Of a stretch of DNA of 64,000 bases, positions 1 through 64,000 are shown piece by piece (within the stretch, counting starts at the first letter, position 1; each line of letters starts with the position of its first letter). The stretch covers positions 3,308-67,307 of the forward strand of contig JALNWE010000008.1 in assembly GCA_023231065.1 (NCBI GenBank), in the 5' to 3' direction. Origin of the DNA: Bacteroidales bacterium. GTDB taxonomy: Bacteria; Bacteroidota; Bacteroidia; Bacteroidales; FEN-979. The notes below the pieces were generated by a model. It ran no database searches and was not told where the DNA came from. It worked only from the letters and a program-made list of their open reading frames with translations. The translations under genes were made by a program, and so were the position numbers.

Positions 1-197
1 ATCGCGATCATGTAGCCGTGGATACCGTATGCGATGTTTGGGGAACGGCTGAATTTCACGAAAGGGAAGCTTATGACCTTATGGGAATTACCTTCAATAA
101 CCATCCTGACCTCCGCCGGATTTTTCTCGATGAGAGCTGGAAAGGGCATCCCTTGCGTAAAGATTATGTGGATGAAGTAAATATCATAGAACTGTAA
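1..197 (+). CDS. nuoC: NADH-quinone oxidoreductase subunit C (30-kDa subunit), C-terminal part; 5' end outside window
   Basis: The frame starting at nt 6 reads [63 protein letters not shown], then stop TAA 195-197. This is the conserved NuoC C-terminus ([23 protein letters not shown]). It is absent from the ORF track because it has no start in the window. It ends 3 nt before the nuoD ATG. Confidence 0.85.
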
Positions 198-200
198 GGT

Positions 201-1325
201 ATGAAAGAAGACATCAACCCGCCTGTCAGAAATATTGAGGAGGAATACCATATTAATATTGGCCCCCAGCATCCTTCCACCCACGGGGTCCTCCGGCTGG
301 TCGCCTCCCTCAAAGGAGAAACGGTAACAAGCCTGAAACCGCATTGCGGGTACATTCACCGGGGAATCGAGAAAATGTGTGAAAAAGACACTTATCCCCA
401 GGTCATTCATCTCACGGACAGGATGGACTACCTCTCGGCCCACATCAACAACCATGTCGTGTGTTTGCTTGTTGAAAAAGCGCTTGAAGTGGATGTTCCG
501 GAACGGGTACAATACATCCGTACCATCATGGACGAATTGACCCGTATTGCCTCCCACCAGCTGTGGTGGGGCTGTTTCGGAATGGACATGGGTGGGCAGA
601 CCTGTTTGCTTTACGGGATGCGCGACCGTGAAAAGATCCTTGATGCATTTGAGGAATCATGTGGTTCCCGTTTACTCCATAGTTATTATACACCGGGTGG
701 TTTGATGAAGGATATCCATCCCAATTTCCAGAAAAAGGTTAAAGATTTCATTAAATATTTCCGGAAAAAGATCCATGATTATGATTGCATCCTCACCGGG
801 AACGTCATCATGCAGGAAAGGACAAAAGGAGTTGGTATCCTTACCAAGGAAGAAGCGATCGACTATGGCGTTACCGGTCCCACAGGACGCGCGTCGGGAT
901 TTTCCTGCGATGTTCGCAAACGTTATCCTTATGGCGTTTATGATAGAGTAGGTTTCAAAGAGATCCTGGGGACCAAAGGCGATACCTTTGAACGCTATAT
1001 GATGAGGATGTTAGAAATGCGTGAGTCGATGAATATCATCGAGCAGCTCATCGACAACATTCCTGCCGGAGACTATACCGCCAAGATGAAAGCGGTGCTT
1101 AAACTTCCTGCCGGCGAATATTATCAGCGGGTAGAGTCCGCCCGTGGTGAACTGGGAGTTTATGTAGTGAGCGATGGCAATAAATCCCCATATCGTATGA
1201 AATTCCGCTCGCCGAATTTCTCAAACCTCAGTGCGCTTGACCATATATGCCGTGGATTTAAGATCGCAGACCTCATAGCAATCAGCGGATCCCTCGATTT
1301 TGTTATTCCCGATATTGACAGATAA
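201..1325 (+). CDS. nuoD: NADH-quinone oxidoreductase subunit D (49-kDa subunit)
   Basis: 374-aa ORF with [13 protein letters not shown] near the N-terminus and [11 protein letters not shown] plus a terminal DIDR, typical of NuoD/Nqo4. It lies between nuoC and nuoH. Confidence 0.95.
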
Positions 1326-1338
1326 TAAAAACTTATCT

Positions 1339-2427
1339 ATGGACTTTAGTATTTACGACTTAACGTCATTCGACCAGGGGATCGATAAATGCCTATACGA
1401 GAACCTGACCCCTTTCTGGGCAACTGTCGTGGAAATGACGCTCATTGGGTTAATCTTCCTGATCTTTTATGCACTGGTTGCTTTGTTCCTGATATATGCC
1501 GAACGTAAAGTATGTGCTTTCATGCAGAACAGGGTTGGTCCAAACCGGGTTGGCCCTTATGGCATCTTTCAGCTCATTGCCGACTTTATCAAGCTGATGC
1601 TGAAAGAGATAATTCCCATCAAAAATGCCGATAAATTTTTATTCAACCTGGCCCCCTTCATTGTGGTCATTGCCTCTTTCATGGCCATGGCCGCCATTCC
1701 TTTTGCTAAAGGGCTGCATGCTATCGATTTCGATATCGGTATCTTGTATGTGGTTGCGGTATCATCGATGGGTGTGATCGGGGTTTTATTAGCCGGCTGG
1801 TCGAGCAACAACAAATATTCGCTCATCGGCGCCATGCGGTCTGGGGCCATGATCGTGAGCTATGAATTATCGGTGGGGCTTTCGCTGCTTACCGTTGTCA
1901 TCCTGGCCGGAACAATGCAGTTCTCCGCCATTGTTGAAGGGCAGGCCAACGGATGGTTTATCTTCAAAGGACATCTTCCCGCCGTTATTGCTTTTATAAT
2001 CTATTTGATCGCTGGTACCGCTGAAGCAAATCGCGGGCCGTTTGACCTGGCCGAAGCCGAATCGGAATTGACGGCCGGATACCACACGGAGTATTCCGGG
2101 ATCAAGTTCGCCCTTTTCTATATGTGTGAATATATGAACATGTTTATTGTAGCCTCCATCGCTGCCACTGTATTTTTAGGTGGTTGGATGCCCCTTCATA
2201 TCAGCGGCTGGGAAGGTTTTAACCATGTCATGGATTTCATCCCGCCCTTTTTATGGTATCTCGGAAAGACCTTCGCTTTAGTCTGGGTGATAATGTGGTT
2301 CAAATGGACTTTTCCAAGGTTGCGGATCGACCAGGTGTTGACCCTTGAATGGAAATACCTTTTACCCATCAACCTGGTCAATATTCTTATTATGGCATTT
2401 ATTGTATTAATGGGTTGGCATTTTTAG
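1339..2427 (+). CDS. nuoH: NADH-quinone oxidoreductase subunit H (ND1)
   Basis: Polytopic membrane ORF with [17 protein letters not shown] and [18 protein letters not shown] motifs. ATG 1339 (MDFSIYDL) is preferred over the track start at 1300, which overlaps the nuoD 3' end. Confidence 0.92.
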
Positions 2428-2433
2428 AAAACT

Positions 2434-2916
2434 ATGAAGAGCTTTTTCAAATATTTTACTGGTATTTTTTACGGTGTAAAGTCACTCCTGTCGGGGTTGA
2501 GCGTCACCGGGAAATACTTTTTCAGCCCCGGGGCGATCGTTACCCAGCAGTATCCCGAGAACCGCAAGAAACTGGAAATGTTCGACCGGTTCAAAGGTGA
2601 AGTGGTCATGCCACACGACGAAAAGAACCACCATCGTTGCACGGGTTGCGGAATCTGTGGAAACAGTTGTCCTAACGGATCCATCGAGATCATCCAGGAT
2701 AAGATCGATACTCCCGATGGGAAAAAAGAACGGATTATCGGCAAACACATCTATCATTTGTCGATGTGCACTTTCTGCGGGCTCTGTATCAAATCATGTC
2801 CCTCCAATGCACTGGCATGGGGCCAGGAATTTGAACATGCTGTCTTCGACCGGTCCAAGCTGACCAAGATTTTAAATAAACCCGGATCATCCATTTCTAA
2901 AGATATTGCAGAATGA
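2434..2916 (+). CDS. nuoI: NADH-quinone oxidoreductase subunit I (2x[4Fe-4S] ferredoxin-type)
   Basis: 160 aa with two CxxCxxCxxxCP motifs (CTGCGICGNSCP, CTFCGLCIKSCP). Position in the operon fits. Confidence 0.92.
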   Translation: MKSFFKYFTGIFYGVKSLLSGLSVTGKYFFSPGAIVTQQYPENRKKLEMFDRFKGEVVMPHDEKNHHRCTGCGICGNSCPNGSIEIIQDKIDTPDGKKERIIGKHIYHLSMCTFCGLCIKSCPSNALAWGQEFEHAVFDRSKLTKILNKPGSSISKDIAE

Positions 2917-3425
2917 CGACCAATCAATTGATGTTCATAATCTTTTCGGCAATCATTATCATTTTTTCTGTCATGACTGTGACCAGCCGCCGAATACTCC
3001 GGGCTGCCACTTACCTGCTTTTTGTATTGGTGGCCACCGCGGGTTTGTATTTCCTGTTGCAATTCAACTTTCTGGCTGCCATCCAGCTTACTATTTATGT
3101 GGGCGGTATCGTGGTGCTGATCATCTTCTCTATTTTACTTACCAGTCATATCGGTGACAGGCTGGAAGCCCCTGGATGGAAAAAAATTGTTCCGGCAATT
3201 CTTGTAGCCACATTTGGCGCCGTGATTACCCTTATTACTGTACTACAATTTGATTTTCCAACAAAGGCCATAACCGGCAGTGAACGCACAGACATCCGCG
3301 AGATCGCGAAAAGCCTGGTCAGTACTGAAAAATTCGGATATTCCCTCCCCTTTGAAGTGATCAGCATCCTGCTGCTCGCCGCTATGGTGGGGGCCATCAT
3401 CCTGGCAAAGAAACGTGAAGATTAA
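2913..3425 (+). CDS. nuoJ: NADH-quinone oxidoreductase subunit J (ND6)
   Basis: 170-aa hydrophobic ORF. Its ATGA start overlaps the nuoI stop. Operon position between nuoI and nuoK. Confidence 0.88.
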   Translation: MTTNQLMFIIFSAIIIIFSVMTVTSRRILRAATYLLFVLVATAGLYFLLQFNFLAAIQLTIYVGGIVVLIIFSILLTSHIGDRLEAPGWKKIVPAILVATFGAVITLITVLQFDFPTKAITGSERTDIREIAKSLVSTEKFGYSLPFEVISILLLAAMVGAIILAKKRED

Positions 3426-3448
3426 TTTATATTTAATAGCAAAGCATT

Positions 3449-3766
3449 ATGTTTGAAGGCATTCCGTTACACTGGTTTCTCATTCTCGGCACCATCATGT
3501 TCTTTGTCGGTATTTATGGATTTCTGACCAGAAAAAACCTGATCACCATCCTTATGTCGATCGAGTTGATCCTCAATTCGGTCAACATCAACTTTGTCGC
3601 GTTTAACAAATTCCTTTACCCGGACCACCTGGAAGGAATGTTTTTCACGGTATTTATTATAGCTGTTGCCGCGGCAGAGACATCGATAGCCATTGCCATC
3701 ATCATCAATATATATCGCCGTCTGGTGGATATTGATGTGGATAAGATGAATAAAATGAAATATTAA
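3449..3766 (+). CDS. nuoK: NADH-quinone oxidoreductase subunit K (ND4L)
   Basis: 105-aa three-helix membrane protein (SIELILNSVNINFVAF, AVAAAETSIAIAII) with conserved membrane-embedded Glu residues. Operon position fits. Confidence 0.9.
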   Translation: MFEGIPLHWFLILGTIMFFVGIYGFLTRKNLITILMSIELILNSVNINFVAFNKFLYPDHLEGMFFTVFIIAVAAAETSIAIAIIINIYRRLVDIDVDKMNKMKY

Positions 3767-3822
3767 AAATTGTCAATTGACAATGAAGAAAAACGTAAGT
3801 AAAAATCGTAAATCGTTGACTT

Positions 3823-5748
3823 ATGATCGATTTTAGTTATACTGCCTGGATCCTGCTTCTTCCAATATTTCTGTTTATAGTGATTGGCTTGTTAGGGAAC
3901 CGGTTCAAACCGATTGTTTCAGGCATTGTCGGTACGTCGGGCCTGTTTATCATCTGGCTCTTGTCGTTGGTTACTGCATACAAATATTTCTTTGTTCTTG
4001 AGAAAGCTGCCGACGGATCCTTCCTGAAATTCATGGCCTTCAACATGCGCTGGCTGAACCTGACCGACAAGCTTCATATCGATATGGGCGTTTTACTTGA
4101 TCCCATATCGGTCATGATGCTCATTGTGATCACCACGGTTTCTTTAATGGTACATCTGTACTCTATTGGGTACATGCATGGCGAAAAAGGGTTTAGCCGG
4201 TTTTTTGCGTTGTTGTCGCTTTTCAGTTTTTCGATGCTGGGGCTGGTAGTGGCTACCAATATTTTCCAGATGTATGTTTTCTGGGAGCTTGTTGGGGTCT
4301 CTTCATATCTGCTTATTGGTTTTTACTACACCAAAGATTCTGCTGTTGCGGCTTCGAAGAAGGCCTTTATTGTGACCCGGTTTGCTGACCTGGGATTTCT
4401 CATCGGTATCCTGATGCTCTCTTATGTTACGGGCACCTTTGATTTCATTACCCTGACGGGGCCTGATAGTCCCGCCCTGACTTCAGGACAGGGGGTGTGG
4501 TTTCTCGGTCTTTCCACCATGACCTGGTCAATGATCTTTGTTTTTATGGGTGGCGCGGGAAAATCTGCCATGTTCCCGTTACACATCTGGTTGCCTGATG
4601 CCATGGAAGGACCGACCCCGGTTTCTGCCTTGATTCATGCAGCCACAATGGTCGTTGCAGGTGTTTACCTGGTTGCCCGCCTTTTTCCGATCTATGTTTT
4701 CTCAGCTCCGGTCGCGCTCGATATTGTCATGTGGGTGGGAGCTTTCAGCTCCATTTTTGCGGCCATTATCGCTTGTACCCAATACGATATCAAACGGGTA
4801 CTGGCTTATTCAACCATTTCGCAGATCGGGTTAATGATGTTTGGCCTGGGTGTTTCCGGTTACGGGGGCCATGAAGGGCTAGGGTACATGGCATCCATGT
4901 TCCATCTTTTTACCCATGCCTTTTTTAAAGCCCTGCTTTTCCTTGGCGCCGGGGCCATCATCCATGCCGTTCACAGCAATTATATGAACGATATGGGTGG
5001 GTTGCACAAGAATCTCCCCATTACCCATGCTACATTTCTGATCGCTTGTCTTGCCATTGCCGGAGTTCCGCCCTTAGCAGGGTTTTTCAGCAAGGATGAG
5101 ATTCTTGCGGCCGGTTCTGAAAGGAGCCTTTTATTATATTGGGTCGAAATGATCGTGTCGGGTTTAACGGCATTTTATATGTTCCGTCTCTATTTTTCCA
5201 TCTTCTGGGGAAAGAAACAGGAGTATCATCAGACCCCTCATGAAGCGCCGAAAACGATGACCATCCCGCTGATGATTTTAGCCTTAGGCGCCTTGTTGGC
5301 CGGGTTAATCCCCTTCTCGAATTTCGTTACCTCCGATCGCCTCCCGTTTGTATCACATTTAGATATGGGAATTGCTATTCCGGCGGTCCTGGTGGGGTTA
5401 ACAGGAATCGTTGTGGCAGCATTTTTCTATCTGAAAGAAACGGATATTCCGGATAAGGTTTTTAAAGCCCTGGGCAGCTTTTCACAAGCAGCTTTTCACA
5501 AATTCTATATTGATGAACTTTATCTTTTCATCACCAAAAAAATCATCTTTAACTATATTTCACGCCCTGTTGCCTGGTTTGACCGTCACATTGTGGATGG
5601 GGCGATGAACGGGTTAGCTTACATCACCAACGAAACCTCGGACCGTATCAAGAAACTCCAATCCGGACAACTTCAGCAATATGCCCTTGTTTTTATTTCG
5701 GGCGCTTTACTCCTCGTTTTGTTATTCGTTTATTTATGGACCAGCTAA
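3823..5748 (+). CDS. nuoL: NADH-quinone oxidoreductase subunit L (ND5, antiporter-like)
   Basis: 641 aa with HIWLPDAMEGPTPVSALIHAATMVVAGVYL, the signature of ND5/NuoL-type subunits. It has the long C-terminal extension expected for NuoL. Confidence 0.95.
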   Translation: MIDFSYTAWILLLPIFLFIVIGLLGNRFKPIVSGIVGTSGLFIIWLLSLVTAYKYFFVLEKAADGSFLKFMAFNMRWLNLTDKLHIDMGVLLDPISVMMLIVITTVSLMVHLYSIGYMHGEKGFSRFFALLSLFSFSMLGLVVATNIFQMYVFWELVGVSSYLLIGFYYTKDSAVAASKKAFIVTRFADLGFLIGILMLSYVTGTFDFITLTGPDSPALTSGQGVWFLGLSTMTWSMIFVFMGGAGKSAMFPLHIWLPDAMEGPTPVSALIHAATMVVAGVYLVARLFPIYVFSAPVALDIVMWVGAFSSIFAAIIACTQYDIKRVLAYSTISQIGLMMFGLGVSGYGGHEGLGYMASMFHLFTHAFFKALLFLGAGAIIHAVHSNYMNDMGGLHKNLPITHATFLIACLAIAGVPPLAGFFSKDEILAAGSERSLLLYWVEMIVSGLTAFYMFRLYFSIFWGKKQEYHQTPHEAPKTMTIPLMILALGALLAGLIPFSNFVTSDRLPFVSHLDMGIAIPAVLVGLTGIVVAAFFYLKETDIPDKVFKALGSFSQAAFHKFYIDELYLFITKKIIFNYISRPVAWFDRHIVDGAMNGLAYITNETSDRIKKLQSGQLQQYALVFISGALLLVLLFVYLWTS

Positions 5749-5760
5749 TACTATAGAACA

Positions 5761-7272
5761 ATGAGTATTCTGACACTATTTATCATCATACCGTTACTGA
5801 CTATTGTTGGTATCCTGTTCTGTAAGACCGACATGCAGGTAAAATGGGTTTCTGTTGCCGGTATGGGGCTGCAATTTATTAACGCCATCGCACTGATCCT
5901 TCTTTTCTTAGCCGAACGACGGGCCGGGAATATAGCTGAGGTTCTTTTTGTTCAGGATAATTTGTGGTATGAAACGCTCAATATTCATTTTCATGTTGGC
6001 GTTGACGGCGTTTCGGTTGCCATGATCGGGCTCACTTCCCTGGTGGTGTTTGCGGGGATTTTTGCAAGCTGGGAAATAAAGGACCTGCACCGTGAATTTT
6101 TCACATTTCTTATCCTTCTGTCCAGCGGGGTGTTTGGTTTCTTCATCAGCCTCGATTTGTTCACCATGTTCCTGTTTTATGAACTGGCCGTGATCCCGAT
6201 GTACCTGCTGATCGGAATTTGGGGAAGTGGCCCGCGGCATTATTCAGCGATGAAGCTCACGCTGATGTTGATGGGAGGTTCTGCACTGATCATGCTTGGG
6301 CTGATCGGCATTTACCTCAACTCCGCCCCCAATGGCGGACCCTTGACGTGGGATATCATAAAAATATCGAAAGAGACCCTCCCGATGGATATGCAGCGTT
6401 TTCTTTTCCCATTACTCTTTGTGGGATTTGGGGTGTTGGGAGCGATGTTCCCGTTCCACACATGGTCACCCGACGGTCATGCCTCGGCGCCAACCGCGGT
6501 TTCCATGCTCCATGCCGGCGTTCTGATGAAATTGGGCGGATATGGTTGTTACCGGGTTGCCGTGTTCCTTCTCCCGCAGGCCGCTCATCAGGTAGGTTGG
6601 ATTTTCCTGATCCTGGCCACGATCGGGGTCATTTATGGCGCTTTTGGCGCCCTCTGGCAAAAAGATCTTAAATACATCAACGCTTATTCTTCGGTCAGTC
6701 ATTGTGGCCTGGTGCTATTCGCCATTTTGATGTTCAACCAGACCGCGATGAACGGCGCTATCATGCAGATGATCTCCCATGGTATCATGACGGCCCTCTT
6801 CTTTGCCCTCATCGGGATGATATATGGAAGGACCCATACGCGCTATATCAATGAAATGGGAGGGTTGATGAAAGTCATGCCGTTCCTTTCGGTGGCTTAT
6901 GTTATCGCCGGTCTTGCTTCCTTAGGGCTTCCCGGGTTCAGTGGGTTTGTTGCTGAAATGACCATTTTTGTGGGCGCGTTTCAAAATGCCGATATTTTCC
7001 ACCGGGTGGTCACGATCATTGCCGCGTCTTCCATTGTGGTAACAGCTGTTTATATCTTACGCGTCGTGGGTATTTTACTGTTAGGGAAGATCCGTAATGA
7101 TGAATATGAACAACTCACTGACGCCAAATGGTATGATAAGATCAGTGTGGTATCATTAATCCTGGGCATTACCATCATCGGGGTGGCCCCACTGTGGCTT
7201 TCGGATATGATTACCGGGGGCCTGGGCCCGATCGTGCAAAAGCTGTTGGCGGCGGCGCCCATGATGCCTTAA
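5761..7272 (+). CDS. nuoM: NADH-quinone oxidoreductase subunit M (ND4)
   Basis: 503 aa with FPFHTWSPDGHASAPTAVSMLHAGVLMKLGGYG, an antiporter-like subunit motif. Operon position fits. Confidence 0.94.
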   Translation: MSILTLFIIIPLLTIVGILFCKTDMQVKWVSVAGMGLQFINAIALILLFLAERRAGNIAEVLFVQDNLWYETLNIHFHVGVDGVSVAMIGLTSLVVFAGIFASWEIKDLHREFFTFLILLSSGVFGFFISLDLFTMFLFYELAVIPMYLLIGIWGSGPRHYSAMKLTLMLMGGSALIMLGLIGIYLNSAPNGGPLTWDIIKISKETLPMDMQRFLFPLLFVGFGVLGAMFPFHTWSPDGHASAPTAVSMLHAGVLMKLGGYGCYRVAVFLLPQAAHQVGWIFLILATIGVIYGAFGALWQKDLKYINAYSSVSHCGLVLFAILMFNQTAMNGAIMQMISHGIMTALFFALIGMIYGRTHTRYINEMGGLMKVMPFLSVAYVIAGLASLGLPGFSGFVAEMTIFVGAFQNADIFHRVVTIIAASSIVVTAVYILRVVGILLLGKIRNDEYEQLTDAKWYDKISVVSLILGITIIGVAPLWLSDMITGGLGPIVQKLLAAAPMMP

Positions 7273-7330
7273 CGATGTATAATTTAGGTTTACGATATAG
7301 GAATTATTGATATAATAAAATTTCTGAACG

Positions 7331-8740
7331 ATGCTGATCATGAGACATGAATTACTGCTGATAGTTATCACGGTAATCCTATTGGTTGTCGAAATTTTTC
7401 TGCCCAATACCCGGAAGCGGAAGATCATTCTTCCGGCCATTCTGCTGATGGCAGCGGTAACGGTTATAGGTTTTTTCCCCGGCACACCGGGAATTTTGTT
7501 TGGCGGCATGTATCAGTCCACACAGCTCTCCATGTTACTGAAAAATATTCTGAATGTAGGCGTCCTGATTATTTTTATCCAGTCGGTTGACTGGCTGAAA
7601 CAGGATCAGAACAAGGAGAAGATCAGTGAATTTTATCTGCTGATGCTTTCGACGCTCATCGGGATGAACTATATGATCTCATCGGGCAATTTTCTGATGT
7701 TTTATCTTGGTCTTGAGCTGGCTACTATTCCGATCGCTGCATTGGCCGCTTATGAAAGGTTTAAAGAGAAATCGGCAGAAGCCGGGGTAAAACTGATCTT
7801 TATTTCAGCTTTGTCGTCGGGTATTTTATTATACGGACTTTCCATGATATACGGGACTACCGGAACAATGTACTTTGCCGATGTGGCGCCCCTGATCACC
7901 GGAGCCCCGCTACAGGTACTTGCTTTTATCTTCTTTTTCGCCGGAATGGCCTTTAAAATTTCACTGGTCCCGTTCCACCTGTGGACTGCCGACGTGTATG
8001 AAGGGTCCCCTGTAAATGTTGCATCGTATCTCTCGGTGATTTCCAAGGGAGCAGCCGTTTTCATTTTTACCATCATTCTTTACACGGTATTTACAAAAAT
8101 TGCCGTATTATGGAGTGAAGTCCTTTACGTGATCATCATTTTAACCATTACGGTAGGAAATCTCTTTGCGATGCGTCAGCAAAACCTGAAACGGTTTCTT
8201 GCATTCTCATCCATTGCCCAGGCAGGGTTCATCTTATTGGGTATCATTAGTCAAAGTCAGGTAGGCATGACCACCGTGATCTACTTTGTGCTGGTTTATA
8301 TTTTTTCCAACCTGGGCGCTTTTGGTGTTGTCGGCATCATTTCGAACCGCACCGGAAAAGAAACCATCAATGACTATGACGGGTTATATCGGACCAATCC
8401 CAAACTCAGCCTCGTGATGATGTTGGCCCTCTTTTCATTAGCCGGAATTCCTCCCCTGGCAGGATTTTTTGGGAAATTCTTCCTGTTTACCGCCGGGGCC
8501 AAGCAAGGATATTATATCCTGGTGCTGATCGCCCTGATCAATACCATTATTTCCTTATATTACTACCTGCTGGTGATCAAAGCGATGTTCCTTAACAACA
8601 GCGACCAACCCATTGCCTATTTTAAAAGCGATAATTATACGCGGTTGGGGCTGATCCTTTGTGTGGCCGGTATCGTGGTGATCGGGTTTACCAGTTCGGT
8701 TTATGAGTTGATTTATAACCTGAGTTTCGGATTGTATTAA
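7331..8740 (+). CDS. nuoN: NADH-quinone oxidoreductase subunit N (ND2)
   Basis: 469 aa with VPFHLWTADVYEGSPVNVASYLSVISKGAAV. It is the last antiporter-like subunit of the operon. An alternative ATG four codons in is possible. Confidence 0.92.
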   Translation: MLIMRHELLLIVITVILLVVEIFLPNTRKRKIILPAILLMAAVTVIGFFPGTPGILFGGMYQSTQLSMLLKNILNVGVLIIFIQSVDWLKQDQNKEKISEFYLLMLSTLIGMNYMISSGNFLMFYLGLELATIPIAALAAYERFKEKSAEAGVKLIFISALSSGILLYGLSMIYGTTGTMYFADVAPLITGAPLQVLAFIFFFAGMAFKISLVPFHLWTADVYEGSPVNVASYLSVISKGAAVFIFTIILYTVFTKIAVLWSEVLYVIIILTITVGNLFAMRQQNLKRFLAFSSIAQAGFILLGIISQSQVGMTTVIYFVLVYIFSNLGAFGVVGIISNRTGKETINDYDGLYRTNPKLSLVMMLALFSLAGIPPLAGFFGKFFLFTAGAKQGYYILVLIALINTIISLYYYLLVIKAMFLNNSDQPIAYFKSDNYTRLGLILCVAGIVVIGFTSSVYELIYNLSFGLY

Positions 8741-8756
8741 TGGAGGAAGGATAATT

Positions 8757-9086
8757 ATGGCAATGCTCAAAGGGAAACATGTAGTTACAGAAATAGAAGG
8801 AGTGCGGTGTACTGTTGTCGGGTCCGGGATTTCCGGTGAGCGTGCAGCGTTCCTGAAAGACCTGCTGGCCTATAACGGGTATGAAGTGAAAACAGAAGAG
8901 GAAAAAGCCAAAGATGGCTCCGGGACTGGCGCCTTCATTCTGGGGGTTACTGATCTTCTGATGAACCCGGTAATAAAGTTATTTCAGAAAAAGTTTTTCC
9001 GGAAAGACGGGAACGTAGTCAATGTGGCGTATTGGAATCAGTGGCCCGATCAATGGGATATCCCTTACTGTCAGATTCAGCATTAA
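8757..9086 (+). CDS. Hypothetical soluble protein (109 aa) trailing the nuo operon
   Basis: ORF starting 17 nt after the nuoN stop on the same strand. Composition is protein-like. I recognise no family. Confidence 0.45.
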   Translation: MAMLKGKHVVTEIEGVRCTVVGSGISGERAAFLKDLLAYNGYEVKTEEEKAKDGSGTGAFILGVTDLLMNPVIKLFQKKFFRKDGNVVNVAYWNQWPDQWDIPYCQIQH

Positions 9087-9090
9087 AAAA

Positions 9091-9288
9091 ATGCAAAAAC
9101 TGGGCAAATATTTCTCTGTTTTCGTCATTCTCCTTTATTTTTTTCTTGGAATATTTATTCTTGTAAGCCCAAGATTTCAATATCTTCCAAAAGGGATAAA
9201 AATAATTTTTTCGGTCTTTCTGTTCCTGTATGGATGTTACCGCCTGGCCCGGATCTGGACTAAAAGCAGGGAAAATGACGGGGAATAG
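9091..9288 (+). CDS. Small two-helix membrane protein (65 aa)
   Basis: Internal ATG 9091 (MQKLGKYFSVFVILLYFFLGIFILV...) of track ORF 9022..9288. It has two hydrophobic helices. The 9022 start would overlap the preceding ORF. Confidence 0.4.
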   Translation: MQKLGKYFSVFVILLYFFLGIFILVSPRFQYLPKGIKIIFSVFLFLYGCYRLARIWTKSRENDGE

Positions 9289-9364
9289 TCAAATTTCCCT
9301 TGACAATTTTCCGTTTTGATGTACATTTACCTTTTTAAAACAGCAAGGAGAATAATAATTTTAA

Positions 9365-9372
9365 TAACTTTG
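9365..9372 (+). promoter_or_regulatory. Candidate Bacteroidota -7 promoter element (TAACTTTG)
   Basis: Exact match to the TAnnTTTG consensus, 40 nt upstream of ATG 9413. Confidence 0.35.
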
Positions 9373-9412
9373 TGTTTTACATAAGAATCCATTGATTTTT
9401 AGTCATTAAGCA

Positions 9413-10369
9413 ATGAAAAATAGAACCATGGACCTGTACAGGTTTTTTTTACCGGCAAGTGTTTTTTTCCTGCTAATAATGAACTCCTGTGGTGATTCCG
9501 GACAAAAAAACACGGATACTCCAACTTCGGGCCGGATCAAAGTAGGGGTTGATGAATCATACCGTCTTCTGATCGATGCAGAGGTTTATACTTTCGAAGC
9601 GATCTATAAAAACGCCCATATTGATGCCCAGTATAAAACGGAAGCCGATGTTATCAATGATTTTATGAACGACTCTGTTCCTTTGATCATCGTAAATACA
9701 AAGCTGAATGAGAAACAAGTTGAATATTTAAGGTCTATTCAGTATGTCCCAAAAACTACTTTGATTGCACACGATGCCATAGCCCTGGTAGTGAATAATG
9801 AAAATCCGGATACGAACCTGTTATATCAAACCGTAAAAGATATTTTCCTTGGAAAGATAACATCCTGGAAACAGATCAATCCAAAGTCAAAATTAGGGCC
9901 CCTGCGGGTTGTTTTTGATCATCTTAAATCGTCCAATCCCCGGTATTTCAAAGAAAAATTCGCCCTGGATTCATTCCCCCCGACTTGTTCTGCCGTACAA
10001 AACAACGAGGAGGTTATTAAATATGTTGAAAATAACAAAAATGGCATAGGGATTGTAAGTGTCAACTGGATCAGCGATAAACAAGATACCGTGTCGAACA
10101 ATTTCTTAAAACGAATTAAAGTCATAGGCATTGCCCTGGAGGGTGACAACAACCAGGATACTTATTTTTACCGGCCTTATCAGGGTTATATTGCCGAAGG
10201 GTCTTATCCTTTTACCCGTGAAATATATTGCATTAACCGTCAGCCATATTCCGGTCTGGCGTTTGGTTTTTCAGCGTTTGTTGCCGGGGAGAAAGGCCAG
10301 CTTATTCTATTACATTCAGGATTGGTCCCGGCAGCGATGCCTGTTCGGATAGTTGAAATAAAACATTAA
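9413..10369 (+). CDS. PstS-family-like periplasmic substrate-binding lipoprotein
   Basis: 318 aa with a lipoprotein-type signal (FFLLIMNSCGDSG). The overall pattern (GRIKVGVDESY..., GIGIVSVNWI) resembles phosphate-binding-protein-like SBPs that accompany Ton clusters in Bacteroidota. Recognition is from memory only. Confidence 0.7.
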   Translation: MKNRTMDLYRFFLPASVFFLLIMNSCGDSGQKNTDTPTSGRIKVGVDESYRLLIDAEVYTFEAIYKNAHIDAQYKTEADVINDFMNDSVPLIIVNTKLNEKQVEYLRSIQYVPKTTLIAHDAIALVVNNENPDTNLLYQTVKDIFLGKITSWKQINPKSKLGPLRVVFDHLKSSNPRYFKEKFALDSFPPTCSAVQNNEEVIKYVENNKNGIGIVSVNWISDKQDTVSNNFLKRIKVIGIALEGDNNQDTYFYRPYQGYIAEGSYPFTREIYCINRQPYSGLAFGFSAFVAGEKGQLILLHSGLVPAAMPVRIVEIKH

Positions 10370-10386
10370 ACAGAGGAGAACTTTTT

Positions 10387-12081
10387 ATGTCCAGATTTGC
10401 TAAACCAGTTCCCGGAGTCCTTGCCTCCCTTATCTTTTTCACTTTTTTGGTACAGACTTCCGCACAGGATTTGAAAACTGCCATTAAACTGACTAAGAGT
10501 GAACAATTCGCCGCCGCCAGTTCCATGTTTAAAACCCTGATACAGAAAACACCCAGCGATGGTGATCTATATTATTATTACGGGCGGAGTTTATTGGATA
10601 AATATTATTCTGACACGCTCAATCTTTCATTTGAAGAGAAAGCGGATTCGGCAAAAGCTATTTACGAATCCGGTATTAAACAGGATCCTGCAAATCCCCT
10701 GAACTATATTGGTATGGGTGGATTATCCCTTATAAAAAAACAAATCCCGGCAGCCCAGGAGTATTTTTCCAAGGCCCTGTCTTTAATGCCCTCAAAGGCT
10801 AATAAAACCATTAAAATGGAACCCTCCCGCCAGGGATTGGTCCTCATTCAGATGGCTGAGGCTTATGTGACGGCAAATGTCGCTGACACCGCCAATGTTT
10901 TTTCCATCTTGCGCAATGCTGAAAAGCTCGACAGTAAAAATCCTGAACTTTACATCGTCAAAGGGGATGTTTATTTTTATCTGTTGAACGACGGGTCAAA
11001 AGCTATTTCGAATTATAACATGGCCCAGGCGCTGGACCCTACATCCCCGGAAGCCAAATTACGGGTTGGCCTGTTATGGCTACGCGCCAGGCAATATACC
11101 AACGCGCTGAATTATTACGCGGAGGTTGTAAAAATGGATTCCACCTTTGCACCGGCTTACCGTGAGTTGGGATCGTTACTCTCGCGTGCCGGCAGACAGG
11201 AAGAAGCCAAAGTTAATTTTTATAAATTTCTGGAGCTTTCGCGCAATGTTTCAGCCCGCAAACAATTTGTGAATACCCTGATCGATCTTAACGATTATCC
11301 CGAAGCCATTGTCCAATTGAAAGAAATTTTAAAGGTGGATACGAATGACAATGATGTTAACCGGGCCCTGGCTTATTCTTATTTTGAAACCCAGCAATAT
11401 GACAAAGCGCTTGCTTCCATCCGGAAATTTATCGCCCATGCCAATACCTCAAAGATACGTCCTCTCGATTACATTTATTATGGCAGGACTTTGGCAAAAC
11501 TGAAAATGGATTCCCTTGCGCCGGAACAACTTTTAAAGGCCTATGGCATGGATACGACCAAAGCAGAGCTTATTTCTGAAGCCGCCTTATGCTGGACCAA
11601 GATTAAGAAATACGACAAGGCCAGGGAGTTATATGAGAAGAAAATCATTTTAAACAAGGCGACGGGTATGGATTATTATAACCTTGGCAAAGTTTATTAC
11701 AGTATTCAGGATTATGTGAAAGCGGATACCAACCTGGCCATTTTCAACAACATGCAGCCCGAATATGTGCAGGGATGGGTATGGCGCGCCAGGGCCAAAT
11801 CAAACCTTGATCCCGAAAGTCAGGCCGGCTTGGCAAAGCCAATCTATGAAACCATATTGGAAAAGACCCAGGCTGATACCGCCAAATATGTAAAAGAGAG
11901 AATAGAATCGATGTACTTTCTGGCCTTTTATAATTTTTTGCAATACAATCAGACAAAGAACAAAGAATTTGCCATCAAGGCGGTGGAATACGGGACACGG
12001 ATCAATGCCATTGATCCCACTGATGATAAAGCTGAGAAATCCAAGCAAATCATAGATGTTTTGAAAGACAAGATCAAATAA
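10387..12081 (+). CDS. Secreted TPR-repeat protein
   Basis: 564 aa with a signal peptide (LIFFTFLVQTSAQD) and many 34-aa-type helical repeats with A..Y/A..A.P spacing (for example AISNYNMAQALDPTSPEA, ALNYYAEVVKMDSTFAPAY). Confidence 0.8.
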   Translation: MSRFAKPVPGVLASLIFFTFLVQTSAQDLKTAIKLTKSEQFAAASSMFKTLIQKTPSDGDLYYYYGRSLLDKYYSDTLNLSFEEKADSAKAIYESGIKQDPANPLNYIGMGGLSLIKKQIPAAQEYFSKALSLMPSKANKTIKMEPSRQGLVLIQMAEAYVTANVADTANVFSILRNAEKLDSKNPELYIVKGDVYFYLLNDGSKAISNYNMAQALDPTSPEAKLRVGLLWLRARQYTNALNYYAEVVKMDSTFAPAYRELGSLLSRAGRQEEAKVNFYKFLELSRNVSARKQFVNTLIDLNDYPEAIVQLKEILKVDTNDNDVNRALAYSYFETQQYDKALASIRKFIAHANTSKIRPLDYIYYGRTLAKLKMDSLAPEQLLKAYGMDTTKAELISEAALCWTKIKKYDKARELYEKKIILNKATGMDYYNLGKVYYSIQDYVKADTNLAIFNNMQPEYVQGWVWRARAKSNLDPESQAGLAKPIYETILEKTQADTAKYVKERIESMYFLAFYNFLQYNQTKNKEFAIKAVEYGTRINAIDPTDDKAEKSKQIIDVLKDKIK

Positions 12082-12109
12082 CAATTTTTATTTCTTTTTA
12101 TATTTTTTT

Positions 12110-12117
12110 TACCTTTG
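12110..12117 (+). promoter_or_regulatory. Candidate -7 promoter element (TACCTTTG)
   Basis: TAnnTTTG match 59 nt upstream of the exbB ATG 12177, preceded by a T-rich tract. Confidence 0.35.
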
Positions 12118-12176
12118 CAGGCCTATTATTAAGAAATTCAATAATTCAAACATTTTTTAATCTAAAACTTTTTACG

Positions 12177-12998
12177 ATGAGCAAGAAAAATAGCAAAGGC
12201 GGATCTTTGGGTGCCGCTTTACAGTCAACATTCACTGTGTTAGCGATTGTTTTGGCTTTCATAGTAGGTTTCCTGGTTTTTAAGTTTATCTTCGGAAACC
12301 CGGTGAACTTTGAAGGTGGCAACAATAAAGGGATGCCACTTAATGGTAGTTTATTAGGGACTATCTATAAAGGAGGTGTGATTGTTCCGTTCCTTATTGG
12401 GCTCAACCTGCTGGTTATTATCTTTTCTATTGAAAGGGGTATTACGCTGGTACGCGCCAAGGGAAAAGGCAGAATCAATGTGTTTGTAAAAAGTTTGCAG
12501 AATTTCCTCGATGGAAATAAAATTGAAGACGCTGTTGCTGCCTGCGACAAACAACGCGGTTCATTGGCCAATGTAATGAAAGCCGGCCTTCTCCGTTATC
12601 GCACATTACAGAATGATGTCAATCTGGTGAAAGATCAAAAGATCCTTTCACTCCAGAAAGAATTTGAAGAAGCTTCGGCCCTTGAGCTCCCGATGCTTTC
12701 GCGAAACCTGGTTATCCTTTCCACCATCGCTTCAATCTCCGTACTGACCGGTCTTATGGGAACGGTACTTGGTATGATCAAGGCCTTTGCCGCTCTTGCA
12801 ACTGCTGGTTCGCCTGATGCGCTTGCCCTTGCAACCGGTATTTCCGAGGCCCTTGTCAATACTGCATTCGGTATCTTCGGATCCCTGATGGCCATCGTGG
12901 CTTACAATTTCTTTTCCACCCAGATTGATAACTTTACTTTCAAAATTGACGAAGCCGGATTCAGCCTTGTTCAGTCATTTGCAGCTGGCGCCAAGTAA
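12177..12998 (+). CDS. exbB: MotA/TolQ/ExbB-family proton channel
   Basis: 273 aa with the C-terminal conserved helices LSTIASISVLTGLMGTVLGMIKAF and ISEALVNTAFGIFGSLMAIVAYNFF. It is followed by two exbD genes and tonB. Confidence 0.9.
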   Translation: MSKKNSKGGSLGAALQSTFTVLAIVLAFIVGFLVFKFIFGNPVNFEGGNNKGMPLNGSLLGTIYKGGVIVPFLIGLNLLVIIFSIERGITLVRAKGKGRINVFVKSLQNFLDGNKIEDAVAACDKQRGSLANVMKAGLLRYRTLQNDVNLVKDQKILSLQKEFEEASALELPMLSRNLVILSTIASISVLTGLMGTVLGMIKAFAALATAGSPDALALATGISEALVNTAFGIFGSLMAIVAYNFFSTQIDNFTFKIDEAGFSLVQSFAAGAK

Positions 12999-13017
12999 TT
13001 AAAAAAAGTAGAACCCT

Positions 13018-13653
13018 ATGCCAAAAATTAAATCTCCCGCAAGATCTCCGCACATAGACATGACGCCTATGGTGGATTTATTTTCCTTGCTGCTTACTTT
13101 TTTCATGTTGACCGCTACATTTCGTCCCCAGGAAGCCACTCCGATTACAACCCCTTCATCGGTTTCGGAAAAGACCATCCCGGATAATGACCTCATGACA
13201 ATTTTTGTCGCTAAAGACGGGAAAGTTTTCTTTAACATTGACAATGGTAAAGATACCACTACCCACTTCAGGAAGAAATTGCTTGAAAAAATTGGCGAAC
13301 AGTATAAAATAACCTTTACCCCCCAGGAACTGGACAAATTCGGGACTATGGCTGCATTTGGTATGCCGGTTAAGGATATCAGGGCCTGGCTTAGCGAGAG
13401 TGATTCGAAATTACGCGAAAAACACATGGTGGGTATCCCGATGGATTCGACCGATAACCAGTTAGCGTGGTGGGTCCGTCTGGCCCGTCTGACGAATACC
13501 TCTGCTGAAGTCGCTATCAAAGGGGATGGAGAAACCAATTATACTGACGTGAAAAAAGTCATGGACCTGCTCCAGGAAAACAAGGTAAATAAGTTTAATC
13601 TCGTTACCAATCTGGCAAAAGAAGAAGTTTTGTTGAAAGATTTACCAAAGTAA
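13018..13653 (+). CDS. exbD: ExbD/TolR-family biopolymer transport protein
   Basis: 211 aa with the N-terminal signature HIDMTPMVDLFSLLLTFFML (single TM) and a periplasmic domain ending in TNYTDVKKVMDLL. Confidence 0.88.
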   Translation: MPKIKSPARSPHIDMTPMVDLFSLLLTFFMLTATFRPQEATPITTPSSVSEKTIPDNDLMTIFVAKDGKVFFNIDNGKDTTTHFRKKLLEKIGEQYKITFTPQELDKFGTMAAFGMPVKDIRAWLSESDSKLREKHMVGIPMDSTDNQLAWWVRLARLTNTSAEVAIKGDGETNYTDVKKVMDLLQENKVNKFNLVTNLAKEEVLLKDLPK

Positions 13654-13689
13654 GGTAACCTGCTATTAATCCCAAAAACATAAACCAAT

Positions 13690-14328
13690 ATGGGTGAAAT
13701 TATTCAAGAGGAAAAAGGGAAAAAGGGTGGAAAGCGTAAAGTAAAGAAACAAAGCACCCGCATCGATATGACCCCCATGGTCGACCTGATGTGTTTGCTT
13801 ATCACCTTCTTCATGCTTACCACAGCTTTTAGCAAGGCCAAGGTCATGGTAATCACCATGCCTGAAAAAGATCAAACAAATGAACCTAAGAATGCCCCGA
13901 GAATCTCCGCTGAACGGACGCTGAATATTCTCCTTACAGATGGCGATAAGGTCTATTTTTATCAAGGTCTTGCCGATCCTAAAAAACCGCCATTACCCCA
14001 ACTGGTTAAATCTGATTTCAGCAAAGACGGTATTCGCAAAGTATTGTTACTGAGAAATAAAGATCTCTTTACTAAGATTGCAGAATACCGTGAAAAACGA
14101 TTGACCGGAAAAATAGTGGTAGCGGATACAACAGCCGATAATGCAATCAAGAGTTTTAAAAAAGAGGACCGTAAGGGACCGATTGTATTGATCAAGGCTG
14201 ACGATAAAACAAAGTACAAGGACATCGTTAATATCATCGACGAAATGGCCATCTGCAACATTGCAAGTTATGCCATTGTGGATCTTTCTCCCGTGGAGAT
14301 TGAAATGTTAAAGAATGCTCCTAAATAA
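13690..14328 (+). CDS. exbD: ExbD/TolR-family biopolymer transport protein (second copy)
   Basis: 212 aa with RIDMTPMVDLMCLLITFFML and TKYKDIVNIIDEM. It is a paralog of the preceding gene. Confidence 0.88.
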   Translation: MGEIIQEEKGKKGGKRKVKKQSTRIDMTPMVDLMCLLITFFMLTTAFSKAKVMVITMPEKDQTNEPKNAPRISAERTLNILLTDGDKVYFYQGLADPKKPPLPQLVKSDFSKDGIRKVLLLRNKDLFTKIAEYREKRLTGKIVVADTTADNAIKSFKKEDRKGPIVLIKADDKTKYKDIVNIIDEMAICNIASYAIVDLSPVEIEMLKNAPK

Positions 14329-14368
14329 TTCAAGATGATGTTTTTTAACACTTTAAAAACCTATTTGT

Positions 14369-15151
14369 ATGGCAATTGAAAAACAGCATGTTGAGCCGCT
14401 GGATGAAATTGTTTTCAAGAGCAGGAACAAGGAGTATGGGTCCTACATGCTTCGTAAAAAATACAGGAGATATGTAACCATATCCTTGCTTATCGGACTC
14501 CTGATTTTGAGTTGCGTGGTTGGCTATCCTTTGATAGATGCTTATCGGACTAAAAGCAAATTAATCAGGGAGCGTGAAAAGGTAGTAGGCGTGACCATGG
14601 ATAACCTGAAGCAGGAAGAAGCCCCACCCCCGCCACCCCCGCCACCTCCTCCTGAAGCCCTGGTGGAAAAAGTAAAATTCACGGCGCCGGTCGTTGTCGA
14701 AGACACAACCATCGAAACAGGCCTTGCCACCCAGGATGACCTCTCTGCTAAGGTTAATACCGATGTGCCCACCGAAGAGGTTGAAGTTGAAATAAAGGAG
14801 GAAGCCCCCAAAGTTATCGAAACCCCTGTACAGGCAGAGATTTTTACAGTTGTTGAAGAACAACCCGGTTATCCCGGCGGGGAAGAAGCGCGTATCTCAT
14901 TTTTGCAGTCGAATATCAAATATCCTCAGGAAGCCAAGGAATTGGGTATCCAGGGAAAGGTTTTCGTGACCTTCGTTGTGGAGGTTGACGGGTCTATCTC
15001 CGATGTAAGGGTCCTTCGCGGAATTGGAGGCGGTTGCGATGATGAGGCTATCCGCGTCGTTAAATCAATGCCCAAATGGATCCCCGGGAAACAACGGGGA
15101 GTCCCTGTAAGGGTTCAGTTTAACCTTCCAATCAAGTTTACGCTACAGTAA
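14369..15151 (+). CDS. tonB: Energy transducer TonB
   Basis: 260 aa with an N-terminal TM, an uninterrupted run of 10 Pro and a C-terminal TonB_C domain (YPQEAKELGIQGKVFVTFVVEVDGSISDVRVLRG...). Confidence 0.9.
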   Translation: MAIEKQHVEPLDEIVFKSRNKEYGSYMLRKKYRRYVTISLLIGLLILSCVVGYPLIDAYRTKSKLIREREKVVGVTMDNLKQEEAPPPPPPPPPPEALVEKVKFTAPVVVEDTTIETGLATQDDLSAKVNTDVPTEEVEVEIKEEAPKVIETPVQAEIFTVVEEQPGYPGGEEARISFLQSNIKYPQEAKELGIQGKVFVTFVVEVDGSISDVRVLRGIGGGCDDEAIRVVKSMPKWIPGKQRGVPVRVQFNLPIKFTLQ

Positions 15152-15173
15152 AAGTTTTAGATTATTCTAAAAA

Positions 15174-15204
15174 AGGCGGGTTGTTTTTCAGCCCGCCTTT
15201 TTTA
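15174..15204 (+). terminator. Rho-independent terminator of the exb/tonB operon
   Basis: aggcgggttg (15174-15183) pairs with cagcccgcct (15189-15198): 10 bp with one G-U pair and a 5-nt T loop. A T-tract follows. It lies 23 nt after the tonB stop. Confidence 0.8.
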
Positions 15205-15210
15205 GTGTGT

Positions 15211-15243
15211 GTGTGCCCTGCATGAGCATCATGCAGCGCACAC
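15211..15243. other. Long near-perfect hairpin immediately after the terminator
   Basis: gtgtgccctgcatga / gca / tcatgcagcgcacac gives 15-bp arms with one mismatch and a 3-nt loop. It is preceded by a (gt)n run. Confidence 0.6.
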
Positions 15244-15321
15244 TTGTTGTAAACTGTTGAAAAAGATTAAAAATACAAATGTTTTTTCAAGGGCCAAAAA
15301 CAAGTGTGTGACTTTCCAGCG

Positions 15322-15680
15322 GGTGAAAACCCCTTATATGTCGGGGTAAGACCTGAAAGTGTTTGCAAGCCGCAAGTGGGTTCCGGATTGTTCTTACGTA
15401 TCGAAAAGACGAACATGGGCAATACCAACTGGTGGCATCGGAAAAGAGTTGGAAACGGTTCAAAACGGACCTGAAAGCGATTACCCGGGAAACGGCTCCA
15501 TATTCATTCGATGAACGAATCCGAAAGCTGAAAGAGGTGCAGCGGGGATGGGTGAATTATTTCCGTATGGCTGGTAATCACTGCAAACTCAAAGGCCTTG
15601 ACGGCTGGTTCCGTAACCGGTTGAGATATTGTATCTGGCACGATTGGAACCGAGCGAAGCGAGTTCATGAACACAAATAA
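15322..15680 (+). pseudogene. Group II intron reverse transcriptase/maturase remnant (thumb/X domain only, frameshifted)
   Basis: ORF 15363..15680 reads ...EKSWKRFKTDLKAITRE...KLKEVQRGWVNYFRMAG...LDGWFRNRLRYCIWHDWNRAKR. This matches the maturase pattern (RGW.NYF, R.RLR.CIWKQW). An adjacent frame upstream reads VRPESVCKP, similar to the RT-7/linker pattern. There are no fingers/palm RT motifs, no ATG and no recognisable domain V/VI. Confidence 0.7.
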
Positions 15681-15728
15681 AGTAGTGTGAGAGGCTCTCC
15701 CTGCCGGCGATGCCGGATGAAGACATGG

Positions 15729-17891
15729 CTATTTCCTGATGATAATAATTCTCTTCACCCAAGTGTCTTCGCTTGTACTCACTCTGAGAAAATACATTCC
15801 GGGCGCAAATCCGCTTACATCTATATTCGCATTGACCACGCCGGCCGGGCTGCTACCCTTCTCATCTGTAGTAAAATTCTTAAATGAACGGCTCAGAAGC
15901 ACATTTGACCTGAGATCGAGGAGCTTGATCTCTCCTTGCTGTTTTAATCCACTACCACGGATCTCAACATGCAACACATCTGTGGCAGGAATGGGAAATA
16001 TGTTTATCTGCTTGCGGATGTCATTTTCCTGTATGCCAACAGTGGCGTAATAGGAGGCATCCCAGCCATCTCCCCGTATCGCGTTGTTGGTGTTGAACAT
16101 GACGAGCATTCGCCCGGAAGATGCAGTGACAGGTGCAGGCATGGTCGTATAATTGCCTGAATAAACACCCAGCAGATCTCCGCTCACATTATCATAAATG
16201 ATCACCGAATCCTTATCGGGTTCAGTATTGAATTTGCTGAAGTTCAGTGTCACGCTGTTTGCATTTGGAGGGATGATCTCCCATTTGCAGTTGCCTGAGT
16301 TGCGGTATTTGAACCTGGAACTGCCGTCGGTGAAATTGCCGGAAGCTGCGGTCAGGAATGTTGTTTCCGTGCAGAAATCATAGAGTGTCGAGTTGTATTC
16401 GGCCAGGAAGCCCTGGTCGCCTGCACCGCTTCCTGAATTGAAGGTGACCAGCATAGCGGACCCGGACGAAGTAATATCGGCGGGCAGGGAGTGTCCTGAA
16501 TACGTTGCCAGCAAAGGGGATAAAGTAGTTGAGCCATCGTAGATTTTCACCAGGTCCGATACATTGGTGGCAAACCTTACAAAGTTCAGGGTGACGTTCT
16601 TCACGCTGTCATCGGCATTGATAAGCCAGCTACAGTTTGAACCCGGGAGATAATTGGCAAATGGACCGCTACCATCCTCAATGCTGCCGCTGGTTGAATT
16701 TGAAACCGTATCGGCGCCGGGACAGTATGCCGGATAATGGGCAGGACTGGGCTGTATATTGAGTATAGCTATCTGATCATCGTTATAGGTAGTGGTTCCG
16801 GGGTTCAGGTTATTCAGGTAAAAGTATCCGTTGTAAGAGCCGTTCCATCCCCAGTTCATATGAAAAAAATCGGTACCCTGATAGCCGTCGCATATCCAGC
16901 CGTGACCGCCATACGGGCCTTGTCCACCGTATTGTATAGGCCTTGAAGCATCCAGATCGTCTTTAAGCAGGGCAATCCATTCGGAAGCAGTGTAGTCATA
17001 ACGGTTCAGATACAGTACCGATGGGGAATATCCGAAATAGGTGACCAAGGCCTGGGAAACATTACAAAAAGAAGCACTGGAGGTATTCGTTCCATAACTC
17101 ATGTCAATGGATATCCCAGTATGATAACTCAGGAGCGCCATGGCATCGGATTCGTCAAGCTGGCTTCGGTTCATACTGTTCCAGTCATACTTTGTTGCAC
17201 CGAAGTCAGCGCATTGCGGACCGTAAACAGCGGCGGCATTATCGCAATGATAACCCTGTCCCATATCGGGATATCTCCAGTAATGCATGATCATGCTCAT
17301 GGCTGTGGCAACGCAACCCACAGGAACATGTCCGTAAGGACCGGCAGAATCGGCCGGGCACATGGCATTATACGGGAAATACTGGTGCCAGGTATCACTG
17401 ATGAGAGGCTGAACTTCGAGAGGTAAGTAATCCGTCCCTGATCCCGGGGTTTTCTTAATCAACAAACCCGACCAGGCTTCCGATATCCGGGAATCGGGTT
17501 GAAGCCCGGATGATCTCACATGTTTGATTTCATTCGCATAATGATTCATCCAGAAACTGAATTCGGGAGAGAGGTGGTCAGGCGAATACGAAGTTTCATA
17601 GGAATAAGCCAGAACAGGATACACGGCATCATCGGCAGAAACAATGACAAATTCGTTTCCGGAAAAATTAAAAATATAATAAAATGGGGAATTCGCATCA
17701 CCTACCGTGAATTCAGAGACAACAGTTGTTTTTGCAAAATCCGCCATCTTATACATGCTGTAATTCCGGCTTAAAAACTTTCGGCCGGCAATCCTCGCCT
17801 GATCAATATCAACCCGGGAAGCGAAACCAGCTAAATTAAAAAACAGGGATATAAGCGACAAACAAAGTACAAGTCTTCTCATTATAAACAT
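15729..17891 (-). CDS. Secreted C10-family (streptopain-like) cysteine peptidase with two CUB-like modules and a T9SS C-terminal sorting domain
   Basis: 720 aa with a signal peptide. The catalytic Cys context is PVGCVATAMSMIMHYW and the His context is GGHGWICDGY. There are two ~110-aa CUB-like repeats (GSIEDGSGPFANYLPGSNCSWLI...VKIYDG...GFLAEYN; GNFTDGSSRFKYRNSGNCKWEI...VIIYDN...GWDASYY). The C-terminus is INIFPIPATDVLHVEI...MYFLRV. Confidence 0.87.
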   Translation of the reverse strand: MFIMRRLVLCLSLISLFFNLAGFASRVDIDQARIAGRKFLSRNYSMYKMADFAKTTVVSEFTVGDANSPFYYIFNFSGNEFVIVSADDAVYPVLAYSYETSYSPDHLSPEFSFWMNHYANEIKHVRSSGLQPDSRISEAWSGLLIKKTPGSGTDYLPLEVQPLISDTWHQYFPYNAMCPADSAGPYGHVPVGCVATAMSMIMHYWRYPDMGQGYHCDNAAAVYGPQCADFGATKYDWNSMNRSQLDESDAMALLSYHTGISIDMSYGTNTSSASFCNVSQALVTYFGYSPSVLYLNRYDYTASEWIALLKDDLDASRPIQYGGQGPYGGHGWICDGYQGTDFFHMNWGWNGSYNGYFYLNNLNPGTTTYNDDQIAILNIQPSPAHYPAYCPGADTVSNSTSGSIEDGSGPFANYLPGSNCSWLINADDSVKNVTLNFVRFATNVSDLVKIYDGSTTLSPLLATYSGHSLPADITSSGSAMLVTFNSGSGAGDQGFLAEYNSTLYDFCTETTFLTAASGNFTDGSSRFKYRNSGNCKWEIIPPNANSVTLNFSKFNTEPDKDSVIIYDNVSGDLLGVYSGNYTTMPAPVTASSGRMLVMFNTNNAIRGDGWDASYYATVGIQENDIRKQINIFPIPATDVLHVEIRGSGLKQQGEIKLLDLRSNVLLSRSFKNFTTDEKGSSPAGVVNANIDVSGFAPGMYFLRVSTSEDTWVKRIIIIRK

Positions 17892-18348
17892 AGAATTTCA
17901 CGGTAAATTACCGGGCGTATATTACGAATAAGTAGCTCCCTCAAAAATAGTATTTTTATTTCCGAGCAAAGTATATTTTTGCTGATTAAATTTTTGCATT
18001 GCTTCAAGTATAAGCGGGAGCTCTCTTTTCTTTTTTGGAGTAAATGAACAACATTAAAATTTATCAACACAACACAAACATAATGAAATATTTTTTATTT
18101 TTACAGTTGCGTAACTTTTTACAAAAAAAATGAACCTTTACCTTCCAAGGCCAATCATGCACCTCCTCTAAGCCTTGTATAGATCTTGTCTGAGGCTTCG
18201 TTCCTGATAAAGTTGGCCACCTGCCGGCAGGGCTCGCTTTATTGTAGATCCGGAAAATACCGTTAGGGTAATATTCATTAACCATGAAATTTTTCAACAA
18301 ATTGAAATGGTTTATCAACATTTTCGACCTGTGCCCTCCAATGATCCT

Positions 18349-18381
18349 CCAATTAAAGACCAATTAAAGACCAATTAAAGA
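18349..18381. repeat. Tandem repeat, 3 x 11 bp (ccaattaaaga)
   Basis: Three perfect contiguous copies at 18349-18359, 18360-18370 and 18371-18381. Confidence 0.95.
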
Positions 18382-18445
18382 CCAATGATCCTCTAACCGT
18401 TCTCCCATCTCCTCCAATGGTCCTCCCATCTTTCTCCCATCTTCT

Positions 18446-18508
18446 CCAATGGTTCTCCCTGTGTTTCCAATGGTTCTCCCTGTGTTTCCAATGGTTCTCC
18501 CTGTGTTT
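18446..18508. repeat. Tandem repeat, 3 x 21 bp (ccaatggttctccctgtgttt)
   Basis: Three perfect contiguous copies at 18446-18466, 18467-18487 and 18488-18508. They sit in a wider tract (18338-18515) containing about 11 CCAAT(G/T) units. Confidence 0.95.
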
Positions 18509-18530
18509 CCAATATGATTATACTACCAAA

Positions 18531-18956
18531 TCAATTTGCTAACATCTTAGCTATAATAACTCCAATTATAAATATGAATAATGGTGTAAATATTATACAT
18601 AAGAAGAAATTGAAAAATAACTTACCATTACGGTACTTGTATTTTGACATAAATATTTGATATTTATTCTTCCAAAGGACAAGATAATAATGTATCACAA
18701 ACCAAGGTAGCATAAAAAAAACTAATGCACTTAAAGTATTCTCTAAGAACCCATTTTGAAAAAGATTTAAGTGAGGCCATGGAAGACCTAATATGCGACC
18801 AATAAATCCATATAGAAACATAGAAAAGCCCCCAAATGAAACTACCATAAATAGCATCAACATAAATTTCCAATAAAGATTCGACTCAGGAAATCGTTCT
18901 TGCATCCGCTTGATGCCATCAGTCCAAACTGAATAATACAATTTATTAAGCAACAT
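18531..18956 (-). CDS. Small polytopic membrane protein, candidate immunity protein of the orphan Rhs cassette
   Basis: 141 aa with about 3-4 hydrophobic helices. It starts 13 nt downstream of the orphan toxin-cassette stop (18969). Size and topology match the ORF following the full-length rhs gene (21213..21623). Confidence 0.55.
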   Translation of the reverse strand: MLLNKLYYSVWTDGIKRMQERFPESNLYWKFMLMLFMVVSFGGFSMFLYGFIGRILGLPWPHLNLFQNGFLENTLSALVFFMLPWFVIHYYLVLWKNKYQIFMSKYKYRNGKLFFNFFLCIIFTPLFIFIIGVIIAKMLAN

Positions 18957-18968
18957 TGTTTTTATAAA

Positions 18969-19514
18969 TTAATAGTTTTCATAAATATATTGACCTGCTC
19001 TAAATGCTCCATAACCTGCGGCACCAATACCAATTACAGCCCAACCAATAGGATTGGAAGTACCTAATATCAGTGCAGCGGCACTTGCTGTACCCGCCCA
19101 TCCAACAGTAGCATCGGCAGCATCCCAACCATTTACACTTTGCAACCCTCAATTGTAAGCCTGATTAACAACTTTATATGTTGAGTAACTTGCAGACAGG
19201 CCACCTAAAACACCACCAGTTGCACCAGTAATTTTAAGAGTCATCGCTCCAGTTTTACCAAGAACACTTGCCGTTCTCCATGCTTGTTGAGAATTTCTCA
19301 GATTAGTCCATCCCGTCCAAGATGTAGCAGATTTAAATTGACCTCTAACTATCGCATTGGTAGTTTCTGTTCCTCCCGTAATTAATGTAGTTGCAATTCC
19401 AGAATAATTATTTGCTGTTTCTAACCAACCGCCCCCTTGTCCTAAAGCAATTATAATCGTTAACCCCCAAACTTCAGAGGATGTCTTGTTATCAAATATT
19501 ATTCCCCCATTTGG
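18969..19514 (-). pseudogene. Orphan Rhs C-terminal toxin cassette (no start codon, one internal TGA)
   Basis: The minus-strand reading PNGGIIFDNKTSSEVWGLTIII... is identical to residues in the tail of the 2079-aa Rhs protein. It then diverges (ALGQGGGWLETANNYSGIATTLITGG...GWAVIGIGAAGYGAFRAGQYIYENY*). There is an in-frame TGA at 19149-19151 and an in-frame stop just upstream of the homology, so it cannot be translated independently. Confidence 0.8.
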
Positions 19515-19515
19515 T
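19449..19515. repeat. 67-nt segment identical to 22079..22145 (junction of the orphan cassette)
   Basis: aattataatcgttaacccccaaacttcagaggatgtcttgttatcaaatattattcccccatttggt occurs at both positions. Flanks on both sides are unrelated. Confidence 0.95.
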
Positions 19516-19878
19516 GCCTTTTTTCTCCTTCAATATTTGTTTTATACATATTATTTCTTTCTTAATGGATAAAAATTATTAAAATCCGCTTTGGTTATTT
19601 TTAATTGAGGATCTTTATCTTGATCTCCATGAATTGTTATTGGGAATTGACTTAATTCAATTAACTTAATGTAATCAAAATCTAAAATGGCTTTTCTAAA
19701 TCCACTCCAAAATTCTTGAAAATTCAAAGTTTGGTTCTGTATATTAGTCTCCGTTGCCGTATTCTTTGCGTTCGCAACCGTTTCAACTCATAAAGTAGTT
19801 GAATTGCTGTTATGAGATAAACAGGCCTATAGGCAAATCATAAGAAAGACTGAAATATTTTTTATTTTATAAAATATA

Positions 19879-19916
19879 ATTGGATTCCGTTTTGAAAAGA
19901 GAGGATTTTAGAAAAA
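19879..19916. repeat. Copy A of a 38-nt conserved element (partner at 28588..28625)
   Basis: attggattccgttttg is identical in both copies, then about 15 of 22 positions match (about 31/38 overall). It lies just 3' of the LytTR gene stop. Confidence 0.75.
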
Positions 19917-19927
19917 TCAGATCATAA

Positions 19928-20674
19928 CTATTGCATCAGGAGGGACAAAACAGAGTTTTTTCGATCGCGTGCTATCTCATGGATTGTTCCGTCCGAAAGA
20001 ATTAACTCTCTACTTCCCTTTTGTATTTTTCGAATTTTTGATCTATTGACCAAGATAGATTGATGAATCCGGATAAAATTACTGAAGAGCAGTTTCTGTT
20101 CAAAATGCATGAGATTTTTTGTGGCAAGAATAGTTTCGGTTCCTCCCTTTTCATTTGTAAAGAAAAGATGAGTGTAATTACCATCAGATTTACAATATAA
20201 AATATTTTGACAAGGGATAAAGGTATAAGAACCCGCCTCTGAAATACAAAGGCTTTGATTATTAGATGAGATCCCTGCCATCGACTTGCATGAAAGTATG
20301 TCTCTGCTTTTAATTCGTTCAATTGCTTTGTTTACCGACACCTGTAACTCGTCCTCATAGAAAGGTTTTGAAAGGTAATCGACAGCATTTACTTTAAACG
20401 CCCGCAAAGCATATTGATCTGATGCAGAAATTATGATAATCTGAAAATCAATTTTTGGAAGCTGTTCTAGCAAATCAAAAGCATTGCTGTCACCTAATTT
20501 AATATCGAGAAACAGAAGTTCAAAAGATCGTTCAGAAAGTTTCTGAACGAATTCTAACCCGGAATGAATGGTATCTATTACCTTTACCTTGGGACAAAAA
20601 TCACGGAGTAAATTTTTCAGATATACGATTTGGATCAATTCATCTTCGGCAATTACAGCATTTATCATGAACAA
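19928..20674 (-). CDS. LytR/AlgR-family response regulator (receiver + LytTR DNA-binding domain)
   Basis: 248 aa. The receiver has AEDE and FLDIKLGD (phospho-acceptor Asp) and SKPF. The C-terminal LytTR domain has FIRIHQSILVN and ILSDGTIHEIARDRK. No histidine kinase gene occurs anywhere in the window. Confidence 0.88.
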   Translation of the reverse strand: MFMINAVIAEDELIQIVYLKNLLRDFCPKVKVIDTIHSGLEFVQKLSERSFELLFLDIKLGDSNAFDLLEQLPKIDFQIIIISASDQYALRAFKVNAVDYLSKPFYEDELQVSVNKAIERIKSRDILSCKSMAGISSNNQSLCISEAGSYTFIPCQNILYCKSDGNYTHLFFTNEKGGTETILATKNLMHFEQKLLFSNFIRIHQSILVNRSKIRKIQKGSRELILSDGTIHEIARDRKNSVLSLLMQ

Positions 20675-20824
20675 TTTTTAATTCTGGTTTTCAGTATAGT
20701 ATTGATGTGATGATACATCATAAACATTTCAAAATTACGAATTATTTATAATTATAAGTTAAAATATGGTTACTTTTTTGATGCATTTGCACCATATCAA
20801 AATCTAAAATGACAGACAAAATGA

Positions 20825-21179
20825 ATGAACGAGCTTGGAAAAAGGATACAGAAACTCAGGAAACAAAATAATCTCTCAAAACGAGCTTGCCGATAAGATT
20901 AATATTTATAAAGCGCAAATGAGCCGCTACGAGGTTAAAGGAGTACAACCTCCGGCAGATATTCTTAATAAAATTGCTGATGTTCTTGGCACTTCTGTTG
21001 ATTTCCTAATTAACGGCAATACTACTGAAAAGGCGCAAACTACCCTTAAAGATGCTGACCTGATAAGACAATTCAAAGAAATTGAGGGGCTTCCAGATAA
21101 TGAAAAAAGCACTATCCTTAAAGTGGTTAGTGCTTATATCAGAGATTTTAAAGCAAGACAAACGTATTTGGTATTATAA
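20825..21179 (+). pseudogene. XRE-family helix-turn-helix regulator with an apparent single-base frameshift near codon 16
   Basis: ATG 20825 reads MNELGKRIQKLRKQNNLS and then stops at 20894. Track ORF 20835..21179 in the next frame continues ISQNELADKINIYKAQMSRYEVKGVQPPADILNKIADVLGTSVDFLING. Joined, they form a canonical HTH_XRE domain. The shift maps to the A-rich tract around 20861-20880. Confidence 0.75.
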
Positions 21180-21180
21180 A

Positions 21181-21214
21181 CACAAAAGCCGGATAGCTCC
21201 GGCTTTTGTGTTTT
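21181..21214. terminator. Bidirectional rho-independent terminator between convergent genes
   Basis: cacaaaagccgga (21181-21193) and tccggcttttgtg (21198-21210) form a perfect 13-bp stem with a 4-nt loop. A T-run follows on the + strand. Confidence 0.75.
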
Positions 21215-21623
21215 AGAAATAGTATTTTCTATAAATGGATAATCCTATTGTTATAAACATGTTTAGAACCATGTATACAACAATGTAAAGACCTTTTCGG
21301 TTTCTTGACATTATGTCTTCAAATCCCCATTTTTTTCTAACAATGTCATAGTTTGTTACACTAAAGTATCTATAAAAATTAAATGCTAATAATGCTATTG
21401 CTAATAATGATGCGTATGAATGCATAAAATTCTTACCCTCATTGGCTTCAAAGATTGCATTTACATCATTTGAAAAAAAAGCAATTATTAATAAAATAGA
21501 TACAATGTGAAATCCTTGCATTAATGTTACAAGAAGTGCTCCTAATGCTTCTCCATTCTTAGCATTGAACATTTTAATGTAAAAATCTGCTACCCGATAA
21601 AATATATAATCAAATACTTTCAT
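21213..21623 (-). CDS. Small polytopic membrane protein, candidate cognate immunity protein of the Rhs toxin
   Basis: 136 aa with about 3-4 hydrophobic helices. It starts 6 nt after the rhs stop on the same strand, the classic toxin-immunity arrangement. Confidence 0.55.
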   Translation of the reverse strand: MKVFDYIFYRVADFYIKMFNAKNGEALGALLVTLMQGFHIVSILLIIAFFSNDVNAIFEANEGKNFMHSYASLLAIALLAFNFYRYFSVTNYDIVRKKWGFEDIMSRNRKGLYIVVYMVLNMFITIGLSIYRKYYF

Positions 21624-21628
21624 ATTAC

Positions 21629-24600
21629 TTACTGACCAATTTTATTTAATTGTAATTCTAAATGTTCTCCAATGGTCTTACCTGTATATGATTCAACAGC
21701 AACGTTAGAGATAAAGTAGACACCTGATACAGCCCAGCCAACACCTGGAATAAATGTTGTCATACCCATAGCAAAATCAAAAGTATTGGCGAATCTAAAA
21801 TCAGAAACCATGTTTATACCAGATACTGCTGCTCCAGCATACGCAAAACTTCTAGAAGCTATTTTGGCTCCTTCTGCTAATTGCCCAGTTAGGTTGTAAC
21901 TTCTTTTTAATAGATAATTATTACCGATAGAGGCAGTACTTCTAATTTTTCCGTTTTTCTGAACCCAATATAATTCATTATGTAAAGCCTCACCTTTTGC
22001 ACTATAATAAAGGTCGCCGGCATTAAAAGCAAAATTGGCATTATCCATAAACGAATGACCATCCCCTTGTCCGTTGTTAATTATAATCGTTAACCCCCAA
22101 ACTTCAGAGGATGTCTTGTTATCAAATATTATTCCCCCATTTGGTAAAGTACTTATGTTTCCAGGTGCACCCAATGACGCAACATAAATTTTTCTTCCAA
22201 AGGCATCTATGGGAGTTACTATAAATCCAGCATCTATATATTCAGCCGCTTTACCTTGTTCCGGGTCTTTTTTGTTAATTTCACTATTTGATAATATGGA
22301 AGGCAATGTAACATTATTGAAATATAGTTGATTATATGTTTTAGCTCCATATGTATTGATAAAAGCCGAAGCTGAACTACAGAAGAATATAGCATCATTG
22401 GCAGGACGCCATCTGTCGTTTGACCCTCCCGGGCCACCTCCCGGGTTCCAAGTATTCCAGGGTGGCGGGTCATATGGATCGAATTGGGGTTTAAACCCGC
22501 TCGGATCAGTAAATTTAAGCGGATTGTTCAGGCAGTAGCTGTACCGGTTATGGCTTTGGGAATTCCCCAAATCCTGGAGGACCGGGTCGGGTGAAAGAAA
22601 CCGTGCAAGCACGGGGTCGAACACCCTGCCATTCATATTGATGAGGCCGAATTTATCGAGATGCTCATGCCCGGTATAACCACGGTCGAAAAGGAAGGTG
22701 GTGGGTACATTGGTATAGGTCCAGTTGGTGGGGTGGCGACGCCGGCCCCAAGGATCGAAACTCAATGTTTCGAGTTTAGCGCCGGTGCCGCTCGTGATCA
22801 GATTATAATTGCCAAGGTAATCGGTATGAATGTAAAATGGCGTTGTGGTGTTGTTTTTTATTTCAATGATTGCGAATATGCCACTGCTGGCCGAAAGATA
22901 ATGCAGTTGGCGGGCTTGGCCTGTTGTATTATCGATTTCAATTTCGAAGTCATCAAAAAAATATTTTGTCTTCAGTACAATTATTGAATGATCGTATACA
23001 TTAAATAATATAGATTTAATACGTTGATCATCAGGACCATACTCAATACTCAATTTGTTCAACATCATACCGTCCCGGTCAATTTGTGAAATTTGCTGTA
23101 CTTTGTTGAATCCGGTATAGGAAATCGTTTGGGCTGTAGCTGAAGCTAAATAACCTGCAGTAGGCAGGGTTATACCTGTTACCGCATGAGGTCCTGCACT
23201 GGTATAGGTATACTGGCTTTCGGTTGGCTGGGTAACATCCGATTTGGTAAGTATGTTGCCGTTATCTGCGTACTGTAATGAATATTTGGGCGATCCATTT
23301 TGCACCTGCCAGGAAGTAAGCCTCGACTTTAATATTGGGTCATATTCATAAGTCTCATATAACGAATATCCGCTGCTAATTAGTTCCGTTTTACTATTCA
23401 GATTGCCAGTAAATATATCAAAACTATAATTGAGATCTTGTAAGACATTTTGAGTTGCAACATTTTTAGTTGTAATATGGCCCGGGAACCCATATGAATC
23501 AAAGTCCTTATGGGTGGCAAGTCCATTCCCAAGGGTATAATCAGTAAGTTGTCCACGTGCATTGGCAGTATTTGCAGTCCATAATGGTATTAAAGTGCTG
23601 TTTTCAATTACTTTTTTCATGTAGCCGTATGCATCGTATTCATATTTTATTTTGTACAGCGAAGGGTAAGTATAATACTCCAGCATCCCTGAAAGGGTAC
23701 TGTAATTATATCCAAAGGTATAACTAATTCCTTCAAAAATTTCGGTTTTTGATGTTGTTCGCCCAAGCAAATCATAGCTGTATTCTATTTTTGTTTCATT
23801 GCTCCCGTTAATCGTTTTGATCAAATTCTTTATTTGTCCGAAGCCCGCCTCCGAGCTCCCATTATAATTATATGTGGTAAGTGTGTTGTCGGGAGTGAGG
23901 CTACTCGTTTTTATGCGCCCCAATACATCGTAGGTATTCGTGAACATCGATCCACGGGCATCAGTTTGGGTAACAAGCTCTCCAAAAGCATTGTAGGTAC
24001 TTAATGTAATTCCGGCGTCAGGATCAATTACTTTGGTACGGTTCCCTGCATCGTCATATTCAAAATATGTTGGCGCTCCCTGCGCGTAGATGGAACGAAT
24101 GCGTGATGCCGCATCGTAATTATAGTTTATAGATCCGCTTGCAGGGTCTTTGACTATGTCGACGCTCCCGGTGACATTTACCGTGGTTTCTTTCCAAATT
24201 CCTGAAGGAGCATTTGAAATCCTGGTAGTAAGCCCTTTGAACTCAGTACTATTAATTGCGCCGGTAGGAAGGGTTTGGCTAACAAGCCTTCCAAGGTCAT
24301 CATATCCGGAGGTTGTCCATTGCGATGGAGGGCCATTGGCAGCATAAGGCTCTGATACTTGTGCAACCCTTCCCATAATATCGAAGTTATTATCGATATT
24401 TATATACTCTCCATTCAGCCCTTGTGTTACTATGCGTAAAGGTCTGCAATATTTATCATAAAATGTATATGATTTATTCCATTTGTTTGTACCACTACTC
24501 AGATTTTTATACGAAAGAACATAATACAGTGCAGTTGGGGGCGGGACCAACTCGGTGAGAAGGGCGCTCCAGTTTACAACTATTTCATTAGATGTACCAT

Positions 24601-27600
24601 CAGGCTGGTTGGTTTTTATAAGTCTTCCCTGGATGTCATAGCTATAGGTTGTGGTACCTACACTGTTCAGGTTTTTACTTGTCAGCAATCTGCCGGGGAC
24701 AGGATCGTAAGTAAAAGTAGTTACCTGATCGTTGCCGGAACCGTCTTCATCTTTTATGGTTTTTGATGTTAAAAAGCGGCTCATATATCCAGGATCTGTT
24801 CCATAAGCATATTCTGTTATTCTTTCAGGAGGTGCGCCATTAGCCGTTGCCTTAATTGTTTCTCTGATTAAATTTCCGTATAGTGGGTCATAGGCATACC
24901 AGTTTTGTGTTTTAAGATCTTCATTATTATTAGGAAGAGTTTCTTTGTATTTGAGCAAAGGAAATGAAGATTCCCCTGGAACATAATATTCATACGAAAT
25001 TTTAGTCGTATATGTAGGATCAATAATTTCTTCTTCCGGTTTGTGGTAAGTTGTTATTTCGGTAACATCCGGCCGGCCCACAAGCCAGAGGGTTTCGTTA
25101 GCTGGTTTATATGAGGTAACGGTTGTTTTTTCCCAGGAGCATCTGTTTACCGGGTTCGGGCCTACCTCAAATTCGTCCATTAATATTTTATGATTTAGCA
25201 CATTACCATAATTATCGATGTCGCCAATACTTTGGTTTTCAATTTGTATCCCTTTGTAACTGTGAGCAGCGTCGTTATCCCAACTTTTTGTAAAACTCTT
25301 CAGAACAACCGGCAAAAAAATAAGCGCATCGGGGGTTGCCACCTTAAAATCAACTGTATTTTTAGTTTCAGACAATAATTTGTCCTGATTTCCATTTTTC
25401 ATTGACCAGGTTGACAATGTAGCCGGATATGGATAAAAGTATTTGTTATTTTTTATCTGCACTTCATTACTTGAAATATTCAACAGGTTATTTTGCCGTG
25501 AAACTACCCTTGTTTCTTTAAATCCAAGGAATCCTTTTCCTTGCAGATGGATTAAAGGTGTATTAAAAGTATATTGGTCCCAGTCCCATTTTGCATTATT
25601 ATCGCCTATAATATAAGATTCAAGTACCACATTATCTTTGAATCTGGGTTTCGAAACCGGGAAATTGGAGTATAATGGGCCGGTAGTGCCCAAATTGGTA
25701 TATTTTATTTGAGTTTTCACACCAAAACCATCTGTAATTGTATCTATTACATTATTTCCACAACCCATATCTGCAAATGTTTGTATGGACATCCTGTCGT
25801 GGGGATCGTGAGGTGAATCCGTGTTTTCTGATTTAGCCGATGTTAAAATAAAACCCATGGTCCCATTGGCATTAATGCTGGCTTCACTAAAATTAGTACG
25901 GGTAAAATCTGTATTACAACTCACAGATGTCTGCTGGAATTCTGATGAAACTCCATCCGGATTTGTAAAGTAGCATTTTAAAATCAAAGCGCCTGGATTA
26001 AAACTTAAATAAACGAAATCAGCTCTTCCATCATTATTAATATCCGAAACAACCGATGGTGCCCCCGGATATGAAATAGCATTGTCTATTTTTGGCTCCG
26101 TGAAATTGTTACCAAAAGAAAAACATGAAAATCGATTTAGTGAACCATTTACTTCTGTTAGGTAGCTCATATCTGTTTTGCCATCACCATTAAAATCGTC
26201 ATAATATACTTTAAGATTTTGGGAAGTTGGCCATTCAGTAATAGAAAATTCATTAATCTTTGTAAATCCTGAGGCAGCAGAGAATGACCATATACTAAAT
26301 GAATTATTAGCACTACCCTTGCAAAGAATTTCGACATTCCCATCACCATTAATGTCTGCAACAGTTCTGATTGATTGATTTATTGTAATAGGTAACGAAT
26401 GAGAACTTGAATCATAACCAAAAGTGCCGTCTGGCAAGCGTTTACCCACTAAAACCATTAATGATGTTGCCTGTTTTATAAATATATCGTTAATAGCGTC
26501 CCCGGTAATATCACCAGTATAAATGTAACCAATATTAGAATTAGTATATACCTGATTCATCGTATTACCAGTATAATCATAGATTTTTATACCAGCATTA
26601 TCGACAACCAATAGCTCATCATCTCCATTGCTATCCCAATCTATTGCATAAAAATTTTGAAATGTTCCTGTAACTTCCAGCTCAACGTTAACTGTATTGG
26701 GACCGTATAAAGCAATTACTTTATTAGACTCACCAGTAAACTCGTTTTTTCTGTTAAAATAAGTAGCAATCTCGTCTATATGATTACCATCTAAATCAAG
26801 ACCGATTGATTTGAATGAAGAATTACTTATTATCCTTTCAGATTCGAAAATTCCATAATTCTGATATGCAGGATAGTAAAAATCCCAGCCAAAATTCGTA
26901 GGTTTAACGGGACATGCAATTCCATTTTCATAATTAAAAAGTGTTATGTATTTAACGAAAAATTCCTTGCTCACTCCTTTTTGTTCGTAATAACTGATCC
27001 TGTATTCCTTTAGAAGTTTTGTGCCATCAAAGTTTGAAATTAGAATTTTTTGTAAAAGCCATGAATTTTTATTCAAATATTTTTGTCCATTTTTTTCAAG
27101 ATAGGATGTATGCTGCAATTTCTCATTAATCAATCCTACAGAGTAGTCAAAGGTGATTTTTGTACTGCCAAGGGTTTTGGTTATATCTCCTGTATAGCTT
27201 ATACTTATAGGGTGCAATTCTCCCTTATCCTGATCTCGAAAATAAGCATAATCTATACTATTCCCCATTCGGTCAGTTGTTTTATTTAAATGCCATGCCA
27301 AGGGAATATTATCAGAATTATTACCAGAATAAACCTGTCTGCTATCAAGAGTATTGCCATACTCCATGATCATGCCATTTTTGGCATAAACTTTGAAATA
27401 CTTACCATTATCACCTCCATCAATCTCTTCAATTTTGGAAAATACATCTAATTCTGTTCTGTATTCCTTATCCCTGATCTTAATTAAATGTTGACCATCA
27501 AGCATCAATTCGTCATTATCAAAATCAATATTATCATTACCCCCGTTGTAATACAACGTGGGATTACTTCGGGTAATGGCTGAAAATCCGGTCAAACTCC

Positions 27601-27868
27601 ATCCCTGTCCTAAAATATTACCAATTTTTTGCTGGCTATTATAACAAAGTGCAAGATCAGGCTTCATTCCTACCCTTCCTGCCGGCAAATCAAGAGGGAT
27701 CATGTAAGTAGCCCCTCCGGACGGTGAAACACCAAAACTTCCGGGTAAAATACCTACTGAAAAGGCTGTATTTGCTTTTCCATTATCTGATGATTCAGCA
27801 TTCTGAATTTGTGCGTTACATGCGGTTGAAAAAAGGACTGACAGGACTAAAATGAGTAAAGTTTTCAT
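21629..27868 (-). CDS. Rhs/YD-repeat polymorphic toxin with SpvB-like N-terminal domain and FG-GAP/VCBS propeller (TcB-TcC-like fusion)
   Basis: 2079 aa with a Sec signal (MKTLLILVLSVLFSTACNAQ) and an SpvB-type N-terminus (SPSGGATYMIPLDLPAGRVGMKPDLALCYNSQ...GQGWSL). There are six DxDxDG-type FG-GAP loops (DWDSNGDDELLV, ADINGDGNVEIL, DDFNGDGKTDMS, SDINNDGRADFV). Many YD repeats are present (YSYDIQGRL, GYDDLGRL, EYDDAGNR, TYDVLGRI, SYDLLGRT). The Rhs core ends at YSYCLNNPLKFTDPSGF (22493-22507), followed by a 287-aa variable tail. Confidence 0.93.
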   Translation of the reverse strand: MKTLLILVLSVLFSTACNAQIQNAESSDNGKANTAFSVGILPGSFGVSPSGGATYMIPLDLPAGRVGMKPDLALCYNSQQKIGNILGQGWSLTGFSAITRSNPTLYYNGGNDNIDFDNDELMLDGQHLIKIRDKEYRTELDVFSKIEEIDGGDNGKYFKVYAKNGMIMEYGNTLDSRQVYSGNNSDNIPLAWHLNKTTDRMGNSIDYAYFRDQDKGELHPISISYTGDITKTLGSTKITFDYSVGLINEKLQHTSYLEKNGQKYLNKNSWLLQKILISNFDGTKLLKEYRISYYEQKGVSKEFFVKYITLFNYENGIACPVKPTNFGWDFYYPAYQNYGIFESERIISNSSFKSIGLDLDGNHIDEIATYFNRKNEFTGESNKVIALYGPNTVNVELEVTGTFQNFYAIDWDSNGDDELLVVDNAGIKIYDYTGNTMNQVYTNSNIGYIYTGDITGDAINDIFIKQATSLMVLVGKRLPDGTFGYDSSSHSLPITINQSIRTVADINGDGNVEILCKGSANNSFSIWSFSAASGFTKINEFSITEWPTSQNLKVYYDDFNGDGKTDMSYLTEVNGSLNRFSCFSFGNNFTEPKIDNAISYPGAPSVVSDINNDGRADFVYLSFNPGALILKCYFTNPDGVSSEFQQTSVSCNTDFTRTNFSEASINANGTMGFILTSAKSENTDSPHDPHDRMSIQTFADMGCGNNVIDTITDGFGVKTQIKYTNLGTTGPLYSNFPVSKPRFKDNVVLESYIIGDNNAKWDWDQYTFNTPLIHLQGKGFLGFKETRVVSRQNNLLNISSNEVQIKNNKYFYPYPATLSTWSMKNGNQDKLLSETKNTVDFKVATPDALIFLPVVLKSFTKSWDNDAAHSYKGIQIENQSIGDIDNYGNVLNHKILMDEFEVGPNPVNRCSWEKTTVTSYKPANETLWLVGRPDVTEITTYHKPEEEIIDPTYTTKISYEYYVPGESSFPLLKYKETLPNNNEDLKTQNWYAYDPLYGNLIRETIKATANGAPPERITEYAYGTDPGYMSRFLTSKTIKDEDGSGNDQVTTFTYDPVPGRLLTSKNLNSVGTTTYSYDIQGRLIKTNQPDGTSNEIVVNWSALLTELVPPPTALYYVLSYKNLSSGTNKWNKSYTFYDKYCRPLRIVTQGLNGEYINIDNNFDIMGRVAQVSEPYAANGPPSQWTTSGYDDLGRLVSQTLPTGAINSTEFKGLTTRISNAPSGIWKETTVNVTGSVDIVKDPASGSINYNYDAASRIRSIYAQGAPTYFEYDDAGNRTKVIDPDAGITLSTYNAFGELVTQTDARGSMFTNTYDVLGRIKTSSLTPDNTLTTYNYNGSSEAGFGQIKNLIKTINGSNETKIEYSYDLLGRTTSKTEIFEGISYTFGYNYSTLSGMLEYYTYPSLYKIKYEYDAYGYMKKVIENSTLIPLWTANTANARGQLTDYTLGNGLATHKDFDSYGFPGHITTKNVATQNVLQDLNYSFDIFTGNLNSKTELISSGYSLYETYEYDPILKSRLTSWQVQNGSPKYSLQYADNGNILTKSDVTQPTESQYTYTSAGPHAVTGITLPTAGYLASATAQTISYTGFNKVQQISQIDRDGMMLNKLSIEYGPDDQRIKSILFNVYDHSIIVLKTKYFFDDFEIEIDNTTGQARQLHYLSASSGIFAIIEIKNNTTTPFYIHTDYLGNYNLITSGTGAKLETLSFDPWGRRRHPTNWTYTNVPTTFLFDRGYTGHEHLDKFGLINMNGRVFDPVLARFLSPDPVLQDLGNSQSHNRYSYCLNNPLKFTDPSGFKPQFDPYDPPPWNTWNPGGGPGGSNDRWRPANDAIFFCSSASAFINTYGAKTYNQLYFNNVTLPSILSNSEINKKDPEQGKAAEYIDAGFIVTPIDAFGRKIYVASLGAPGNISTLPNGGIIFDNKTSSEVWGLTIIINNGQGDGHSFMDNANFAFNAGDLYYSAKGEALHNELYWVQKNGKIRSTASIGNNYLLKRSYNLTGQLAEGAKIASRSFAYAGAAVSGINMVSDFRFANTFDFAMGMTTFIPGVGWAVSGVYFISNVAVESYTGKTIGEHLELQLNKIGQ
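22079..22145. repeat. 67-nt segment identical to 19449..19515 (inside the Rhs C-terminal tail)
   Basis: See the partner entry. It lies about 116-138 codons after the DPSGF cleavage motif, inside the tail rather than at the core boundary. Confidence 0.95.
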
Positions 27869-27923
27869 GTTTAAAATTTGACAGGTTAAGACTGTATCAG
27901 ACTATTCGACAAAAGATGAAAGA

Positions 27924-28379
27924 CTATTGTTGCTTTATTATTTTCCAGCTTTCTATCCTATCATTCATTTGTATTTTCAGGTAATATATTCCAAGAGGAT
28001 AATTAGTCATATCAAAGACTTGATCGAATTCACAGAGGTTAATTGTTTTTAATGCTTCACCCTTGGCAGTATACAAGTATGCATCAATACTTGTACTTCT
28101 ACTCAGATCATTACATTGTATATGTATGATATCTGAAGTGGGATTTGGAAAAACTGAAATCCTCAGGTTTTCAAGATTCTGGTTTAATGGGTTCCTTGAA
28201 TGGCCAGGTAGTATCGAGTCTGTAAATACTGATTTAGATTCTGAGAGAGGGATAACAATAATTCTCGAAATCCTGTTACCGGTCTCATCATAAGCAAACT
28301 GAACGTTTTGGGAGTAGGAAGCAGTTGTAATCATTAACAAACAATATACTATGCAACTTTTTAAATTTACTTTTTTCAT
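27924..28379 (-). CDS. Small secreted protein with a single YD-repeat motif and a T9SS C-terminal sorting domain
   Basis: ATG 28379 (MKKVNLKSCIVYCLLMITTASYSQ) is preferred within track ORF 27924..28457. The mature N-terminus is NVQFAYDETGNRISRI (YD repeat). The CTD is ISVFPNPTSDIIHIQ...GIYYLKI. It ends 55 nt upstream of the rhs start on the same strand. Confidence 0.7.
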   Translation of the reverse strand: MKKVNLKSCIVYCLLMITTASYSQNVQFAYDETGNRISRIIVIPLSESKSVFTDSILPGHSRNPLNQNLENLRISVFPNPTSDIIHIQCNDLSRSTSIDAYLYTAKGEALKTINLCEFDQVFDMTNYPLGIYYLKIQMNDRIESWKIIKQQ

Positions 28380-28587
28380 ACTGTTAATGAATTTAATATT
28401 CCTACTCGTTTGGCTTTTCGGTGTCGCCCCGTTTTTTAAATGGCGTCTGGTCTCCATTGTTTAATGCGACATACAATACAGTAAAATCAAATAATATATC
28501 AAAATTAGGTTAATCGTGGAATGATAAACCATAATTCTCCCTGAACTCTCATTGGGTTGTATATTGCACAAATACCGTTGAATTCTC

Positions 28588-28625
28588 ATTGGATTCCGTT
28601 TTGGGAGAAGAGGATATCAGAAAAG
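28588..28625. repeat. Copy B of the 38-nt conserved element (partner at 19879..19916)
   Basis: See copy A. It is in the same orientation and again lies at the 3' end of a minus-strand LytTR-like reading frame. Confidence 0.75.
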
Positions 28626-28830
28626 TACTGATCGTTGCCGGAATTGTCCCCGATGAGAATCCGAAACTGATCTGTGAAAACGGAAATGAAATAGAACCTC
28701 AATCCGACGACAGATTTGGATCAAGGCAATGAAATTTATTTTCTGTTCGTTAGAAAAATCTGTATTGCCCAAAACAAAATTGGGAGAAAACGCTTTCCCT
28801 TCTTTCATCAGTGTACTGATGGGGCGCCTT
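28617..28830 (-). pseudogene. Possible decayed LytTR-domain fragment
   Basis: Minus-strand frames read TLMKEGKAFSPNF and RFHRSV, then in a shifted frame FRILIGDNSGN. Compare the intact neighbour: NLMHFEQKLLFSNFIRIHQSILVN...ELILSDGT. There is no receiver domain and no credible start. The similarity is weak. Confidence 0.3.
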
Positions 28831-28945
28831 CTTCGTTTCCTGGTTCCCAAGGTGTATGGGTTACTGACCGGAGGAAGGGGGATGTGAATAAAAAAATTGA
28901 ATGAAAGAACTATTAATTTAGAATCCATCCAAAAGAAACTTTAAT

Positions 28946-28953
28946 TAACTTTG
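28946..28953 (+). promoter_or_regulatory. Candidate -7 promoter element (TAACTTTG) for the hdr/flx operon
   Basis: TAnnTTTG match 84 nt upstream of the hdrC ATG 29038. Confidence 0.3.
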
Positions 28954-29037
28954 TGCTGTGAATAAATTCACAGTATGGTTTGACTTATTCAATAATATCA
29001 AAGTAATTCCTTCATTTTCAACTTATATCCACACCCG

Positions 29038-29610
29038 ATGATCACCCTTGGAACCCAGGAAAAAAACACCTTGTTAGCCGATGTCAACAAGCGCAGCGGC
29101 GCCAACGTGCTGGAATGTTATCAATGCGGGAAATGTGTCTCAACTTGTCCCGTGTCCCAGTATATGGATTTTCCGCCCCGCGTAATCATGCAGATGGTCA
29201 AGCTGGGCCTCAGGGATGAGGTTTATATGGCCAATTCCACTTGGTTTTGCCTCACCTGTTCAGCCTGTTCAGGAAGGTGCCCCCGTCAAATTGAGATCCC
29301 GGCTGTGATGGAAGCGATCCGGCATTTGGCCATCGAATCGAATTATGTGAACAATACCAGAAAGGTAAAATCGATCCGGACATTCCACAACATTTTCCTT
29401 GATATGATCAAACGTTACGGCCGTAGTTATGAGCTTAGGTTGATGGCCGAACATAACATCCGTACCCGCGATCTTTTCAAAGACATGAGCCTGGCCCCGG
29501 TGGCGTTGCTCAGAGGGAAGATACCGCTGTTGGTGAAACCGGTAAAGAGCGCCAAAGCCATCCGGCGCATGTTCAAATTGGCTGACAAATTGGAAAAGAA
29601 GCATCAATAA
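29038..29610 (+). CDS. hdrC: Heterodisulfide reductase subunit C-like 2x[4Fe-4S] protein
   Basis: 190 aa with CYQCGKCVSTCP and CLTCSACSGRCP motifs separated by the helical spacer typical of HdrC. It is followed by hdrB and hdrA. Confidence 0.85.
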   Translation: MITLGTQEKNTLLADVNKRSGANVLECYQCGKCVSTCPVSQYMDFPPRVIMQMVKLGLRDEVYMANSTWFCLTCSACSGRCPRQIEIPAVMEAIRHLAIESNYVNNTRKVKSIRTFHNIFLDMIKRYGRSYELRLMAEHNIRTRDLFKDMSLAPVALLRGKIPLLVKPVKSAKAIRRMFKLADKLEKKHQ

Positions 29611-29622
29611 TCCGATCCCGAC

Positions 29623-30567
29623 ATGAAGAAAATAACCTATTTTCCGGGTTGTTCCGCGCACGGTACAAGCGAAGAATTCGAAAAAACCGTGAGAATGGTC
29701 ATGGAACACCTGGGTGTCCAACTGGAAGACATTCCAGACTGGAACTGTTGTGGCGCCACTTCTGCCCACACGCTGAATGAAAGTCTTTCTTACGCGCTCC
29801 CGCTCAGGAACCTCGTGTTAGCCGAAAAACTCAACAACGCCACGATGGCCATCCCCTGCGCCTCATGTTATCAGCGTATGAAAGTGACCAAAGTCCACAT
29901 GGACGGGAATCCGGAATTATGCAAAGAAATCAGTTCAACACTTGTTGAAGAAGGAGCTTATCAAGGCAGGATTGCCGTGAAATCCATGCTTCAATACTGT
30001 TATGAAGATATCGGATTAGAGGCCATTAAAGCTAAAGTAACGAAATCTTTAGCCGGGATGAAGCTGGCTTGCTATTATGGATGCCTCCTGACACGTCCCC
30101 AGGCGATTACCCAATTCGATTCACCAGAATATCCTATGTCAATGGACTATATCGTGGAGGCGCTGGGGGCCAAAGCTACTGAATTTGACTATAAGACCGA
30201 ATGCTGCGGCGCCTCCTTTTCTATTTCCAATTCGGATGTTGTACTCAACCTTACCGGAAAGATCCTGGAGATGGCCAAAGAGAGCGGCGCTCAGGCCATC
30301 GTGGTGGCTTGTCCGCTGTGCCAGTCAAACCTTGATATGCGGCAACCGGGTGCAGAAAAACGCGCGGGAAAGAAATTTGACCTTCCAATTTTTTATTTCA
30401 CGCAACTGATGGCCCTCGCTTTCGGTATGCCTGAAAAAGAGTTGATGTTCAATAAAAATATCGTTCCTGTTGAAAAGGCCTTGGCCAACATCGGAAAAAT
30501 TGAACCCACTCCCGAAAAAATTAAAAAACCTAAAAAAGCTGTTGAAGCAGAAAGCGAGGTTGAATAA
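29623..30567 (+). CDS. hdrB: Heterodisulfide reductase subunit B-like protein (two CCG domains)
   Basis: 314 aa. There are two cysteine-rich CCG motifs (WNCCGATSAH with upstream YFPGCS and CASCY; TECCGASFSI with YYGC and CPLCQ). Confidence 0.88.
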   Translation: MKKITYFPGCSAHGTSEEFEKTVRMVMEHLGVQLEDIPDWNCCGATSAHTLNESLSYALPLRNLVLAEKLNNATMAIPCASCYQRMKVTKVHMDGNPELCKEISSTLVEEGAYQGRIAVKSMLQYCYEDIGLEAIKAKVTKSLAGMKLACYYGCLLTRPQAITQFDSPEYPMSMDYIVEALGAKATEFDYKTECCGASFSISNSDVVLNLTGKILEMAKESGAQAIVVACPLCQSNLDMRQPGAEKRAGKKFDLPIFYFTQLMALAFGMPEKELMFNKNIVPVEKALANIGKIEPTPEKIKKPKKAVEAESEVE

Positions 30568-32540
30568 TGGCCCGAGTAGGAGTATTTGTTTGTTTTTGCG
30601 GCGCCAATATCGCCGACTTTGTTGATGTTCCCCAGGTGGTGGAAGAAACCAAAAAAATCCGTGAGGTAAAATTCGCCATCCATTATAAATACATGTGTTC
30701 CGATCCAGGGCAGCAGCAGATTCGCGATGCCATAGTTCAGCACCGGCTCACATCTGTCGTCGTAGCCGCGTGTTCCCCACGGATGCATGAAAAGACATTC
30801 CGGAAAGCCCTTTCGGATGCCGGGATGAACCCGTACCTGCTGGAAGTGGCCAACATACGGGAACATTCATCCTGGGTCCACCAGAAAGATAAAAAAGCTG
30901 CTACCGAAAAAGCTGCTGACCTGATACGGATGGCTGTTGCCAAATCGATAGCCAACGAACAATTGCATGAAATTTCAGTTCCGGTAACCAAACGCGCCCT
31001 GGTGATAGGAGGCGGTATCGCCGGTATCCAGGCTGCGCTGGACATTGCCGATGCGCGGATCCCGGTGGTACTGGTTGAAAAGAGCCCTTCCATCGGCGGC
31101 AAGATGGCCCAACTGGATGAAACATTTCCCACCCTGGATTGTTCCCAGTGTATTTTGACCCCCAAAATGGTGGATGTGGCTTCCCATCCTTATATCGAGC
31201 TGATCCCTTATTCCGAGGTCATTGAGCTCGACGGATTCGTGGGTAATTATAAAGCTAAGATCAGGAAGAAAGCCTCGTACGTGAATTTCAAAACCTGTAC
31301 CGGCTGTGGCGCCTGCTGGCAAAAATGTCCGGTGAAGGTTCCCAATGAATATAATATGGGATTAGACAACCGGAAAGCAATTTATACTCCTTTCCCGCAA
31401 GCAGTGCCTAACAAACCCGTGATCGATGCGGGGCATTGCAATATGCTCACCAAAGGGAAGTGTGGAATTTGTGCCAAGGTTTGTGAAAAAGGTTCCATTG
31501 ATTACAAGATGCAGGATGAGATCATTGAGCGGGAAATCGGCGCCGTGGTTGTCGCTACCGGTTATGACCTGTGGGATCCCAAGCCATACGAAGAATACGG
31601 GGTAGGACGTCATAAGGATATCATCACTTCCCTTGAGTTCGAACGGATGGTTTCGGCCAATGGCCCTACCAATGGTGTTCCTGTTCGGCCATCAGATGGA
31701 AAAGTACCTAAAAACGTTGTTTTTATCAAATGTATCGGATCACGCGATGAAGCCAAAGGGATAGAATACTGTTCCAAGATCTGCTGCATGTACACTACCA
31801 AGCATACCATCCTGCTGCACCACAAGGTACATGATTCACATTCCTATGTCTTTTATATGGACATCAGGGCAGCAGGAAAAGGTTACGAAGAGTTTGTCAA
31901 GAAGGCGCAAGTCGATACAGCTGCAACCTATCTTCGCGGACGGGTTTCGAAAATTTATAAAAAAGGCGATAAGCTGATCGTCCGTGGCGAGGATGCCCAG
32001 ATCGGGGAAGTTGTGGAGGTGGTTGCCGACCTTGTGGTATTGGCCACTGCCGTGATTGCCCCCAAAGATAATCCGGATCTCGCCCGTTTATTGGGTGTAT
32101 CTTACGATAAATACGGTTACATGTCGGAAGCCCATCCGAAACTCCGGCCGGTCGAAACGGCAAAAGCCGGTATTTTCTTAGCCGGCTGTACGCAGGCCCC
32201 GAAAGATATTCCCGATACGGTTGCCCAGGCGTCGGCTTGTGCGGCCAAAGTATGCGGACTTTTTTCGGGGGATACCATGAAGAAAGACCCGATGATCTCC
32301 ACGGTAAACAACGAATATTGTTCTGGTTGCCAGAACTGCGTAAAGGTTTGTCCTTACGGGGCCATTGTCACGGAAGAAGTTCCGATGGGCCATGGCTCCA
32401 AGGAGATGCGTGTTGTTGCCAGGATCAACGAAGGCGTTTGCCAGGGATGTGGTTCCTGTGTGGCTGTCTGCCGCAGCATGGCGATCACCCTGGCTGGTTT
32501 TACCGATTCTCAAATCATTAACGAGATAGTTTCAATCTGA
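30567..32540 (+). CDS. hdrA: Heterodisulfide reductase subunit A-like FAD/FeS flavoprotein
   Basis: 657 aa with an N-terminal VFVCFCGANI Cys cluster and a Rossmann motif ALVIGGGIAGIQAALDIA. It has four ferredoxin-type motifs (CTGCGACWQKCP, CGICAKVCEKG, CSGCQNCVKVCP, CQGCGSCVAVC). Its ATG overlaps the hdrB TAA by 1 nt. Confidence 0.92.
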   Translation: MARVGVFVCFCGANIADFVDVPQVVEETKKIREVKFAIHYKYMCSDPGQQQIRDAIVQHRLTSVVVAACSPRMHEKTFRKALSDAGMNPYLLEVANIREHSSWVHQKDKKAATEKAADLIRMAVAKSIANEQLHEISVPVTKRALVIGGGIAGIQAALDIADARIPVVLVEKSPSIGGKMAQLDETFPTLDCSQCILTPKMVDVASHPYIELIPYSEVIELDGFVGNYKAKIRKKASYVNFKTCTGCGACWQKCPVKVPNEYNMGLDNRKAIYTPFPQAVPNKPVIDAGHCNMLTKGKCGICAKVCEKGSIDYKMQDEIIEREIGAVVVATGYDLWDPKPYEEYGVGRHKDIITSLEFERMVSANGPTNGVPVRPSDGKVPKNVVFIKCIGSRDEAKGIEYCSKICCMYTTKHTILLHHKVHDSHSYVFYMDIRAAGKGYEEFVKKAQVDTAATYLRGRVSKIYKKGDKLIVRGEDAQIGEVVEVVADLVVLATAVIAPKDNPDLARLLGVSYDKYGYMSEAHPKLRPVETAKAGIFLAGCTQAPKDIPDTVAQASACAAKVCGLFSGDTMKKDPMISTVNNEYCSGCQNCVKVCPYGAIVTEEVPMGHGSKEMRVVARINEGVCQGCGSCVAVCRSMAITLAGFTDSQIINEIVSI

Positions 32541-33025
32541 TGGAAGCAGTAGCAAACAAACAACTTGTAAGCATTGAGAAACCCGAAATCGCGGCCCCTC
32601 CCGATTGGGAACCGGTGATCATCGGAATTCTCTGCAACTGGTGTTCTTATGCCGGTTCCGATCTTACCGGGACCTCGCGGATCCAGTATCCACCCAATAT
32701 CCGTATCATCCGTGTGCCTTGTTCTTCACGCGTGGATCCCTGGTTCCTCATCAAATCGTTGCAAACAACGGCTGATGGGGTACTTGTTTCGGGGTGCCAT
32801 CCGGGCGACTGCCACTATATCAGCGGTAATTACTATGCCCGCCGGAGGTTTCTGGTGACGAAAAAGTTACTCAATTTTGTCGGTTTTCATGAAGACCGGA
32901 TCCAATTTTCCTGGGTTTCGGCTGCCGAAGGCCCCAAATTTGCACAAGTTGTTGCCAAAGTAACCGGGGATATCAAGAAACTGGGCCCGCTTCATTTGTA
33001 TAAAAAAGAAAACTTCGAGAAATAA
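32540..33025 (+). CDS. mvhD: MvhD/FlxD-like [2Fe-2S] electron-transfer subunit
   Basis: 161 aa with ILCNWCSYAGSDLTG...IRIIRVPCSSRVDP...DGVLVSGCHPGDCHY, the MvhD (methyl-viologen-reducing hydrogenase delta) signature. It has 1-nt overlaps with hdrA and with the next gene. Confidence 0.9.
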   Translation: MEAVANKQLVSIEKPEIAAPPDWEPVIIGILCNWCSYAGSDLTGTSRIQYPPNIRIIRVPCSSRVDPWFLIKSLQTTADGVLVSGCHPGDCHYISGNYYARRRFLVTKKLLNFVGFHEDRIQFSWVSAAEGPKFAQVVAKVTGDIKKLGPLHLYKKENFEK

Positions 33026-33876
33026 TGGACTATACGAATCAAATCCGGGAGATTGCAACCAGGCTTTTTACCGAAGATAAGATCGATGTTTTTGTCGGTT
33101 ACCGGATGACAGGTTTTGATGATAACCAGGTACCGGCGCTGATCCGGGATCCCAAGGAGGTATCACAACTGGTTTTTACCGACAAATCGGTTTTCAACCT
33201 GACCAATTATCTCAAGAATGAGCATACGCGCAACAAGCGTGTGGGATTGGTAGTGAAGGGTTGCGATAGCCGTTCACTGAACCTGCTACTCACCGAAAGC
33301 CAGGTAAAACGCGATAAGTTATATGTTATCGGAATTGCCTGTGAAGGAGTTATTGATGAGGCAGGAAATAAAATGCAAAACTGCATGGAATGTGTTGTTC
33401 CCGATGCCGTGGTATATGATGAAATGGTAGGGACGCCAAAGGGGAAACAGGGGTATCAGGTGAATGCTGATATTCATGAACTCGCCTCGAAAGAGTTGGT
33501 TGAGCGACGCGCTTACTTCGAAGAGATATTTGAGAATTGCATCCGCTGCAACGCTTGTCGTCATTCCTGTCCGATGTGTTACTGTGCAAAATGCTGTATC
33601 GATCAGGAAACGTCAACACTCTATAACGGAGCCAACACTAAATCCAGCGCCTTCCATGCCCTGATGACCTGGTCGCTGCATTTAGCAGGCCGTTGCGTTG
33701 ATTGTCGTAATTGCGAAAAAGCCTGTCCAAGCCATTTGCCCCTTCACCTGTTGCACAAATGGAATGAGCGGGTGATTTTTGAGAACTTCCAGGAACACCT
33801 GGCAGGCGTGCAGGAAGGTGATCGCGGCGCTTTTTACAAATACAGCATGCAGGATCCCAATGATTTTATCATGTAA
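33025..33876 (+). CDS. FlxC-like iron-sulfur protein (2x[4Fe-4S])
   Basis: 283 aa with CIRCNACRHSCPMCYC and CVDCRNCEKACP. Position and cofactor motifs correspond to the FeS subunits of FlxABCD and sulfhydrogenase-beta-like proteins. Orthology is not verifiable here. Confidence 0.6.
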   Translation: MDYTNQIREIATRLFTEDKIDVFVGYRMTGFDDNQVPALIRDPKEVSQLVFTDKSVFNLTNYLKNEHTRNKRVGLVVKGCDSRSLNLLLTESQVKRDKLYVIGIACEGVIDEAGNKMQNCMECVVPDAVVYDEMVGTPKGKQGYQVNADIHELASKELVERRAYFEEIFENCIRCNACRHSCPMCYCAKCCIDQETSTLYNGANTKSSAFHALMTWSLHLAGRCVDCRNCEKACPSHLPLHLLHKWNERVIFENFQEHLAGVQEGDRGAFYKYSMQDPNDFIM

Positions 33877-33890
33877 CCCCTCTTTCTGAT

Positions 33891-34940
33891 ATGAACGTTG
33901 AAACATTTGTTACCGATAAAGCTGGCCTGGTAAAATTTTACGAAGCCATCATTGCCAATAACGAAACTTATGCCCCGGTCGAGAAGTTCGGGAAGTTTGA
34001 TTTCAAAAGGGTTTTAACTCTTGCTGAATGTGACCCTGATTCGCCCATCACAAAGACCATGAGCGCCAAGCCCTTGTTTTTCCCGCGTTCGGCTAAAATC
34101 CTGAAATATTCGGCAGATGCTTCCGGCACCGATGTTAAAGAAACCGATGAAGATCCGTTGACCGGAAAACGGGTAATCCTTGGAATGAAACATTGCGATG
34201 CCCGCGGCCTGCAGGTTTTGGACAAAGTATATAACTGGGATTATATCGATTCGGATTATCAGAAACGGCGTCAAAACAGCGTAATCATTTCTTCCCGTTG
34301 TGACAAAGCAGAAACTCACTGCTTTTGTACTTCCCTCGATTACGATGTGGAAAATCTCGATGCCATGGATGTGCTGATCGTGCATGGGCTGGACGGAAAG
34401 ATCTTCATTAAAGCAAGAACTGAGAAAGGGGAGACTTTCCTTAAAGCAAACCCCATTGATCCGGCATCCGGCATCCAACATTCAGCATCCGAAGAAGGGA
34501 TGAAAAAGCAATACGATGCTTTTGCAGCATCCTTCCGTTTGAAAATGGATTATAAAAATGTTAACGGAAAACTTTCAAAGATCTTTGATACCCCTGAATT
34601 TGAAAATGTTTCGGCCAGTTGTATCGGTTGCAATACCTGTGCTTTTATTTGTCCAACCTGTCATTGTTTCAAGATATCCGACGAAAAAATCAAAGATACA
34701 GGGATCCGTTATAAAAGCTATGATTCCTGTAATAATGGCTATTTTACTTTGATGGCCGGCGGTCATAATCCCCGTCCGGTCAAATACCGCCGGTGGCGTC
34801 AGCGGGCCATGCACAAGTTTGTTTACTACAAAGAACGCTTTGGCGAAAACCTATGCGTGGGCTGTGGAAGATGCGCTATTTCCTGTCCGGTGAACATCAG
34901 CATTTTTGAAGTGGTGAACCAGGTTGCGACAACGGTATAG
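33891..34940 (+). CDS. FlxB / AsrA / sulfhydrogenase-beta-like iron-sulfur protein
   Basis: 349 aa with CIGCNTCAFICPTCHCF and CVGCGRCAISCP plus upstream Cys (CDARG, CFC). This resembles the AsrA/HydB family that partners an AsrB/HydG-type flavoprotein. Confidence 0.65.
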   Translation: MNVETFVTDKAGLVKFYEAIIANNETYAPVEKFGKFDFKRVLTLAECDPDSPITKTMSAKPLFFPRSAKILKYSADASGTDVKETDEDPLTGKRVILGMKHCDARGLQVLDKVYNWDYIDSDYQKRRQNSVIISSRCDKAETHCFCTSLDYDVENLDAMDVLIVHGLDGKIFIKARTEKGETFLKANPIDPASGIQHSASEEGMKKQYDAFAASFRLKMDYKNVNGKLSKIFDTPEFENVSASCIGCNTCAFICPTCHCFKISDEKIKDTGIRYKSYDSCNNGYFTLMAGGHNPRPVKYRRWRQRAMHKFVYYKERFGENLCVGCGRCAISCPVNISIFEVVNQVATTV

Positions 34941-34943
34941 TTT

Positions 34944-35021
34944 GATGATGTGATGATGTGATGATGTGATGATGTGATGATGTGATGATGTGATGATGTG
35001 ATGATGTGATGATGTGATGAT
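34944..35021. repeat. Octanucleotide tandem repeat (GATGATGT) x 9.75
   Basis: Nine perfect contiguous 8-bp units (34944-35015) plus a 6-nt partial unit. It starts 3 nt after the TAG stop of the preceding gene and ends 64 nt before ATG 35086. Confidence 0.97.
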
Positions 35022-35085
35022 ATTCAAAACCATAAAGATAGTTCAGAGTTTAAACTAAGTAAAATATTTCAATAATAATTCTTCC

Positions 35086-35919
35086 ATGGAACAGTTGTTA
35101 GTCCCGATGATCTGCAGGATCGATAAAATGATCCAGGAAACCCCCGATGTCCGTACGTATCGTTTGAAGTTCAAGGAAGAAGGGTTGATGGAAAAATTCA
35201 GGTGGATGCCTGGTCAGTTTGTGGAATTTTCGTTGCTTGGTTCCGGGGAGTGTACTTTTTGCATCTCTTCTTCGTCAACCCGGAAAGGGTATTTTGATTG
35301 TTCGATCAAAAAGGCAGGATTAGTAACTGCGGACATCCACCGTCTGCTTGATGAAGGGGATTATGTTGGGATCCGGGGGCCCTTTGGCAATTGGTTCCCG
35401 TTGGACGAAATCAAAGGGAAGAACCTGCTTTTTGTGGGTGGTGGTATCGGTCTTGCGCCCCTCCGCGCACTCATCCAGTATTGCATCGACAACCGCAACG
35501 ATTATAAGGATTTCACCATTCTTTATGGCGCCCGCACTTCTGCCGATCTATGTTACAAGGACGAAATCAAGGAATGGCAGGAAAACCCGTTGCTGAAAGT
35601 CATATTGACCATTGACAAACCCGAAGAAGCCTGGCCCACCAACGTGGGAGTGGTCCCCAAGATCCTTGAAGAAGTTGTAAAGCCTGTGATCGAAAACACA
35701 AAGGTGATCACCTGTGGTCCCCCGATCATGATCAAATATACCATCCAGTCGTTAAAAAAACTTGGTTTTGCCGACCCTGACATCATCACCACCCTCGAGA
35801 TGAGGATGCAGTGTGGTTTAGGGAAGTGTGGCCGGTGCAACATCGGATCGACCTATGTATGCAAAGACGGACCAGTGTTTACCAACGAGCAATTAAGGGG
35901 TTTGCCGGACGAGTTCTAG
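35086..35919 (+). CDS. FlxA / AsrB / HydG-like FAD- and NAD(P)H-binding oxidoreductase with C-terminal [2Fe-2S]
   Basis: 277 aa with a ferredoxin-reductase-type fold (PGQFVEFSL, LLFVGGGIGLAPLRAL) and the C-terminal cluster motif CGLGKCGRCNIGSTYVCKDGPVF, as in the PyrK/AsrB/HydG family. Confidence 0.85.
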   Translation: MEQLLVPMICRIDKMIQETPDVRTYRLKFKEEGLMEKFRWMPGQFVEFSLLGSGECTFCISSSSTRKGYFDCSIKKAGLVTADIHRLLDEGDYVGIRGPFGNWFPLDEIKGKNLLFVGGGIGLAPLRALIQYCIDNRNDYKDFTILYGARTSADLCYKDEIKEWQENPLLKVILTIDKPEEAWPTNVGVVPKILEEVVKPVIENTKVITCGPPIMIKYTIQSLKKLGFADPDIITTLEMRMQCGLGKCGRCNIGSTYVCKDGPVFTNEQLRGLPDEF

Positions 35920-36036
35920 GAACATTTATTTATTCCTGAACGTCGTTTTTGTTTTATTTACCGCTCAAATCCATCCGCGTAATCCCTGCAATAAAATGCG
36001 ATTGGATAAATCCATTCCGGGTACTGATAATCTACA

Positions 36037-36044
36037 TACCTTTG
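36037..36044 (+). promoter_or_regulatory. Candidate -7 promoter element (TACCTTTG)
   Basis: TAnnTTTG match 37 nt upstream of ATG 36082. Confidence 0.4.
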
Positions 36045-36081
36045 CAGAAATATTATTTCTACACTTGTTAAAATTCAGACA

Positions 36082-37791
36082 ATGAAAAAATTCTTTATCC
36101 TTTTTCTTGGTTTATTGTTGGTCTTTATATTTCAAACGGAGGCTTTTGCACAGAATAAAACGGTTGTGCTTGGAGAAAAGGCGCTTTTGCACCATGAAAC
36201 GCCCGATGATCCATATCTCCCGCCTCCTGCCCTTAAAATGGCCTCGCCCGGGTATCACTATAAGAGTTCGGAATTCTTTACGGTACAGGTCAATGTTGAT
36301 TCAGAAGGGAATAATATTATCGGTGATGCAGCCAATGAACCTTCCATTGCCATTGATCCGACGAATCCCAACAACATGGTCATAGGCTGGCGGCAGTTTG
36401 ATAACGTAAACAGCAATTTCAGACAGGCTGGTTATGGATATACGACCGACGGTGGACTTTCGTGGACATTCCCGGGGAAGATCAATCCTGGTGTTTTCCG
36501 TTCTGATCCGGTACTCGATTTCGATACCGCGGGTAATTTTTATTATAATAGCCTGAATTCAGACAATAGTGTTTATACCTGTAAAGTCTTTAAAAGTATC
36601 AATGGGGGCGCTGACTGGGATGCCGGGGTGAATGCCAAAGGAGGGGATAAACAATGGATGGCTATTGACCGGAGTGGCGGTGTTGGTACGGGAAATATAT
36701 ATTCATCATGGACTTCCTATTACAGTTCGTGTTCACCGGGTTTTTTTACCCGTTCTGTTAACGATGGCGCCAGTTTTCAAAGTTGTACTACCATTCCTGA
36801 CGAACCTTACTGGGGAACCATGACTGTTGGGCCTGACGGGGAATTATATGTAGCCGGGACAAGTTCCGGGTATAATGGAATAATTGTGGCTAAGTCCACC
36901 ACCGCACAAGATCCATCCGGCGCCGTCACCTGGGATTTATCCACACCGGTTGATCTGGATGGTAATATCAGCGGATGGACGCCCATCAACCCGGTCGGGA
37001 TCCTTGGCCAGGCAAATATTGCAGTCGATCGTTCAAACGGCCCGGGCAGGGGAAATGTATATGTGATGGCTTCGGTCGAACGTATTTCAAACAATGATCC
37101 GGCCGATGTCATGTTTGCCAAAAGTACCGATGGCGGTGAGACATGGAGCGCTCCTGTACGGATCAACAACGATAACAATACCACCAAGTATCAATGGTTT
37201 GGGACCATGTCGGTAGCCCCAAACGGCAGGATCGATATTATCTGGGTCGATAACAGGAATGCCCCGACAGGCTCTTATAATTCGGCGCTTTATTACTGTT
37301 ATTCCGATGACCAGGGTGAGACATGGTCTATCAATAAAAAGCTCTCCAACTCATTCAATCCTCACCTGGGCTTTCCTCAACAGGAAAAAATCGGGGACTA
37401 TTACGATATGGAATCGGACGATGCCGGCGCCCATCTTGCCTGGGCCAATACCTTCAACGGGGAACAGGATGTTTATTATACCCACATCATTCCGCAGATC
37501 GTGGGGGTGGAAGAAAATTCGGAAAACCCGGAAATGTTTTCTATTACAAGTTATCCCAACCCGCTCCGCGATAAAGGGACTATCCAATACCAGGTTCCCG
37601 GAGACCAGAGGGTGAAAGTCGTCCTTTGTAACATGGTTGGTGAAGAGATCCTTACCCTTGTAGATAAAGAGCAACAGCCGGGCACCTATACCGTGAATTT
37701 TTCAGGGGAATCCCTCCCGGCCGGGTATTACCTGTGCCGTTTGATGGCCGGATCACAGATCAGGACAGCCAAGATGGTGAAGGTCATGTAA
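36082..37791 (+). CDS. Secreted BNR/Asp-box repeat (sialidase-fold) protein with T9SS C-terminal sorting domain
   Basis: 569 aa with a signal peptide and Asp-box motifs (TTDGGLSWTF, SINGGADWD, STDGGETWS, SDDQGETWS). The CTD is FSITSYPNPLRDKGTIQY...GYYLCRL. Confidence 0.8.
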   Translation: MKKFFILFLGLLLVFIFQTEAFAQNKTVVLGEKALLHHETPDDPYLPPPALKMASPGYHYKSSEFFTVQVNVDSEGNNIIGDAANEPSIAIDPTNPNNMVIGWRQFDNVNSNFRQAGYGYTTDGGLSWTFPGKINPGVFRSDPVLDFDTAGNFYYNSLNSDNSVYTCKVFKSINGGADWDAGVNAKGGDKQWMAIDRSGGVGTGNIYSSWTSYYSSCSPGFFTRSVNDGASFQSCTTIPDEPYWGTMTVGPDGELYVAGTSSGYNGIIVAKSTTAQDPSGAVTWDLSTPVDLDGNISGWTPINPVGILGQANIAVDRSNGPGRGNVYVMASVERISNNDPADVMFAKSTDGGETWSAPVRINNDNNTTKYQWFGTMSVAPNGRIDIIWVDNRNAPTGSYNSALYYCYSDDQGETWSINKKLSNSFNPHLGFPQQEKIGDYYDMESDDAGAHLAWANTFNGEQDVYYTHIIPQIVGVEENSENPEMFSITSYPNPLRDKGTIQYQVPGDQRVKVVLCNMVGEEILTLVDKEQQPGTYTVNFSGESLPAGYYLCRLMAGSQIRTAKMVKVM

Positions 37792-40012
37792 AATCCATCA
37801 CTTTTTCACAGAGGATGGAGGAAACGATCATGGCCAATCGCTTATGGGCAACAGGCATTGAAGAATAGCAAACAATGGGCAAAACCCATTCGAGGAGGGC
37901 TAAGTAGTAAGGGATCGGATCAGGATTTTCCCTGGCGCTGTCGTAAGCATATTTCCTCATTTTCAATGTCAGCGCGGCATTTTTCATCACTTTGCCGCTG
38001 TGCTTCCCGGTATAATTGATTTCAGGAATATCTTTCAAAGTCCCGGCCTGATAAAAGCCGTGAATGAAACGGAGATAATCGGCCAGGTCGCTGTCATTCT
38101 CAAGTGGCGCATTGTCAACCAGGAAAATAGCTTCGAGACGGGCAAAATCGGAGATGATCGATCTGGGTTGTGTTTCAGAGAAGTCGATGAGATAAACATT
38201 CATGTTTTCATCCAGCAGTATATTCTGCATATTCAGGTCGCCATGACAAATCCCGGTGAAATATTCCATACCCCGTTCACGGCGCCGGGAAAACTCATGT
38301 TTCAGAAACCAATATGGATTCAGGATTGGTTGCTTCTTTTCAGGGATGTTCAGGTATTTTTCATCGGATGAAACAGAAAATAAATCATGGACTGTTTGAT
38401 AGATATAAGGGAAAAATGTAAAGGTCGGGTCGTGGTCCTTAAACGGGAAGATGGTTTTCTTTACAGGCTGTCCATACCAAGGTTTCAGGATTTGCAGAAA
38501 TATCTTGTCGAAAAGCGGTTCAAGGAAAGAAATATCAGAATGTAAATAATAATGAGTCAGCCATTTCAACTGGCTCGATTCGCCACCTATACCGACGAAA
38601 TTGTACCTAAGCGCTCCCGTCTCGCCATAAAATTCTGCGCCCAATACAACCGCGCTGTTGTTAAAAATATATGGAAGTGCATATTTTTTGCATCGTTCCG
38701 ATTCCCTGGTGATCAGGTTCCGGTTGGCGATTTTAAGAACAGTAGGCCTCATTTTCCGGCCTTCATGGTCAAATGAGGCGACCTGAAAGGTTTGCGCCGA
38801 AAACCCACCGTGCAAGGGGTCGATCACCAACTTTGATGAATCGGTATAAAGGAGCCTGGTTAAAAATGCTTTATGGGATTCGAAAATAAATCCGGGTTTT
38901 ATATCGATCGTCAGTCTTTTGGTCCTGGCATCGACGAAATTACCGGCCTGAAACAGCCATATAAATGGATTTTCGAGGATGGTTTCCTGATTGACAGGCT
39001 CAACGGCCAGGATGTTCTCAAAAGTCAAATGCCGCGAAATATCATGGATTGAATTCGTCCGGGTGGAAAGATCCAATTCGGCTAACAAAAAAGTAATCCC
39101 GGTGAAATCTTTTTTTCCTGTATTTTCTGTTAATAATTGTCGAAAATGGATCATCCCGTTATCCCTGACAAGCTCCTGCAAATACTCATTATTTGTCACA
39201 GCCAGGGTCAGGGAAGGCCTGTTTTTATCCGGGTTGGCAATGACCAGGAGAATAACCGAACTTTTCGAAAGGGTATCTTCTTCAAAATACCTGATAACAT
39301 TGTTCAGTTGGCTGAACGTCACCTGGCCGGGTGAGGATGATTTCAGTGAACCGGTCGGGTGGCATCCAAATGACAAGGCTTCACAAACCGGAAACCCGGT
39401 CTTTACCGGATCGGAAGTAATCCTGAAATCAGGATCCGCGGATTGATTTAGCGGTAAAAAGCCGGAACAATTATCGAGAGAAACAAAAAAATCGGAACAA
39501 CCATTTCCGGGTGCTGCGGCATTGGAAAGCGATCCAAACCCAAGGGCATCACCAAGTTCATGATAACCTACTATTTCATTCGTCAGGCATAGTTGTCCTG
39601 TTATTTTATCTTCACCGGTTGAGTGATAGATCCAATGATGATGATCGACGGAAATCTCACTAAGGACCGGTTTGTTTTTTCTACCGGAGTGGATGGCCGC
39701 CAAGGCAGCCCCCACATTGGTAACGAGGTGTAAACCATGATGAAGCCCGGCAATTTCCAGCACGTGAAACACATCCGGAACGACCCCGGCAATATAGAAG
39801 ATGTTCCGGCCTGCCTGTAATTTCTTGTTGGTTTTTAAAAGGATCCGTATTCCTGCACTTGACATATAAGGACAGTCCGACAGATCAAGAATGATATCCT
39901 GACCATTTTCGGGTAAGGCAATCAGGGCGAGATCAAGGTCATTGCTGCTATTGGCATCCAGTTTACCAATGGGTTTAACACAACGGATTTTCTCATCTGT
40001 GATAATGTTCAT
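37784..40012 (-). CDS. STAS-domain / unknown central region / protein-kinase-like (APH/ELK fold) fusion protein
   Basis: 742 aa. The N-terminal ~110 aa fit the anti-sigma-antagonist STAS pattern (ILDLSDCPYMSSAGIRILL...FHVLEIAGL). The C-terminal ~350 aa carry kinase motifs: TVLKIA (Lys), catalytic loop ICHGDLNMQNILL (H at 38243-38245) and YLIDFSE (DFG-like). About 280 central residues are unassigned. The 3' end overlaps the convergent BNR gene by 8 nt. Confidence 0.8.
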   Translation of the reverse strand: MNIITDEKIRCVKPIGKLDANSSNDLDLALIALPENGQDIILDLSDCPYMSSAGIRILLKTNKKLQAGRNIFYIAGVVPDVFHVLEIAGLHHGLHLVTNVGAALAAIHSGRKNKPVLSEISVDHHHWIYHSTGEDKITGQLCLTNEIVGYHELGDALGFGSLSNAAAPGNGCSDFFVSLDNCSGFLPLNQSADPDFRITSDPVKTGFPVCEALSFGCHPTGSLKSSSPGQVTFSQLNNVIRYFEEDTLSKSSVILLVIANPDKNRPSLTLAVTNNEYLQELVRDNGMIHFRQLLTENTGKKDFTGITFLLAELDLSTRTNSIHDISRHLTFENILAVEPVNQETILENPFIWLFQAGNFVDARTKRLTIDIKPGFIFESHKAFLTRLLYTDSSKLVIDPLHGGFSAQTFQVASFDHEGRKMRPTVLKIANRNLITRESERCKKYALPYIFNNSAVVLGAEFYGETGALRYNFVGIGGESSQLKWLTHYYLHSDISFLEPLFDKIFLQILKPWYGQPVKKTIFPFKDHDPTFTFFPYIYQTVHDLFSVSSDEKYLNIPEKKQPILNPYWFLKHEFSRRRERGMEYFTGICHGDLNMQNILLDENMNVYLIDFSETQPRSIISDFARLEAIFLVDNAPLENDSDLADYLRFIHGFYQAGTLKDIPEINYTGKHSGKVMKNAALTLKMRKYAYDSARENPDPIPYYLALLEWVLPIVCYSSMPVAHKRLAMIVSSILCEKVMDFT

Positions 40013-40050
40013 AGTCGATATAATTATTTAATCTCACCGGGTCAAACCAT

Positions 40051-41442
40051 TTAATGATAGGCAAATAAAATAACCGGAGGGATCAGCAACAAACAACCAA
40101 GGATCAAAAAGATAATCGATAAAGGAAGCATAAAACGGAGCCATTTATCATACGGAATATTTCCGATGGCAAGAATGCCCATGGTCACACCGCTGGTTGG
40201 AAAAATATTGGTAAACAACCCATCGCCCAACTGGTATGCCAGCACTGCTGTCTGACGGGAAATGCCGATGAGGTCGCTCAAGGGCGCCATCAGGGGCATC
40301 GTAAGGGCAGCCTGTCCTGATCCGGAAGGGACAAAGAAGTTCATAAAACCCTGGAAAAAGAACATCATCTGGACCGAGACGATTTGTGGAAATTGTCCCA
40401 TGGTTCCGGCGATTCCATTCAGAATGGTATCAATAATTTTTCCATCGGTTGCCACGATCAGCATTCCGCGGGTGAGCCCGATAACCAACGCGGCGGTCAT
40501 CATATCGCGGGCGCCATCCAGAAATGCCCCCACAGTGGTATTGGAGGGCAGGCGGAAAAAAAGCGCTGTCACGATCCCCATGGCAAGGAATAACCCGGCA
40601 ATTTCGTTGATGTACCAATCCCAGACATTGACCCCGATAATGAGCATGACAAGAGTTGCAAAGAAAATAAAAAGGACGAGTTTTCTTTTCAGGGTGAAAG
40701 CAAGATCCTCATTACTATGATAGGCGGTAAGGTCCCTTTTACGGTCCAATTCATAGACGATGCTCCGTTCAGGATTCCGTTCTATTTTCCGAACATACAT
40801 CATGACAAAGGTGATGGCAGCAGTCATCATAATAAGCCATACGATGATCCTGTATTCCCATCCGCTGAAAACCGGGATTTCCGCGATTCCCTGTGCGATC
40901 CCGATAGTGAAAGGGTTGCTGAATGCGCCGGCGAATCCCGATGCAGCCCCGATGAACGGCATAGCGATCCCGGTAAGGGAATCATAACCCATGGCAATGG
41001 CCAGGGGGATCGTGATCAATACGAAAACCATTACCTCCTCACACATACCAAAAGAAGCGCCCCCCAATGAAAACAGGAACATGATGATGGGAATGATAAA
41101 TTTCTTGATGGCCGGATTTTTCCGGGTAGCTTCCAGGATGCTTGCCAATCCCGCATTGATAGCCCCGGTTTTATTGACAATTCCGAATGCGCCACCAATC
41201 AGCAGAACAAAAGCAATGATCTGGGCCGCTGATATCATCCCTTTGATGGGGGCTGTAAATAAGTCTATTAAACCCTGCGGCTTTGAGGCCACGTGATGAT
41301 ATGTCCCCGGAACCACCACCTGGCGGCCATTATACTCATTACGGTCAAACTCACCCGCCGGGATAATCCATGTCAGGATCAGGAAAAGGATCAGGATAAC
41401 AGATACAATAATCAGCGTGTGCGGGATCTTTTTCTTTTCCAT
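40051..41442 (-). CDS. YfcC / DcuC-superfamily anaerobic carrier-type transporter
   Basis: About 463 aa from ATG 41442 (MEKKKIPHTLIIVSV). It is polytopic, with the pattern IAFVLLIGGAFGIVNKTGAI...MFLFSLGGASFGMCEE typical of YfcC-family permeases. A -7 motif at 41479-41486 favours this start over 41481. Confidence 0.82.
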   Translation of the reverse strand: MEKKKIPHTLIIVSVILILFLILTWIIPAGEFDRNEYNGRQVVVPGTYHHVASKPQGLIDLFTAPIKGMISAAQIIAFVLLIGGAFGIVNKTGAINAGLASILEATRKNPAIKKFIIPIIMFLFSLGGASFGMCEEVMVFVLITIPLAIAMGYDSLTGIAMPFIGAASGFAGAFSNPFTIGIAQGIAEIPVFSGWEYRIIVWLIMMTAAITFVMMYVRKIERNPERSIVYELDRKRDLTAYHSNEDLAFTLKRKLVLFIFFATLVMLIIGVNVWDWYINEIAGLFLAMGIVTALFFRLPSNTTVGAFLDGARDMMTAALVIGLTRGMLIVATDGKIIDTILNGIAGTMGQFPQIVSVQMMFFFQGFMNFFVPSGSGQAALTMPLMAPLSDLIGISRQTAVLAYQLGDGLFTNIFPTSGVTMGILAIGNIPYDKWLRFMLPLSIIFLILGCLLLIPPVILFAYH

Positions 41443-41478
41443 TGGAAATTTTGTTAAAGGGAGTAAAAAGAGAATGTA

Positions 41479-41486
41479 CAAATATA
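41479..41486 (-). promoter_or_regulatory. Candidate -7 promoter element (TATATTTG on minus strand)
   Basis: Reverse complement of caaatata. It lies 36 nt upstream of ATG 41442. Confidence 0.35.
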
Positions 41487-41599
41487 TTTTTATTTTTTTA
41501 TTTCGTTATTTTTTGTTTGGATATTTTCGTTTTTATCAGGTTTCTATAATGACCGCGAGGAAACAGGAAAAATTTATTCCAATTTGGTATAGAATGTAA

Positions 41600-41607
41600 T
41601 ATATTTG
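41600..41607 (+). promoter_or_regulatory. Candidate -7 promoter element (TATATTTG)
   Basis: TAnnTTTG match 35 nt upstream of ATG 41643. Confidence 0.4.
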
Positions 41608-41642
41608 TATAAACCAAAGTCAAATTCAAAAACATACACATT

Positions 41643-42740
41643 ATGAAAAAAATTTTACTTCTTCTGGCTGTTATGCTATTATTCATTGCAGATAGCTATT
41701 CCCAGGCATCTTTTAATACCGGGGCCATGGAAATTGCCGTAAATCAATATGGCAGGATCCGGCTTTTTACTCCTGATGGGACAAGGCACCTGCAACGCGC
41801 TTCGATTTTAGTCGGGACGTCGGCAACCTCTGTATTTGATTACACCAATGATGCCGGGGAATTAGAGCCAACGGTATTGGTCAGTAATCCCCTCATAAGC
41901 GATTATGAAATCTATGGCGCCTATGACAACTCTTATTCGTCGTTACCCCCTGCCATCATTGAAAAATTGAATGCTTACGGGTGGAATAACGGCGCTTATG
42001 CCATCATTAAATTGAATGTTAAAAACATTGAAACCTCCAACATCAATGCTTCTATAGGTTTAGACATCATTCCAGAACTAAACCAGGAGTATGGATACGA
42101 TTCTGTCACGTACAACAGCGAAGCAGGTGTTATCTGGTTTCACAGGGGGAACCAGGAAACCATGGGAATGAAGCTCCTCTCTGCATCGTTATCATCCCTT
42201 TACTCTTTTGAATGGTTTACGGATTATTCTACGGATGCCAATTATTGGAATTGGTTAAATCATGGATCATTGCAGTCTGAATATATTTCAACTACGGCTG
42301 ACGGGCCTGTTACCATTACTTCACAGAGTCCCGTTGTCTTAGGTCCAGGGGTGTCCTGTGATGTGTTTTACGCGATGGCGCTCGGGGCCGATGAGGAAAC
42401 TATGCTGGCCAACATTGCCGCGGCGGAACAAAAGTATTATATCATCACCGGAGTTGAGGATAAAGAACTTTCGGCCAATGAACTAAATCTCGGTCAAAAT
42501 TCCCCCAATCCTTTTAATCAATCGACAACTATCCGTTATCAGCTTCCGGATAATGGGTTTGTAAGTTTAAAGGTATATAATTCCATCGGGAACGAAGTAG
42601 CCACACTGGTCAATACAAAACAGACAAAAGGATCCTACACCGTTCATTTCGATGCCAGTGGTTTATCTGGCGGAATGTATTATTACAAGCTTAGTTGTAA
42701 CGACATGGTCAAGTCAAATAAAATGTTGCTGGTTAAATAA
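41643..42740 (+). CDS. Secreted hypothetical protein with T9SS C-terminal sorting domain
   Basis: 365 aa with a signal peptide (LLLLAVMLLFIADSYSQA). The CTD is LGQNSPNPFNQSTTIRYQLPDNGFVSLKVYN...GMYYYKL. The N-terminal ~270 aa are unrecognised. Confidence 0.7.
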   Translation: MKKILLLLAVMLLFIADSYSQASFNTGAMEIAVNQYGRIRLFTPDGTRHLQRASILVGTSATSVFDYTNDAGELEPTVLVSNPLISDYEIYGAYDNSYSSLPPAIIEKLNAYGWNNGAYAIIKLNVKNIETSNINASIGLDIIPELNQEYGYDSVTYNSEAGVIWFHRGNQETMGMKLLSASLSSLYSFEWFTDYSTDANYWNWLNHGSLQSEYISTTADGPVTITSQSPVVLGPGVSCDVFYAMALGADEETMLANIAAAEQKYYIITGVEDKELSANELNLGQNSPNPFNQSTTIRYQLPDNGFVSLKVYNSIGNEVATLVNTKQTKGSYTVHFDASGLSGGMYYYKLSCNDMVKSNKMLLVK

Positions 42741-42827
42741 TTTCTCCGGCCCATGGCATTGATCTTGCATTCCAGTAAGGTTTAATAGCTTTCTCTATCA
42801 TCTCACACGGGAAGGGAAAAATGCATC

Positions 42828-42864
42828 AAAAAGGAGGCTGCTCGTTAGGCAGCCTCCTTTTCTT
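42828..42864. terminator. Bidirectional rho-independent terminator
   Basis: ggaggctgc (42833-42841) pairs with gcagcctcc (42849-42857) around a 7-nt loop. It is flanked by an A-run upstream and a T-run downstream, between convergent genes. Confidence 0.75.
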
Positions 42865-42875
42865 AGAAATATGGT

Positions 42876-44099
42876 TTATAGTTTGATCCAAACCACTGTC
42901 ATGGCATGGGGGCTGACATTGGTGATCCAATCTTCAGGGTTTGATCCATCCAGGTTAGCCCGGATGATCTTCCCATCGGGATTTGAGTTGGAATTTTTAA
43001 CTCCCCAGAAGAGTTTGTTATGCGTTTCATCAAGGGTTATTCCCCAGGTAGCTTTGAGACCATAATCGCCGATCTTTGTGAAACCAGTTCCATCCAAATT
43101 ACACATAAAAACCCCATTTTCAGGGGCAACAGTCCCGTCTGAACCATACAGTACAAGATAAGCTTTCCCGCTCCGGAAATCTATTTCCATGGCAGTTCCG
43201 TCCACATCGGAGGTCCCTGTAGCATCGAAGGTTATCTTGGTAAAATTCGTTCCATCAAAATTCACGGACCAAAACCCACCCAGGTAATCTGTTTTATCAT
43301 TTACCAGATAAATTTTATTGGTGGAGGGATCGTATTGCATATCAATCGGAAATTCGGGCTCGTTGTCGCCACCATGCATAGCGATGAATTCTTCAGGATT
43401 GGAACCGTCGAGGTTAGCCCTGTAAATACCACCGGTGCGTCCCCAGTATATTTTATCCCCCAAAACAAAGATGGCTTCGGCATCGCCCACGAGTTCCTGT
43501 CCGGGAACAGTGGCATCCAGGATTTTCTCGGGATTTGTTCCATCGGCATTATATCGGTAGATAGCCTGATTGGAAAAATCCGTTATATACACTTTCTTAT
43601 GAGCAGTATCGACAGCAATTCCATAAGGCCTTGACAAATCGGTAGCTACAAAATCCTGCTGTAACGGTGGCGCATCGTCCAGAATGACCATGTGCCCATT
43701 TCCGGGATTTCCCCTTGTTGTAAAGTACAGAACCTGTGAAAGACCTGCCAATGGATCCTTAACATTGACGACCATGGTCTTTACTGCCTGGTTATAATAG
43801 ACGGAATTGACAGGTGCACAGGTAAGCTTTACCGTGTATAAGCCAGGGGTTGTATAATTAGCGACCGGGTTGGTTTCAGTGGAAGTTTGACCGTTTCCAA
43901 AATCCCAGGAATAGCTCAATGCGTTTAATGAGGCATTGGTAAAAGTGACTTCACACGGGGCATATCCCTGGTTGGATATCGCGTAACTGAAATCGGCCAC
44001 GGTACTTGCAGCAGGGGTGCCCATATCCTTTTCTTTGCATCCTGTTGCTGCGGTCATTATAAGCAGGATACAGATGAGATAAAAATAGTTTCTTTTCAT
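42876..44099 (-). CDS. Surface lipoprotein with PKD domain and YWTD-type six-bladed beta-propeller repeats (SusE/F-position binding-protein candidate)
   Basis: 407 aa with a lipobox (IMTAATGCKE). The PKD domain reads ADFSYAI...VTFTNAS...YSWDFGNGQTS...PGLYTVKLT. Repeated blades are present (KKVYITDFSNQAIYRYNADGTNPE, DKIYWGRTGGIYRANLDGSNPE, NKIYLVND, NKLFWGV...IIRANLDGSNPE). It is the last gene of the cphE-susC-susD operon. Confidence 0.8.
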   Translation of the reverse strand: MKRNYFYLICILLIMTAATGCKEKDMGTPAASTVADFSYAISNQGYAPCEVTFTNASLNALSYSWDFGNGQTSTETNPVANYTTPGLYTVKLTCAPVNSVYYNQAVKTMVVNVKDPLAGLSQVLYFTTRGNPGNGHMVILDDAPPLQQDFVATDLSRPYGIAVDTAHKKVYITDFSNQAIYRYNADGTNPEKILDATVPGQELVGDAEAIFVLGDKIYWGRTGGIYRANLDGSNPEEFIAMHGGDNEPEFPIDMQYDPSTNKIYLVNDKTDYLGGFWSVNFDGTNFTKITFDATGTSDVDGTAMEIDFRSGKAYLVLYGSDGTVAPENGVFMCNLDGTGFTKIGDYGLKATWGITLDETHNKLFWGVKNSNSNPDGKIIRANLDGSNPEDWITNVSPHAMTVVWIKL

Positions 44100-44129
44100 A
44101 TATTGCTACTTTAACAGGTTTGAAAATGA

Positions 44130-45464
44130 TCAATAACCGGGATTTTGGGTCATCAGTTTGTTGGTCTGCAACTCGCTGAGCGGTATCGGGAAGAGGGTAT
44201 ATTTTTCATCAATTCCCAGGATAGTGGTCGCTCTTTTTGTTCTTATAAGGTCGGACCACCTTTGGCTTTCAAAAGCGAATTCATGCCGGCGTTCGCTTTC
44301 AATGGCCAGTTTAAGTTCAGGATAGTCGGTTGCTGTTGTGGGGTCAAGCCCAGCCCTGGCGCGCAATATATTAATATCATTCCTGATATCTTCAATATTC
44401 CCGTTTGTATAGGCGCGGGCTTCAGCGCGGATCATATACATCTCGGCCAGGCGGAGCACATAAACCCGGTCAGTCCCTGATACGATATCCTTGTATTTGA
44501 TCCCGTAAGGCAGGTTATTTTCATCAAAAGTTATGGAGGTATTGAACCGGGTGGTATCGTTCGTTTGAAAAAGCTGAACAAATTCGTTGGTCGGGGAAAC
44601 TTCATATCGGCCGGTCAGGCTGACAGGGAAGAAATACTGGGCCAGACGGTTATAGTTCTGAGCATCGAAGATTACTTCGAAAATGGATTCCGTGGTATTC
44701 CCGTTGAACAGGTCAGCAAAGGCAGGCGCCATGATGTACCCCCCTTCGTTGATCACCTTGTCGGCTTTCGTTATGGCCAGGGCGGCGATGGCGGGGTCGC
44801 TGGTGTACTGGAATTGTGACAGATAGACCCTTGCCAGTAAAGCCGTCGCGCTGAAAGAGCTGGCGCGGCCCAGGGAGCGGGTTGAAGGCAGCAATTCTTC
44901 AGCCTCCAGCAAATCAGAGATAATCTGGGTATAGACTTCAGGAACCGTGTTCCGGGCCTGGTCAATCGTACTCAGATCAAGCGTTGGTTGTGTTTTGATG
45001 GGAATTCCGCCAAAGAGGGCCAGCAGGTTGAAATGCGACAAGGCCCGAAGGAAAAGCCCGTCCCCTGTATAGAGGTTCCTTTCATCGGTTGTCATATCAA
45101 TACCGTCAATCCTTGCCAGCACATTGTTGACCCGGTTGATGCAATCGTAATTGGAAGACCAGATACCATCGATGATCCCATTATCGGCTGCGATCTCATT
45201 GTCGGCAATCTGGAGATAATCGCGGGTTGTCCCGGTCCACGCCAGGTTATCGGCAGCAAGATCTTCAACGATGACGAAGTTGCGTGCGTAATTACCAACA
45301 TCATGCAGGGAATAATAAGCCCCCGTGATGGCTTTGTCCACTCCTGACTTATCACTGATAGCCTGATCGGCCGATATCGATTCGGTGGGCTCGATATTCA
45401 GCATTTTGGTGCAGGAGATCGTCGCAAATGCGAAAACAATCAGTATGAATAATATTTTTTTCAT
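44130..45464 (-). CDS. susD: SusD/RagB-family outer-membrane nutrient-binding lipoprotein
   Basis: 444 aa with a lipoprotein signal (FAFATISCTK). It has the characteristic helical TPR-like N-half and C-terminal motifs (ERRHEFAFESQRWSDLIR, FPIPLSELQTN). It starts 18 nt after the susC stop. Confidence 0.9.
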   Translation of the reverse strand: MKKILFILIVFAFATISCTKMLNIEPTESISADQAISDKSGVDKAITGAYYSLHDVGNYARNFVIVEDLAADNLAWTGTTRDYLQIADNEIAADNGIIDGIWSSNYDCINRVNNVLARIDGIDMTTDERNLYTGDGLFLRALSHFNLLALFGGIPIKTQPTLDLSTIDQARNTVPEVYTQIISDLLEAEELLPSTRSLGRASSFSATALLARVYLSQFQYTSDPAIAALAITKADKVINEGGYIMAPAFADLFNGNTTESIFEVIFDAQNYNRLAQYFFPVSLTGRYEVSPTNEFVQLFQTNDTTRFNTSITFDENNLPYGIKYKDIVSGTDRVYVLRLAEMYMIRAEARAYTNGNIEDIRNDINILRARAGLDPTTATDYPELKLAIESERRHEFAFESQRWSDLIRTKRATTILGIDEKYTLFPIPLSELQTNKLMTQNPGY

Positions 45465-45482
45465 TTTTTTCAGAATTAAAGG

Positions 45483-48392
45483 TTAAAAAACTAAGCTCAA
45501 ACCAACCAGTATGGTACGCGATTGAGGGTAGGTGAAGAAGTCGGTCCCCTGGATGATGTTGCTGGAGCCCCCATAATAGTTTACTTCGGGGTCCATCCCG
45601 GTATAATTGGTGAAGGTGTAAAGGTTCTGCACGGTGGCATAAACTTTAGCCGACTTCATACCGACCTTTTTTGCCCATTCTTTCCTGAGGTTATAGCTTA
45701 ATGTAACGTTCTTGACCCTGAGGAAAGAGCCATCTTCGATGAAACGGGATGATTTATAGGAATCTCCGACCTTCGGGAATTGAGTAATATCCCCTGGTTT
45801 TTGCCACCGGCCGATCATCCGTTTCGTCTGGTTGTCTTCTCCGGTACCGGATTCAAGATAGATCAGCGTACCATTGAAGATATCGTTTCCATAGGTGGCT
45901 TGAAGGAAAATGGAGAGTTCGAAATTCTTGTAACTAAAAACATTGGTAAACCCGGCCGTGAAATCGGGGTTTGGATCACCGGTTTTCATACGGTCGGCAG
46001 AGGTGATAATGCCATCGCCATCCAGATCTTCATAAACAAGGTTTCCGGTGGTTGGGTCAACGCCAAGGCAATTATAACCATAAAAAATGCCAATGGGTTG
46101 CCCCACTTCAACGCGGTTCCCGCCCCGGCCCATATCGTCAATGGGCTGATCTTCATACAGGCTGAGCACTTTGTTGCGGTTCATGGCAAAATTGAGGGAA
46201 GAGGTCCATACGAATGCTTTATCGATATTGACAGTATTCAATACGGCCTCGAGTCCTTTGTTCTCGAGCTGCCCGATGTTGGAAGAGATGCTTGTAAAAC
46301 CGGATGAAGAGGGGATAGGCCTTTCAAGGAGGAGGTCTTTGGTATGGTTGTAATAGAGATCAAAATTCAGGTTGATCCTGTTCTTTAGTATGGATATATC
46401 AATGCCAAAGCCTGTTTGTGCTGTCGTTTCCCATTTCAGATCGGGATTGGGTAACTGCGTTGGTGCAATACCGGAGTTGCCTCCGTAATTGTATCCTGCA
46501 CCATAAAGCCCCAGGGAAGCGAAATCGCCGATCCCGTCATTCCCGGTAAGCCCATAACTGACCCTGACCTTGAGTTCATTGATCCATTTGATCTTCTTAA
46601 TAAATGGTTCTTCCGACATACGCCATGCAAAAGAACCTGCCGGGAAATAACCGTAATGGTTATTAGCTCCGAATTTTGAAGAACCATCGGCCCGCGCTGT
46701 CAATGTGAAGATATATTTGAATTTATAATTGTATTTGAATTGTCCGAAGTAAGAATTCATGATCCGGTCGAGGGCTGTCGCAGAGGCAGCACGGATGGTC
46801 CCGGCCGACACCAGATACTGAAGTTCATCATTCGGGAAATTAATACCCTCTATGTAAGTGGTACGGTTGGCATATTTCTCGAAGCTATGGCCGATCAGGA
46901 TATCGATATTGTGTTTTTCTTTGATTTCCTTGATATACTGAAGTACATTGTTGGTAGTGAGGTTACTGGCATAATTCGTTCCTTCGATCCCCAGCCCGTT
47001 GTACTTTTTTCCCTGGCGGGTGGTGGTTGGATCGTAGCTGTGTTCCCTGAGATTATAGATATCAATCCCGAATTTTGAAGTAAAAGTAAATCCGTCCAGG
47101 AACTTATATTCAAGGTAAGCGTTACCCCCGGTGCGGTTGGTGTATGCCATGTTTACCGAATTATTGGCAATGGCAACCGGGTTGGCGTAAAACATGGTCT
47201 CGTCGTAATTTCCGTTGGCGTCATAAACCGGGTAAATGGCAGGGATTGACATAGCATTCGGCAATGGGCCGTTCAAGGTGGCATCGCCTTCGACCCGTGC
47301 GTTTTTCGAATAGGCGATGCTAACGCCTCCTCCGATGGTCAGGTTGGGAAGGATTTTATAGTCCGAATTGATACGTCCGCTGTAACGCTGATAAGATGTC
47401 CCCTTCACGACGCCTCCCTGGTCGTAATAGTTACCGGAGATGAAGAGCCGGTATTTGTCGTTACCGCTGCTCACAGCAATTTCTGTGTTTGCCGTTGGGG
47501 CCGTGACCAGGATTTCACTCATCCAGTCGGTATTGATCCCCTTCACGCTGGTTCCCTTATATGCATTCCATTCATCCGCGTCCATCATGGGGATGATCCT
47601 TTCTTTCGGCAGGGTTTGCCATCCATAGCTGAGGTTTAGCGACACGTCTGTTTTTCCCCGGCTTCCTTTTTTGGTGGTGATCAGGATAACCCCGTTGGAT
47701 GCGCGGGCGCCATACATGGATGTGGCAGAAGCATCTTTCAGGATGGTCATCGATTCGATATCATTAGGGTTGATATCGCTCATGGCATTGATTTCCTGTC
47801 CACTCATGCCTACCTGCGAATACTGGCCTGTAATAGCCGGGATCCCATCGATGACCATCAGGGGTTGGTTACTGGCGTTGATAGAACTACCTCCCCTGAG
47901 TTTAATCATGTTCTGACCACCCGGGGTTCCCGACTGGGTGTTGACTGTAAGACCAGCCGTCTGCCCAAGCAAAACTCCATCGATGGTACGGATCGGGATG
48001 TTTTTAATTTCATCTTCATTAACCAGCTCAATGGCCCCGGATATCAGTTTTTTACTGGTGGTACTGTATCCGACAACAACCAGTTCACCTAACGCAATGT
48101 CCTGGTCGCTCATTTTAACATTGATCACTTTGTGACCCTTTACCGGAATTTCCTGGGTCTGCATTCCGACATAGGAAAAAACCAATACTCCATTGGTTGG
48201 CGCCATGAGAGCGTATTTTCCATTGATATCAGAAGTAGTTCCCTGTGTGGTTCCCTTGATCAATACTGTGACTCCCGGAACCGGTGAATTGTCTTCAGCC
48301 GAAATAATCGTTCCGCTGACAGAGATGTCCTGGGCGATCAGGTTTTGGAAAAGCACACTAAACAATAATAGCAAATAGTACTTTTTTTTCAT
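45483..48392 (-). CDS. susC: SusC/RagA-family TonB-dependent outer-membrane transporter
   Basis: 969 aa with a signal peptide and a carboxypeptidase-regulatory-like N-domain (VSGTIISAEDNSPVPGVTVLIKGTTQGTTSDINGKYAL). The TonB-box/plug region reads LGELVVVGYS...IDGVLLGQTAGL, and the C-terminal barrel ends in ...LVGLSLVF. Confidence 0.93.
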   Translation of the reverse strand: MKKKYYLLLLFSVLFQNLIAQDISVSGTIISAEDNSPVPGVTVLIKGTTQGTTSDINGKYALMAPTNGVLVFSYVGMQTQEIPVKGHKVINVKMSDQDIALGELVVVGYSTTSKKLISGAIELVNEDEIKNIPIRTIDGVLLGQTAGLTVNTQSGTPGGQNMIKLRGGSSINASNQPLMVIDGIPAITGQYSQVGMSGQEINAMSDINPNDIESMTILKDASATSMYGARASNGVILITTKKGSRGKTDVSLNLSYGWQTLPKERIIPMMDADEWNAYKGTSVKGINTDWMSEILVTAPTANTEIAVSSGNDKYRLFISGNYYDQGGVVKGTSYQRYSGRINSDYKILPNLTIGGGVSIAYSKNARVEGDATLNGPLPNAMSIPAIYPVYDANGNYDETMFYANPVAIANNSVNMAYTNRTGGNAYLEYKFLDGFTFTSKFGIDIYNLREHSYDPTTTRQGKKYNGLGIEGTNYASNLTTNNVLQYIKEIKEKHNIDILIGHSFEKYANRTTYIEGINFPNDELQYLVSAGTIRAASATALDRIMNSYFGQFKYNYKFKYIFTLTARADGSSKFGANNHYGYFPAGSFAWRMSEEPFIKKIKWINELKVRVSYGLTGNDGIGDFASLGLYGAGYNYGGNSGIAPTQLPNPDLKWETTAQTGFGIDISILKNRINLNFDLYYNHTKDLLLERPIPSSSGFTSISSNIGQLENKGLEAVLNTVNIDKAFVWTSSLNFAMNRNKVLSLYEDQPIDDMGRGGNRVEVGQPIGIFYGYNCLGVDPTTGNLVYEDLDGDGIITSADRMKTGDPNPDFTAGFTNVFSYKNFELSIFLQATYGNDIFNGTLIYLESGTGEDNQTKRMIGRWQKPGDITQFPKVGDSYKSSRFIEDGSFLRVKNVTLSYNLRKEWAKKVGMKSAKVYATVQNLYTFTNYTGMDPEVNYYGGSSNIIQGTDFFTYPQSRTILVGLSLVF

Positions 48393-48407
48393 AAGGTTTA
48401 GCTTTGG

Positions 48408-49691
48408 TTAGTATGTATTATTCATTGGCGTTATTGAAACATGAACGGGGATTATGTCCATCAGAAGGTTGGTCACGGTGTAACGATCGCCCTGATCTTT
48501 ATTTTCATGATAAAACACTTCATAGTCCCCGGATTTGCGGAGCATTACCTGAAATCCCGCGCCGGGACTGGTAAAAGTGATATTCTGAACGGTATCGGTG
48601 GCTTTGTTATCAGCCAGGTCAGCGGTGATAAGTTCGCGGAAAGTATCCTGGCCCCCGCTTAAAATCCCGGTTTGGCCGGAATAATTTTTATCATGATGTT
48701 CTTTTCCTTTAACAGATTGTTTTCCTTCGGCAGGAGTAACAATTCCGGTAGCAACATCATAACTGTCGCCTTCTTCAAGATAACTTAATGAAAGGTTCCT
48801 GATCATGGGCATATTCTGGATCCGGGAAACCGATGCGTTGGAAACATTCAGGATGATAACTCCCGAAACGCCTGCGATGCTGATCCTGTTTTGTTTACCA
48901 TGATAGATAAGCGCGGTGTTTTCATCAATACCAAAGCCCAGGTTCCCTTTACTTTTTTCATTCATCAGGGTTACGGCCAGCCGTCCGATCCTTGCTCTTA
49001 CCAGAAAGTGCTGATCAACAATTCCGGCAGGGAAAAAACCAATACCTTTTGTGATCAGGACACCCTGGTCTTCGGGAAAATCATCCCCTGCATAATCCCT
49101 GATAACCCCATGGCCCAAAGCGGCCAGGCTGGTCCCGCCCCCGATCATTACTTCACTCATGATAGCCGCACCGGCGCTGGTGCCACCGATTACGCCCCCT
49201 GAACGATATACATCCCACACCGCTTGCAGGACTGGAGTCTGGCCGCCGTCGGGAAGGGTGAGCGTTTTCATGGTCCTCGCCTGGTCCCCGCCTGTAAACC
49301 AAACCGCGGAGCAACCCCTGACGATATCTGCAAGGTTAGGGTCATTCCCGTTATTTTTCCATTCCGATTCATTGATGTCGAGGGTGCTGTCATCATCCAT
49401 CACAGCGATAGGGACCAGATGGATGTTTGCCGGTTTGACGCCATAGGAAATCAGGATGTTCCTGAAATACACGAACGACTGCATGGGGGCCCCACCGGCT
49501 GACGGGATCACGGCAAAGGTGGCTTTTTCCTTTCCCCCGGCAAAGGTGATGAGTTGTTCAAAAACACTTCTGTTGTTGGCTTCAAGGCCTCCTCCTACAA
49601 TCACAAGGTTCCCCTGGGCCAGGGCCTGGCAAAGGGATCCGACAGACAACAGGAACGCGGATAAAAATGATAACAATCGGGAATTAAGCAT
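48408..49691 (-). CDS. cphE: Secreted cyanophycinase (peptidase S51) with ~130-aa C-terminal extension
   Basis: 427 aa with a signal peptide (LLSVGSLCQALAQG). It shows recalled CphB/CphE landmarks: LVIVGGGLE, WFTGGDQ, catalytic-Ser motif GGTSAGAAIMS, VDQHFLVRARIGRL and GFGIDENTALI. It lies 15 nt upstream of susC on the same strand. Confidence 0.9.
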   Translation of the reverse strand: MLNSRLLSFLSAFLLSVGSLCQALAQGNLVIVGGGLEANNRSVFEQLITFAGGKEKATFAVIPSAGGAPMQSFVYFRNILISYGVKPANIHLVPIAVMDDDSTLDINESEWKNNGNDPNLADIVRGCSAVWFTGGDQARTMKTLTLPDGGQTPVLQAVWDVYRSGGVIGGTSAGAAIMSEVMIGGGTSLAALGHGVIRDYAGDDFPEDQGVLITKGIGFFPAGIVDQHFLVRARIGRLAVTLMNEKSKGNLGFGIDENTALIYHGKQNRISIAGVSGVIILNVSNASVSRIQNMPMIRNLSLSYLEEGDSYDVATGIVTPAEGKQSVKGKEHHDKNYSGQTGILSGGQDTFRELITADLADNKATDTVQNITFTSPGAGFQVMLRKSGDYEVFYHENKDQGDRYTVTNLLMDIIPVHVSITPMNNTY

Positions 49692-49793
49692 TTAAAGGAG
49701 AGCATTACCAGACAACGAAAATAAAAAATTATATATTAGGAAAAATGCCTCAATTACAATTTTTTCTCAACTTTGCTGATCAAACATGAAAAG

Positions 49794-50921
49794 ATGTTCA
49801 CACTTTTTAAAAACGCGCAGGTTTACACCCCGGATTATTCCGGAAAAAACGATGTTCTTACTGGGGGAAAAACCATTCTTGCAATCGGGGACCATATTGA
49901 GCCTCCTTTTGGAATAAAAGTAAATGTCATTGATTGCAAAGGGCTTTCACTTGTTCCCGGGCTCATCGACAGCCATGTTCATATTACCGGTGGCGGAGGG
50001 GAAGGCGGGCCTGCCAGCAGGATGCCCGAACTCCAGCTAAGCATGATGGTAGAGGGAGGCGTAACCACCGTGATAGGTTGCCTCGGTACCGACGGGATCA
50101 CGCGGAGTGTTGAAAGCGTGCTGATGAAGGTAAAAACCTTGCGCGCCCTGGGTGTCTCTGCCTGGATGTACACGGGAGCATACCAGGTCCCCACGCCTAC
50201 GATCACGGGTGATATCGCGAAAGACATCACCCTGTTTGAAGAAATCATAGGGGTTGGAGAGGTGGCGATTTCCGACCACCGTTCATCAGTCCCTTCTGTT
50301 GCCGAACTCACGCGGATCACAGCGCATGCCCGTGTGGCCGGAATGATCGGCGGAAAAGCAGGAATTATTAATATGCACATGGGAGACGCCAAAGATCCTT
50401 TCAGGCCGCTTCATGATGTGGTTGCCAACAGTGAGATGGGCTACAGACAGTTTATCCCGACCCATTGCAACAGAAATCATTATATTTTTGAAGATGCCAA
50501 AGAATATGGCAAAATGGGATTTGTCGATATCACAACCAGCTCTTATCCTTATGATCCGGATGAAGAGATAAAACCATCCATTGCACTGAAGCAACTTCTC
50601 GAAGCAGGCGTCCCGGCAGATCATATCACCTTTACTTCCGACGGATGTGGTTCACTTCCCTGTTTTGACCGTGAAGGGAGACTGATTAAAATTGACATGG
50701 GGCTTCCCTCTTCCATCTTACGGGAGATCAAGGAATCCGTATTGATTGAAAAAATCCCCTTAGGTACCGCGTTGAAAGTAGCGACATCAAACCCTGCAGG
50801 GATCCTTAAGCTACCGGGTAAAGGACAAATCAGGGAAGGATATGATGCCGATGTGCTGGTCCTCGATGAAAATTTCAACATCATTCACCTGATGGCCATG
50901 GGAAAGATCATGACTTTATGA
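49794..50921 (+). CDS. iadA: Isoaspartyl (beta-aspartyl) dipeptidase
   Basis: About 375 aa from ATG 49794. It is collinear with recalled E. coli IadA: GLIDSHVHITGGGGEGGPASRMPE, GVSAWMYTGAYQVPT.TITG, AISDHRSS, HMGD, PTHCNRN, FTSDG and DADVLVLD. It is divergent from cphE across about 100 nt. Confidence 0.92.
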   Translation: MFTLFKNAQVYTPDYSGKNDVLTGGKTILAIGDHIEPPFGIKVNVIDCKGLSLVPGLIDSHVHITGGGGEGGPASRMPELQLSMMVEGGVTTVIGCLGTDGITRSVESVLMKVKTLRALGVSAWMYTGAYQVPTPTITGDIAKDITLFEEIIGVGEVAISDHRSSVPSVAELTRITAHARVAGMIGGKAGIINMHMGDAKDPFRPLHDVVANSEMGYRQFIPTHCNRNHYIFEDAKEYGKMGFVDITTSSYPYDPDEEIKPSIALKQLLEAGVPADHITFTSDGCGSLPCFDREGRLIKIDMGLPSSILREIKESVLIEKIPLGTALKVATSNPAGILKLPGKGQIREGYDADVLVLDENFNIIHLMAMGKIMTL

Positions 50922-52483
50922 GAAAATTCTTCACCGCCATCCTTTTGCTGTGGTTATCATGGATAACCCTTCCGGCGCAAACCATATCCCCTGCAGTAGC
51001 GTCTCCTTCACAAAACAATTTTACCGCGATAATCTCTTTCCTGTCTTCCGACTGGATGGAAGGACGCGAAGCGGCCTCCAGGGGAGGTTTCATGGCGGCA
51101 GATTATATTGCATCCATGATGCAGGTGAATGGCCTGGCTCCTTACGGTGATGGATCCATTCAACCGCGATCTTCGTTATCTGGCGCGCAGAGCTATTTTC
51201 AGAATTTCGAACTGGTCCGGACACAGGTTCAGAAAGCCTCCCTGGCAGTGGTCCGGCCTTTCACGGAAGGAGAATCTACCCTTCAGTTCAACTTGGGAAC
51301 TGACTTTGAAATCACCCCTGTCCTTTTTGGCGGGGAAGCCGAAGCAACAGTCGTGTTTGCAGGCTATGGCATTGAAGCTCCCGGTAAGGGATATAATGAT
51401 TACCAGGGAACCGATGTCAATGACCGGATTGTCATAGTGATAAGCGGATATCCCGGTCATGCCGACACGACTTCTCCTGCCGGTAAAAAGCTTCGAAAGA
51501 CTTTCGGGGAAACCTATTCCTCGCTTGAAAAGAAACTCCGTGTTGCAGAAAAGCATGGCGCAATAGCGGTGATCGTAGTGAATGTTGCCATGAATACCCC
51601 CAAACCGACAGGACCTGACTACGAGGATCCCGAATACTTTTTACCCGGCGACACCAGTACAGTGAACATTCCTTGTTTCAGGCTGAGTCATGATGCTACC
51701 CGGTTGCTTTTCAAAGGGACTGAAATTGATCTGACAGGCTTTGAAAAAAACGTTGCCCGTGATCTGGTACCTGCCTCCCGTGTGGTCCACGGGAAAAAAC
51801 TCAGGTTTTCGGTGGCTGTTAAATCAGAAAACGTAATGGTGCGAAATGTCCTGGGAGTGATCCCGGGAAGCGATACTACCAGAAATCTTATTGTAGGCGC
51901 TCATTATGACCACCTGGGTATGAGAAAAGCGTTGATTTATAACGGGGCAGATGACAATGCTTCGGGTGTTGCCGGAATGCTTGCCTTATCAAAAGCATGG
52001 GCTGCCTACCCTGAAAAACCTTCCTGCAATATCATCTTTGCAGCCTGGACTGCAGAGGAAAAAGGGATTTTGGGAAGTACCTATTTTGCAATTCATTCCC
52101 CGATCGTTCCGGAACGGTTATCGCTGGTAATCAATATGGATATGATCTCGCGGAGCGCCCCTGAAGATTCTACAGGGAAGCAGATCAGCATCGGGACATT
52201 ACCTGTCAATGAAGATCTGAGGAAAATGGCAAAAACGATCAATTCGCACCAGAAGTGTCCCTTTTTACTTGATCTCTGGGATGTGACGGGTCATTCAGGA
52301 AGTGATTATGGTTCTTTTGCAGCCCGAAAGATCCCGGTCATGACCTTCTTCTCTGGATTTCATGATGATTATCATTCTCCACGGGATATAGCGGCTAAGA
52401 CAAATCCTGTAAAAATGGAAGCGATCCTGAAAATCGTCAATGAATGTATCCGGGAAGCATCAGTGAACCCTCCGGTAAAATAA
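50918..52483 (+). CDS. Secreted M28-family aminopeptidase with PA (protease-associated) insert
   Basis: 521 aa with a signal peptide. Zn-ligand contexts are VGAHYDHLG, GADDNASGVAGMLAL, FAAWTAEEKGILGS, NMDMIS and HDDYHSPRD. Its ATG overlaps the iadA stop (ATGA). Confidence 0.88.
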   Translation: MRKFFTAILLLWLSWITLPAQTISPAVASPSQNNFTAIISFLSSDWMEGREAASRGGFMAADYIASMMQVNGLAPYGDGSIQPRSSLSGAQSYFQNFELVRTQVQKASLAVVRPFTEGESTLQFNLGTDFEITPVLFGGEAEATVVFAGYGIEAPGKGYNDYQGTDVNDRIVIVISGYPGHADTTSPAGKKLRKTFGETYSSLEKKLRVAEKHGAIAVIVVNVAMNTPKPTGPDYEDPEYFLPGDTSTVNIPCFRLSHDATRLLFKGTEIDLTGFEKNVARDLVPASRVVHGKKLRFSVAVKSENVMVRNVLGVIPGSDTTRNLIVGAHYDHLGMRKALIYNGADDNASGVAGMLALSKAWAAYPEKPSCNIIFAAWTAEEKGILGSTYFAIHSPIVPERLSLVINMDMISRSAPEDSTGKQISIGTLPVNEDLRKMAKTINSHQKCPFLLDLWDVTGHSGSDYGSFAARKIPVMTFFSGFHDDYHSPRDIAAKTNPVKMEAILKIVNECIREASVNPPVK

Positions 52484-52522
52484 ATTCAGATTTCTTAGAT
52501 GTCTTTTCAGGTTTTATGATGA

Positions 52523-53635
52523 TTACCAGATCTTTTGAGCAACGCTTCGCACCGTTACGTTGTCGAGCATCCGCATATTCACTTCAACACCAATTCCCGG
52601 CCTGGTAGGAACATCCATGGTGCCATCCGGGTTGACCACAAATTCCGGGTCCACGATATCCACCTTATAATACCTTTTGCTGGCAGAGATATCTCCAGGG
52701 AGGGTGAAATTGGGAAGGGAAGCCAGGGCAATATTACCGGCCCGGCCGATCCCTGATTCCAGCATTCCGCCATGCCAGACCGGAATATTCATGCTGGCGC
52801 AGTAATCGTGGATCAGTTTTGATTCGGTATAGCCCCCGACGCGCCCGGGTTTGATGTTGATGATCCGGCAGCTGTCGAGTTCGATAGCAGCCCGCGTATC
52901 ATCAAGGGAATGGATACTTTCATCCAGGCAAATCGGGGTCTTCAATTCCCGTTGCATTTTTGAATGATCGTAAATATCTTCATATCCTAATGGCTGTTCA
53001 ATCAGCGACAGTCCGTAATGGTCCATCTTTTTGAAAAGATCAATATCTTTCAGGGTGTATGCTGAATTGGCATCCACCTGCAACATCAGATCGGGGAATT
53101 TCTTCCGGAGCGCTTCAATAAACTGCATATCAAGGCCCGGGGCGATCTTTATCTTGATCCGTTTATATCCCTCGGCTAAATATCCTTCGACTTTTTTAAT
53201 CAGTGCAGGTACCGACTCCTGGATGCCAATGCTCACCCCAACATCTATCTTTTTACGGGTTCCGCCTAACATTTGTGACAGTGAAATGCCCTTACTTTTA
53301 GCGAAGGCATCCCACAAAGCGGCTTCGAGACCGGCTTTTGCCATCATGTGCCCACGGACTTTTGCATAGCCGGCAATGGCTTCATCCACACTTTGGAGAT
53401 CTTTTCCAAGGACAGAGGGCATTAAAAAATCCGTCAGGATGTGCCATGCAGTTGGTACCGTTTCATACGAATAAAACGGGGTTCCTTCGGCCACACTTTC
53501 GCCCCATCCGGTAACCCCTTCTGCATCGACTTTGACAATGATGTGCTCTTCATCATATTCGGTTCCCATGGATGTCACAAAAGGGCTAACCAGGACCAGT
53601 TTAACATGGCGGAGTTCAATTCTTTCTATACGCAT
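52523..53635 (-). CDS. Enolase-superfamily enzyme of the N-succinylamino-acid racemase / o-succinylbenzoate synthase (NSAR/OSBS) subgroup
   Basis: 370 aa, near-collinear with recalled Amycolatopsis NAAAR. Shared blocks are YKRIKIKIAPG (KxK), LQVDANSAYT, LIEQPL, ICLDES, INIKPGRVGG and LASLPNFTLPGDISAS.RYY. Confidence 0.87.
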   Translation of the reverse strand: MRIERIELRHVKLVLVSPFVTSMGTEYDEEHIIVKVDAEGVTGWGESVAEGTPFYSYETVPTAWHILTDFLMPSVLGKDLQSVDEAIAGYAKVRGHMMAKAGLEAALWDAFAKSKGISLSQMLGGTRKKIDVGVSIGIQESVPALIKKVEGYLAEGYKRIKIKIAPGLDMQFIEALRKKFPDLMLQVDANSAYTLKDIDLFKKMDHYGLSLIEQPLGYEDIYDHSKMQRELKTPICLDESIHSLDDTRAAIELDSCRIINIKPGRVGGYTESKLIHDYCASMNIPVWHGGMLESGIGRAGNIALASLPNFTLPGDISASKRYYKVDIVDPEFVVNPDGTMDVPTRPGIGVEVNMRMLDNVTVRSVAQKIW

Positions 53636-53675
53636 ATCGTATTTATATTTAATTAGTTAGATAATAAATTGTGAA

Positions 53676-55184
53676 TTATTTTTTCACAACAAATAAAACA
53701 GGATAAGGTTGACCATTCTGTAAAAAGTTGGCATACTTTTTATAGGTGGCCAATCCCAGCATAGACTTTGGTTCCAGGGCCAGAACCACCAGGTTCCCTT
53801 TCAGTTGTGCAGTTGGAATGAATAAAAATTCTGAAGGAGGGGCAGGAAGCTCTTTTAATTCATTTACTGTGATATCCGGATCTACTATTTTATCTCCCTC
53901 AAAATCAATGGAATCGATAGAAGAGATCCGGTATTGTCCGATGTGGCCCCCTTTTTCGATTTTCAGCGGGATCTGTTCAAGTGCATGCCGGCCGGCCCAT
54001 TCCACCAACAAGGTACAATCTTTAGGGATCAGGTATCCAACCGGTTTCGGAACATCATACAAGGTTTTTACCACCGGACGATAATCCCTGACTGTAACAA
54101 GTGTGTCTTTTCCGGAGTAATATGAAAACAACGGAATATCGAGTGACTGGCCGTTTGCAACATGTATTGACTGAATGGAAATATTCTGACCGGGGAGAGG
54201 GGAAGTCAGTATTTTTCTGCTTTCCTCAACCACGTTCTTGATTTTATTTTTATTCAGACAGGTATATTCCAGCAGTCCACGCATCCCGGTCATTTGTCCT
54301 TCGGCCCGGCGCTGAAGGTTCTCAATCGAATCGTCTTTGCCGTTCATCCCTTCCTGAATAAAGGAAAAGGTGTTCTGGATCCCGAAACTCTGACGGCCGT
54401 CATTGATATCGAACGTGCTGTGCCTGATATAGGCAAGTTCCGGCGGCCCGCCAGGACAATAGATAAATGATGAAAAATCCATCTCTTTCAGGTAACTTAA
54501 AATGAAAGGAAGATAGTCTTTGTCAGACAATTTACGGATGCTGTCCGACACATTGATATTGGTCGTGGCGCCCACGGTTATATCAAAATTTTTCCGGTAA
54601 CCATATTTTTCCCACTCTTCGCTGTATGGTGAATATTCGTGAACATCCAGGGTTACCTCAAAGAGATACTTGTCGAAAAATTGATGGAGGGCGATGGTTT
54701 CAGGCTCAGTCAGGATTACGTGGTTGCGGTTCAGGTCAACCCCATTGGCGTTGCGTCTTTTATTCATTTCTGACCCATCCGGGTTTACCTGGGGGACAAG
54801 CGCCAGATCCATTTTTTCAAAAAGGTAACGGTTCTCGGGTTTCAGCAATTCACCGGCAAGCATCAACGCCCCTTCCTTTCCCGATTGTTCATTCCCATGT
54901 TGCTGGGCAAAGATGAACACTTTTATTTTGGATGGATCCTTCCCGAATTCCGAGGTGGAAAACTTCAGGGCATATAGATTTTTTCCTTCCGCGGAATGGC
55001 CGATGACTTCCACTTTTACCAGATCGGACTGCTTCCCAATTTCCTGTATATAGGTAGAAAGTTCCCCGTAAGAAGTTAACTTATTAAAGTTGTTTTTTAT
55101 GGGAGGAGGAAGCGGTGTCTGGGCGGAAACCAATAAAGAGATGATTTGGAAAACAGTTAAAAAAAACAATACAGGTTTCATCAT
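53676..55184 (-). CDS. Secreted M14-family zinc carboxypeptidase
   Basis: 502 aa with a signal peptide. The HxxE zinc motif is FAQQHGNEQSGKE, with DLNRNH and a third-ligand context TLDVHEY. Confidence 0.8.
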   Translation of the reverse strand: MMKPVLFFLTVFQIISLLVSAQTPLPPPIKNNFNKLTSYGELSTYIQEIGKQSDLVKVEVIGHSAEGKNLYALKFSTSEFGKDPSKIKVFIFAQQHGNEQSGKEGALMLAGELLKPENRYLFEKMDLALVPQVNPDGSEMNKRRNANGVDLNRNHVILTEPETIALHQFFDKYLFEVTLDVHEYSPYSEEWEKYGYRKNFDITVGATTNINVSDSIRKLSDKDYLPFILSYLKEMDFSSFIYCPGGPPELAYIRHSTFDINDGRQSFGIQNTFSFIQEGMNGKDDSIENLQRRAEGQMTGMRGLLEYTCLNKNKIKNVVEESRKILTSPLPGQNISIQSIHVANGQSLDIPLFSYYSGKDTLVTVRDYRPVVKTLYDVPKPVGYLIPKDCTLLVEWAGRHALEQIPLKIEKGGHIGQYRISSIDSIDFEGDKIVDPDITVNELKELPAPPSEFLFIPTAQLKGNLVVLALEPKSMLGLATYKKYANFLQNGQPYPVLFVVKK

Positions 55185-55237
55185 AAAGAGTGAGATTTCT
55201 GTAATGAGGGGGACAGAATAGAAACCCGGGCCCTGGT

Positions 55238-56131
55238 TTAAAAAGATTTCCGCTGATCAGCGCCGGCTTTCAGACCATAAGTTCCGGAAGTTTTGTTGAA
55301 TACAATTTCATTGGTCCCGGTCTCCCGGATATAATCAAGGGTTTTCTGGTATTGGGGAGCGCCTTTACGCAACCATTCGGGCAAATCGGAATCATTGCTG
55401 ATCTGGGTCAATGCTTTCATCTCTTCCACCAGGTCTTCCAGCTTTTCTTCCGGGGCTTTGATTCCCAGGATCTCTTTGGCGCGCATCGAGACAAGGATGG
55501 AAAGGGTGAGCGATTGCAGTGATTTGGTCACGGCCTGCCCGATCAGGTCCATCTTGGCTAACTGATCGATACGCGAAGAATGTTCCCGGATTTCCTCTTC
55601 GGTCAGGATGAAATTCAATAATCCTCCATACCAGGCAACACTGATGATCACCATATCCCGGAAATCGGGCAAATCTTTCCCGAAGATCACTTCCCTGATC
55701 CTTGTTTTCACTTCCTTGACTTCATTATCGCGGATCAGGATGGGATATTTTGCAGAAGCAAATCCTAAAAAAACATGTTCTTTTCCCTTTTTCAACAAGC
55801 CTTTGTGTACCAGTTCCGCGACCAGGATTTCGCGAAAACGACCAGCCTTTTCAGCTAATTTCAGCAGCCACCACGCGATCTTTTGCTGCCTGGGCGATTG
55901 CCTGATCATCTCGAGTGCGGGATCTAACAAAGGATGCCCGGTCGGGTCAGGTTTGTCGGGAATAACAAAATCGATATCGGTATCGATCCTGTTTTGCAAT
56001 GCAAGTTCCATCAAGATAGAAGCAGCCAGCAGGATGTCGAATTTCCTGGATTTCAGAAAAGGTTTTCTGCCCGTTTTTTCGTTAACAGTGATCAGAAAAA
56101 GTTCTTCAGGAATGGTCAGAAGGTTTTCCAT
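55238..56131 (-). CDS. GPP34/GOLPH3-family protein with C-terminal extension
   Basis: About 297 aa from ATG 56131 (MENLLTIPEELFLITVNEKTGRKPF...ILLAASILMELALQNRI). This matches the GPP34 pattern (L.EEL.LL..d..tGk...l..a..ga.L.ELal.grv). The track start at 56155 is a TTG lying inside a -7 motif. Confidence 0.65.
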   Translation of the reverse strand: MENLLTIPEELFLITVNEKTGRKPFLKSRKFDILLAASILMELALQNRIDTDIDFVIPDKPDPTGHPLLDPALEMIRQSPRQQKIAWWLLKLAEKAGRFREILVAELVHKGLLKKGKEHVFLGFASAKYPILIRDNEVKEVKTRIREVIFGKDLPDFRDMVIISVAWYGGLLNFILTEEEIREHSSRIDQLAKMDLIGQAVTKSLQSLTLSILVSMRAKEILGIKAPEEKLEDLVEEMKALTQISNDSDLPEWLRKGAPQYQKTLDYIRETGTNEIVFNKTSGTYGLKAGADQRKSF

Positions 56132-56152
56132 GGGGAAAATAATTATATGGTT

Positions 56153-56160
56153 CAAAAATA
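56153..56160 (-). promoter_or_regulatory. Candidate -7 promoter element (TATTTTTG on minus strand)
   Basis: Reverse complement of caaaaata. It lies 21 nt upstream of ATG 56131. Confidence 0.3.
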
Positions 56161-56212
56161 ATATAAATATTCAATGATGCGGGTTACTTTTTTGATTTTG
56201 GCTTGATTTCTC

Positions 56213-56220
56213 TACCTTTG
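56213..56220 (+). promoter_or_regulatory. Candidate -7 promoter element (TACCTTTG)
   Basis: TAnnTTTG match 35 nt upstream of ATG 56256. Confidence 0.4.
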
Positions 56221-56255
56221 GAGATCAACAACTCACAAAGGCCTAAAATTATCCC

Positions 56256-57167
56256 ATGGAGAAAATCCTGATTTCGACCGGCAACGGAATGTTCGGGAAA
56301 GCATTAGCGACAGAACTTCTGAAAAAGAAAATCGCTATCCGATTGATGGTACGCGATAAATCGAAATGCGCGATTAAGGATCCATTAGCCGAAATAGTTA
56401 CAGGTGATATGGATAAACCGGAAACCCTTACGCCAGTGATGGACGGCATTTCCGGATTATACCTTTCCTCCCCGATGGATCCCCGGCTTGCTCAACGGGA
56501 AATTGCCATGATCAACATTGCGCGGGATGCCGGGGTAAAACATCTGGTGAAGGTTTTCGGCGCCGTCAGGCATGAAGGAGATGTGCTGGACCAGTCCCAC
56601 CGGGCTGTCCTGGAGATCATGAAAGCTTCTGGTATTCCCTGGACCATGGTCTCGCCTAATTCGGTGATGGAAACCTCTTTGGTTTCATACCAGCCTTCCA
56701 TCCAATATATGCATGCCATTTATGGAATGTCGGGTAAAGGGAAAGTCGGTTTAGTCGCCCTTCGCGATATCGCTGAAATATCTGCCTTATCGCTGATTAC
56801 TCACGGTCATGACGAAAAAAACTATGAAATTACAGGTCCTGCTTCGCTGGATATGGCCCAGGTAGCAGCTGTTTTTTCTGAAGTATTAGGGAAAAAGATT
56901 GATTATATTGATAAAGCAGAAGAAGCTTTCGCAAAAATGCTATTAAAATTTGACAAAACACAAACGCCCGAAAATCTTGACCTCAACGTGCTTTGTCACC
57001 TCCGGGCATGGAAAAACGGTAAGGCTGACCTGGTCACCGATACCTTTGAACAACTGACTGGTCATAAACCTACTTCCTTGGCTGAGTTTGTCAGGGATAA
57101 CAAAACCTTTTTCTCGAAAGGGATGGTCCCTTATCCTTTTGCATATATGATGCGGTGGTTTTCGTAA
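56256..57167 (+). CDS. NmrA-like / atypical SDR NAD(P)-binding protein
   Basis: 303 aa with an N-terminal Rossmann motif ILISTGNGMFGKALATELL. Length and pattern (HLVKV...) are typical of NmrA/HSCARG-type proteins. Confidence 0.75.
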   Translation: MEKILISTGNGMFGKALATELLKKKIAIRLMVRDKSKCAIKDPLAEIVTGDMDKPETLTPVMDGISGLYLSSPMDPRLAQREIAMINIARDAGVKHLVKVFGAVRHEGDVLDQSHRAVLEIMKASGIPWTMVSPNSVMETSLVSYQPSIQYMHAIYGMSGKGKVGLVALRDIAEISALSLITHGHDEKNYEITGPASLDMAQVAAVFSEVLGKKIDYIDKAEEAFAKMLLKFDKTQTPENLDLNVLCHLRAWKNGKADLVTDTFEQLTGHKPTSLAEFVRDNKTFFSKGMVPYPFAYMMRWFS

Positions 57168-57201
57168 AACCGCCCGTATTGCGCTTAAAATTTCCGAGCC
57201 C

Positions 57202-58572
57202 ATGTCCACCCCACTTCGCCTGATTGCCGGATTTTTCATTACGCTAACCATCGCCGTGCTTTTTACCCTGACCGATCATTTCACGCTGGTTGATTTTCCC
57301 GATGGACTTTTAATTCCGCTTCGCTGGCTTCCAATTGTCTTTTATTTCCTGTATGCCTGTAAGAAGAAAAAACTAACGACCTGGATATTTGTCAGTATGT
57401 TAGCTGGGGTTGAGTTTGGATATGATGTCCCGCTGGTGGCCAAAGAACTGAATATTGTCAGCCAGATATTCATCCGTTTGGTCAAGACCATCATTGCGCC
57501 GCTGCTTTTCGGGACCCTCGTCACCGGGATTGCTGGTCATGCCAACCTCAAGCAGGTCGGCCGGATGGGATGGAAATCGTTGGTCTATTTCGAAGTTGTC
57601 TCCACGATAGCGCTTTTCATCGGGCTGGCAGCCATTAACATCAGTGGCGCAGGGTTGGGCGTTAAAGTTCCGGAAACCATGGCGCAGGGTAATCTTCCGG
57701 TCGTTCAGCCCCAGAACTGGCGGGATATCATTTTACATGTTTTTCCCGAGAATATAGCCAAATCCATTGCCGAAGGACAGGTACTGCAAGTCGTGGTATT
57801 CAGCATCCTTTTTGGCATTGCCCTGGCCCTGGTCAAGGAACAATACCGTTCTCCCATGATTCGCTTTGCCGATTCACTGACAGCCGTGATGTTCAAATTT
57901 ACCAATATGATCATGCTGTTTGCCCCATTTGCCGTCTTTTCGGCGATTTCATACAGTGTCGGGCACATGGGGCTGGGGGTCCTGGTCAACCTTTTTCAAC
58001 TGTTAGGAACGCTGTATGTCGCCCTGCTTGTATTTCTACTGGTGGTCCTTCTCCCGATCATGCTGATCCTGCGGATTCCAATCATACCCTTTATCAAAGC
58101 AATAGCTGAGCCAGTCACCATCGCTTTTGCCACCACCAGCAGTGAATCGGCATTACCCCTGGCAATCGAAAATATGGAACGGTTTGGCGTACCCCGCAAA
58201 ATTGTCTCTTTTGTCATCCCAACCGGGTATAGTTTTAACCTGGACGGTACAACGTTATACCTTGCCATGGCTTCCATATTTGTTGCTCACATGGCCGGGA
58301 TCCGGCTTTCATTTGAAACACAGATCCTCATGATGGTGACTTTAATGCTAACCAGCAAAGGAGTTGCTGGCGTCCCCCGCGCTTCCCTGGTCATCCTGCT
58401 GGGTACGGCAGCCGGTTTTGGCCTTCCCACCTGGCCTATATTCATTATTCTTGGGATTGATGAGCTGATGGATATGGCGCGAACGGCAACCAATGTGATC
58501 GGGAATTGCCTCGCGACAGTCGTCATTGCCAAGTGGGAAAAGGAATTCAAATTCAATGAAAAACAAGTATGA
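57202..58572 (+). CDS. Dicarboxylate/amino acid:cation symporter (GltP/DctA family)
   Basis: 456 aa with conserved blocks TIIAPLLFGTLVTGIAG, AFATTSSESALP, IPTGYSFNLDGTTLY, SKGVAGVPRASL and IDELMDMARTATNVIGN. Confidence 0.9.
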   Translation: MSTPLRLIAGFFITLTIAVLFTLTDHFTLVDFPDGLLIPLRWLPIVFYFLYACKKKKLTTWIFVSMLAGVEFGYDVPLVAKELNIVSQIFIRLVKTIIAPLLFGTLVTGIAGHANLKQVGRMGWKSLVYFEVVSTIALFIGLAAINISGAGLGVKVPETMAQGNLPVVQPQNWRDIILHVFPENIAKSIAEGQVLQVVVFSILFGIALALVKEQYRSPMIRFADSLTAVMFKFTNMIMLFAPFAVFSAISYSVGHMGLGVLVNLFQLLGTLYVALLVFLLVVLLPIMLILRIPIIPFIKAIAEPVTIAFATTSSESALPLAIENMERFGVPRKIVSFVIPTGYSFNLDGTTLYLAMASIFVAHMAGIRLSFETQILMMVTLMLTSKGVAGVPRASLVILLGTAAGFGLPTWPIFIILGIDELMDMARTATNVIGNCLATVVIAKWEKEFKFNEKQV

Positions 58573-58637
58573 CACAGCTTCCGCATCGTGGGATCAATGT
58601 ATTTATAAACAAGAGGAGCCGTATGGATTCCTGGATC

Positions 58638-60464
58638 TTACCCTACGATTGACCTGGAACGGGAATCCCGGTATCCTTTTATCCAGCCAGGGAAGGCGTC
58701 TTTCAGAATGATCACCACACATAACATGATTACCCCGGTGAGCAACAGGTTGATCAGGCCCTGGACAAAAAACTTTGGGGCAGAGAGTTGTGGAATATAG
58801 ATTCCGGTGATGTTCATTACTCCTGCCCACAGGGTGGTAATCCCGACAAAAATCATCGGGACAATGGTAATCCAGGCATACTTTGCTTTTCCATTGTTGA
58901 TGATGAAAGATGTCCCGATGGCCAGGGCAACAGTAGCTAATAATTGGTTTGCCGTACCAAACATGGGCCAGATGGTGGAAACGCTCCCTGTATAGATGAA
59001 ATAAGCCCAGAAGAAAACAACCAGCCCGCTACAGATAAGATTTCCGGGCAGCCAGTTGGTCTGGTTGAATGGTTTGTAAAATTTACCAAAGAGTTCCTGC
59101 AAAATAAAGCGGGCCACCCGCGTTCCGGCATCAATGGTGGTCAGGATGAACAAGGCTTCGAACATGATGGCAAAGTGGTACCAGTATGACATCAGCTTAT
59201 CCAGGCCCGGAATGGAGGAAAAGATCTGCGCCATCCCGACTGCCAGGGATACTGCCCCACCTGTACGCCCGGCAATGTTTTCACCCACTTCCGCGGCCAG
59301 TCTGGGCAATTCCGATTGAGTAAATCCCATGGCATGTAATTGGGGGAGTATCTGCTGGAATTTTTCGGCAGAGACATTGATCTGGAAATAATCCAGCGGA
59401 TGCAGGCTGGCTGCCGCGATCAGCGCCATAATGCTGACCAGCCCCTCTGCTAACATGGAACCAACCGCGATAGGTTTGATATGCGATTCGCTCATGATCA
59501 TCTTTGGGGTAGTCCCGGAACTGATCAGCGCGTGGAAACCCGAAACAGCGCCACAGGCAATGGTGATAAACAGATAAGGGAATAAGGTCCCGGGAATAAT
59601 AGGGCCGCCACCATGGATGAAAGTGGTAAATGCAGGCATTTTCAGGTTGGGGGCCACAATGACGATCCCGACAGTCAGAAGGGCTATAACCCCCAACTTC
59701 ATGATGGAACTAAGATAATCGCGAGGGGAAAGCAACAACCATACCGGTAATACAGAGGCAATGAACCCATAGCCGGCTAACAGGATGGTCAGGGTTTTAT
59801 GGTCAAATGCAAACCAGGAAGCAAAAGGGGAATTGGGGATATACCGGCCAAAAATCACTGCCGCACTGAGAAGAAGCACACCCATGATGGTGGCTTCTGT
59901 GACCTTCCCTTTCCGTAGCTTGAACATCCAGACCCCCATAAAAAGGGCAATGGGGATCGTGGAGGCAATGGTGAACAAACCCCAGGACGACTCGCTCAAG
60001 GCATTCACAACCACCAGTCCCAAACCTGAAATGGCAATGATAATAATCAGGAACATGGCAATGGAAGTGGTAACCCCGCTGCTGACCTTTCCGATCTCTG
60101 TCCGGGCAATTTCGGCTAACGATTTTCCATCGTGCCTTACCGAAGCAGTAAGGATCACCATGTCGTGTACTGATCCGGCCATCACGGCGCCGACAATCAT
60201 CCAGACAAATCCCGGGAAATATCCGAACTGACAGGCTAACACCGGGCCAACCAGTGGCCCGGCGCCGGCAATGGCCGCGAAATGATGACCAAACAATACC
60301 CATTTGCTCATGGGATAATAGTTCTGGCCATCATATAACCGCCCGGATGGCATAACCCTGGTCGCATCCAGGGTCAGGACCCGCGAAGCAATAAATCCGA
60401 AATAATAGCGGTAAGCAAGGGCAAAGATAGCAAGGGCAGCAATAACGAGTGGCATGGCATTCAT
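58638..60464 (-). CDS. cstA: Carbon starvation protein A (CstA-family peptide/pyruvate transporter)
   Basis: 608 aa and polytopic. It has the CstA N-terminal block [20 protein letters not shown] and later [19 protein letters not shown]. Confidence 0.92.
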
Positions 60465-60510
60465 GCTTCAAAGTTACAAGCAATTTTATTATAGTGAAAA
60501 GAAAAATTGA

Positions 60511-60518
60511 TAAATTTG
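60511..60518 (+). promoter_or_regulatory. Candidate -7 promoter element (TAAATTTG)
   Basis: TAnnTTTG match 36 nt upstream of ATG 60555. It lies inside the longer TTG-initiated track ORF, which argues for the shorter gene model. Confidence 0.35.
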
Positions 60519-60554
60519 ATAGAGCGAAAATCCTTCCACTTTTCATTATTTCTT

Positions 60555-61538
60555 ATGTGGTTTTTGAAGAGGTTTGCACCGGTTCAGATAATGATCATTT
60601 TGGTTTTTTTTAACCTTTTATCAGCCCAGGAATTGCCCGTACGTCTCTATACGCCCCAAAACAGCAGCTTAATTCAAACCCAGGTACAGAGCGTACGTCA
60701 GGCCCCTGATGGGAGAATTTGGATATGCACGTTTGGCGGGTTAAGTTGTTTTGATGGGCTCGGGTTCACCAATTATAATTCAGCATCCGGCCTGTCATCA
60801 GATGTGGTGTACGATGTTGGCTTTACTTTTAATAATGATACAGTTTTTGTACTTACCAGGGATGGGATAGACATCATAGTCCATAATCGTGTTTCATCAT
60901 ATTATTATAATGAAAACCAGAAATTTTACTATGGGAAAATATATTATAGTAAACAACATTTATTGATTTATAGTATTGCTGACAGAGCCAATAAAGGATA
61001 TGTCTTTGATGTAAAGAACGATCAAAGGTTTCTTGAAATACCTATTGAATTTGACGTTGGAAACATTTCATACCATGGAGTAAACGATAAAGCTGCGTTT
61101 TTCCCCAAAAAAAGACAGGTAAGGGGTTTTTCTTTATATCAACAATTATTTGCAGACAGGAAAGCAAAACTAATTTTCACGACGGACCAGACATTTCAAA
61201 AAATGTTGGTCGAAGACAGTGTAATTCATTTGATAACCTATTTTTCTAAAGGCTTTTACGATCCCTCTTATTTTCTGATTTCATTATTTGTGGTCCCCAA
61301 CAGGTTTGCCATGGTTAACCAGTATGTGGAAGACAAGGACGGTAATGTCTGGTTAGCGACAGAAAACGGCCTTGCAAAAGTCATTACCAGCGGTTTCAGG
61401 GAAATCACTTTTCCGCGGGACAATGCTTTAAATGTATGGGGCGCAGCCCCGGTCAATGATACGACGGTATTGATGGCAACATTTAATGATGGGTTATTCT
61501 TTTATTCGAAGGCTAATTATGTCAAAAGGTGGAGATAG
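60555..61538 (+). CDS. Stand-alone (or truncated) two-component-regulator-propeller (Reg_prop) protein
   Basis: About 327 aa from ATG 60555 with a signal/anchor. Blades typical of the periplasmic sensor of hybrid two-component systems are present (VRQAPDGRIWICTFGGLSCFDG, VEDKDGNVWLATENGLAKV). There are no HisKA, ATPase, REC or AraC parts. Confidence 0.6.
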   Translation: MWFLKRFAPVQIMIILVFFNLLSAQELPVRLYTPQNSSLIQTQVQSVRQAPDGRIWICTFGGLSCFDGLGFTNYNSASGLSSDVVYDVGFTFNNDTVFVLTRDGIDIIVHNRVSSYYYNENQKFYYGKIYYSKQHLLIYSIADRANKGYVFDVKNDQRFLEIPIEFDVGNISYHGVNDKAAFFPKKRQVRGFSLYQQLFADRKAKLIFTTDQTFQKMLVEDSVIHLITYFSKGFYDPSYFLISLFVVPNRFAMVNQYVEDKDGNVWLATENGLAKVITSGFREITFPRDNALNVWGAAPVNDTTVLMATFNDGLFFYSKANYVKRWR

Positions 61539-61611
61539 ATTTCTTTTTAAATTTGAAAAACGCCCGGAACCGGGTCCTTCTTTGTTCTGTTCTTAATTTC
61601 AATCCAAACGT

Positions 61612-62085
61612 ATGAAAGCATCAACGGTCATAACCTTTATCATCTGCCTCGCCATTCCATTGGTAGTTGGCAGTATATCCGGCATCGCCGCGATGGCTGG
61701 CGTCAAAACCTGGTACGCGGAACTGGTCAAACCTTCATTTAACCCGCCAAACTATCTTTTCGGACCCGTCTGGACGGCGCTGTACCTGCTGATGGGCATA
61801 TCCCTGTTCCTGATATGGCAATCGCCCGCCGGGATCATGAGGATCCAGGCTTTATGGATCTTTGCCATCCAGCTCATATTGAATTTTGCCTGGAGCTTTA
61901 TCTTTTTCTATTTCCGGCAGGCAGGGTGGGCGTTTTTTGAAATCATCCTGATCTGGATTTGCATTGTGGCCATGCTGGTCATTTTCTACCGGGTCAGTAA
62001 ACCCGCGGCTTTCCTTCAAATACCCTATCTGCTCTGGGTGACTTTTGCCAGCGCGCTGAACGGAAGCGTCTGGCTTTTGAACTGA
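61612..62085 (+). CDS. tspO: TspO/MBR-family tryptophan-rich sensory protein
   Basis: 157 aa with five TM helices. Motifs include WY..L.KPSFNPPN..FGPVWT.LY.LMG and NF.WS..FF, and the C-terminus is YL.WV.FA..LN. Confidence 0.9.
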   Translation: MKASTVITFIICLAIPLVVGSISGIAAMAGVKTWYAELVKPSFNPPNYLFGPVWTALYLLMGISLFLIWQSPAGIMRIQALWIFAIQLILNFAWSFIFFYFRQAGWAFFEIILIWICIVAMLVIFYRVSKPAAFLQIPYLLWVTFASALNGSVWLLN

Positions 62086-62121
62086 TAGGATGAAAATGGC
62101 TGAAATTTTACCTGTACAAAT

Positions 62122-64000
62122 ATGAATCCGATCCTCCGATCAATACTGACCATGGCAGTTTGTGCCCTGTCAAACTATCCGGCGATAGCACAACCAACAA
62201 GGCCATCCTACCCGATAACGCCAGTCCCTTTCACTTCGGTGCATGTGGATGATCAGTTCTGGGCGCCCCGGATCAGGAAAAACCATGATGTTACCATTCC
62301 CATCGCCATCCGGAAAAGCAGGGAAACGGGACGCATCAAAAATTTCATGATTGCCGGCAAAGTAGAGAAAGGCTCATTTTGTTCGCTATATCCCTTCGAT
62401 GATTCAGATGTTTATAAAATTATCGAGGGGGCCAGTTATTCATTACAAACCTTTCCCGACCCGAACCTGTCGCTAACCCTCGATACACTGATAAACTATA
62501 TCGGCCTTGCCCAGGAACCTGATGGATATCTGTACACCAACCGGACGATCGATTCCACCCACCTGCATGAATGGGTAGGGAAAAAGAGATGGGAGAAAGA
62601 CCCGGGGCTCAGCCATGAGCTATACAATCTTGGCCATCTGTACGAAGCTGCCGTTGCCCATTACCAGGCAACCGGAAAGCGTGCCTTGCTGGACATTGCC
62701 ATCAAAAGCGCCAACCTGGTCTATCATGATTTCATCGGCAGCCAGCTGCCTTATTATCCGGGGCACCAGGTCATTGAAATGGGACTGGTGAAACTGTACG
62801 GGGTTACAGGCGAAAAAAAATACCTTGAACTTGCCCAATATATGCTTGATATCCGCCATGGCGGGGATGAATACAACCAGGCGCATAAACCTGTTACGGA
62901 ACAGGATAAAATTGTGGGACATGCCGTGCGCGCCACCTATATGTATTCAGGAATGGCAGATGTGGCGGCGTTGACCGGCAACCAGGCCTATATTGCTGCC
63001 CTGACGAAAATATGGAACGATCTCCTGCAGACCAAGTTTTATATCACGGGTGGTATCGGTTCAGGAGGCGACAACGAAGGATTTGGGGAATCCTATTATC
63101 TGCCCAATATGTCAGCTTATTGCGAAACCTGTGCCTCCATCGGCAATATATTCTGGAACTACCGTATGTTCCTGCAGCAGGGTGATTCGAGGTATATGGA
63201 TGTACTCGAACGGAGCCTGTACAATGCTTTGCTCTCGGGCGTTTCGCTCAGCGGCGACCGTTTTTTTTATCCCAACCCTCTTGAATCGCGCGGCCAGCAT
63301 GAGCGTTCGGCCTGGTTTGGTTGTGCCTGCTGCCCGGCCAACGTCTGCCGTTTTATTCCTTCGGTCCCCGGATACATTTATGCCTGTGGCACATCGGCAA
63401 TCTATGTGAATTTATACATTCAGGATAAAGCGGATATTGATTTCAACGGGACCAAAGTCCAGGTTATACAATCAACGGATTATCCCTGGAACGGAAAAGT
63501 TACGGTGACAGTCAATCCTTCCCGGACCATGGATTTCTCACTTGCCCTGCGCATCCCGGGATGGGCCAGGGGAGAGGTCGTCCCGGGTGGCCTGTACCAT
63601 TTCTTACCCGGCGGAAATTCCCCGTTTACCCTCACTGTTAATGACGCCCCGGCCGATTATATCCTGAAAAACGGATATGCTTTCATTGCAAACAAATGGA
63701 AACCTGGCGATAAAGTTGAGCTGGACTTACCCATGCCCGTTAAAGAAATTGAAGCAAATCCGATGGTTGCAGCCGACCGCGATAAAGTTGCCCTCCAGCG
63801 GGGCCCTTTGGTCTATTGTCTCGAATGGCCGGATAACAAGGATGGTCATGTCCTGGACCTGGTCCTTGATACGGCAAACATACCCCTCCCATCATTCAAT
63901 CCGCAATTACTGAATGGCGTTGAAATATTAAAGGGTAAAGGCTGGGTGGCAGTCAGAACTGAAAAAGGGAATCAAACCGCCGGGGAACAGGATTTCACCA
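62122..64000 (+). CDS. Glycoside hydrolase family 127 (beta-L-arabinofuranosidase-like, DUF1680), 3' end outside window
   Basis: An open frame from ATG 62122 runs to the window edge, so it is missing from the ORF track. My own translation reads MNPILRSILTMAVCALSNYPAIAQ..., FDDSDVYKIIEGASY, HELYNLGHLYEAAVAHY, YPGHQVIEMGLVKLY, GHAVRATYMYSGMADVA, CETCASIGN and WFGCACCPANVCRF. These are the Zn/Cys-site landmarks of GH127. Confidence 0.87.
   Translation, partial: MNPILRSILTMAVCALSNYPAIAQPTRPSYPITPVPFTSVHVDDQFWAPRIRKNHDVTIPIAIRKSRETGRIKNFMIAGKVEKGSFCSLYPFDDSDVYKIIEGASYSLQTFPDPNLSLTLDTLINYIGLAQEPDGYLYTNRTIDSTHLHEWVGKKRWEKDPGLSHELYNLGHLYEAAVAHYQATGKRALLDIAIKSANLVYHDFIGSQLPYYPGHQVIEMGLVKLYGVTGEKKYLELAQYMLDIRHGGDEYNQAHKPVTEQDKIVGHAVRATYMYSGMADVAALTGNQAYIAALTKIWNDLLQTKFYITGGIGSGGDNEGFGESYYLPNMSAYCETCASIGNIFWNYRMFLQQGDSRYMDVLERSLYNALLSGVSLSGDRFFYPNPLESRGQHERSAWFGCACCPANVCRFIPSVPGYIYACGTSAIYVNLYIQDKADIDFNGTKVQVIQSTDYPWNGKVTVTVNPSRTMDFSLALRIPGWARGEVVPGGLYHFLPGGNSPFTLTVNDAPADYILKNGYAFIANKWKPGDKVELDLPMPVKEIEANPMVAADRDKVALQRGPLVYCLEWPDNKDGHVLDLVLDTANIPLPSFNPQLLNGVEILKGKGWVAVRTEKGNQTAGEQDFT

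Follow-up and report, generated by a model that had tools for sequence, protein, structure and literature searches.

The stretch of DNA analysed here (the window) comprises 64,000 nucleotides of contig JALNWE010000008.1 from a Bacteroidales bacterium (FEN-979; assembly GCA_023231065.1), the genome of which spans 3.37 Mb and is 96.7% complete. Seven co-oriented open reading frames on the forward strand occupy exactly the positions given in the initial annotation, 29038-35919. The first gene, hdrC (29038-29610), encodes a protein of 190 aa with two [4Fe-4S] motifs, the cysteine motifs being located at residues 27-37 and 71-81, and its product matches Pfam Fer4_8/9/17 and the NCBIfam HdrC model below the cut-offs. 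It is followed by hdrB (29623-30567; 314 aa), containing two CCG domains (PF02754 twice) and being alignable over its whole length with the solved chains 8rvu_b and 5odc_B with all CCG-motif cysteines retained, and by hdrA (30567-32540; 657 aa), encoding the bifurcating subunit. The latter contains FAD and has Fe-S domains at both termini and in an insertion, aligns end-to-end with the solved chain 5odc_A (722 bits) and scores 808 bits against the NCBIfam HdrA2 model. The MvhD-type [2Fe-2S] connector is encoded by flxD (32540-33025; 161 aa; PF02662 FlpD, E 5e-50). The following flxC (33025-33876; 283 aa) encodes an FdhB/FrhB-like Fe-S protein with 16 cysteines showing only weak Fer4 matches in Pfam and a weak FrhB_FdhB_C match in its N-terminal half, its PDB matches being the FdhB subunits 8rvu_E and 7bkb_E of Fdh-Hdr complexes; members of this family are found between flxD and flxB in every case at the loci of relatives. 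The last two genes, flxB (33891-34940; 349 aa; PF17179 Fer4_22) and flxA (35086-35919; 277 aa), encode a HydB/ShyB/AsrA-type Fe-S subunit and a flavoprotein binding FAD and NAD(P)H and carrying a [2Fe-2S] cluster (FAD_binding_6, NAD_binding_1 and DHODB_Fe-S_bind), matching the beta subunit (9nez_B, E 3e-37) and the gamma subunit (9nez_C, E 3e-58, with the cysteine motif in register) of sulfhydrogenase I, respectively. FlxA is the predicted entry site of NAD(P)H.

As described in the initial annotation, hdrB/hdrA, hdrA/flxD and flxD/flxC overlap by one base each (ATAATG, CTGATG and ATAATG), and the cofactor motifs are all present. HdrC carries two CxxCxxCxxxC motifs, HdrB two CCG motifs with all ten cysteines, HdrA a GGGIAG motif and three canonical 4Fe-4S motifs plus further cysteine clusters, FlxC and FlxB two canonical 4Fe-4S motifs apiece plus extra conserved cysteines, and FlxA a C-x4-C-x2-C...C [2Fe-2S] motif alongside FAD_binding_6 and NAD_binding_1. 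The spacer between flxB and flxA measures 145 nt and contains a perfect 8-bp tandem array of TGATGATG in 9.9 copies (34943-35021; Tandem Repeats Finder score 158), which is also present on four other contigs and within which Logan contigs from four runs terminate; in congeners, this spacer is occupied by different 8-nt arrays or by an inserted cassette. The genes next to the cluster encode unrelated T9SS-sorted proteins and are not conserved in congeners.

Judged by gene content and motifs, the seven genes constitute a regular and intact hdrCBA-flxDCBA (Flx/Flox-Hdr) operon of an already known kind, in agreement with the FlxABCD-HdrABC-type identification made initially. All seven subunit genes lie in one co-directional cluster, HdrABC and the MvhD-type protein being full-length, with two complete CCG motifs in HdrB, two [4Fe-4S] motifs in HdrC and all domains in HdrA. 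FlxA, a flavoprotein of the NAD(P)H/FAD type carrying [2Fe-2S], and FlxB, of the HydB/AsrA type, are homologous to the sulfhydrogenase I gamma and beta subunits (9nez), respectively, and FlxC is a polyferredoxin-type, FdhB-like Fe-S protein of the kind contacting MvhD in solved Fdh-Hdr complexes. The description of the gene order as reversed was wrong, since hdrCBA-flxDCBA is the order published for Desulfovibrionaceae (PMC12125255) and the order in all relatives examined. The sulfur-oxidising sHdr system was considered and rejected: the cluster contains a single copy each of hdrC and hdrB, continues with flxDCBA, and lacks the second hdrC2-hdrB2 pair and the lipoate-binding proteins expected of such a system.

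According to a different reading, the flx genes would encode AsrAB with AsrC located elsewhere or an Mvh- or sulfhydrogenase-linked module, or the cluster would be a recent and idle acquisition. FlxB and FlxA do match the profiles of AsrA (121 bits) and AsrB (208 bits) as well as the sulfhydrogenase beta/gamma models, but all of these scores are under the curated cut-offs, and a search of the genome (96.7% complete) yielded neither a NIR_SIR protein (PF01077; AsrC, DsrAB) nor a [NiFe] hydrogenase large subunit (PF00374). The Asr, Dsr and Mvh readings fail because the genome contains neither a siroheme sulfite reductase nor a [NiFe] hydrogenase. A recent acquisition is contradicted by the conservation of the cluster across the genus: hdrC is present in 36 of 39 species and FlxC in 23 of 24 congeneric species, the cluster proteins sharing 77-95% identity among congeners while the flanking genes vary. 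In a concatenated tree, the cluster nests among sequences of Zixibacteria, Calditrichota, Chlorobiaceae and other Bacteroidota (FCB group). Within the limits of genome completeness, we regard this reading in all its forms as practically refuted. The seven-gene order recurs in at least seven phyla, with examples from Bacteroidales, Chlorobiaceae, Calditrichota, Zixibacteria, Acidobacteriota, Firmicutes syntrophs and others, and this shared order together with the genus-wide conservation indicates the seven genes being one unit under selection.

The junction between FlxB and FlxC is the sole one of the proposed electron wire without a solved analogue, and it is supported by a model of the complex. 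The predicted FlxB-FlxC complex reached an ipSAE of 0.79 compared to 0.01 for the best control. Among the solved complexes used for calibration, 58 of 80 attained this mark, as did 2 of 110 mismatched pairs; the calibration is only approximate here, since the author's own alignments were used. At least 86% of the contacts agree between runs, the pLDDT of the partners is at least 83, and the predicted interface is built by the cluster-binding loops placed face to face.

Upstream of the operon, a perfect palindrome, TGTGAA-TAAA-TTCACA (28957-28972, within CTGTGAATAAATTCACAG), is located 66-81 nt 5' of the hdrC start codon and represents a putative Rex-type operator, agreeing at 16 of 18 positions with the consensus TTGTGAA-N4-TTCACAA of the NADH sensor Rex (PMC5317091). 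The exact sequence TGTGAA-N4-TTCACA occurs twice in the whole 3.37-Mb genome, i.e. at hdrC and in a hydrogenase island. With either half-site variant permitted, the count rises to ten; all ten are intergenic, and they include sites at the hydrogenase operons, at nuoA and at a gene for a phosphotransacylase of the PTA_PTB family. All 30 congeneric species checked have an equivalent palindrome 23-81 nt 5' of hdrC, the half-sites being conserved and the spacer variable. In 28 of 30 species, nuoA is likewise preceded by a Rex-like box whose position is fixed; in the genome studied here, this box lies 18 nt 5' of the gene. In many other families examined, no Rex-type box was found upstream of hdrC. 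The motif, its footprint across the genus and the presence of a Rex gene (C1:58525) place the operon in a predicted Rex regulon.

The initial annotation had pointed to a NuoEFG-less complex I encoded about 20 kb upstream and suggested that the Flx-Hdr complex could supply it with reduced ferredoxin. The complex I genes were confirmed: by NCBIfam assignments, nuoD-H-I-J-(K)-L-M-N of an 11-subunit enzyme lie at 201-8740 on the forward strand, outside the hdr-flx operon and with no nuoEFG between nuoD and nuoH, and nuoA and nuoB are located just before the window (C8:2141-3033). Directly 3' of nuoN follows a conserved open reading frame of 108 aa (8757-9080, forward strand) for which no Pfam family matched; its relatives (45-48% identity) lie, in two other families, between nuoN and flxD (loci L168 and L171) or between nuoN and hdrC (L185). 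In the genome studied here, 20 kb of sequence with unrelated genes separates nuo from hdr-flx. In other Bacteroidales, hdrCBA-flxDCBA directly adjoins nuoA-B-C-D-H-I-J (families f125, f78, f123 and f10, with 34 nt separating flxA from nuoA in f125), or nuoN and the small open reading frame adjoin hdrC (f109) or flxD (f162), the latter locus running from nuoI to nuoN, the small open reading frame and flxD-flxC-flxB-flxA with no hdrCBA in between. Some closed genomes of relatives contain hdrCBA-flxDCBA-nuoA...N as a single array and are potential model systems. Direct adjacency is thus seen in 6 of about 24 Flx-positive families, and most Flx-positive families have no nuo gene within 7 kb of the cluster.

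The co-occurrence with nuo was also borne out, NuoA being encoded in 25 of 26 Flx-positive compared with 52 of 155 (34%) Flx-negative genomes, counts in which related genomes are not independent samples. The adjacency in six families, the co-occurrence with NuoA and the shared Rex-type operators all lend comparative support to complex I as the probable partner, as initially proposed; the link would consist in the supply of ferredoxin. For the Bacteroidota/Chlorobi-type 11-subunit complex I, genome papers guess reduced ferredoxin to be the electron donor (PMC7509429, PMC6338057). The distribution of other redox enzymes adds a further association. RnfC is absent from 29 of 38 Flx-positive compared with 20 of 263 (8%) other genomes, NqrA from 29 of 38 compared with 28 of 263 (11%), and all of ten within-family contrasts on Rnf/Nqr have the same direction. 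The genome studied here contains no Rnf or Nqr subunit homologue; it encodes PFOR and seven [FeFe]-hydrogenase-like genes, with three HydABC-type loci. The co-occurrence with Nuo and the absence of Rnf/Nqr may mark a shared lifestyle and not a shared pathway.

In known Hdr enzymes, disulfides are reduced at the CCG domains of HdrB. In HdrB of this cluster, the cysteines of the two CCG sites are all retained, an argument in favour of a genuine substrate of the disulfide type. The single DsrC-family protein of the genome ends in ...KKAAKIAGISKPASCV and carries only the penultimate cysteine, with alanine at the position of the second, differing from the two-cysteine DsrC of the sulfate-reducer model. 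In 21 of the 38 Bacteroidales genomes with Flx, no member of the DsrC family was found. BshC was not found either, and the initial decision to assign no partner thiol stands. Further sulfur-trafficking proteins encoded elsewhere in the genome are TusA and two DsrE-like proteins. A route of thiol re-oxidation is required, without which the Flx-Hdr cycle cannot turn over.

Our best reading is that the operon probably encodes an NADH-oxidising, ferredoxin-reducing bifurcating complex working with complex I. We infer the electron path, its direction, the link from ferredoxin to Nuo and every enzymatic activity from the homologies and genomic associations described above. The seven gene products would form one soluble Flx-Hdr complex, in which NAD(P)H delivers a hydride to the FAD of FlxA, from where electrons would pass via the [2Fe-2S] cluster of FlxA, the Fe-S clusters of FlxB and FlxC and the [2Fe-2S] cluster of FlxD to the FAD of HdrA. 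HdrA would split the electron pair, one electron moving uphill via the HdrA ferredoxin domains to ferredoxin and the second downhill via HdrC and the two non-cubane clusters of HdrB to some disulfide or persulfide. Rex would repress the operon and be released at a high NADH/NAD+ ratio, suggesting that the normal direction is NADH oxidation. In Bacteroidales without Rnf and Nqr, the complex would connect the NADH and ferredoxin pools, and the simplest tie to the 11-subunit complex I would be that it makes the reduced ferredoxin which complex I oxidises.

It is possible, if doubtful, that the operon encodes a stand-alone Flx-Hdr in which NADH is coupled to ferredoxin and to a thiol that is either diffusible or part of a protein, e.g. 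a sulfur-carrier persulfide, with no special tie to complex I, the adjacency to nuo and the Rnf/Nqr pattern merely marking a common anaerobic lifestyle. This would suit a self-contained cluster next to unconserved T9SS-sorted neighbours, the TusA, DsrE-like and single-cysteine DsrC-like proteins in the genome, the lack of nuo genes within 7 kb of the cluster in most Flx-positive families, and the occurrence of the same operon outside Bacteroidota in organisms with other partners. However, three types of junction to nuo in six families are hard to explain by chance, NuoA is found in nearly all Flx-positive genomes and about one third of the others, and Rex-type boxes precede both operons in the genus. 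A closer association appears unlikely to us, in which FlxABCD, alone or together with HdrABC, would take the place of NuoEFG by docking on the 11-subunit complex I, electrons from NAD(P)H would enter the Fe-S chain of Nuo directly, and menaquinone instead of a disulfide would be the high-potential acceptor of the bifurcation. The nuo operon running into flxDCBA in f162, the short gap between flxA and nuoA in f125, the conserved 108-aa protein at the nuoN junction in three lineages and the failure to find an obligate thiol partner would all fit such docking; the adjacency is equally compatible with a link mediated by ferredoxin, and the complete CCG cysteines of HdrB speak against docking. More broadly, Flx(-Hdr) might be the missing input module of the NuoEFG-less complex I in Bacteroidales without Rnf/Nqr, either docked or obligately coupled, passing electrons from NADH to ferredoxin and, via complex I, to menaquinone, with the disulfide not being the terminal acceptor, which we consider rather improbable.

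The complex might also run in reverse, confurcating electrons from PFOR-reduced ferredoxin and a thiol to form NADH and thereby acting as a soluble stand-in for the ferredoxin:NAD+ function of Rnf. Rnf in Bacteroidales normally transfers electrons from ferredoxin to NAD+ and Flx-Hdr occurs where Rnf is missing, PFOR is encoded in the genome, and the D. vulgaris enzyme, besides its forward reaction, was reported to run in reverse during fermentation (PMC12125255). Against this, Rex targets released at high NADH fit NADH consumers and not producers (PMC5317091), the three HydABC-type hydrogenase loci could already use NADH and ferredoxin jointly, and a net thiol oxidant would still be required. 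We judge this reversal quite unlikely, and retain bifurcation from NADH to ferredoxin in conjunction with complex I as the preferred reading.

FlxABCD-HdrABC of D. vulgaris Hildenborough and Bilophila wadsworthia shares the seven subunit types, the operon order and the role proposed in the literature, the complex of Desulfovibrionaceae being described as an NADH oxidiser with DsrC and ferredoxin as the acceptors of bifurcation (PMC12125255). The sequence comparison covered MAG relatives labelled Desulfovibrionaceae and Desulfobacterota; in one of those with the former label, the order is A-D-fC-fB-fA and the identity 30-58%. In contrast to Desulfovibrionaceae, the organism studied here lacks DsrAB, DsrMKJOP, a two-cysteine DsrC and an adjacent alcohol dehydrogenase, and has a Rex-type operator and a genomic tie to the 11-subunit nuo. 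The Flox-Hdr of syntrophs (Syntrophomonas, Syntrophorhabdus, Pelotomaculum) has the same seven-gene order in Syntrophomonadaceae loci; in these organisms no disulfide partner has been identified and the complex is combined with HydABC and Etf-linked Fe-S reductases (PMC5017805), which are also encoded in the genome studied here. The syntroph proteins share 30-59% identity with ours and form a separate clade in the tree, and the syntroph loci examined show no nuo linkage. In the Riftia symbiont Endoriftia, Hdr-Flx lies within the rTCA gene cluster as a proposed source of low-potential electrons (PMC11636981), likewise being embedded in the operon of another pathway and providing a precedent for context-specific wiring; its partners are OGOR, a thiol:fumarate reductase and a DsrC-like protein, whereas the recurrent partner here is complex I. 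The beta and gamma subunits of Pyrococcus furiosus sulfhydrogenase I (9NEZ), the diaphorase wire to NAD(P)(H), align with almost all of FlxB and FlxA, including the conserved cysteines of the Fe-S and [2Fe-2S] clusters, but hydrogenase alpha/delta subunits are missing here and FlxB is predicted to dock on FlxC. The phylum Bacteroidota is not known to use CoM-S-S-CoB. The methanogen complexes MvhADG-HdrABC and FdhAB-HdrABC-MvhD (5ODC, 7BKB, 8RVU) contain full-length homologues of HdrA, HdrB, HdrC and MvhD, and FlxC resembles FdhB, but the donor module here is an NAD(P)H flavoprotein chain and not a hydrogenase or formate dehydrogenase.

As a summary, the comparative pattern joins two long-standing questions and makes them testable: the role of Flx-Hdr in anaerobes without sulfate respiration, and the electron donor to the 11-subunit complex I in Bacteroidota, Chlorobi and relatives. 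If the link to complex I fails, the cluster would still be a well-conserved but ordinary representative of an enzyme family already described. If it holds true, a major group of anaerobic degraders, from landfills, sludge, groundwater and lake sediments, would have a second, soluble and bifurcation-based means of linking its pools of NADH, ferredoxin and quinone.

The seven co-oriented open reading frames hdrC-hdrB-hdrA-flxD-flxC-flxB-flxA occupy window positions 29038-35919 exactly as first noted, with the described 1-nt overlaps present at hdrB/hdrA (ATAATG), hdrA/flxD (CTGATG) and flxD/flxC (ATAATG) and with gaps of 12 nt, 14 nt and 145 nt between hdrC/hdrB, flxC/flxB and flxB/flxA, respectively. 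Pfam and NCBIfam profiles assign HdrC as a dicluster ferredoxin, HdrB as a protein with two CCG domains, HdrA by the NCBIfam HdrA2 model (808 bits), FlxD as an MvhD/FlpD protein, FlxC as a 283-aa Fe-S protein with weak Fer4 matches, FlxB as a Fer4_22 protein of the ShyB/HydB/AsrA type and FlxA as a HydG/AsrB-type flavoprotein composed of FAD_binding_6, NAD_binding_1 and DHODB_Fe-S domains. The NCBIfam scores of all cluster proteins fall below the curated equivalog cut-offs, so that none of them is a bona fide subunit of a CoB-CoM heterodisulfide reductase, a sulfhydrogenase or an anaerobic sulfite reductase (Asr). The cysteine motifs are complete, as claimed for the cofactor sites in the initial annotation. 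HdrA aligns end to end with the solved structure 5ODC_A (722 bits), HdrB aligns with HdrB of 8RVU, 7BKB and 5ODC with both CCG motifs being retained, FlxB and FlxA align with the beta and gamma subunits of Pyrococcus furiosus sulfhydrogenase I (9NEZ) and FlxC aligns with the Fe-S portion of FdhB from Fdh-Hdr complexes. Profiles, motifs and structure alignments together match the subunit set of FlxABCD-HdrABC, and judged from its sequences the enzyme is of this already known kind. The initial observation is confirmed and its interpretation supported, apart from the claim of a reversed gene order: hdrCBA-flxDCBA is the ordinary order, found in every complete relative, and is the operon name in use for Desulfovibrionaceae (PMC12125255). 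We found this order in Syntrophomonadaceae, Gelria, Peptococcaceae, Desulfosporosinus, Chlorobiaceae, Zixibacteria, Calditrichota and Thermoanaerobaculaceae, likewise in other Bacteroidota and in the Bacteroidales loci lying on sufficiently long contigs (36 loci examined).

Within the genus, FlxC is present in 23/24 species and HdrC in 36/39, the latter in 30/31 congeners with a genome completeness of at least 90%, and the cluster proteins share 77-95% identity. The genes flanking the cluster are not common even to close relatives; as the flanks differ while the cluster stays, the seven genes move as a unit and are retained by selection. In an order-wide sample of 301 genomes at least 90% complete, evenly drawn from about 137 families, the cluster is carried by 38 genomes in 33 of 200 genera. 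FastTree analysis of five concatenated proteins shows the lineage of our genome (families f1, f109 and f5) as a long-stemmed clade nesting in a well-supported group with Zixibacteria, Calditrichota, Chlorobiaceae and other Bacteroidota, apart from the Firmicutes and Desulfobacterota clades. A recent transfer from Desulfobacterota or Firmicutes is unsupported by these trees, which were built with FastTree only and are unsure in their deep branches. A recent, non-expressed acquisition had been considered before; as to its recency, it disagrees with the conservation of the cluster across the genus. The GC content of the cluster is 47.5% versus 43.6% for the genome, and the stretch is present nearly intact in metagenomes from landfill, sludge and groundwater; the data sets listed for it include none from RNA, which speaks neither for nor against expression.

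The flxB-flxA spacer contains a perfect 8-bp tandem array, TGATGATG x 9.9, at window 34943-35021, beginning 2 bases past the flxB stop and recurring on contigs C3, C106, C135 and C140 of the same genome; congeners have other 8-nt arrays in this spacer, which varies in length between 26 and 497 nt. Logan contigs from four metagenomes all end within the TGATGATG array, where the depth is increased 20- to 70-fold, and because they break there, the number of repeat copies and the precise form of the flxB-flxA junction depend on the original assembly. In one congener (locus L011:6690-7200) the spacer carries a gene for a 122-aa 23S_rRNA_IVP-family protein between inverted 8-nt-repeat arrays, which is a small cassette inserted within the operon. 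The record of this locus, SACF01000072.1, is labelled as an alphaproteobacterial MAG and is probably mis-binned, its cluster being 78-95% identical to our operon and placed inside the genus in the tree.

The genome (3.37 Mb, 169 contigs, 96.7% complete) restricts the possible partners of the enzyme. A search of the 96.7%-complete genome gave no NIR_SIR protein, meaning that the genome lacks DsrAB, AsrC and CysI, which rules out the reading of the flx genes as an Asr with its asrC encoded elsewhere. A hydrogenase-linked Hdr is ruled out as no [NiFe] hydrogenase large subunit was found in the genome, which encodes one PFOR and seven [FeFe]-hydrogenase-like genes, with six of the latter in one island. 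Bacillithiol was rejected as thiol partner, BshC not being found in the genome search. The sole DsrC-family protein (contig C50:7397-7690) keeps the penultimate Cys and has Ala at the position of the second redox Cys of DsrC. Among the 301 genomes sampled across the order, members of the DsrC family are present in 17/38 genomes with the cluster (Flx-positive) versus 79/263 without it (p 0.09), and with the family in just 17 of 38 Flx-positive genomes, this weak co-occurrence and the single Cys of our protein rule out DsrC as an obligate partner. The initial statement that the thiol partner is unknown stands, now based on a genome-wide and order-wide search.

In our genome, the C50 protein is encoded in a cluster (L010:5265-9701) of cysteine-desulfurase-like, DsrE-like and single-Cys DsrC/TusE-like proteins, a 221-aa protein of no family and a pyridine-nucleotide-disulfide oxidoreductase, which may be a cytoplasmic sulfur-relay cluster. 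A second Hdr-like locus of the genome (L008:7546-14680, contig C47) encodes DsrE2-like, TusA and MvhD proteins, a 930-aa GltD/HdrA fusion, a 666-aa HdrA-like protein and a 372-aa QmoC-like membrane protein; it is predicted to specify a Qmo-like complex plus an NAD(P)H module, adjoining sulfur-carrier genes and lacking a CCG subunit. On contig C21 (L009:3879-9559), EtfB, EtfA, a 439-aa Fe-S protein, a 264-aa two-CCG protein and a 594-aa FadE-type acyl-CoA dehydrogenase form an Etf-linked Fe-S reductase set as in syntrophic fatty-acid oxidisers, ruling out this second CCG protein as a thiol:fumarate reductase.

The cluster is repeatedly linked to the NuoEFG-less, 11-subunit complex I. In our genome, nuoD-H-I-J-(K)-L-M-N lie at window 201-8740 without nuoEFG and with nuoA and nuoB just upstream, nuoN and hdrC being 20 kb apart with unrelated genes between; in at least 10 congeners nuoA and hdrC are co-oriented on a single contig, 17-21 kb apart. 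In family f125, one genome of which is closed (3.9 Mb), nuoA-B-C-D-H-I-J begins 34 nt past flxA, the Nuo proteins being 61-81% identical to ours; families f78 and f123 share this junction, their gaps measuring about 200 nt, and f10 has one additional gene between flxA and nuoA. At L155:3077-14638 (closed genome G507, flxA-nuoA gap of 34 nt) and at L154, L163, L177 and L167, hdrCBA-flxDCBA leads directly into nuoA-B-C-D-H-I-J-K, so that about 18 genes lie in a single co-directional array. Our lineage's sister family, f109, has nuoM-nuoN and a small ORF of about 110 aa ahead of hdrCBA-flxDCBA; in f162 (L168:5228-14886, L171) nuoI to nuoN and the same small ORF lead into flxD-flxC-flxB-flxA, and hdrCBA is missing from between them at this locus. 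Right after nuoN our window encodes a conserved 108-aa ORF (8757-9080, + strand) of no Pfam family, and ORFs 45-48% identical to it lie at the nuoN/flxD (L168, L171) and nuoN/hdrC (L185) junctions of two other families; the protein may represent an accessory or adaptor subunit of the 11-subunit enzyme that has so far been overlooked. The initial annotation had proposed checking co-occurrence with this complex: among 181 sampled genomes NuoA is present in 77, namely in 25/26 Flx-positive genomes versus 52/155 others (p 7e-10, no phylogenetic correction), the one remaining Flx-positive genome being absent from the matches listed. In one genus-level relative (L013:7746-12301), the operon downstream of flxA is a second, divergent nuo-like one, which includes a NuoF-type (Complex1_51K) subunit and is of the 14-subunit rather than the 11-subunit type.

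RnfC and NqrA are found in 252/301 and 244/301 of the sampled Bacteroidales, respectively, and both are nearly mutually exclusive with the cluster. Each is present in 9 and absent from 29 of the 38 Flx-positive genomes, 25 of which lack both, whereas among the 263 Flx-negative genomes RnfC is present in 243 and absent from 20 and NqrA is present in 235 and absent from 28. The odds ratios across the 301 genomes are 0.026 for RnfC and 0.037 for NqrA; the genomes are related and not independent, so that Fisher p-values overstate the case. Ten families include both Flx-positive/Rnf-negative and Flx-negative/Rnf-positive members and none shows the reverse pattern (sign test p 0.002). Just 3/24 congeners have RnfC, one of these being the sole high-quality congener without the cluster. 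RnfC was not found in our 96.7%-complete genome and tblastn with the six rnf genes of a congener gave no match to it, which also argues against Nqr, given the similarity of RnfA, D and E to subunits of that complex; no rnf genes lie at the syntenic position, which is on a small contig.

A putative Rex operator, CTGTGAATAAATTCACAG, lies at window 28957-28972, 66-81 nt upstream of the hdrC start, fitting the Rex consensus TTGTGAA-N4-TTCACAA (quoted in PMC5317091) at 16/18 positions, and the genome contains a Rex gene. Exact TGTGAA-N4-TTCACA occurs at only two sites in our genome, the second being located in the hydrogenase island. Allowing the half-site variant TGTTAA/TTAACA gives 10 sites, all intergenic: three lie in the hydrogenase island, one adjoins a PTA_PTB-family phosphotransacylase gene, one adjoins a gene for a large FAD/[2Fe-2S] oxidoreductase and one, the Rex-type box TGTTAATTATTTCACA (C8:2123-2138, shortly before the window begins), precedes nuoA by 18 nt. 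Such a palindrome is found 23-81 nt upstream of hdrC in 30/30 congeners examined (27 perfect, three with one mismatch), its conserved half-sites and variable spacers being the signature of a protein-binding site, and a similar box precedes nuoA at a fixed -16/-18 in 28/30. In other Bacteroidales families a box before hdrC is present in some and missing in many. Rex acts as a repressor at low NADH/NAD+ (PMC5317091), so a Rex-controlled operon is expected to consume NADH, which would fit FlxA as the NADH entry site.

Homology would account for three of four junctions in the proposed electron wire: FlxA-FlxB resembles gamma-beta of sulfhydrogenase I, FlxC-FlxD resembles FdhB-MvhD and FlxD-HdrA-HdrBC are arranged as in 5ODC. 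The FlxB-FlxC complex model gave an ipSAE of 0.79 versus 0.01 for the best control; the ipSAE mark is reached by 58/80 solved complexes and 2/110 mismatched pairs, counts that are a rough calibration since our own alignments were used. Contact agreement between runs is at least 86% with a partner pLDDT of at least 83, and the modelled interface brings the cluster-binding loops FlxB 244-254 and 329-340 against FlxC 171-181 and 229-239. The junction homologies and this model support a wire in which electrons would pass from NAD(P)H via FlxA, FlxB, FlxC and FlxD to the HdrA-FAD, where bifurcation would direct them to ferredoxin and, via HdrC and HdrB, to a disulfide-type acceptor. That both CCG sites of HdrB are intact argues for the existence of such an acceptor. 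It could be a low-molecular-weight thiol or a persulfide carried by TusA, by DsrE or by the single-Cys DsrC-like protein; co-occurrence supports none of these candidates. The simplest tie to complex I would be oxidation by the 11-subunit enzyme of the ferredoxin reduced by the complex, ferredoxin also being the donor guessed for the NuoEFG-less enzyme in genome papers on this phylum group (PMC7509429, PMC6338057). A bolder reading, prompted by the nuo-flxDCBA array of f162, is that the Flx module plugs directly into Nuo.

Our full-text literature search, with key Flx and Rex-regulon studies outside its reach, yielded no paper joining Flx-Hdr to Bacteroidales, to the NuoEFG-less complex I or to Rex, nor a report of its near-exclusion with Rnf and Nqr. 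What is new is the context of the enzyme: a Rex-type operator, a tie to the 11-subunit complex I that recurs both physically and phyletically, and a near-exclusion between the cluster and Rnf and Nqr. Flx-Hdr marks those Bacteroidales that have the 11-subunit Nuo but not the order's two typical Na+-pumping redox complexes.

Follow-up and report, generated by a model that had tools for sequence, protein, structure and literature searches.

The gene under study encodes a 742-residue protein and lies in a 64,000-nucleotide stretch of DNA (the window), between a co-oriented carrier gene and a convergent gene for a BNR-repeat protein (Table 1). Its open reading frame begins with ATG, a start shared by aligned homologues. 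Only 38 nt separate it from the carrier gene on the same strand, and site prediction lists no promoter- or terminator-like site within this gap; in the genome of the window, the two genes are probably co-transcribed. The carrier belongs to the DcuC family (PF03606; E = 3e-114 in Pfam) and scores 396 bits against the NCBIfam YfcC model, under that model's equivalog cutoff of 500. Its reading frame is listed from a TTG codon (40051..41481, minus strand), with Met14 giving the start at 41442. On the other side, the BNR gene overlaps the 3' end of the target gene by 8 nt (37784 to 37791). The open reading frame list thus bears out the gene layout given in a preliminary description of this DNA. The same description reported neither a signal peptide nor a transmembrane segment, and none is apparent in the protein (best 19-residue Kyte-Doolittle mean, 1.57; polar N terminus), which is cytoplasmic.

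Table 1. Features of the target gene and its immediate neighbors (positions within the window)
Feature	Positions	Strand	Basis
BNR-repeat protein with T9SS sorting tail, convergent	36082..37791	+	ORF list, Pfam, NCBIfam
Target gene, 742 aa: STAS, predicted acetolactate-decarboxylase-fold domain, TCAD9 kinase	37784..40012	-	ORF, translation, Pfam
TCAD9 (PF19974) kinase, APH/choline-kinase-like fold, residues 396-742	37787..38827	-	Pfam, Foldseek
YLIDFSE at residue 607, metal-binding Asp610 (DFG equivalent)	38174..38194	-	Motif position, conservation
Catalytic loop HGDLNMQNILL at residue 590, His590/Asp592/Asn597	38213..38245	-	Motif position, conservation
TVLKIA at residue 424, ATP-anchoring Lys427 paired with Glu437	38726..38743	-	Motif position, conservation
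Middle domain, predicted alpha-acetolactate decarboxylase (double beta-sheet) fold, ~residues 115-375	38888..39670	-	AF2, VIA-align, Foldseek
STAS domain, SpoIIAA/RsbV type, residues 1-105	39698..40012	-	PF01740, Foldseek, phmmer
Motif YMSSAGIR, residues 49-56, with candidate phospho-acceptor Ser52	39845..39868	-	Alignment to 1auz, 6m36
DcuC/YfcC-family carrier, upstream, co-oriented	40051..41442	-	PF03606, NCBIfam YfcC

Among 8,000 candidates scored, 299 relatives of the target were retrieved at E ≤1e-3, and 177 species genomes encode one. Because of these 299 relatives and of nine key residues that are invariant in 91/91 aligned sequences, we regard the gene as real and under selection. A STAS domain is joined to the C-terminal TCAD9 kinase in 118 of the 120 best relatives. 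It is also the dominant partner of TCAD9 more widely, occurring in 25 of the 34 kinase-domain representatives scanned (selected by us from 150 listed), down to ~27% identity. The family is patchy, with the full-length kinase present in 15/301 genomes sampled within the order and in neither of two other genomes of the same taxonomic family. Its proteins are annotated only as "anti-sigma factor antagonist." The combination of STAS, decarboxylase-like domain, and TCAD9 is a conserved, unstudied three-part signaling architecture. The full-length AF2 model of the target protein has a mean pLDDT of 85.7 and a pTM of 0.71.

The N-terminal domain had previously been called STAS from its translation, and profile and structure searches agree. 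PF01740 matches residues 4 to 103 in Pfam (E = 2.4e-12; 47 bits against a cutoff of 22.6), and TIGR00377 of NCBIfam scores 49.9 bits, just below its cutoff of 53.45. Foldseek places the domain on SpoIIAA (1th8_B; TM-score by target, 0.83; rmsd, 2.0) and on 4hyl_A (TM-score, 0.81), and phmmer matches 4hyl, 1auz, and 6m36. The Ser that follows "MD" in Bacillus subtilis SpoIIAA (1auz) and RsbV (6m36), which we take to be their phosphorylation site, aligns with Ser52 of the target; Ser52 is therefore the putative phosphorylatable residue at the start of helix 2. Ser51, Ser52, and Gly54 are each invariant in 91/91 aligned sequences. Distant relatives all retain the STAS Ser (20/20 sequences), whereas 3/20 have lost the catalytic Asp of the kinase and 2/20 its Lys. 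Since Ser52 outlasts these catalytic residues, it appears to serve something besides the fused kinase.

The target thus shares with SpoIIAA and RsbV a fold, a Pfam/NCBIfam family, and a conserved Ser. Unlike those proteins, which are single-domain, comprise ~110 residues, and release a sigma factor, it carries two further domains and has no nearby sigma/anti-sigma pair; its presumed output is the fused kinase. Around the target in the window, we found no partner-switching gene and no HATPase_c_2 or sigma factor gene. The locus therefore differs from the classical arrangement of a small single-domain STAS gene beside an RsbW/SpoIIAB-type kinase and a sigma factor, and an RsbW-like gene lies upstream only in relatives.

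The central region had been described as matching nothing. In Pfam and PDB profile searches this still holds, with no Pfam family matching residues 105 to 360 and no PDB sequence-profile match to the middle domain, both at E ≤10. Structure prediction, however, yielded an acetolactate-decarboxylase (ALDC) fold. The AF2 model of residues 108 to 396 (pLDDT, 90.0; pTM, 0.90) aligned by VIA-align with 6inb_A at Z = 13.0 (rmsd, 3.1; 166 residues), followed by 1xv2 (Z = 11.1) and 4bt2 (Z = 10.8), with the next unrelated rows at ≤5.5; Foldseek likewise matched the decarboxylase fold (E = 3.6e-4; probability, 1.0). This predicted fold for a previously blank region of ~260 residues is new here. Across the three ALDC structures (AlsD/BudA), the rmsd is 3.1 to 3.4 over 164 to 166 residues, but identity to the target is only 7 to 10%. 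The metal ligands of ALDC are presumably His residues that form a Zn-binding triad. In residues 108 to 396, no His is invariant or conserved at ≥90%, and no conserved His triad is present; because the middle domain lacks an invariant His, the decarboxylase metal site looks lost. The middle domain is thus very unlikely to be a working decarboxylase.

The C-terminal domain is a member of Pfam family TCAD9 (PF19974), an identification that is new here. The match to the whole protein has an E value of 3.7e-35 and 122.3 bits against a cutoff of 40, rising to 125.6 bits when the C-terminal piece is searched by itself, and spans profile positions 5 to 66 and 276 to 410 of 429. TCAD9 is among the kinase-like families of KINtaro (bioRxiv 10.64898/2026.09.18.752743). 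Of the other kinase profiles, APH (PF01636) exceeds its cutoff (E = 2.6e-6; 27.8 versus 23.2 bits) through a local match at residues 582 to 628, and Pkinase (PF00069), the Hanks-type family, stays below its own (15.6 versus 31.7 bits, at residues 585 to 611 only). The kinase-like call made earlier from three motifs is upheld by the TCAD9 and APH matches and by conservation: Lys427, Glu437, His590, Asp592, Asn597, and Asp610 are each invariant in 91/91 aligned sequences. With these residues intact, including an H-x-D-x(4)-N loop that we take to be a phosphotransferase motif, the domain is predicted to be catalytically competent.

In Foldseek, the C-terminal domain best matches choline kinase (1nw1; E = 2.5e-6), maltokinase (4u94), and APHs; aminoglycoside, macrolide, and corramycin phosphotransferases are among its nearest solved folds. 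With APH and choline kinases it has in common an H-x-D-x(4)-N loop and a DF-x metal site, but its APH match in Pfam is only local and it is fused to signaling domains. Because its closest structural relatives are small-molecule kinases, a signaling output is not proven. The protein could instead be a regulated small-molecule kinase, in which the middle domain would bind a metabolite (perhaps one that the ABC transporter discussed below handles), the kinase would phosphorylate it, and the STAS domain would only tune the activity. The catalytic loop of Hanks kinases reads HRDLK, and the HGDLN loop of the target lacks its Lys. The fold of the middle domain derives from an enzyme and binds small molecules. 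GNAT acetyltransferases, the commonest direct neighbors of the target's relatives, recall pairs of small-molecule-modifying enzymes. For APH-like kinases of ternary systems, Kaur et al. (2020; PMC7159879) suggest substrates of low molecular weight. We nevertheless consider this reading improbable. The substrate does not follow from a shared fold. In addition, the ALDC metal site looks absent, the genes surrounding relatives are those of signaling rather than of a pathway, and fusions of TCAD9 to a PP2C phosphatase and to receiver domains point to protein-level signaling.

The first of these fusions, in one relative of the target (P0244), joins a PP2C phosphatase directly to a TCAD9 kinase. In the second (L144), a two-component receiver domain occupies the N terminus of the kinase, the position held by STAS in the target. 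In L144 as in the target, the same kinase family thus follows a phospho-acceptor domain, although the target pairs its STAS domain with a decarboxylase-fold domain. The receiver at this position argues that the N-terminal domain is the input.

The name of the Pfam family, "ternary complex associated domain 9," raises the further alternative that the target is a component of an NTP-dependent conflict (defense) system. The target is a clear PF19974 member with intact catalytic residues, and one report ties TCAD9 to vWA-MoxR-VMAP systems (PMC10910872), the ternary conflict systems with which the domain was first catalogued. The patchy distribution of the family would also suit a defense function, as would two loci (L144 and L153) in which a receiver-TCAD9 gene is followed by a receiver-CHAT protease gene. 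However, no vWA, MoxR, or VMAP gene was found among the window ORFs scanned or among the labeled or scanned neighbors of relatives, and the recurrent neighbors are housekeeping-type signaling and transport genes. We therefore view a role in conflict as very unlikely.

Gene neighborhoods of relatives bear on two proposals of the preliminary description, namely, involvement in partner switching and local regulation. Within 8 kb of the gene, at least one STAS, RsbW-like, or PP2C gene occurs in 27/79 genome loci of relatives, in 19/41 loci with at least four ORFs on each side, and in 10/52 metagenome loci of distant relatives; the remaining 52/79 genome loci and 42/52 metagenome loci have no such switch gene within that distance. 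For comparison, the 3.37-Mb genome of the window has about four places with such genes outside the target, and we estimate that a random 18-kb segment contains such a place in roughly 2 to 3% of cases. Directly upstream and co-oriented in 11/79 loci is an RsbW-like domain fused to a GNAT-like region, and in 10/79 loci a GNAT gene directly follows the kinase gene. Neither this RsbW-GNAT protein (G000) nor the downstream GNAT partner has a homologue in the genome of the window. The frequency of PP2C and RsbW-like neighbors, a further likeness to SpoIIAA/RsbV, and the alignment of Ser52 with those proteins support the proposed involvement in partner switching.

The same comparison disfavors regulation of the adjacent YfcC carrier, or of the peptide (cyanophycin-type) utilization locus with SusC/SusD genes at positions 42876 to 52483. 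This reading had some appeal. STAS domains have a regulatory role in SulP transporters, as does MlaB in the Mla system; the carrier precedes the target on the same strand by a short gap without a predicted terminator, and the utilization locus, where the preliminary description had noted no canonical HTCS or ECF regulator, contains no regulator among the ORFs scanned. However, a DcuC/YfcC homologue occurs within 8 kb in 0/159 other loci. No neighbor of the target in the window recurs in relatives, all of them (including the BNR gene) being singletons in clustering, and even the closest relatives (L001 to L004; 66 to 75% identity) have different neighbors. The gene is also missing from the other two genomes of this taxonomic family, a further argument against a local role, and nothing ties the target to the utilization locus. 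As judged from this comparison, local regulation appears already largely refuted, and we hold it to be extremely unlikely.

The preliminary description had also raised the question of a conserved linkage to transporters. This fails for YfcC, but there is a strong link to another transporter, an ABC system of the PF04392 type that includes a STAS subunit (STAS-X). The N-terminal didomain of the target aligns with STAS-X over target residues 3 to 250 (hhalign probability, 99.65%; E = 4.7e-25), a homology covering the STAS domain and the first half of the middle domain. In 28/31 loci, STAS-X lies within the order SBP, STAS-X, permease, ATPase, with a PF04392-type binding protein and a BPD_transp_2 permease. 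Among 301 genomes of the order, all 15 with the full-length kinase (from 11 families) also carry the STAS-X operon, compared with 16/286 without the kinase; these counts ignore shared ancestry, and the co-occurrence may partly reflect origin of the kinase gene by duplication of STAS-X. The RsbW-GNAT fusion occurs in 6/15 genomes with the kinase versus 13/286 without.

MlaB, the STAS subunit of the MlaFEDB ABC transporter, is similarly encoded within the operon of its transporter. The STAS-X system differs from it in the PF04392 binding protein, the BPD_transp_2 permease, and the extra decarboxylase-fold domain of STAS-X. The target departs further, as it adds a kinase and, in the genome of the window, lies outside any such ABC operon and is unlinked to the transporter. 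That genome encodes the operon on contig C49, as a histidine kinase, a response regulator-PP2C protein, STAS-X, a permease-SBP fusion, and an ATPase; a phosphatase is thus present, while an RsbW-type kinase is absent. Contig C115 encodes a dCache-HAMP-PP2C-HATPase_c_2 protein and a STAS protein. The C49 and C115 gene products are candidate partners for the target.

Taken together, the target appears to be tied to a phospho-switch network and to the PF04392-type ABC transporter, not to the adjacent carrier. In the reading we prefer, with a probability of roughly 0.45, TCAD9 acts as the output kinase, and external switch enzymes control it through Ser52 of the STAS domain. The SpoIIAA-type STAS domain would be the input, with Ser52 bound, phosphorylated, and dephosphorylated by separate RsbW-type GHKL kinases and PP2C phosphatases encoded elsewhere in the genome. 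The decarboxylase-fold domain, apparently without a metal site, would form with STAS a didomain like the STAS subunit of the ABC transporter, which probably docks on the partners of STAS-X or binds a ligand. The state of this N-terminal half would then gate the TCAD9 kinase, which may phosphorylate a protein or a small molecule. In the genome of the window, the target would be an orphan copy, and its position behind a YfcC-type carrier an accident of gene order. Against this reading weigh the lack of switch genes near the target and at most loci of relatives, the missing homologues of the RsbW-GNAT and GNAT partners, and the P0244 fusion considered below.

Partner switching by STAS, RsbW, and PP2C proteins is textbook for sigma factor control; what else it controls is poorly charted, particularly in Bacteroidota. 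The family described here joins a STAS domain and an APH-like kinase in at least 177 species genomes. If the preferred reading is true, it would provide a concrete phospho-switch with a second, unrelated kinase as its output. The 15/15-genome tie to an ABC transporter with its own STAS subunit is strong, so that a hypothesis of regulated transport can be tested directly. The tempting local reading is corrected, and a blank 260-residue region now has a predicted fold.

A self-contained switch is a different use of the same parts. Here, TCAD9 would replace RsbW as a non-GHKL kinase and phosphorylate its own STAS domain at Ser52, either in cis or from one copy to another, or else STAS-X at the equivalent Ser, with PP2C resetting the switch. 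Kinase and phosphorylatable STAS are indeed present in one chain with their key residues invariant, and PknD, a Hanks kinase of Mycobacterium tuberculosis, has a STAS protein as a substrate. STAS-X is present in all 15 kinase-bearing genomes, and the C49 operon has its phosphatase without an RsbW-type kinase. In P0244, moreover, TCAD9 directly follows PP2C, where the PP2C-HATPase_c_2 protein of C115 has its RsbW-like kinase domain, which hints that TCAD9 might itself be a STAS kinase. Extended further, TCAD9 could represent a second class of STAS kinases outside the GHKL group: a paralogue of the ABC STAS subunit with a captured kinase would phosphorylate Ser52 of itself or of STAS-X and be reset by the receiver-PP2C of the operon, giving a sigma-factor-free partner switch that gates the PF04392-type ABC transporter. 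We regard this extension as distinctly unlikely and the self-contained switch itself as unlikely and somewhat disfavored. Ser52 persists where the catalytic Asp is lost, the receiver-TCAD9 fusions argue for an N-terminal input, and RsbW-type kinase genes lie directly upstream of relatives in the 11 loci noted above. Nor does TCAD9 clearly displace RsbW: the same operon, again without RsbW, occurs in a sister genome (G242) that has no TCAD9 kinase, and an RsbW-like gene lies near STAS-X in 4/15 genomes with the kinase versus 7/16 without.

We read the 742-aa protein of the window (target), at a probability of about 0.45, as an output kinase joined to a partner-switching network (STAS protein, RsbW-type kinase, and PP2C phosphatase) via Ser52 of its STAS domain. 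Its N-terminal half, STAS plus a decarboxylase fold, would descend from STAS-X, the STAS subunit of an ABC transporter of the PF04392 type, and probably interact with the same partners.

Coordinates of the target, its neighbors, and the related gene families (L numbers, loci; P0244, a relative's protein)
Feature	Position	Strand	Remarks
Target ORF	37784..40012	-	742 aa
DcuC/YfcC-family carrier ORF	40051..41481	-	476 aa, TTG start; Met14 corresponds to 41442
BNR-repeat protein with T9SS sorting tail	36082..37791	+	569 aa, convergent
STAS-X loci	L081:5653-6864 (own genome, contig C49), L163-L192		roughly 410 aa
RsbW-GNAT proteins	L048:6430-7914, L005:6478-7962, ten others (alignment A4)		494 aa
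Other TCAD9 architectures	L144:7446-10644, L153:85-2971, L159:1184-3010, L160:124-2517, P0244		

In Pfam, STAS covers residues 4 to 103 of the target (E = 2.4e-12), and the C-terminal part is TCAD9 (PF19974; E = 3.7e-35, 122 bits versus a cutoff of 40), which extends over about residues 396 to 699 when the protein is scanned in pieces. APH matches locally only (residues 582 to 628). The STAS and kinase-like assignments of the preliminary description were borne out by these matches; Pkinase, a profile search also proposed there, fell under its cutoff. The kinase motifs lie where they had been placed (TVLKIA at residue 424, HGDLNMQNILL at 590, and YLIDFSE at 607). As had also been claimed, there is no signal peptide or transmembrane segment: all 19-residue Kyte-Doolittle means are below 1.6 and the N terminus is polar, so the target is taken to be cytoplasmic.

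TCAD9 stands for "ternary complex associated domain 9" and is tied, in a figure legend, to vWA-MoxR-VMAP conflict systems (PMC10910872); it is also named among the kinase-like families of KINtaro (bioRxiv 10.64898/2026.09.18.752743). The main text of Kaur et al. 2020 (PMC7159879) mentions an active APH-like kinase in vWA-MoxR-VMAP systems without using the name TCAD9. Despite this association of the domain, a conflict-system role is very unlikely for the target. The literature covered yielded no paper on the STAS-TCAD9 fusion; the TCAD domains may be defined in the supplements of Kaur et al. 2020.

An AlphaFold2 model of the full-length target (91 sequences; mean pLDDT 85.7, pTM 0.71) was compared with known folds by Foldseek. 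The N-terminal domain has the SpoIIAA fold (1th8_B, TM 0.83, rmsd 2.0), and the folds nearest to the C-terminal domain are choline kinase (1nw1, E = 2.5e-6), maltokinase, and aminoglycoside/macrolide phosphotransferases. A regulated small-molecule kinase, the reading that such folds bring to mind, is in our view less probable than the output kinase. Because it differs from the output-kinase reading mainly in the substrate, the probabilities of the readings are not meant to sum to one.

The central region had been described as matching nothing recognizable. This holds for Pfam, which gives nothing for residues 105 to 360 at E <= 10, but not for structure, as the fold is recognizable in a model. 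Structure prediction, proposed in the same description and run on residues 108 to 396 alone (75 sequences; pLDDT 90.0, pTM 0.90), leads to alpha-acetolactate decarboxylases. Against 48,161 chains (VIA-align), the best match was 6inb_A (Z 13.0, rmsd 3.1, 166 residues), followed by 1xv2 (Z 11.1), 4bt2 (Z 10.8), and PTD012 (Z 7.9), with the remainder at or below 5.5; Foldseek returned the same decarboxylase match (E = 3.6e-4, prob 1.0). The enzyme and the middle domain have this fold in common unseen by sequence methods, and a sequence profile of the middle domain had 0 matches in the PDB at E <= 10. Across the family alignment, no His within residues 108 to 396 is invariant or 90% conserved. The metal site of the enzyme is built from His residues, and the middle domain is therefore predicted to be a decarboxylase fold without that site. 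A search limited to residues 108 to 396 and to shorter proteins retrieved nothing beyond two fragments from this family and, at that sensitivity, no stand-alone middle domain; an ESM Atlas look-up of these residues gave no usable match. No literature joining a STAS domain with acetolactate decarboxylase was found. As far as could be checked, the fold assignment and the ABC transporter link are new.

Residues S51, S52, G54, K427, E437, H590, D592, N597, and D610 are each conserved in 91/91 aligned family members. By phmmer, Ser52 aligns with the Ser after "MD" in Bacillus subtilis SpoIIAA (1auz) and RsbV (6m36), the phosphorylated Ser of both proteins. Of the distant relatives compared, 20/20 have Ser52, even though 3 have lost the catalytic Asp and 2 the Lys; the Ser thus persists in proteins with a dead fused kinase. 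This argues against a self-phosphorylating switch, in which the fused kinase would act on its own STAS domain and which we consider less probable than the output-kinase reading. Complex prediction for the kinase (residues 396 to 742) and STAS (residues 1 to 106) scored 0.00 and 0.00 versus a mark of 0.32, without controls, and speaks neither for nor against binding.

A word-indexed search (8000 candidates scored) retrieved 299 relatives at E <= 1e-3, and 177 species genomes encode one. Both STAS and TCAD9 are present in 118 of the best 120, at a length of about 740 to 750 aa. These come from Bacteroidales, Prolixibacteraceae, and similar groups, with labels such as Mangrovibacterium, Draconibacterium, and Mariniphaga among the genomes that encode a relative. 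Their sources call them either "anti-sigma factor antagonist" or "STAS domain-containing protein"; the family thus has annotations but is uncharacterized. With the kinase domain alone, an exhaustive search found 805 representatives at E <= 1e-3 (139 at E <= 1e-30), and most of the best 150 are 700 to 830 aa long with the kinase C-terminal. Architectures were scanned in 34 representatives hand-chosen from these 150: 25 have STAS and TCAD9, 7 carry TCAD9 but no STAS (probable fragments among them), one is a Cache-HAMP-PP2C-TCAD9 protein (P0244), and the last is unrelated and consists of repeated Pkinase motifs. Of 301 genomes sampled evenly across the order, 15 have the full-length gene (one with an in-frame stop); the other two genomes from the window's family lack it. 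The distribution is patchy. At G018:C78:3902-6025 in a sampled genome, the match to a family member is split in two around an in-frame TAA, the mark of a damaged gene or of a fault in the assembly.

The other TCAD9 architectures include Isochorismatase-TCAD9 and, at L144, a receiver-TCAD9 gene followed by a receiver-CHAT protease gene; at L153, a receiver-CHAT protease gene likewise follows a TCAD9 gene, here one that starts near the contig end and has no receiver match. Since a receiver also stands in front of TCAD9, the N-terminal position appears to be an input slot, which again weighs against self-phosphorylation. In favor of self-phosphorylation, TCAD9 directly follows PP2C in P0244, the position held by an RsbW-like kinase domain in a protein of the window's own genome (contig C115), where a dCache-HAMP-PP2C-HATPase_c_2 protein is followed by a STAS protein.

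The output-kinase reading draws on the neighborhoods of the relatives. ORFs were called and clustered in 80 genome loci, of which L039 was left out (gene cut by the contig end; n = 79). Two layouts occur repeatedly. One consists of a HisKA kinase, receiver-PP2C, RsbW-like HATPase_c_2 (139 aa), STAS (109 aa), a HATPase_c_2-GNAT-like fusion (494 aa; RsbW-GNAT), the target, and a GNAT protein (289 aa). The other consists of a PF04392 binding protein, STAS-X (407 aa), a BPD_transp_2 permease, an ABC ATPase, a binding protein, and the target. Directly upstream of the target, RsbW-GNAT was found at 11/79 loci and a PF04392 binding protein at 8/79; GNAT lies directly downstream at 10/79. A STAS, RsbW-like, or PP2C gene occurs within 8 kb at 27/79 loci by the strict count (30/79 with a looser receiver-PP2C profile that also matches plain receivers), and at 19/41 loci with at least 4 ORFs on each side. 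Such places number only about four across the 3.37 Mb of the window's own genome; thus, the enrichment at the relatives' loci is large. The remaining 52/79 loci have no such gene within 8 kb, and for more distant relatives from metagenomes (24 to 38% identity to protein P0238) one was nearby in 10/52. Other direct neighbors are diverse. Some inner-membrane transport gene adjoins the target (+1 or -1) at roughly 24/79 loci by a hand tally, and among these transporters the PF04392 system alone is specific. At four metagenome loci, some perhaps from one organism (L087:340-4504, L088, L089, and L114:4341-8681), the STAS-TCAD9 gene is flanked by ORFs of 342 aa and of 252 to 262 aa; the former is a K+ channel (Ion_trans_2 and TrkA_N) in L087, and the downstream ORF in L087 and L114 encodes an Exo_endo_phos protein.

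The ABC transporter link is also seen in sequence and in co-occurrence. Profile-profile comparison of the target family with 17 STAS-X proteins gave a probability of 99.65% (E = 4.7e-25) over target residues 3 to 250, covering STAS and the N-terminal half of the decarboxylase-fold domain. The YLSSAGIR motif is kept in STAS-X; unlike the target, STAS-X has near-invariant His347, His349, and His383. Against the PDB, the STAS-X profile matches STAS proteins only. STAS-X is present in 31/301 sampled genomes: 15/15 with the kinase, each time at a separate place from it, versus 16/286 without (Fisher's test, 3.7e-17, for genomes that lack independence; the 15 represent 11 families). STAS-X, which joins STAS to a decarboxylase-fold-like region, is encoded within a PF04392-type ABC transporter operon at 28/31 loci, directly next to the permease gene; one further locus has a fused form and two contigs are cut. 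Genes for a receiver-PP2C, an RsbW-like protein, and a small STAS protein are often adjacent. STAS-X has the look of an ABC importer's STAS subunit under phospho-regulation. RsbW-GNAT proteins combine an RsbW-like HATPase_c_2, the only Pfam match, with a region of roughly 360 aa whose consensus is GNAT-like. They occur in 19/301 genomes (6/15 with the kinase and 13/286 without), a less tight association than that of STAS-X, and had no match in the window's own genome (G000).

In that genome, the STAS-X operon on contig C49 encodes an HK, receiver-PP2C, STAS-X (403 aa, 11652-12863), a permease-binding-protein fusion, and an ATPase. It has no RsbW-type kinase, a second point in favor of the fused kinase acting on STAS. 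RsbW-type domains occur elsewhere in the genome, in the 792-aa PP2C-HATPase_c_2 protein of contig C115 and in a 164-aa protein of contig C1. As a test of TCAD9 replacing RsbW, an RsbW-like gene was found within about 9 kb of STAS-X in 4/15 genomes with the kinase and 7/16 without, which gives no clear sign of replacement.

ORF calls confirmed the reported 38-nt gap between the target and the co-oriented carrier upstream and the 8-nt overlap with the convergent BNR gene. A promoter/terminator scan of positions 37400 to 41800 found no more sites than expected from shuffled sequence and listed none in the 38-nt gap. The proposed link of the target to the carrier did not survive the survey of relatives: none of the window's neighbors recurs among the clustered ORFs, and a BLASTP search with the carrier, covering every ORF of 80 genome and 80 metagenome loci, retrieved the window's own copy only. 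The link is therefore local and, despite the close spacing, regulation of the carrier by the target is the least probable reading considered here. The carrier (40051-41442) matches the NCBIfam "putative basic amino acid antiporter" model, with a score below its cutoff. One divergent gene separates it from a locus at 42876-52483 with a SusC/SusD pair, a PKD protein, an S51 peptidase, an amidohydrolase, and an M28 peptidase, and the carrier may go with that locus instead of with the kinase.

Elsewhere in the window, a 2079-aa protein with SpvB, FG-GAP, and RHS-repeat matches (21629-27868, minus strand) lies near a LytTR response regulator (19928-20674, minus strand). GC content around these genes is 0.33 to 0.41, versus about 0.45 to 0.50 elsewhere, and the stretch may be an acquired island of the polymorphic-toxin type. 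A seven-gene heterodisulfide-reductase/Mvh-like cluster (29038-35919, plus strand) includes a CCG domain, FlpD/MvhD, a flavoprotein with 4Fe-4S domains, and a DHODB-type FAD/NAD protein. Finally, a 720-aa Peptidase_C10 protein (15729-17891, minus strand) carries an I69 inhibitor-like prodomain, CUB domains, and a T9SS sorting tail.
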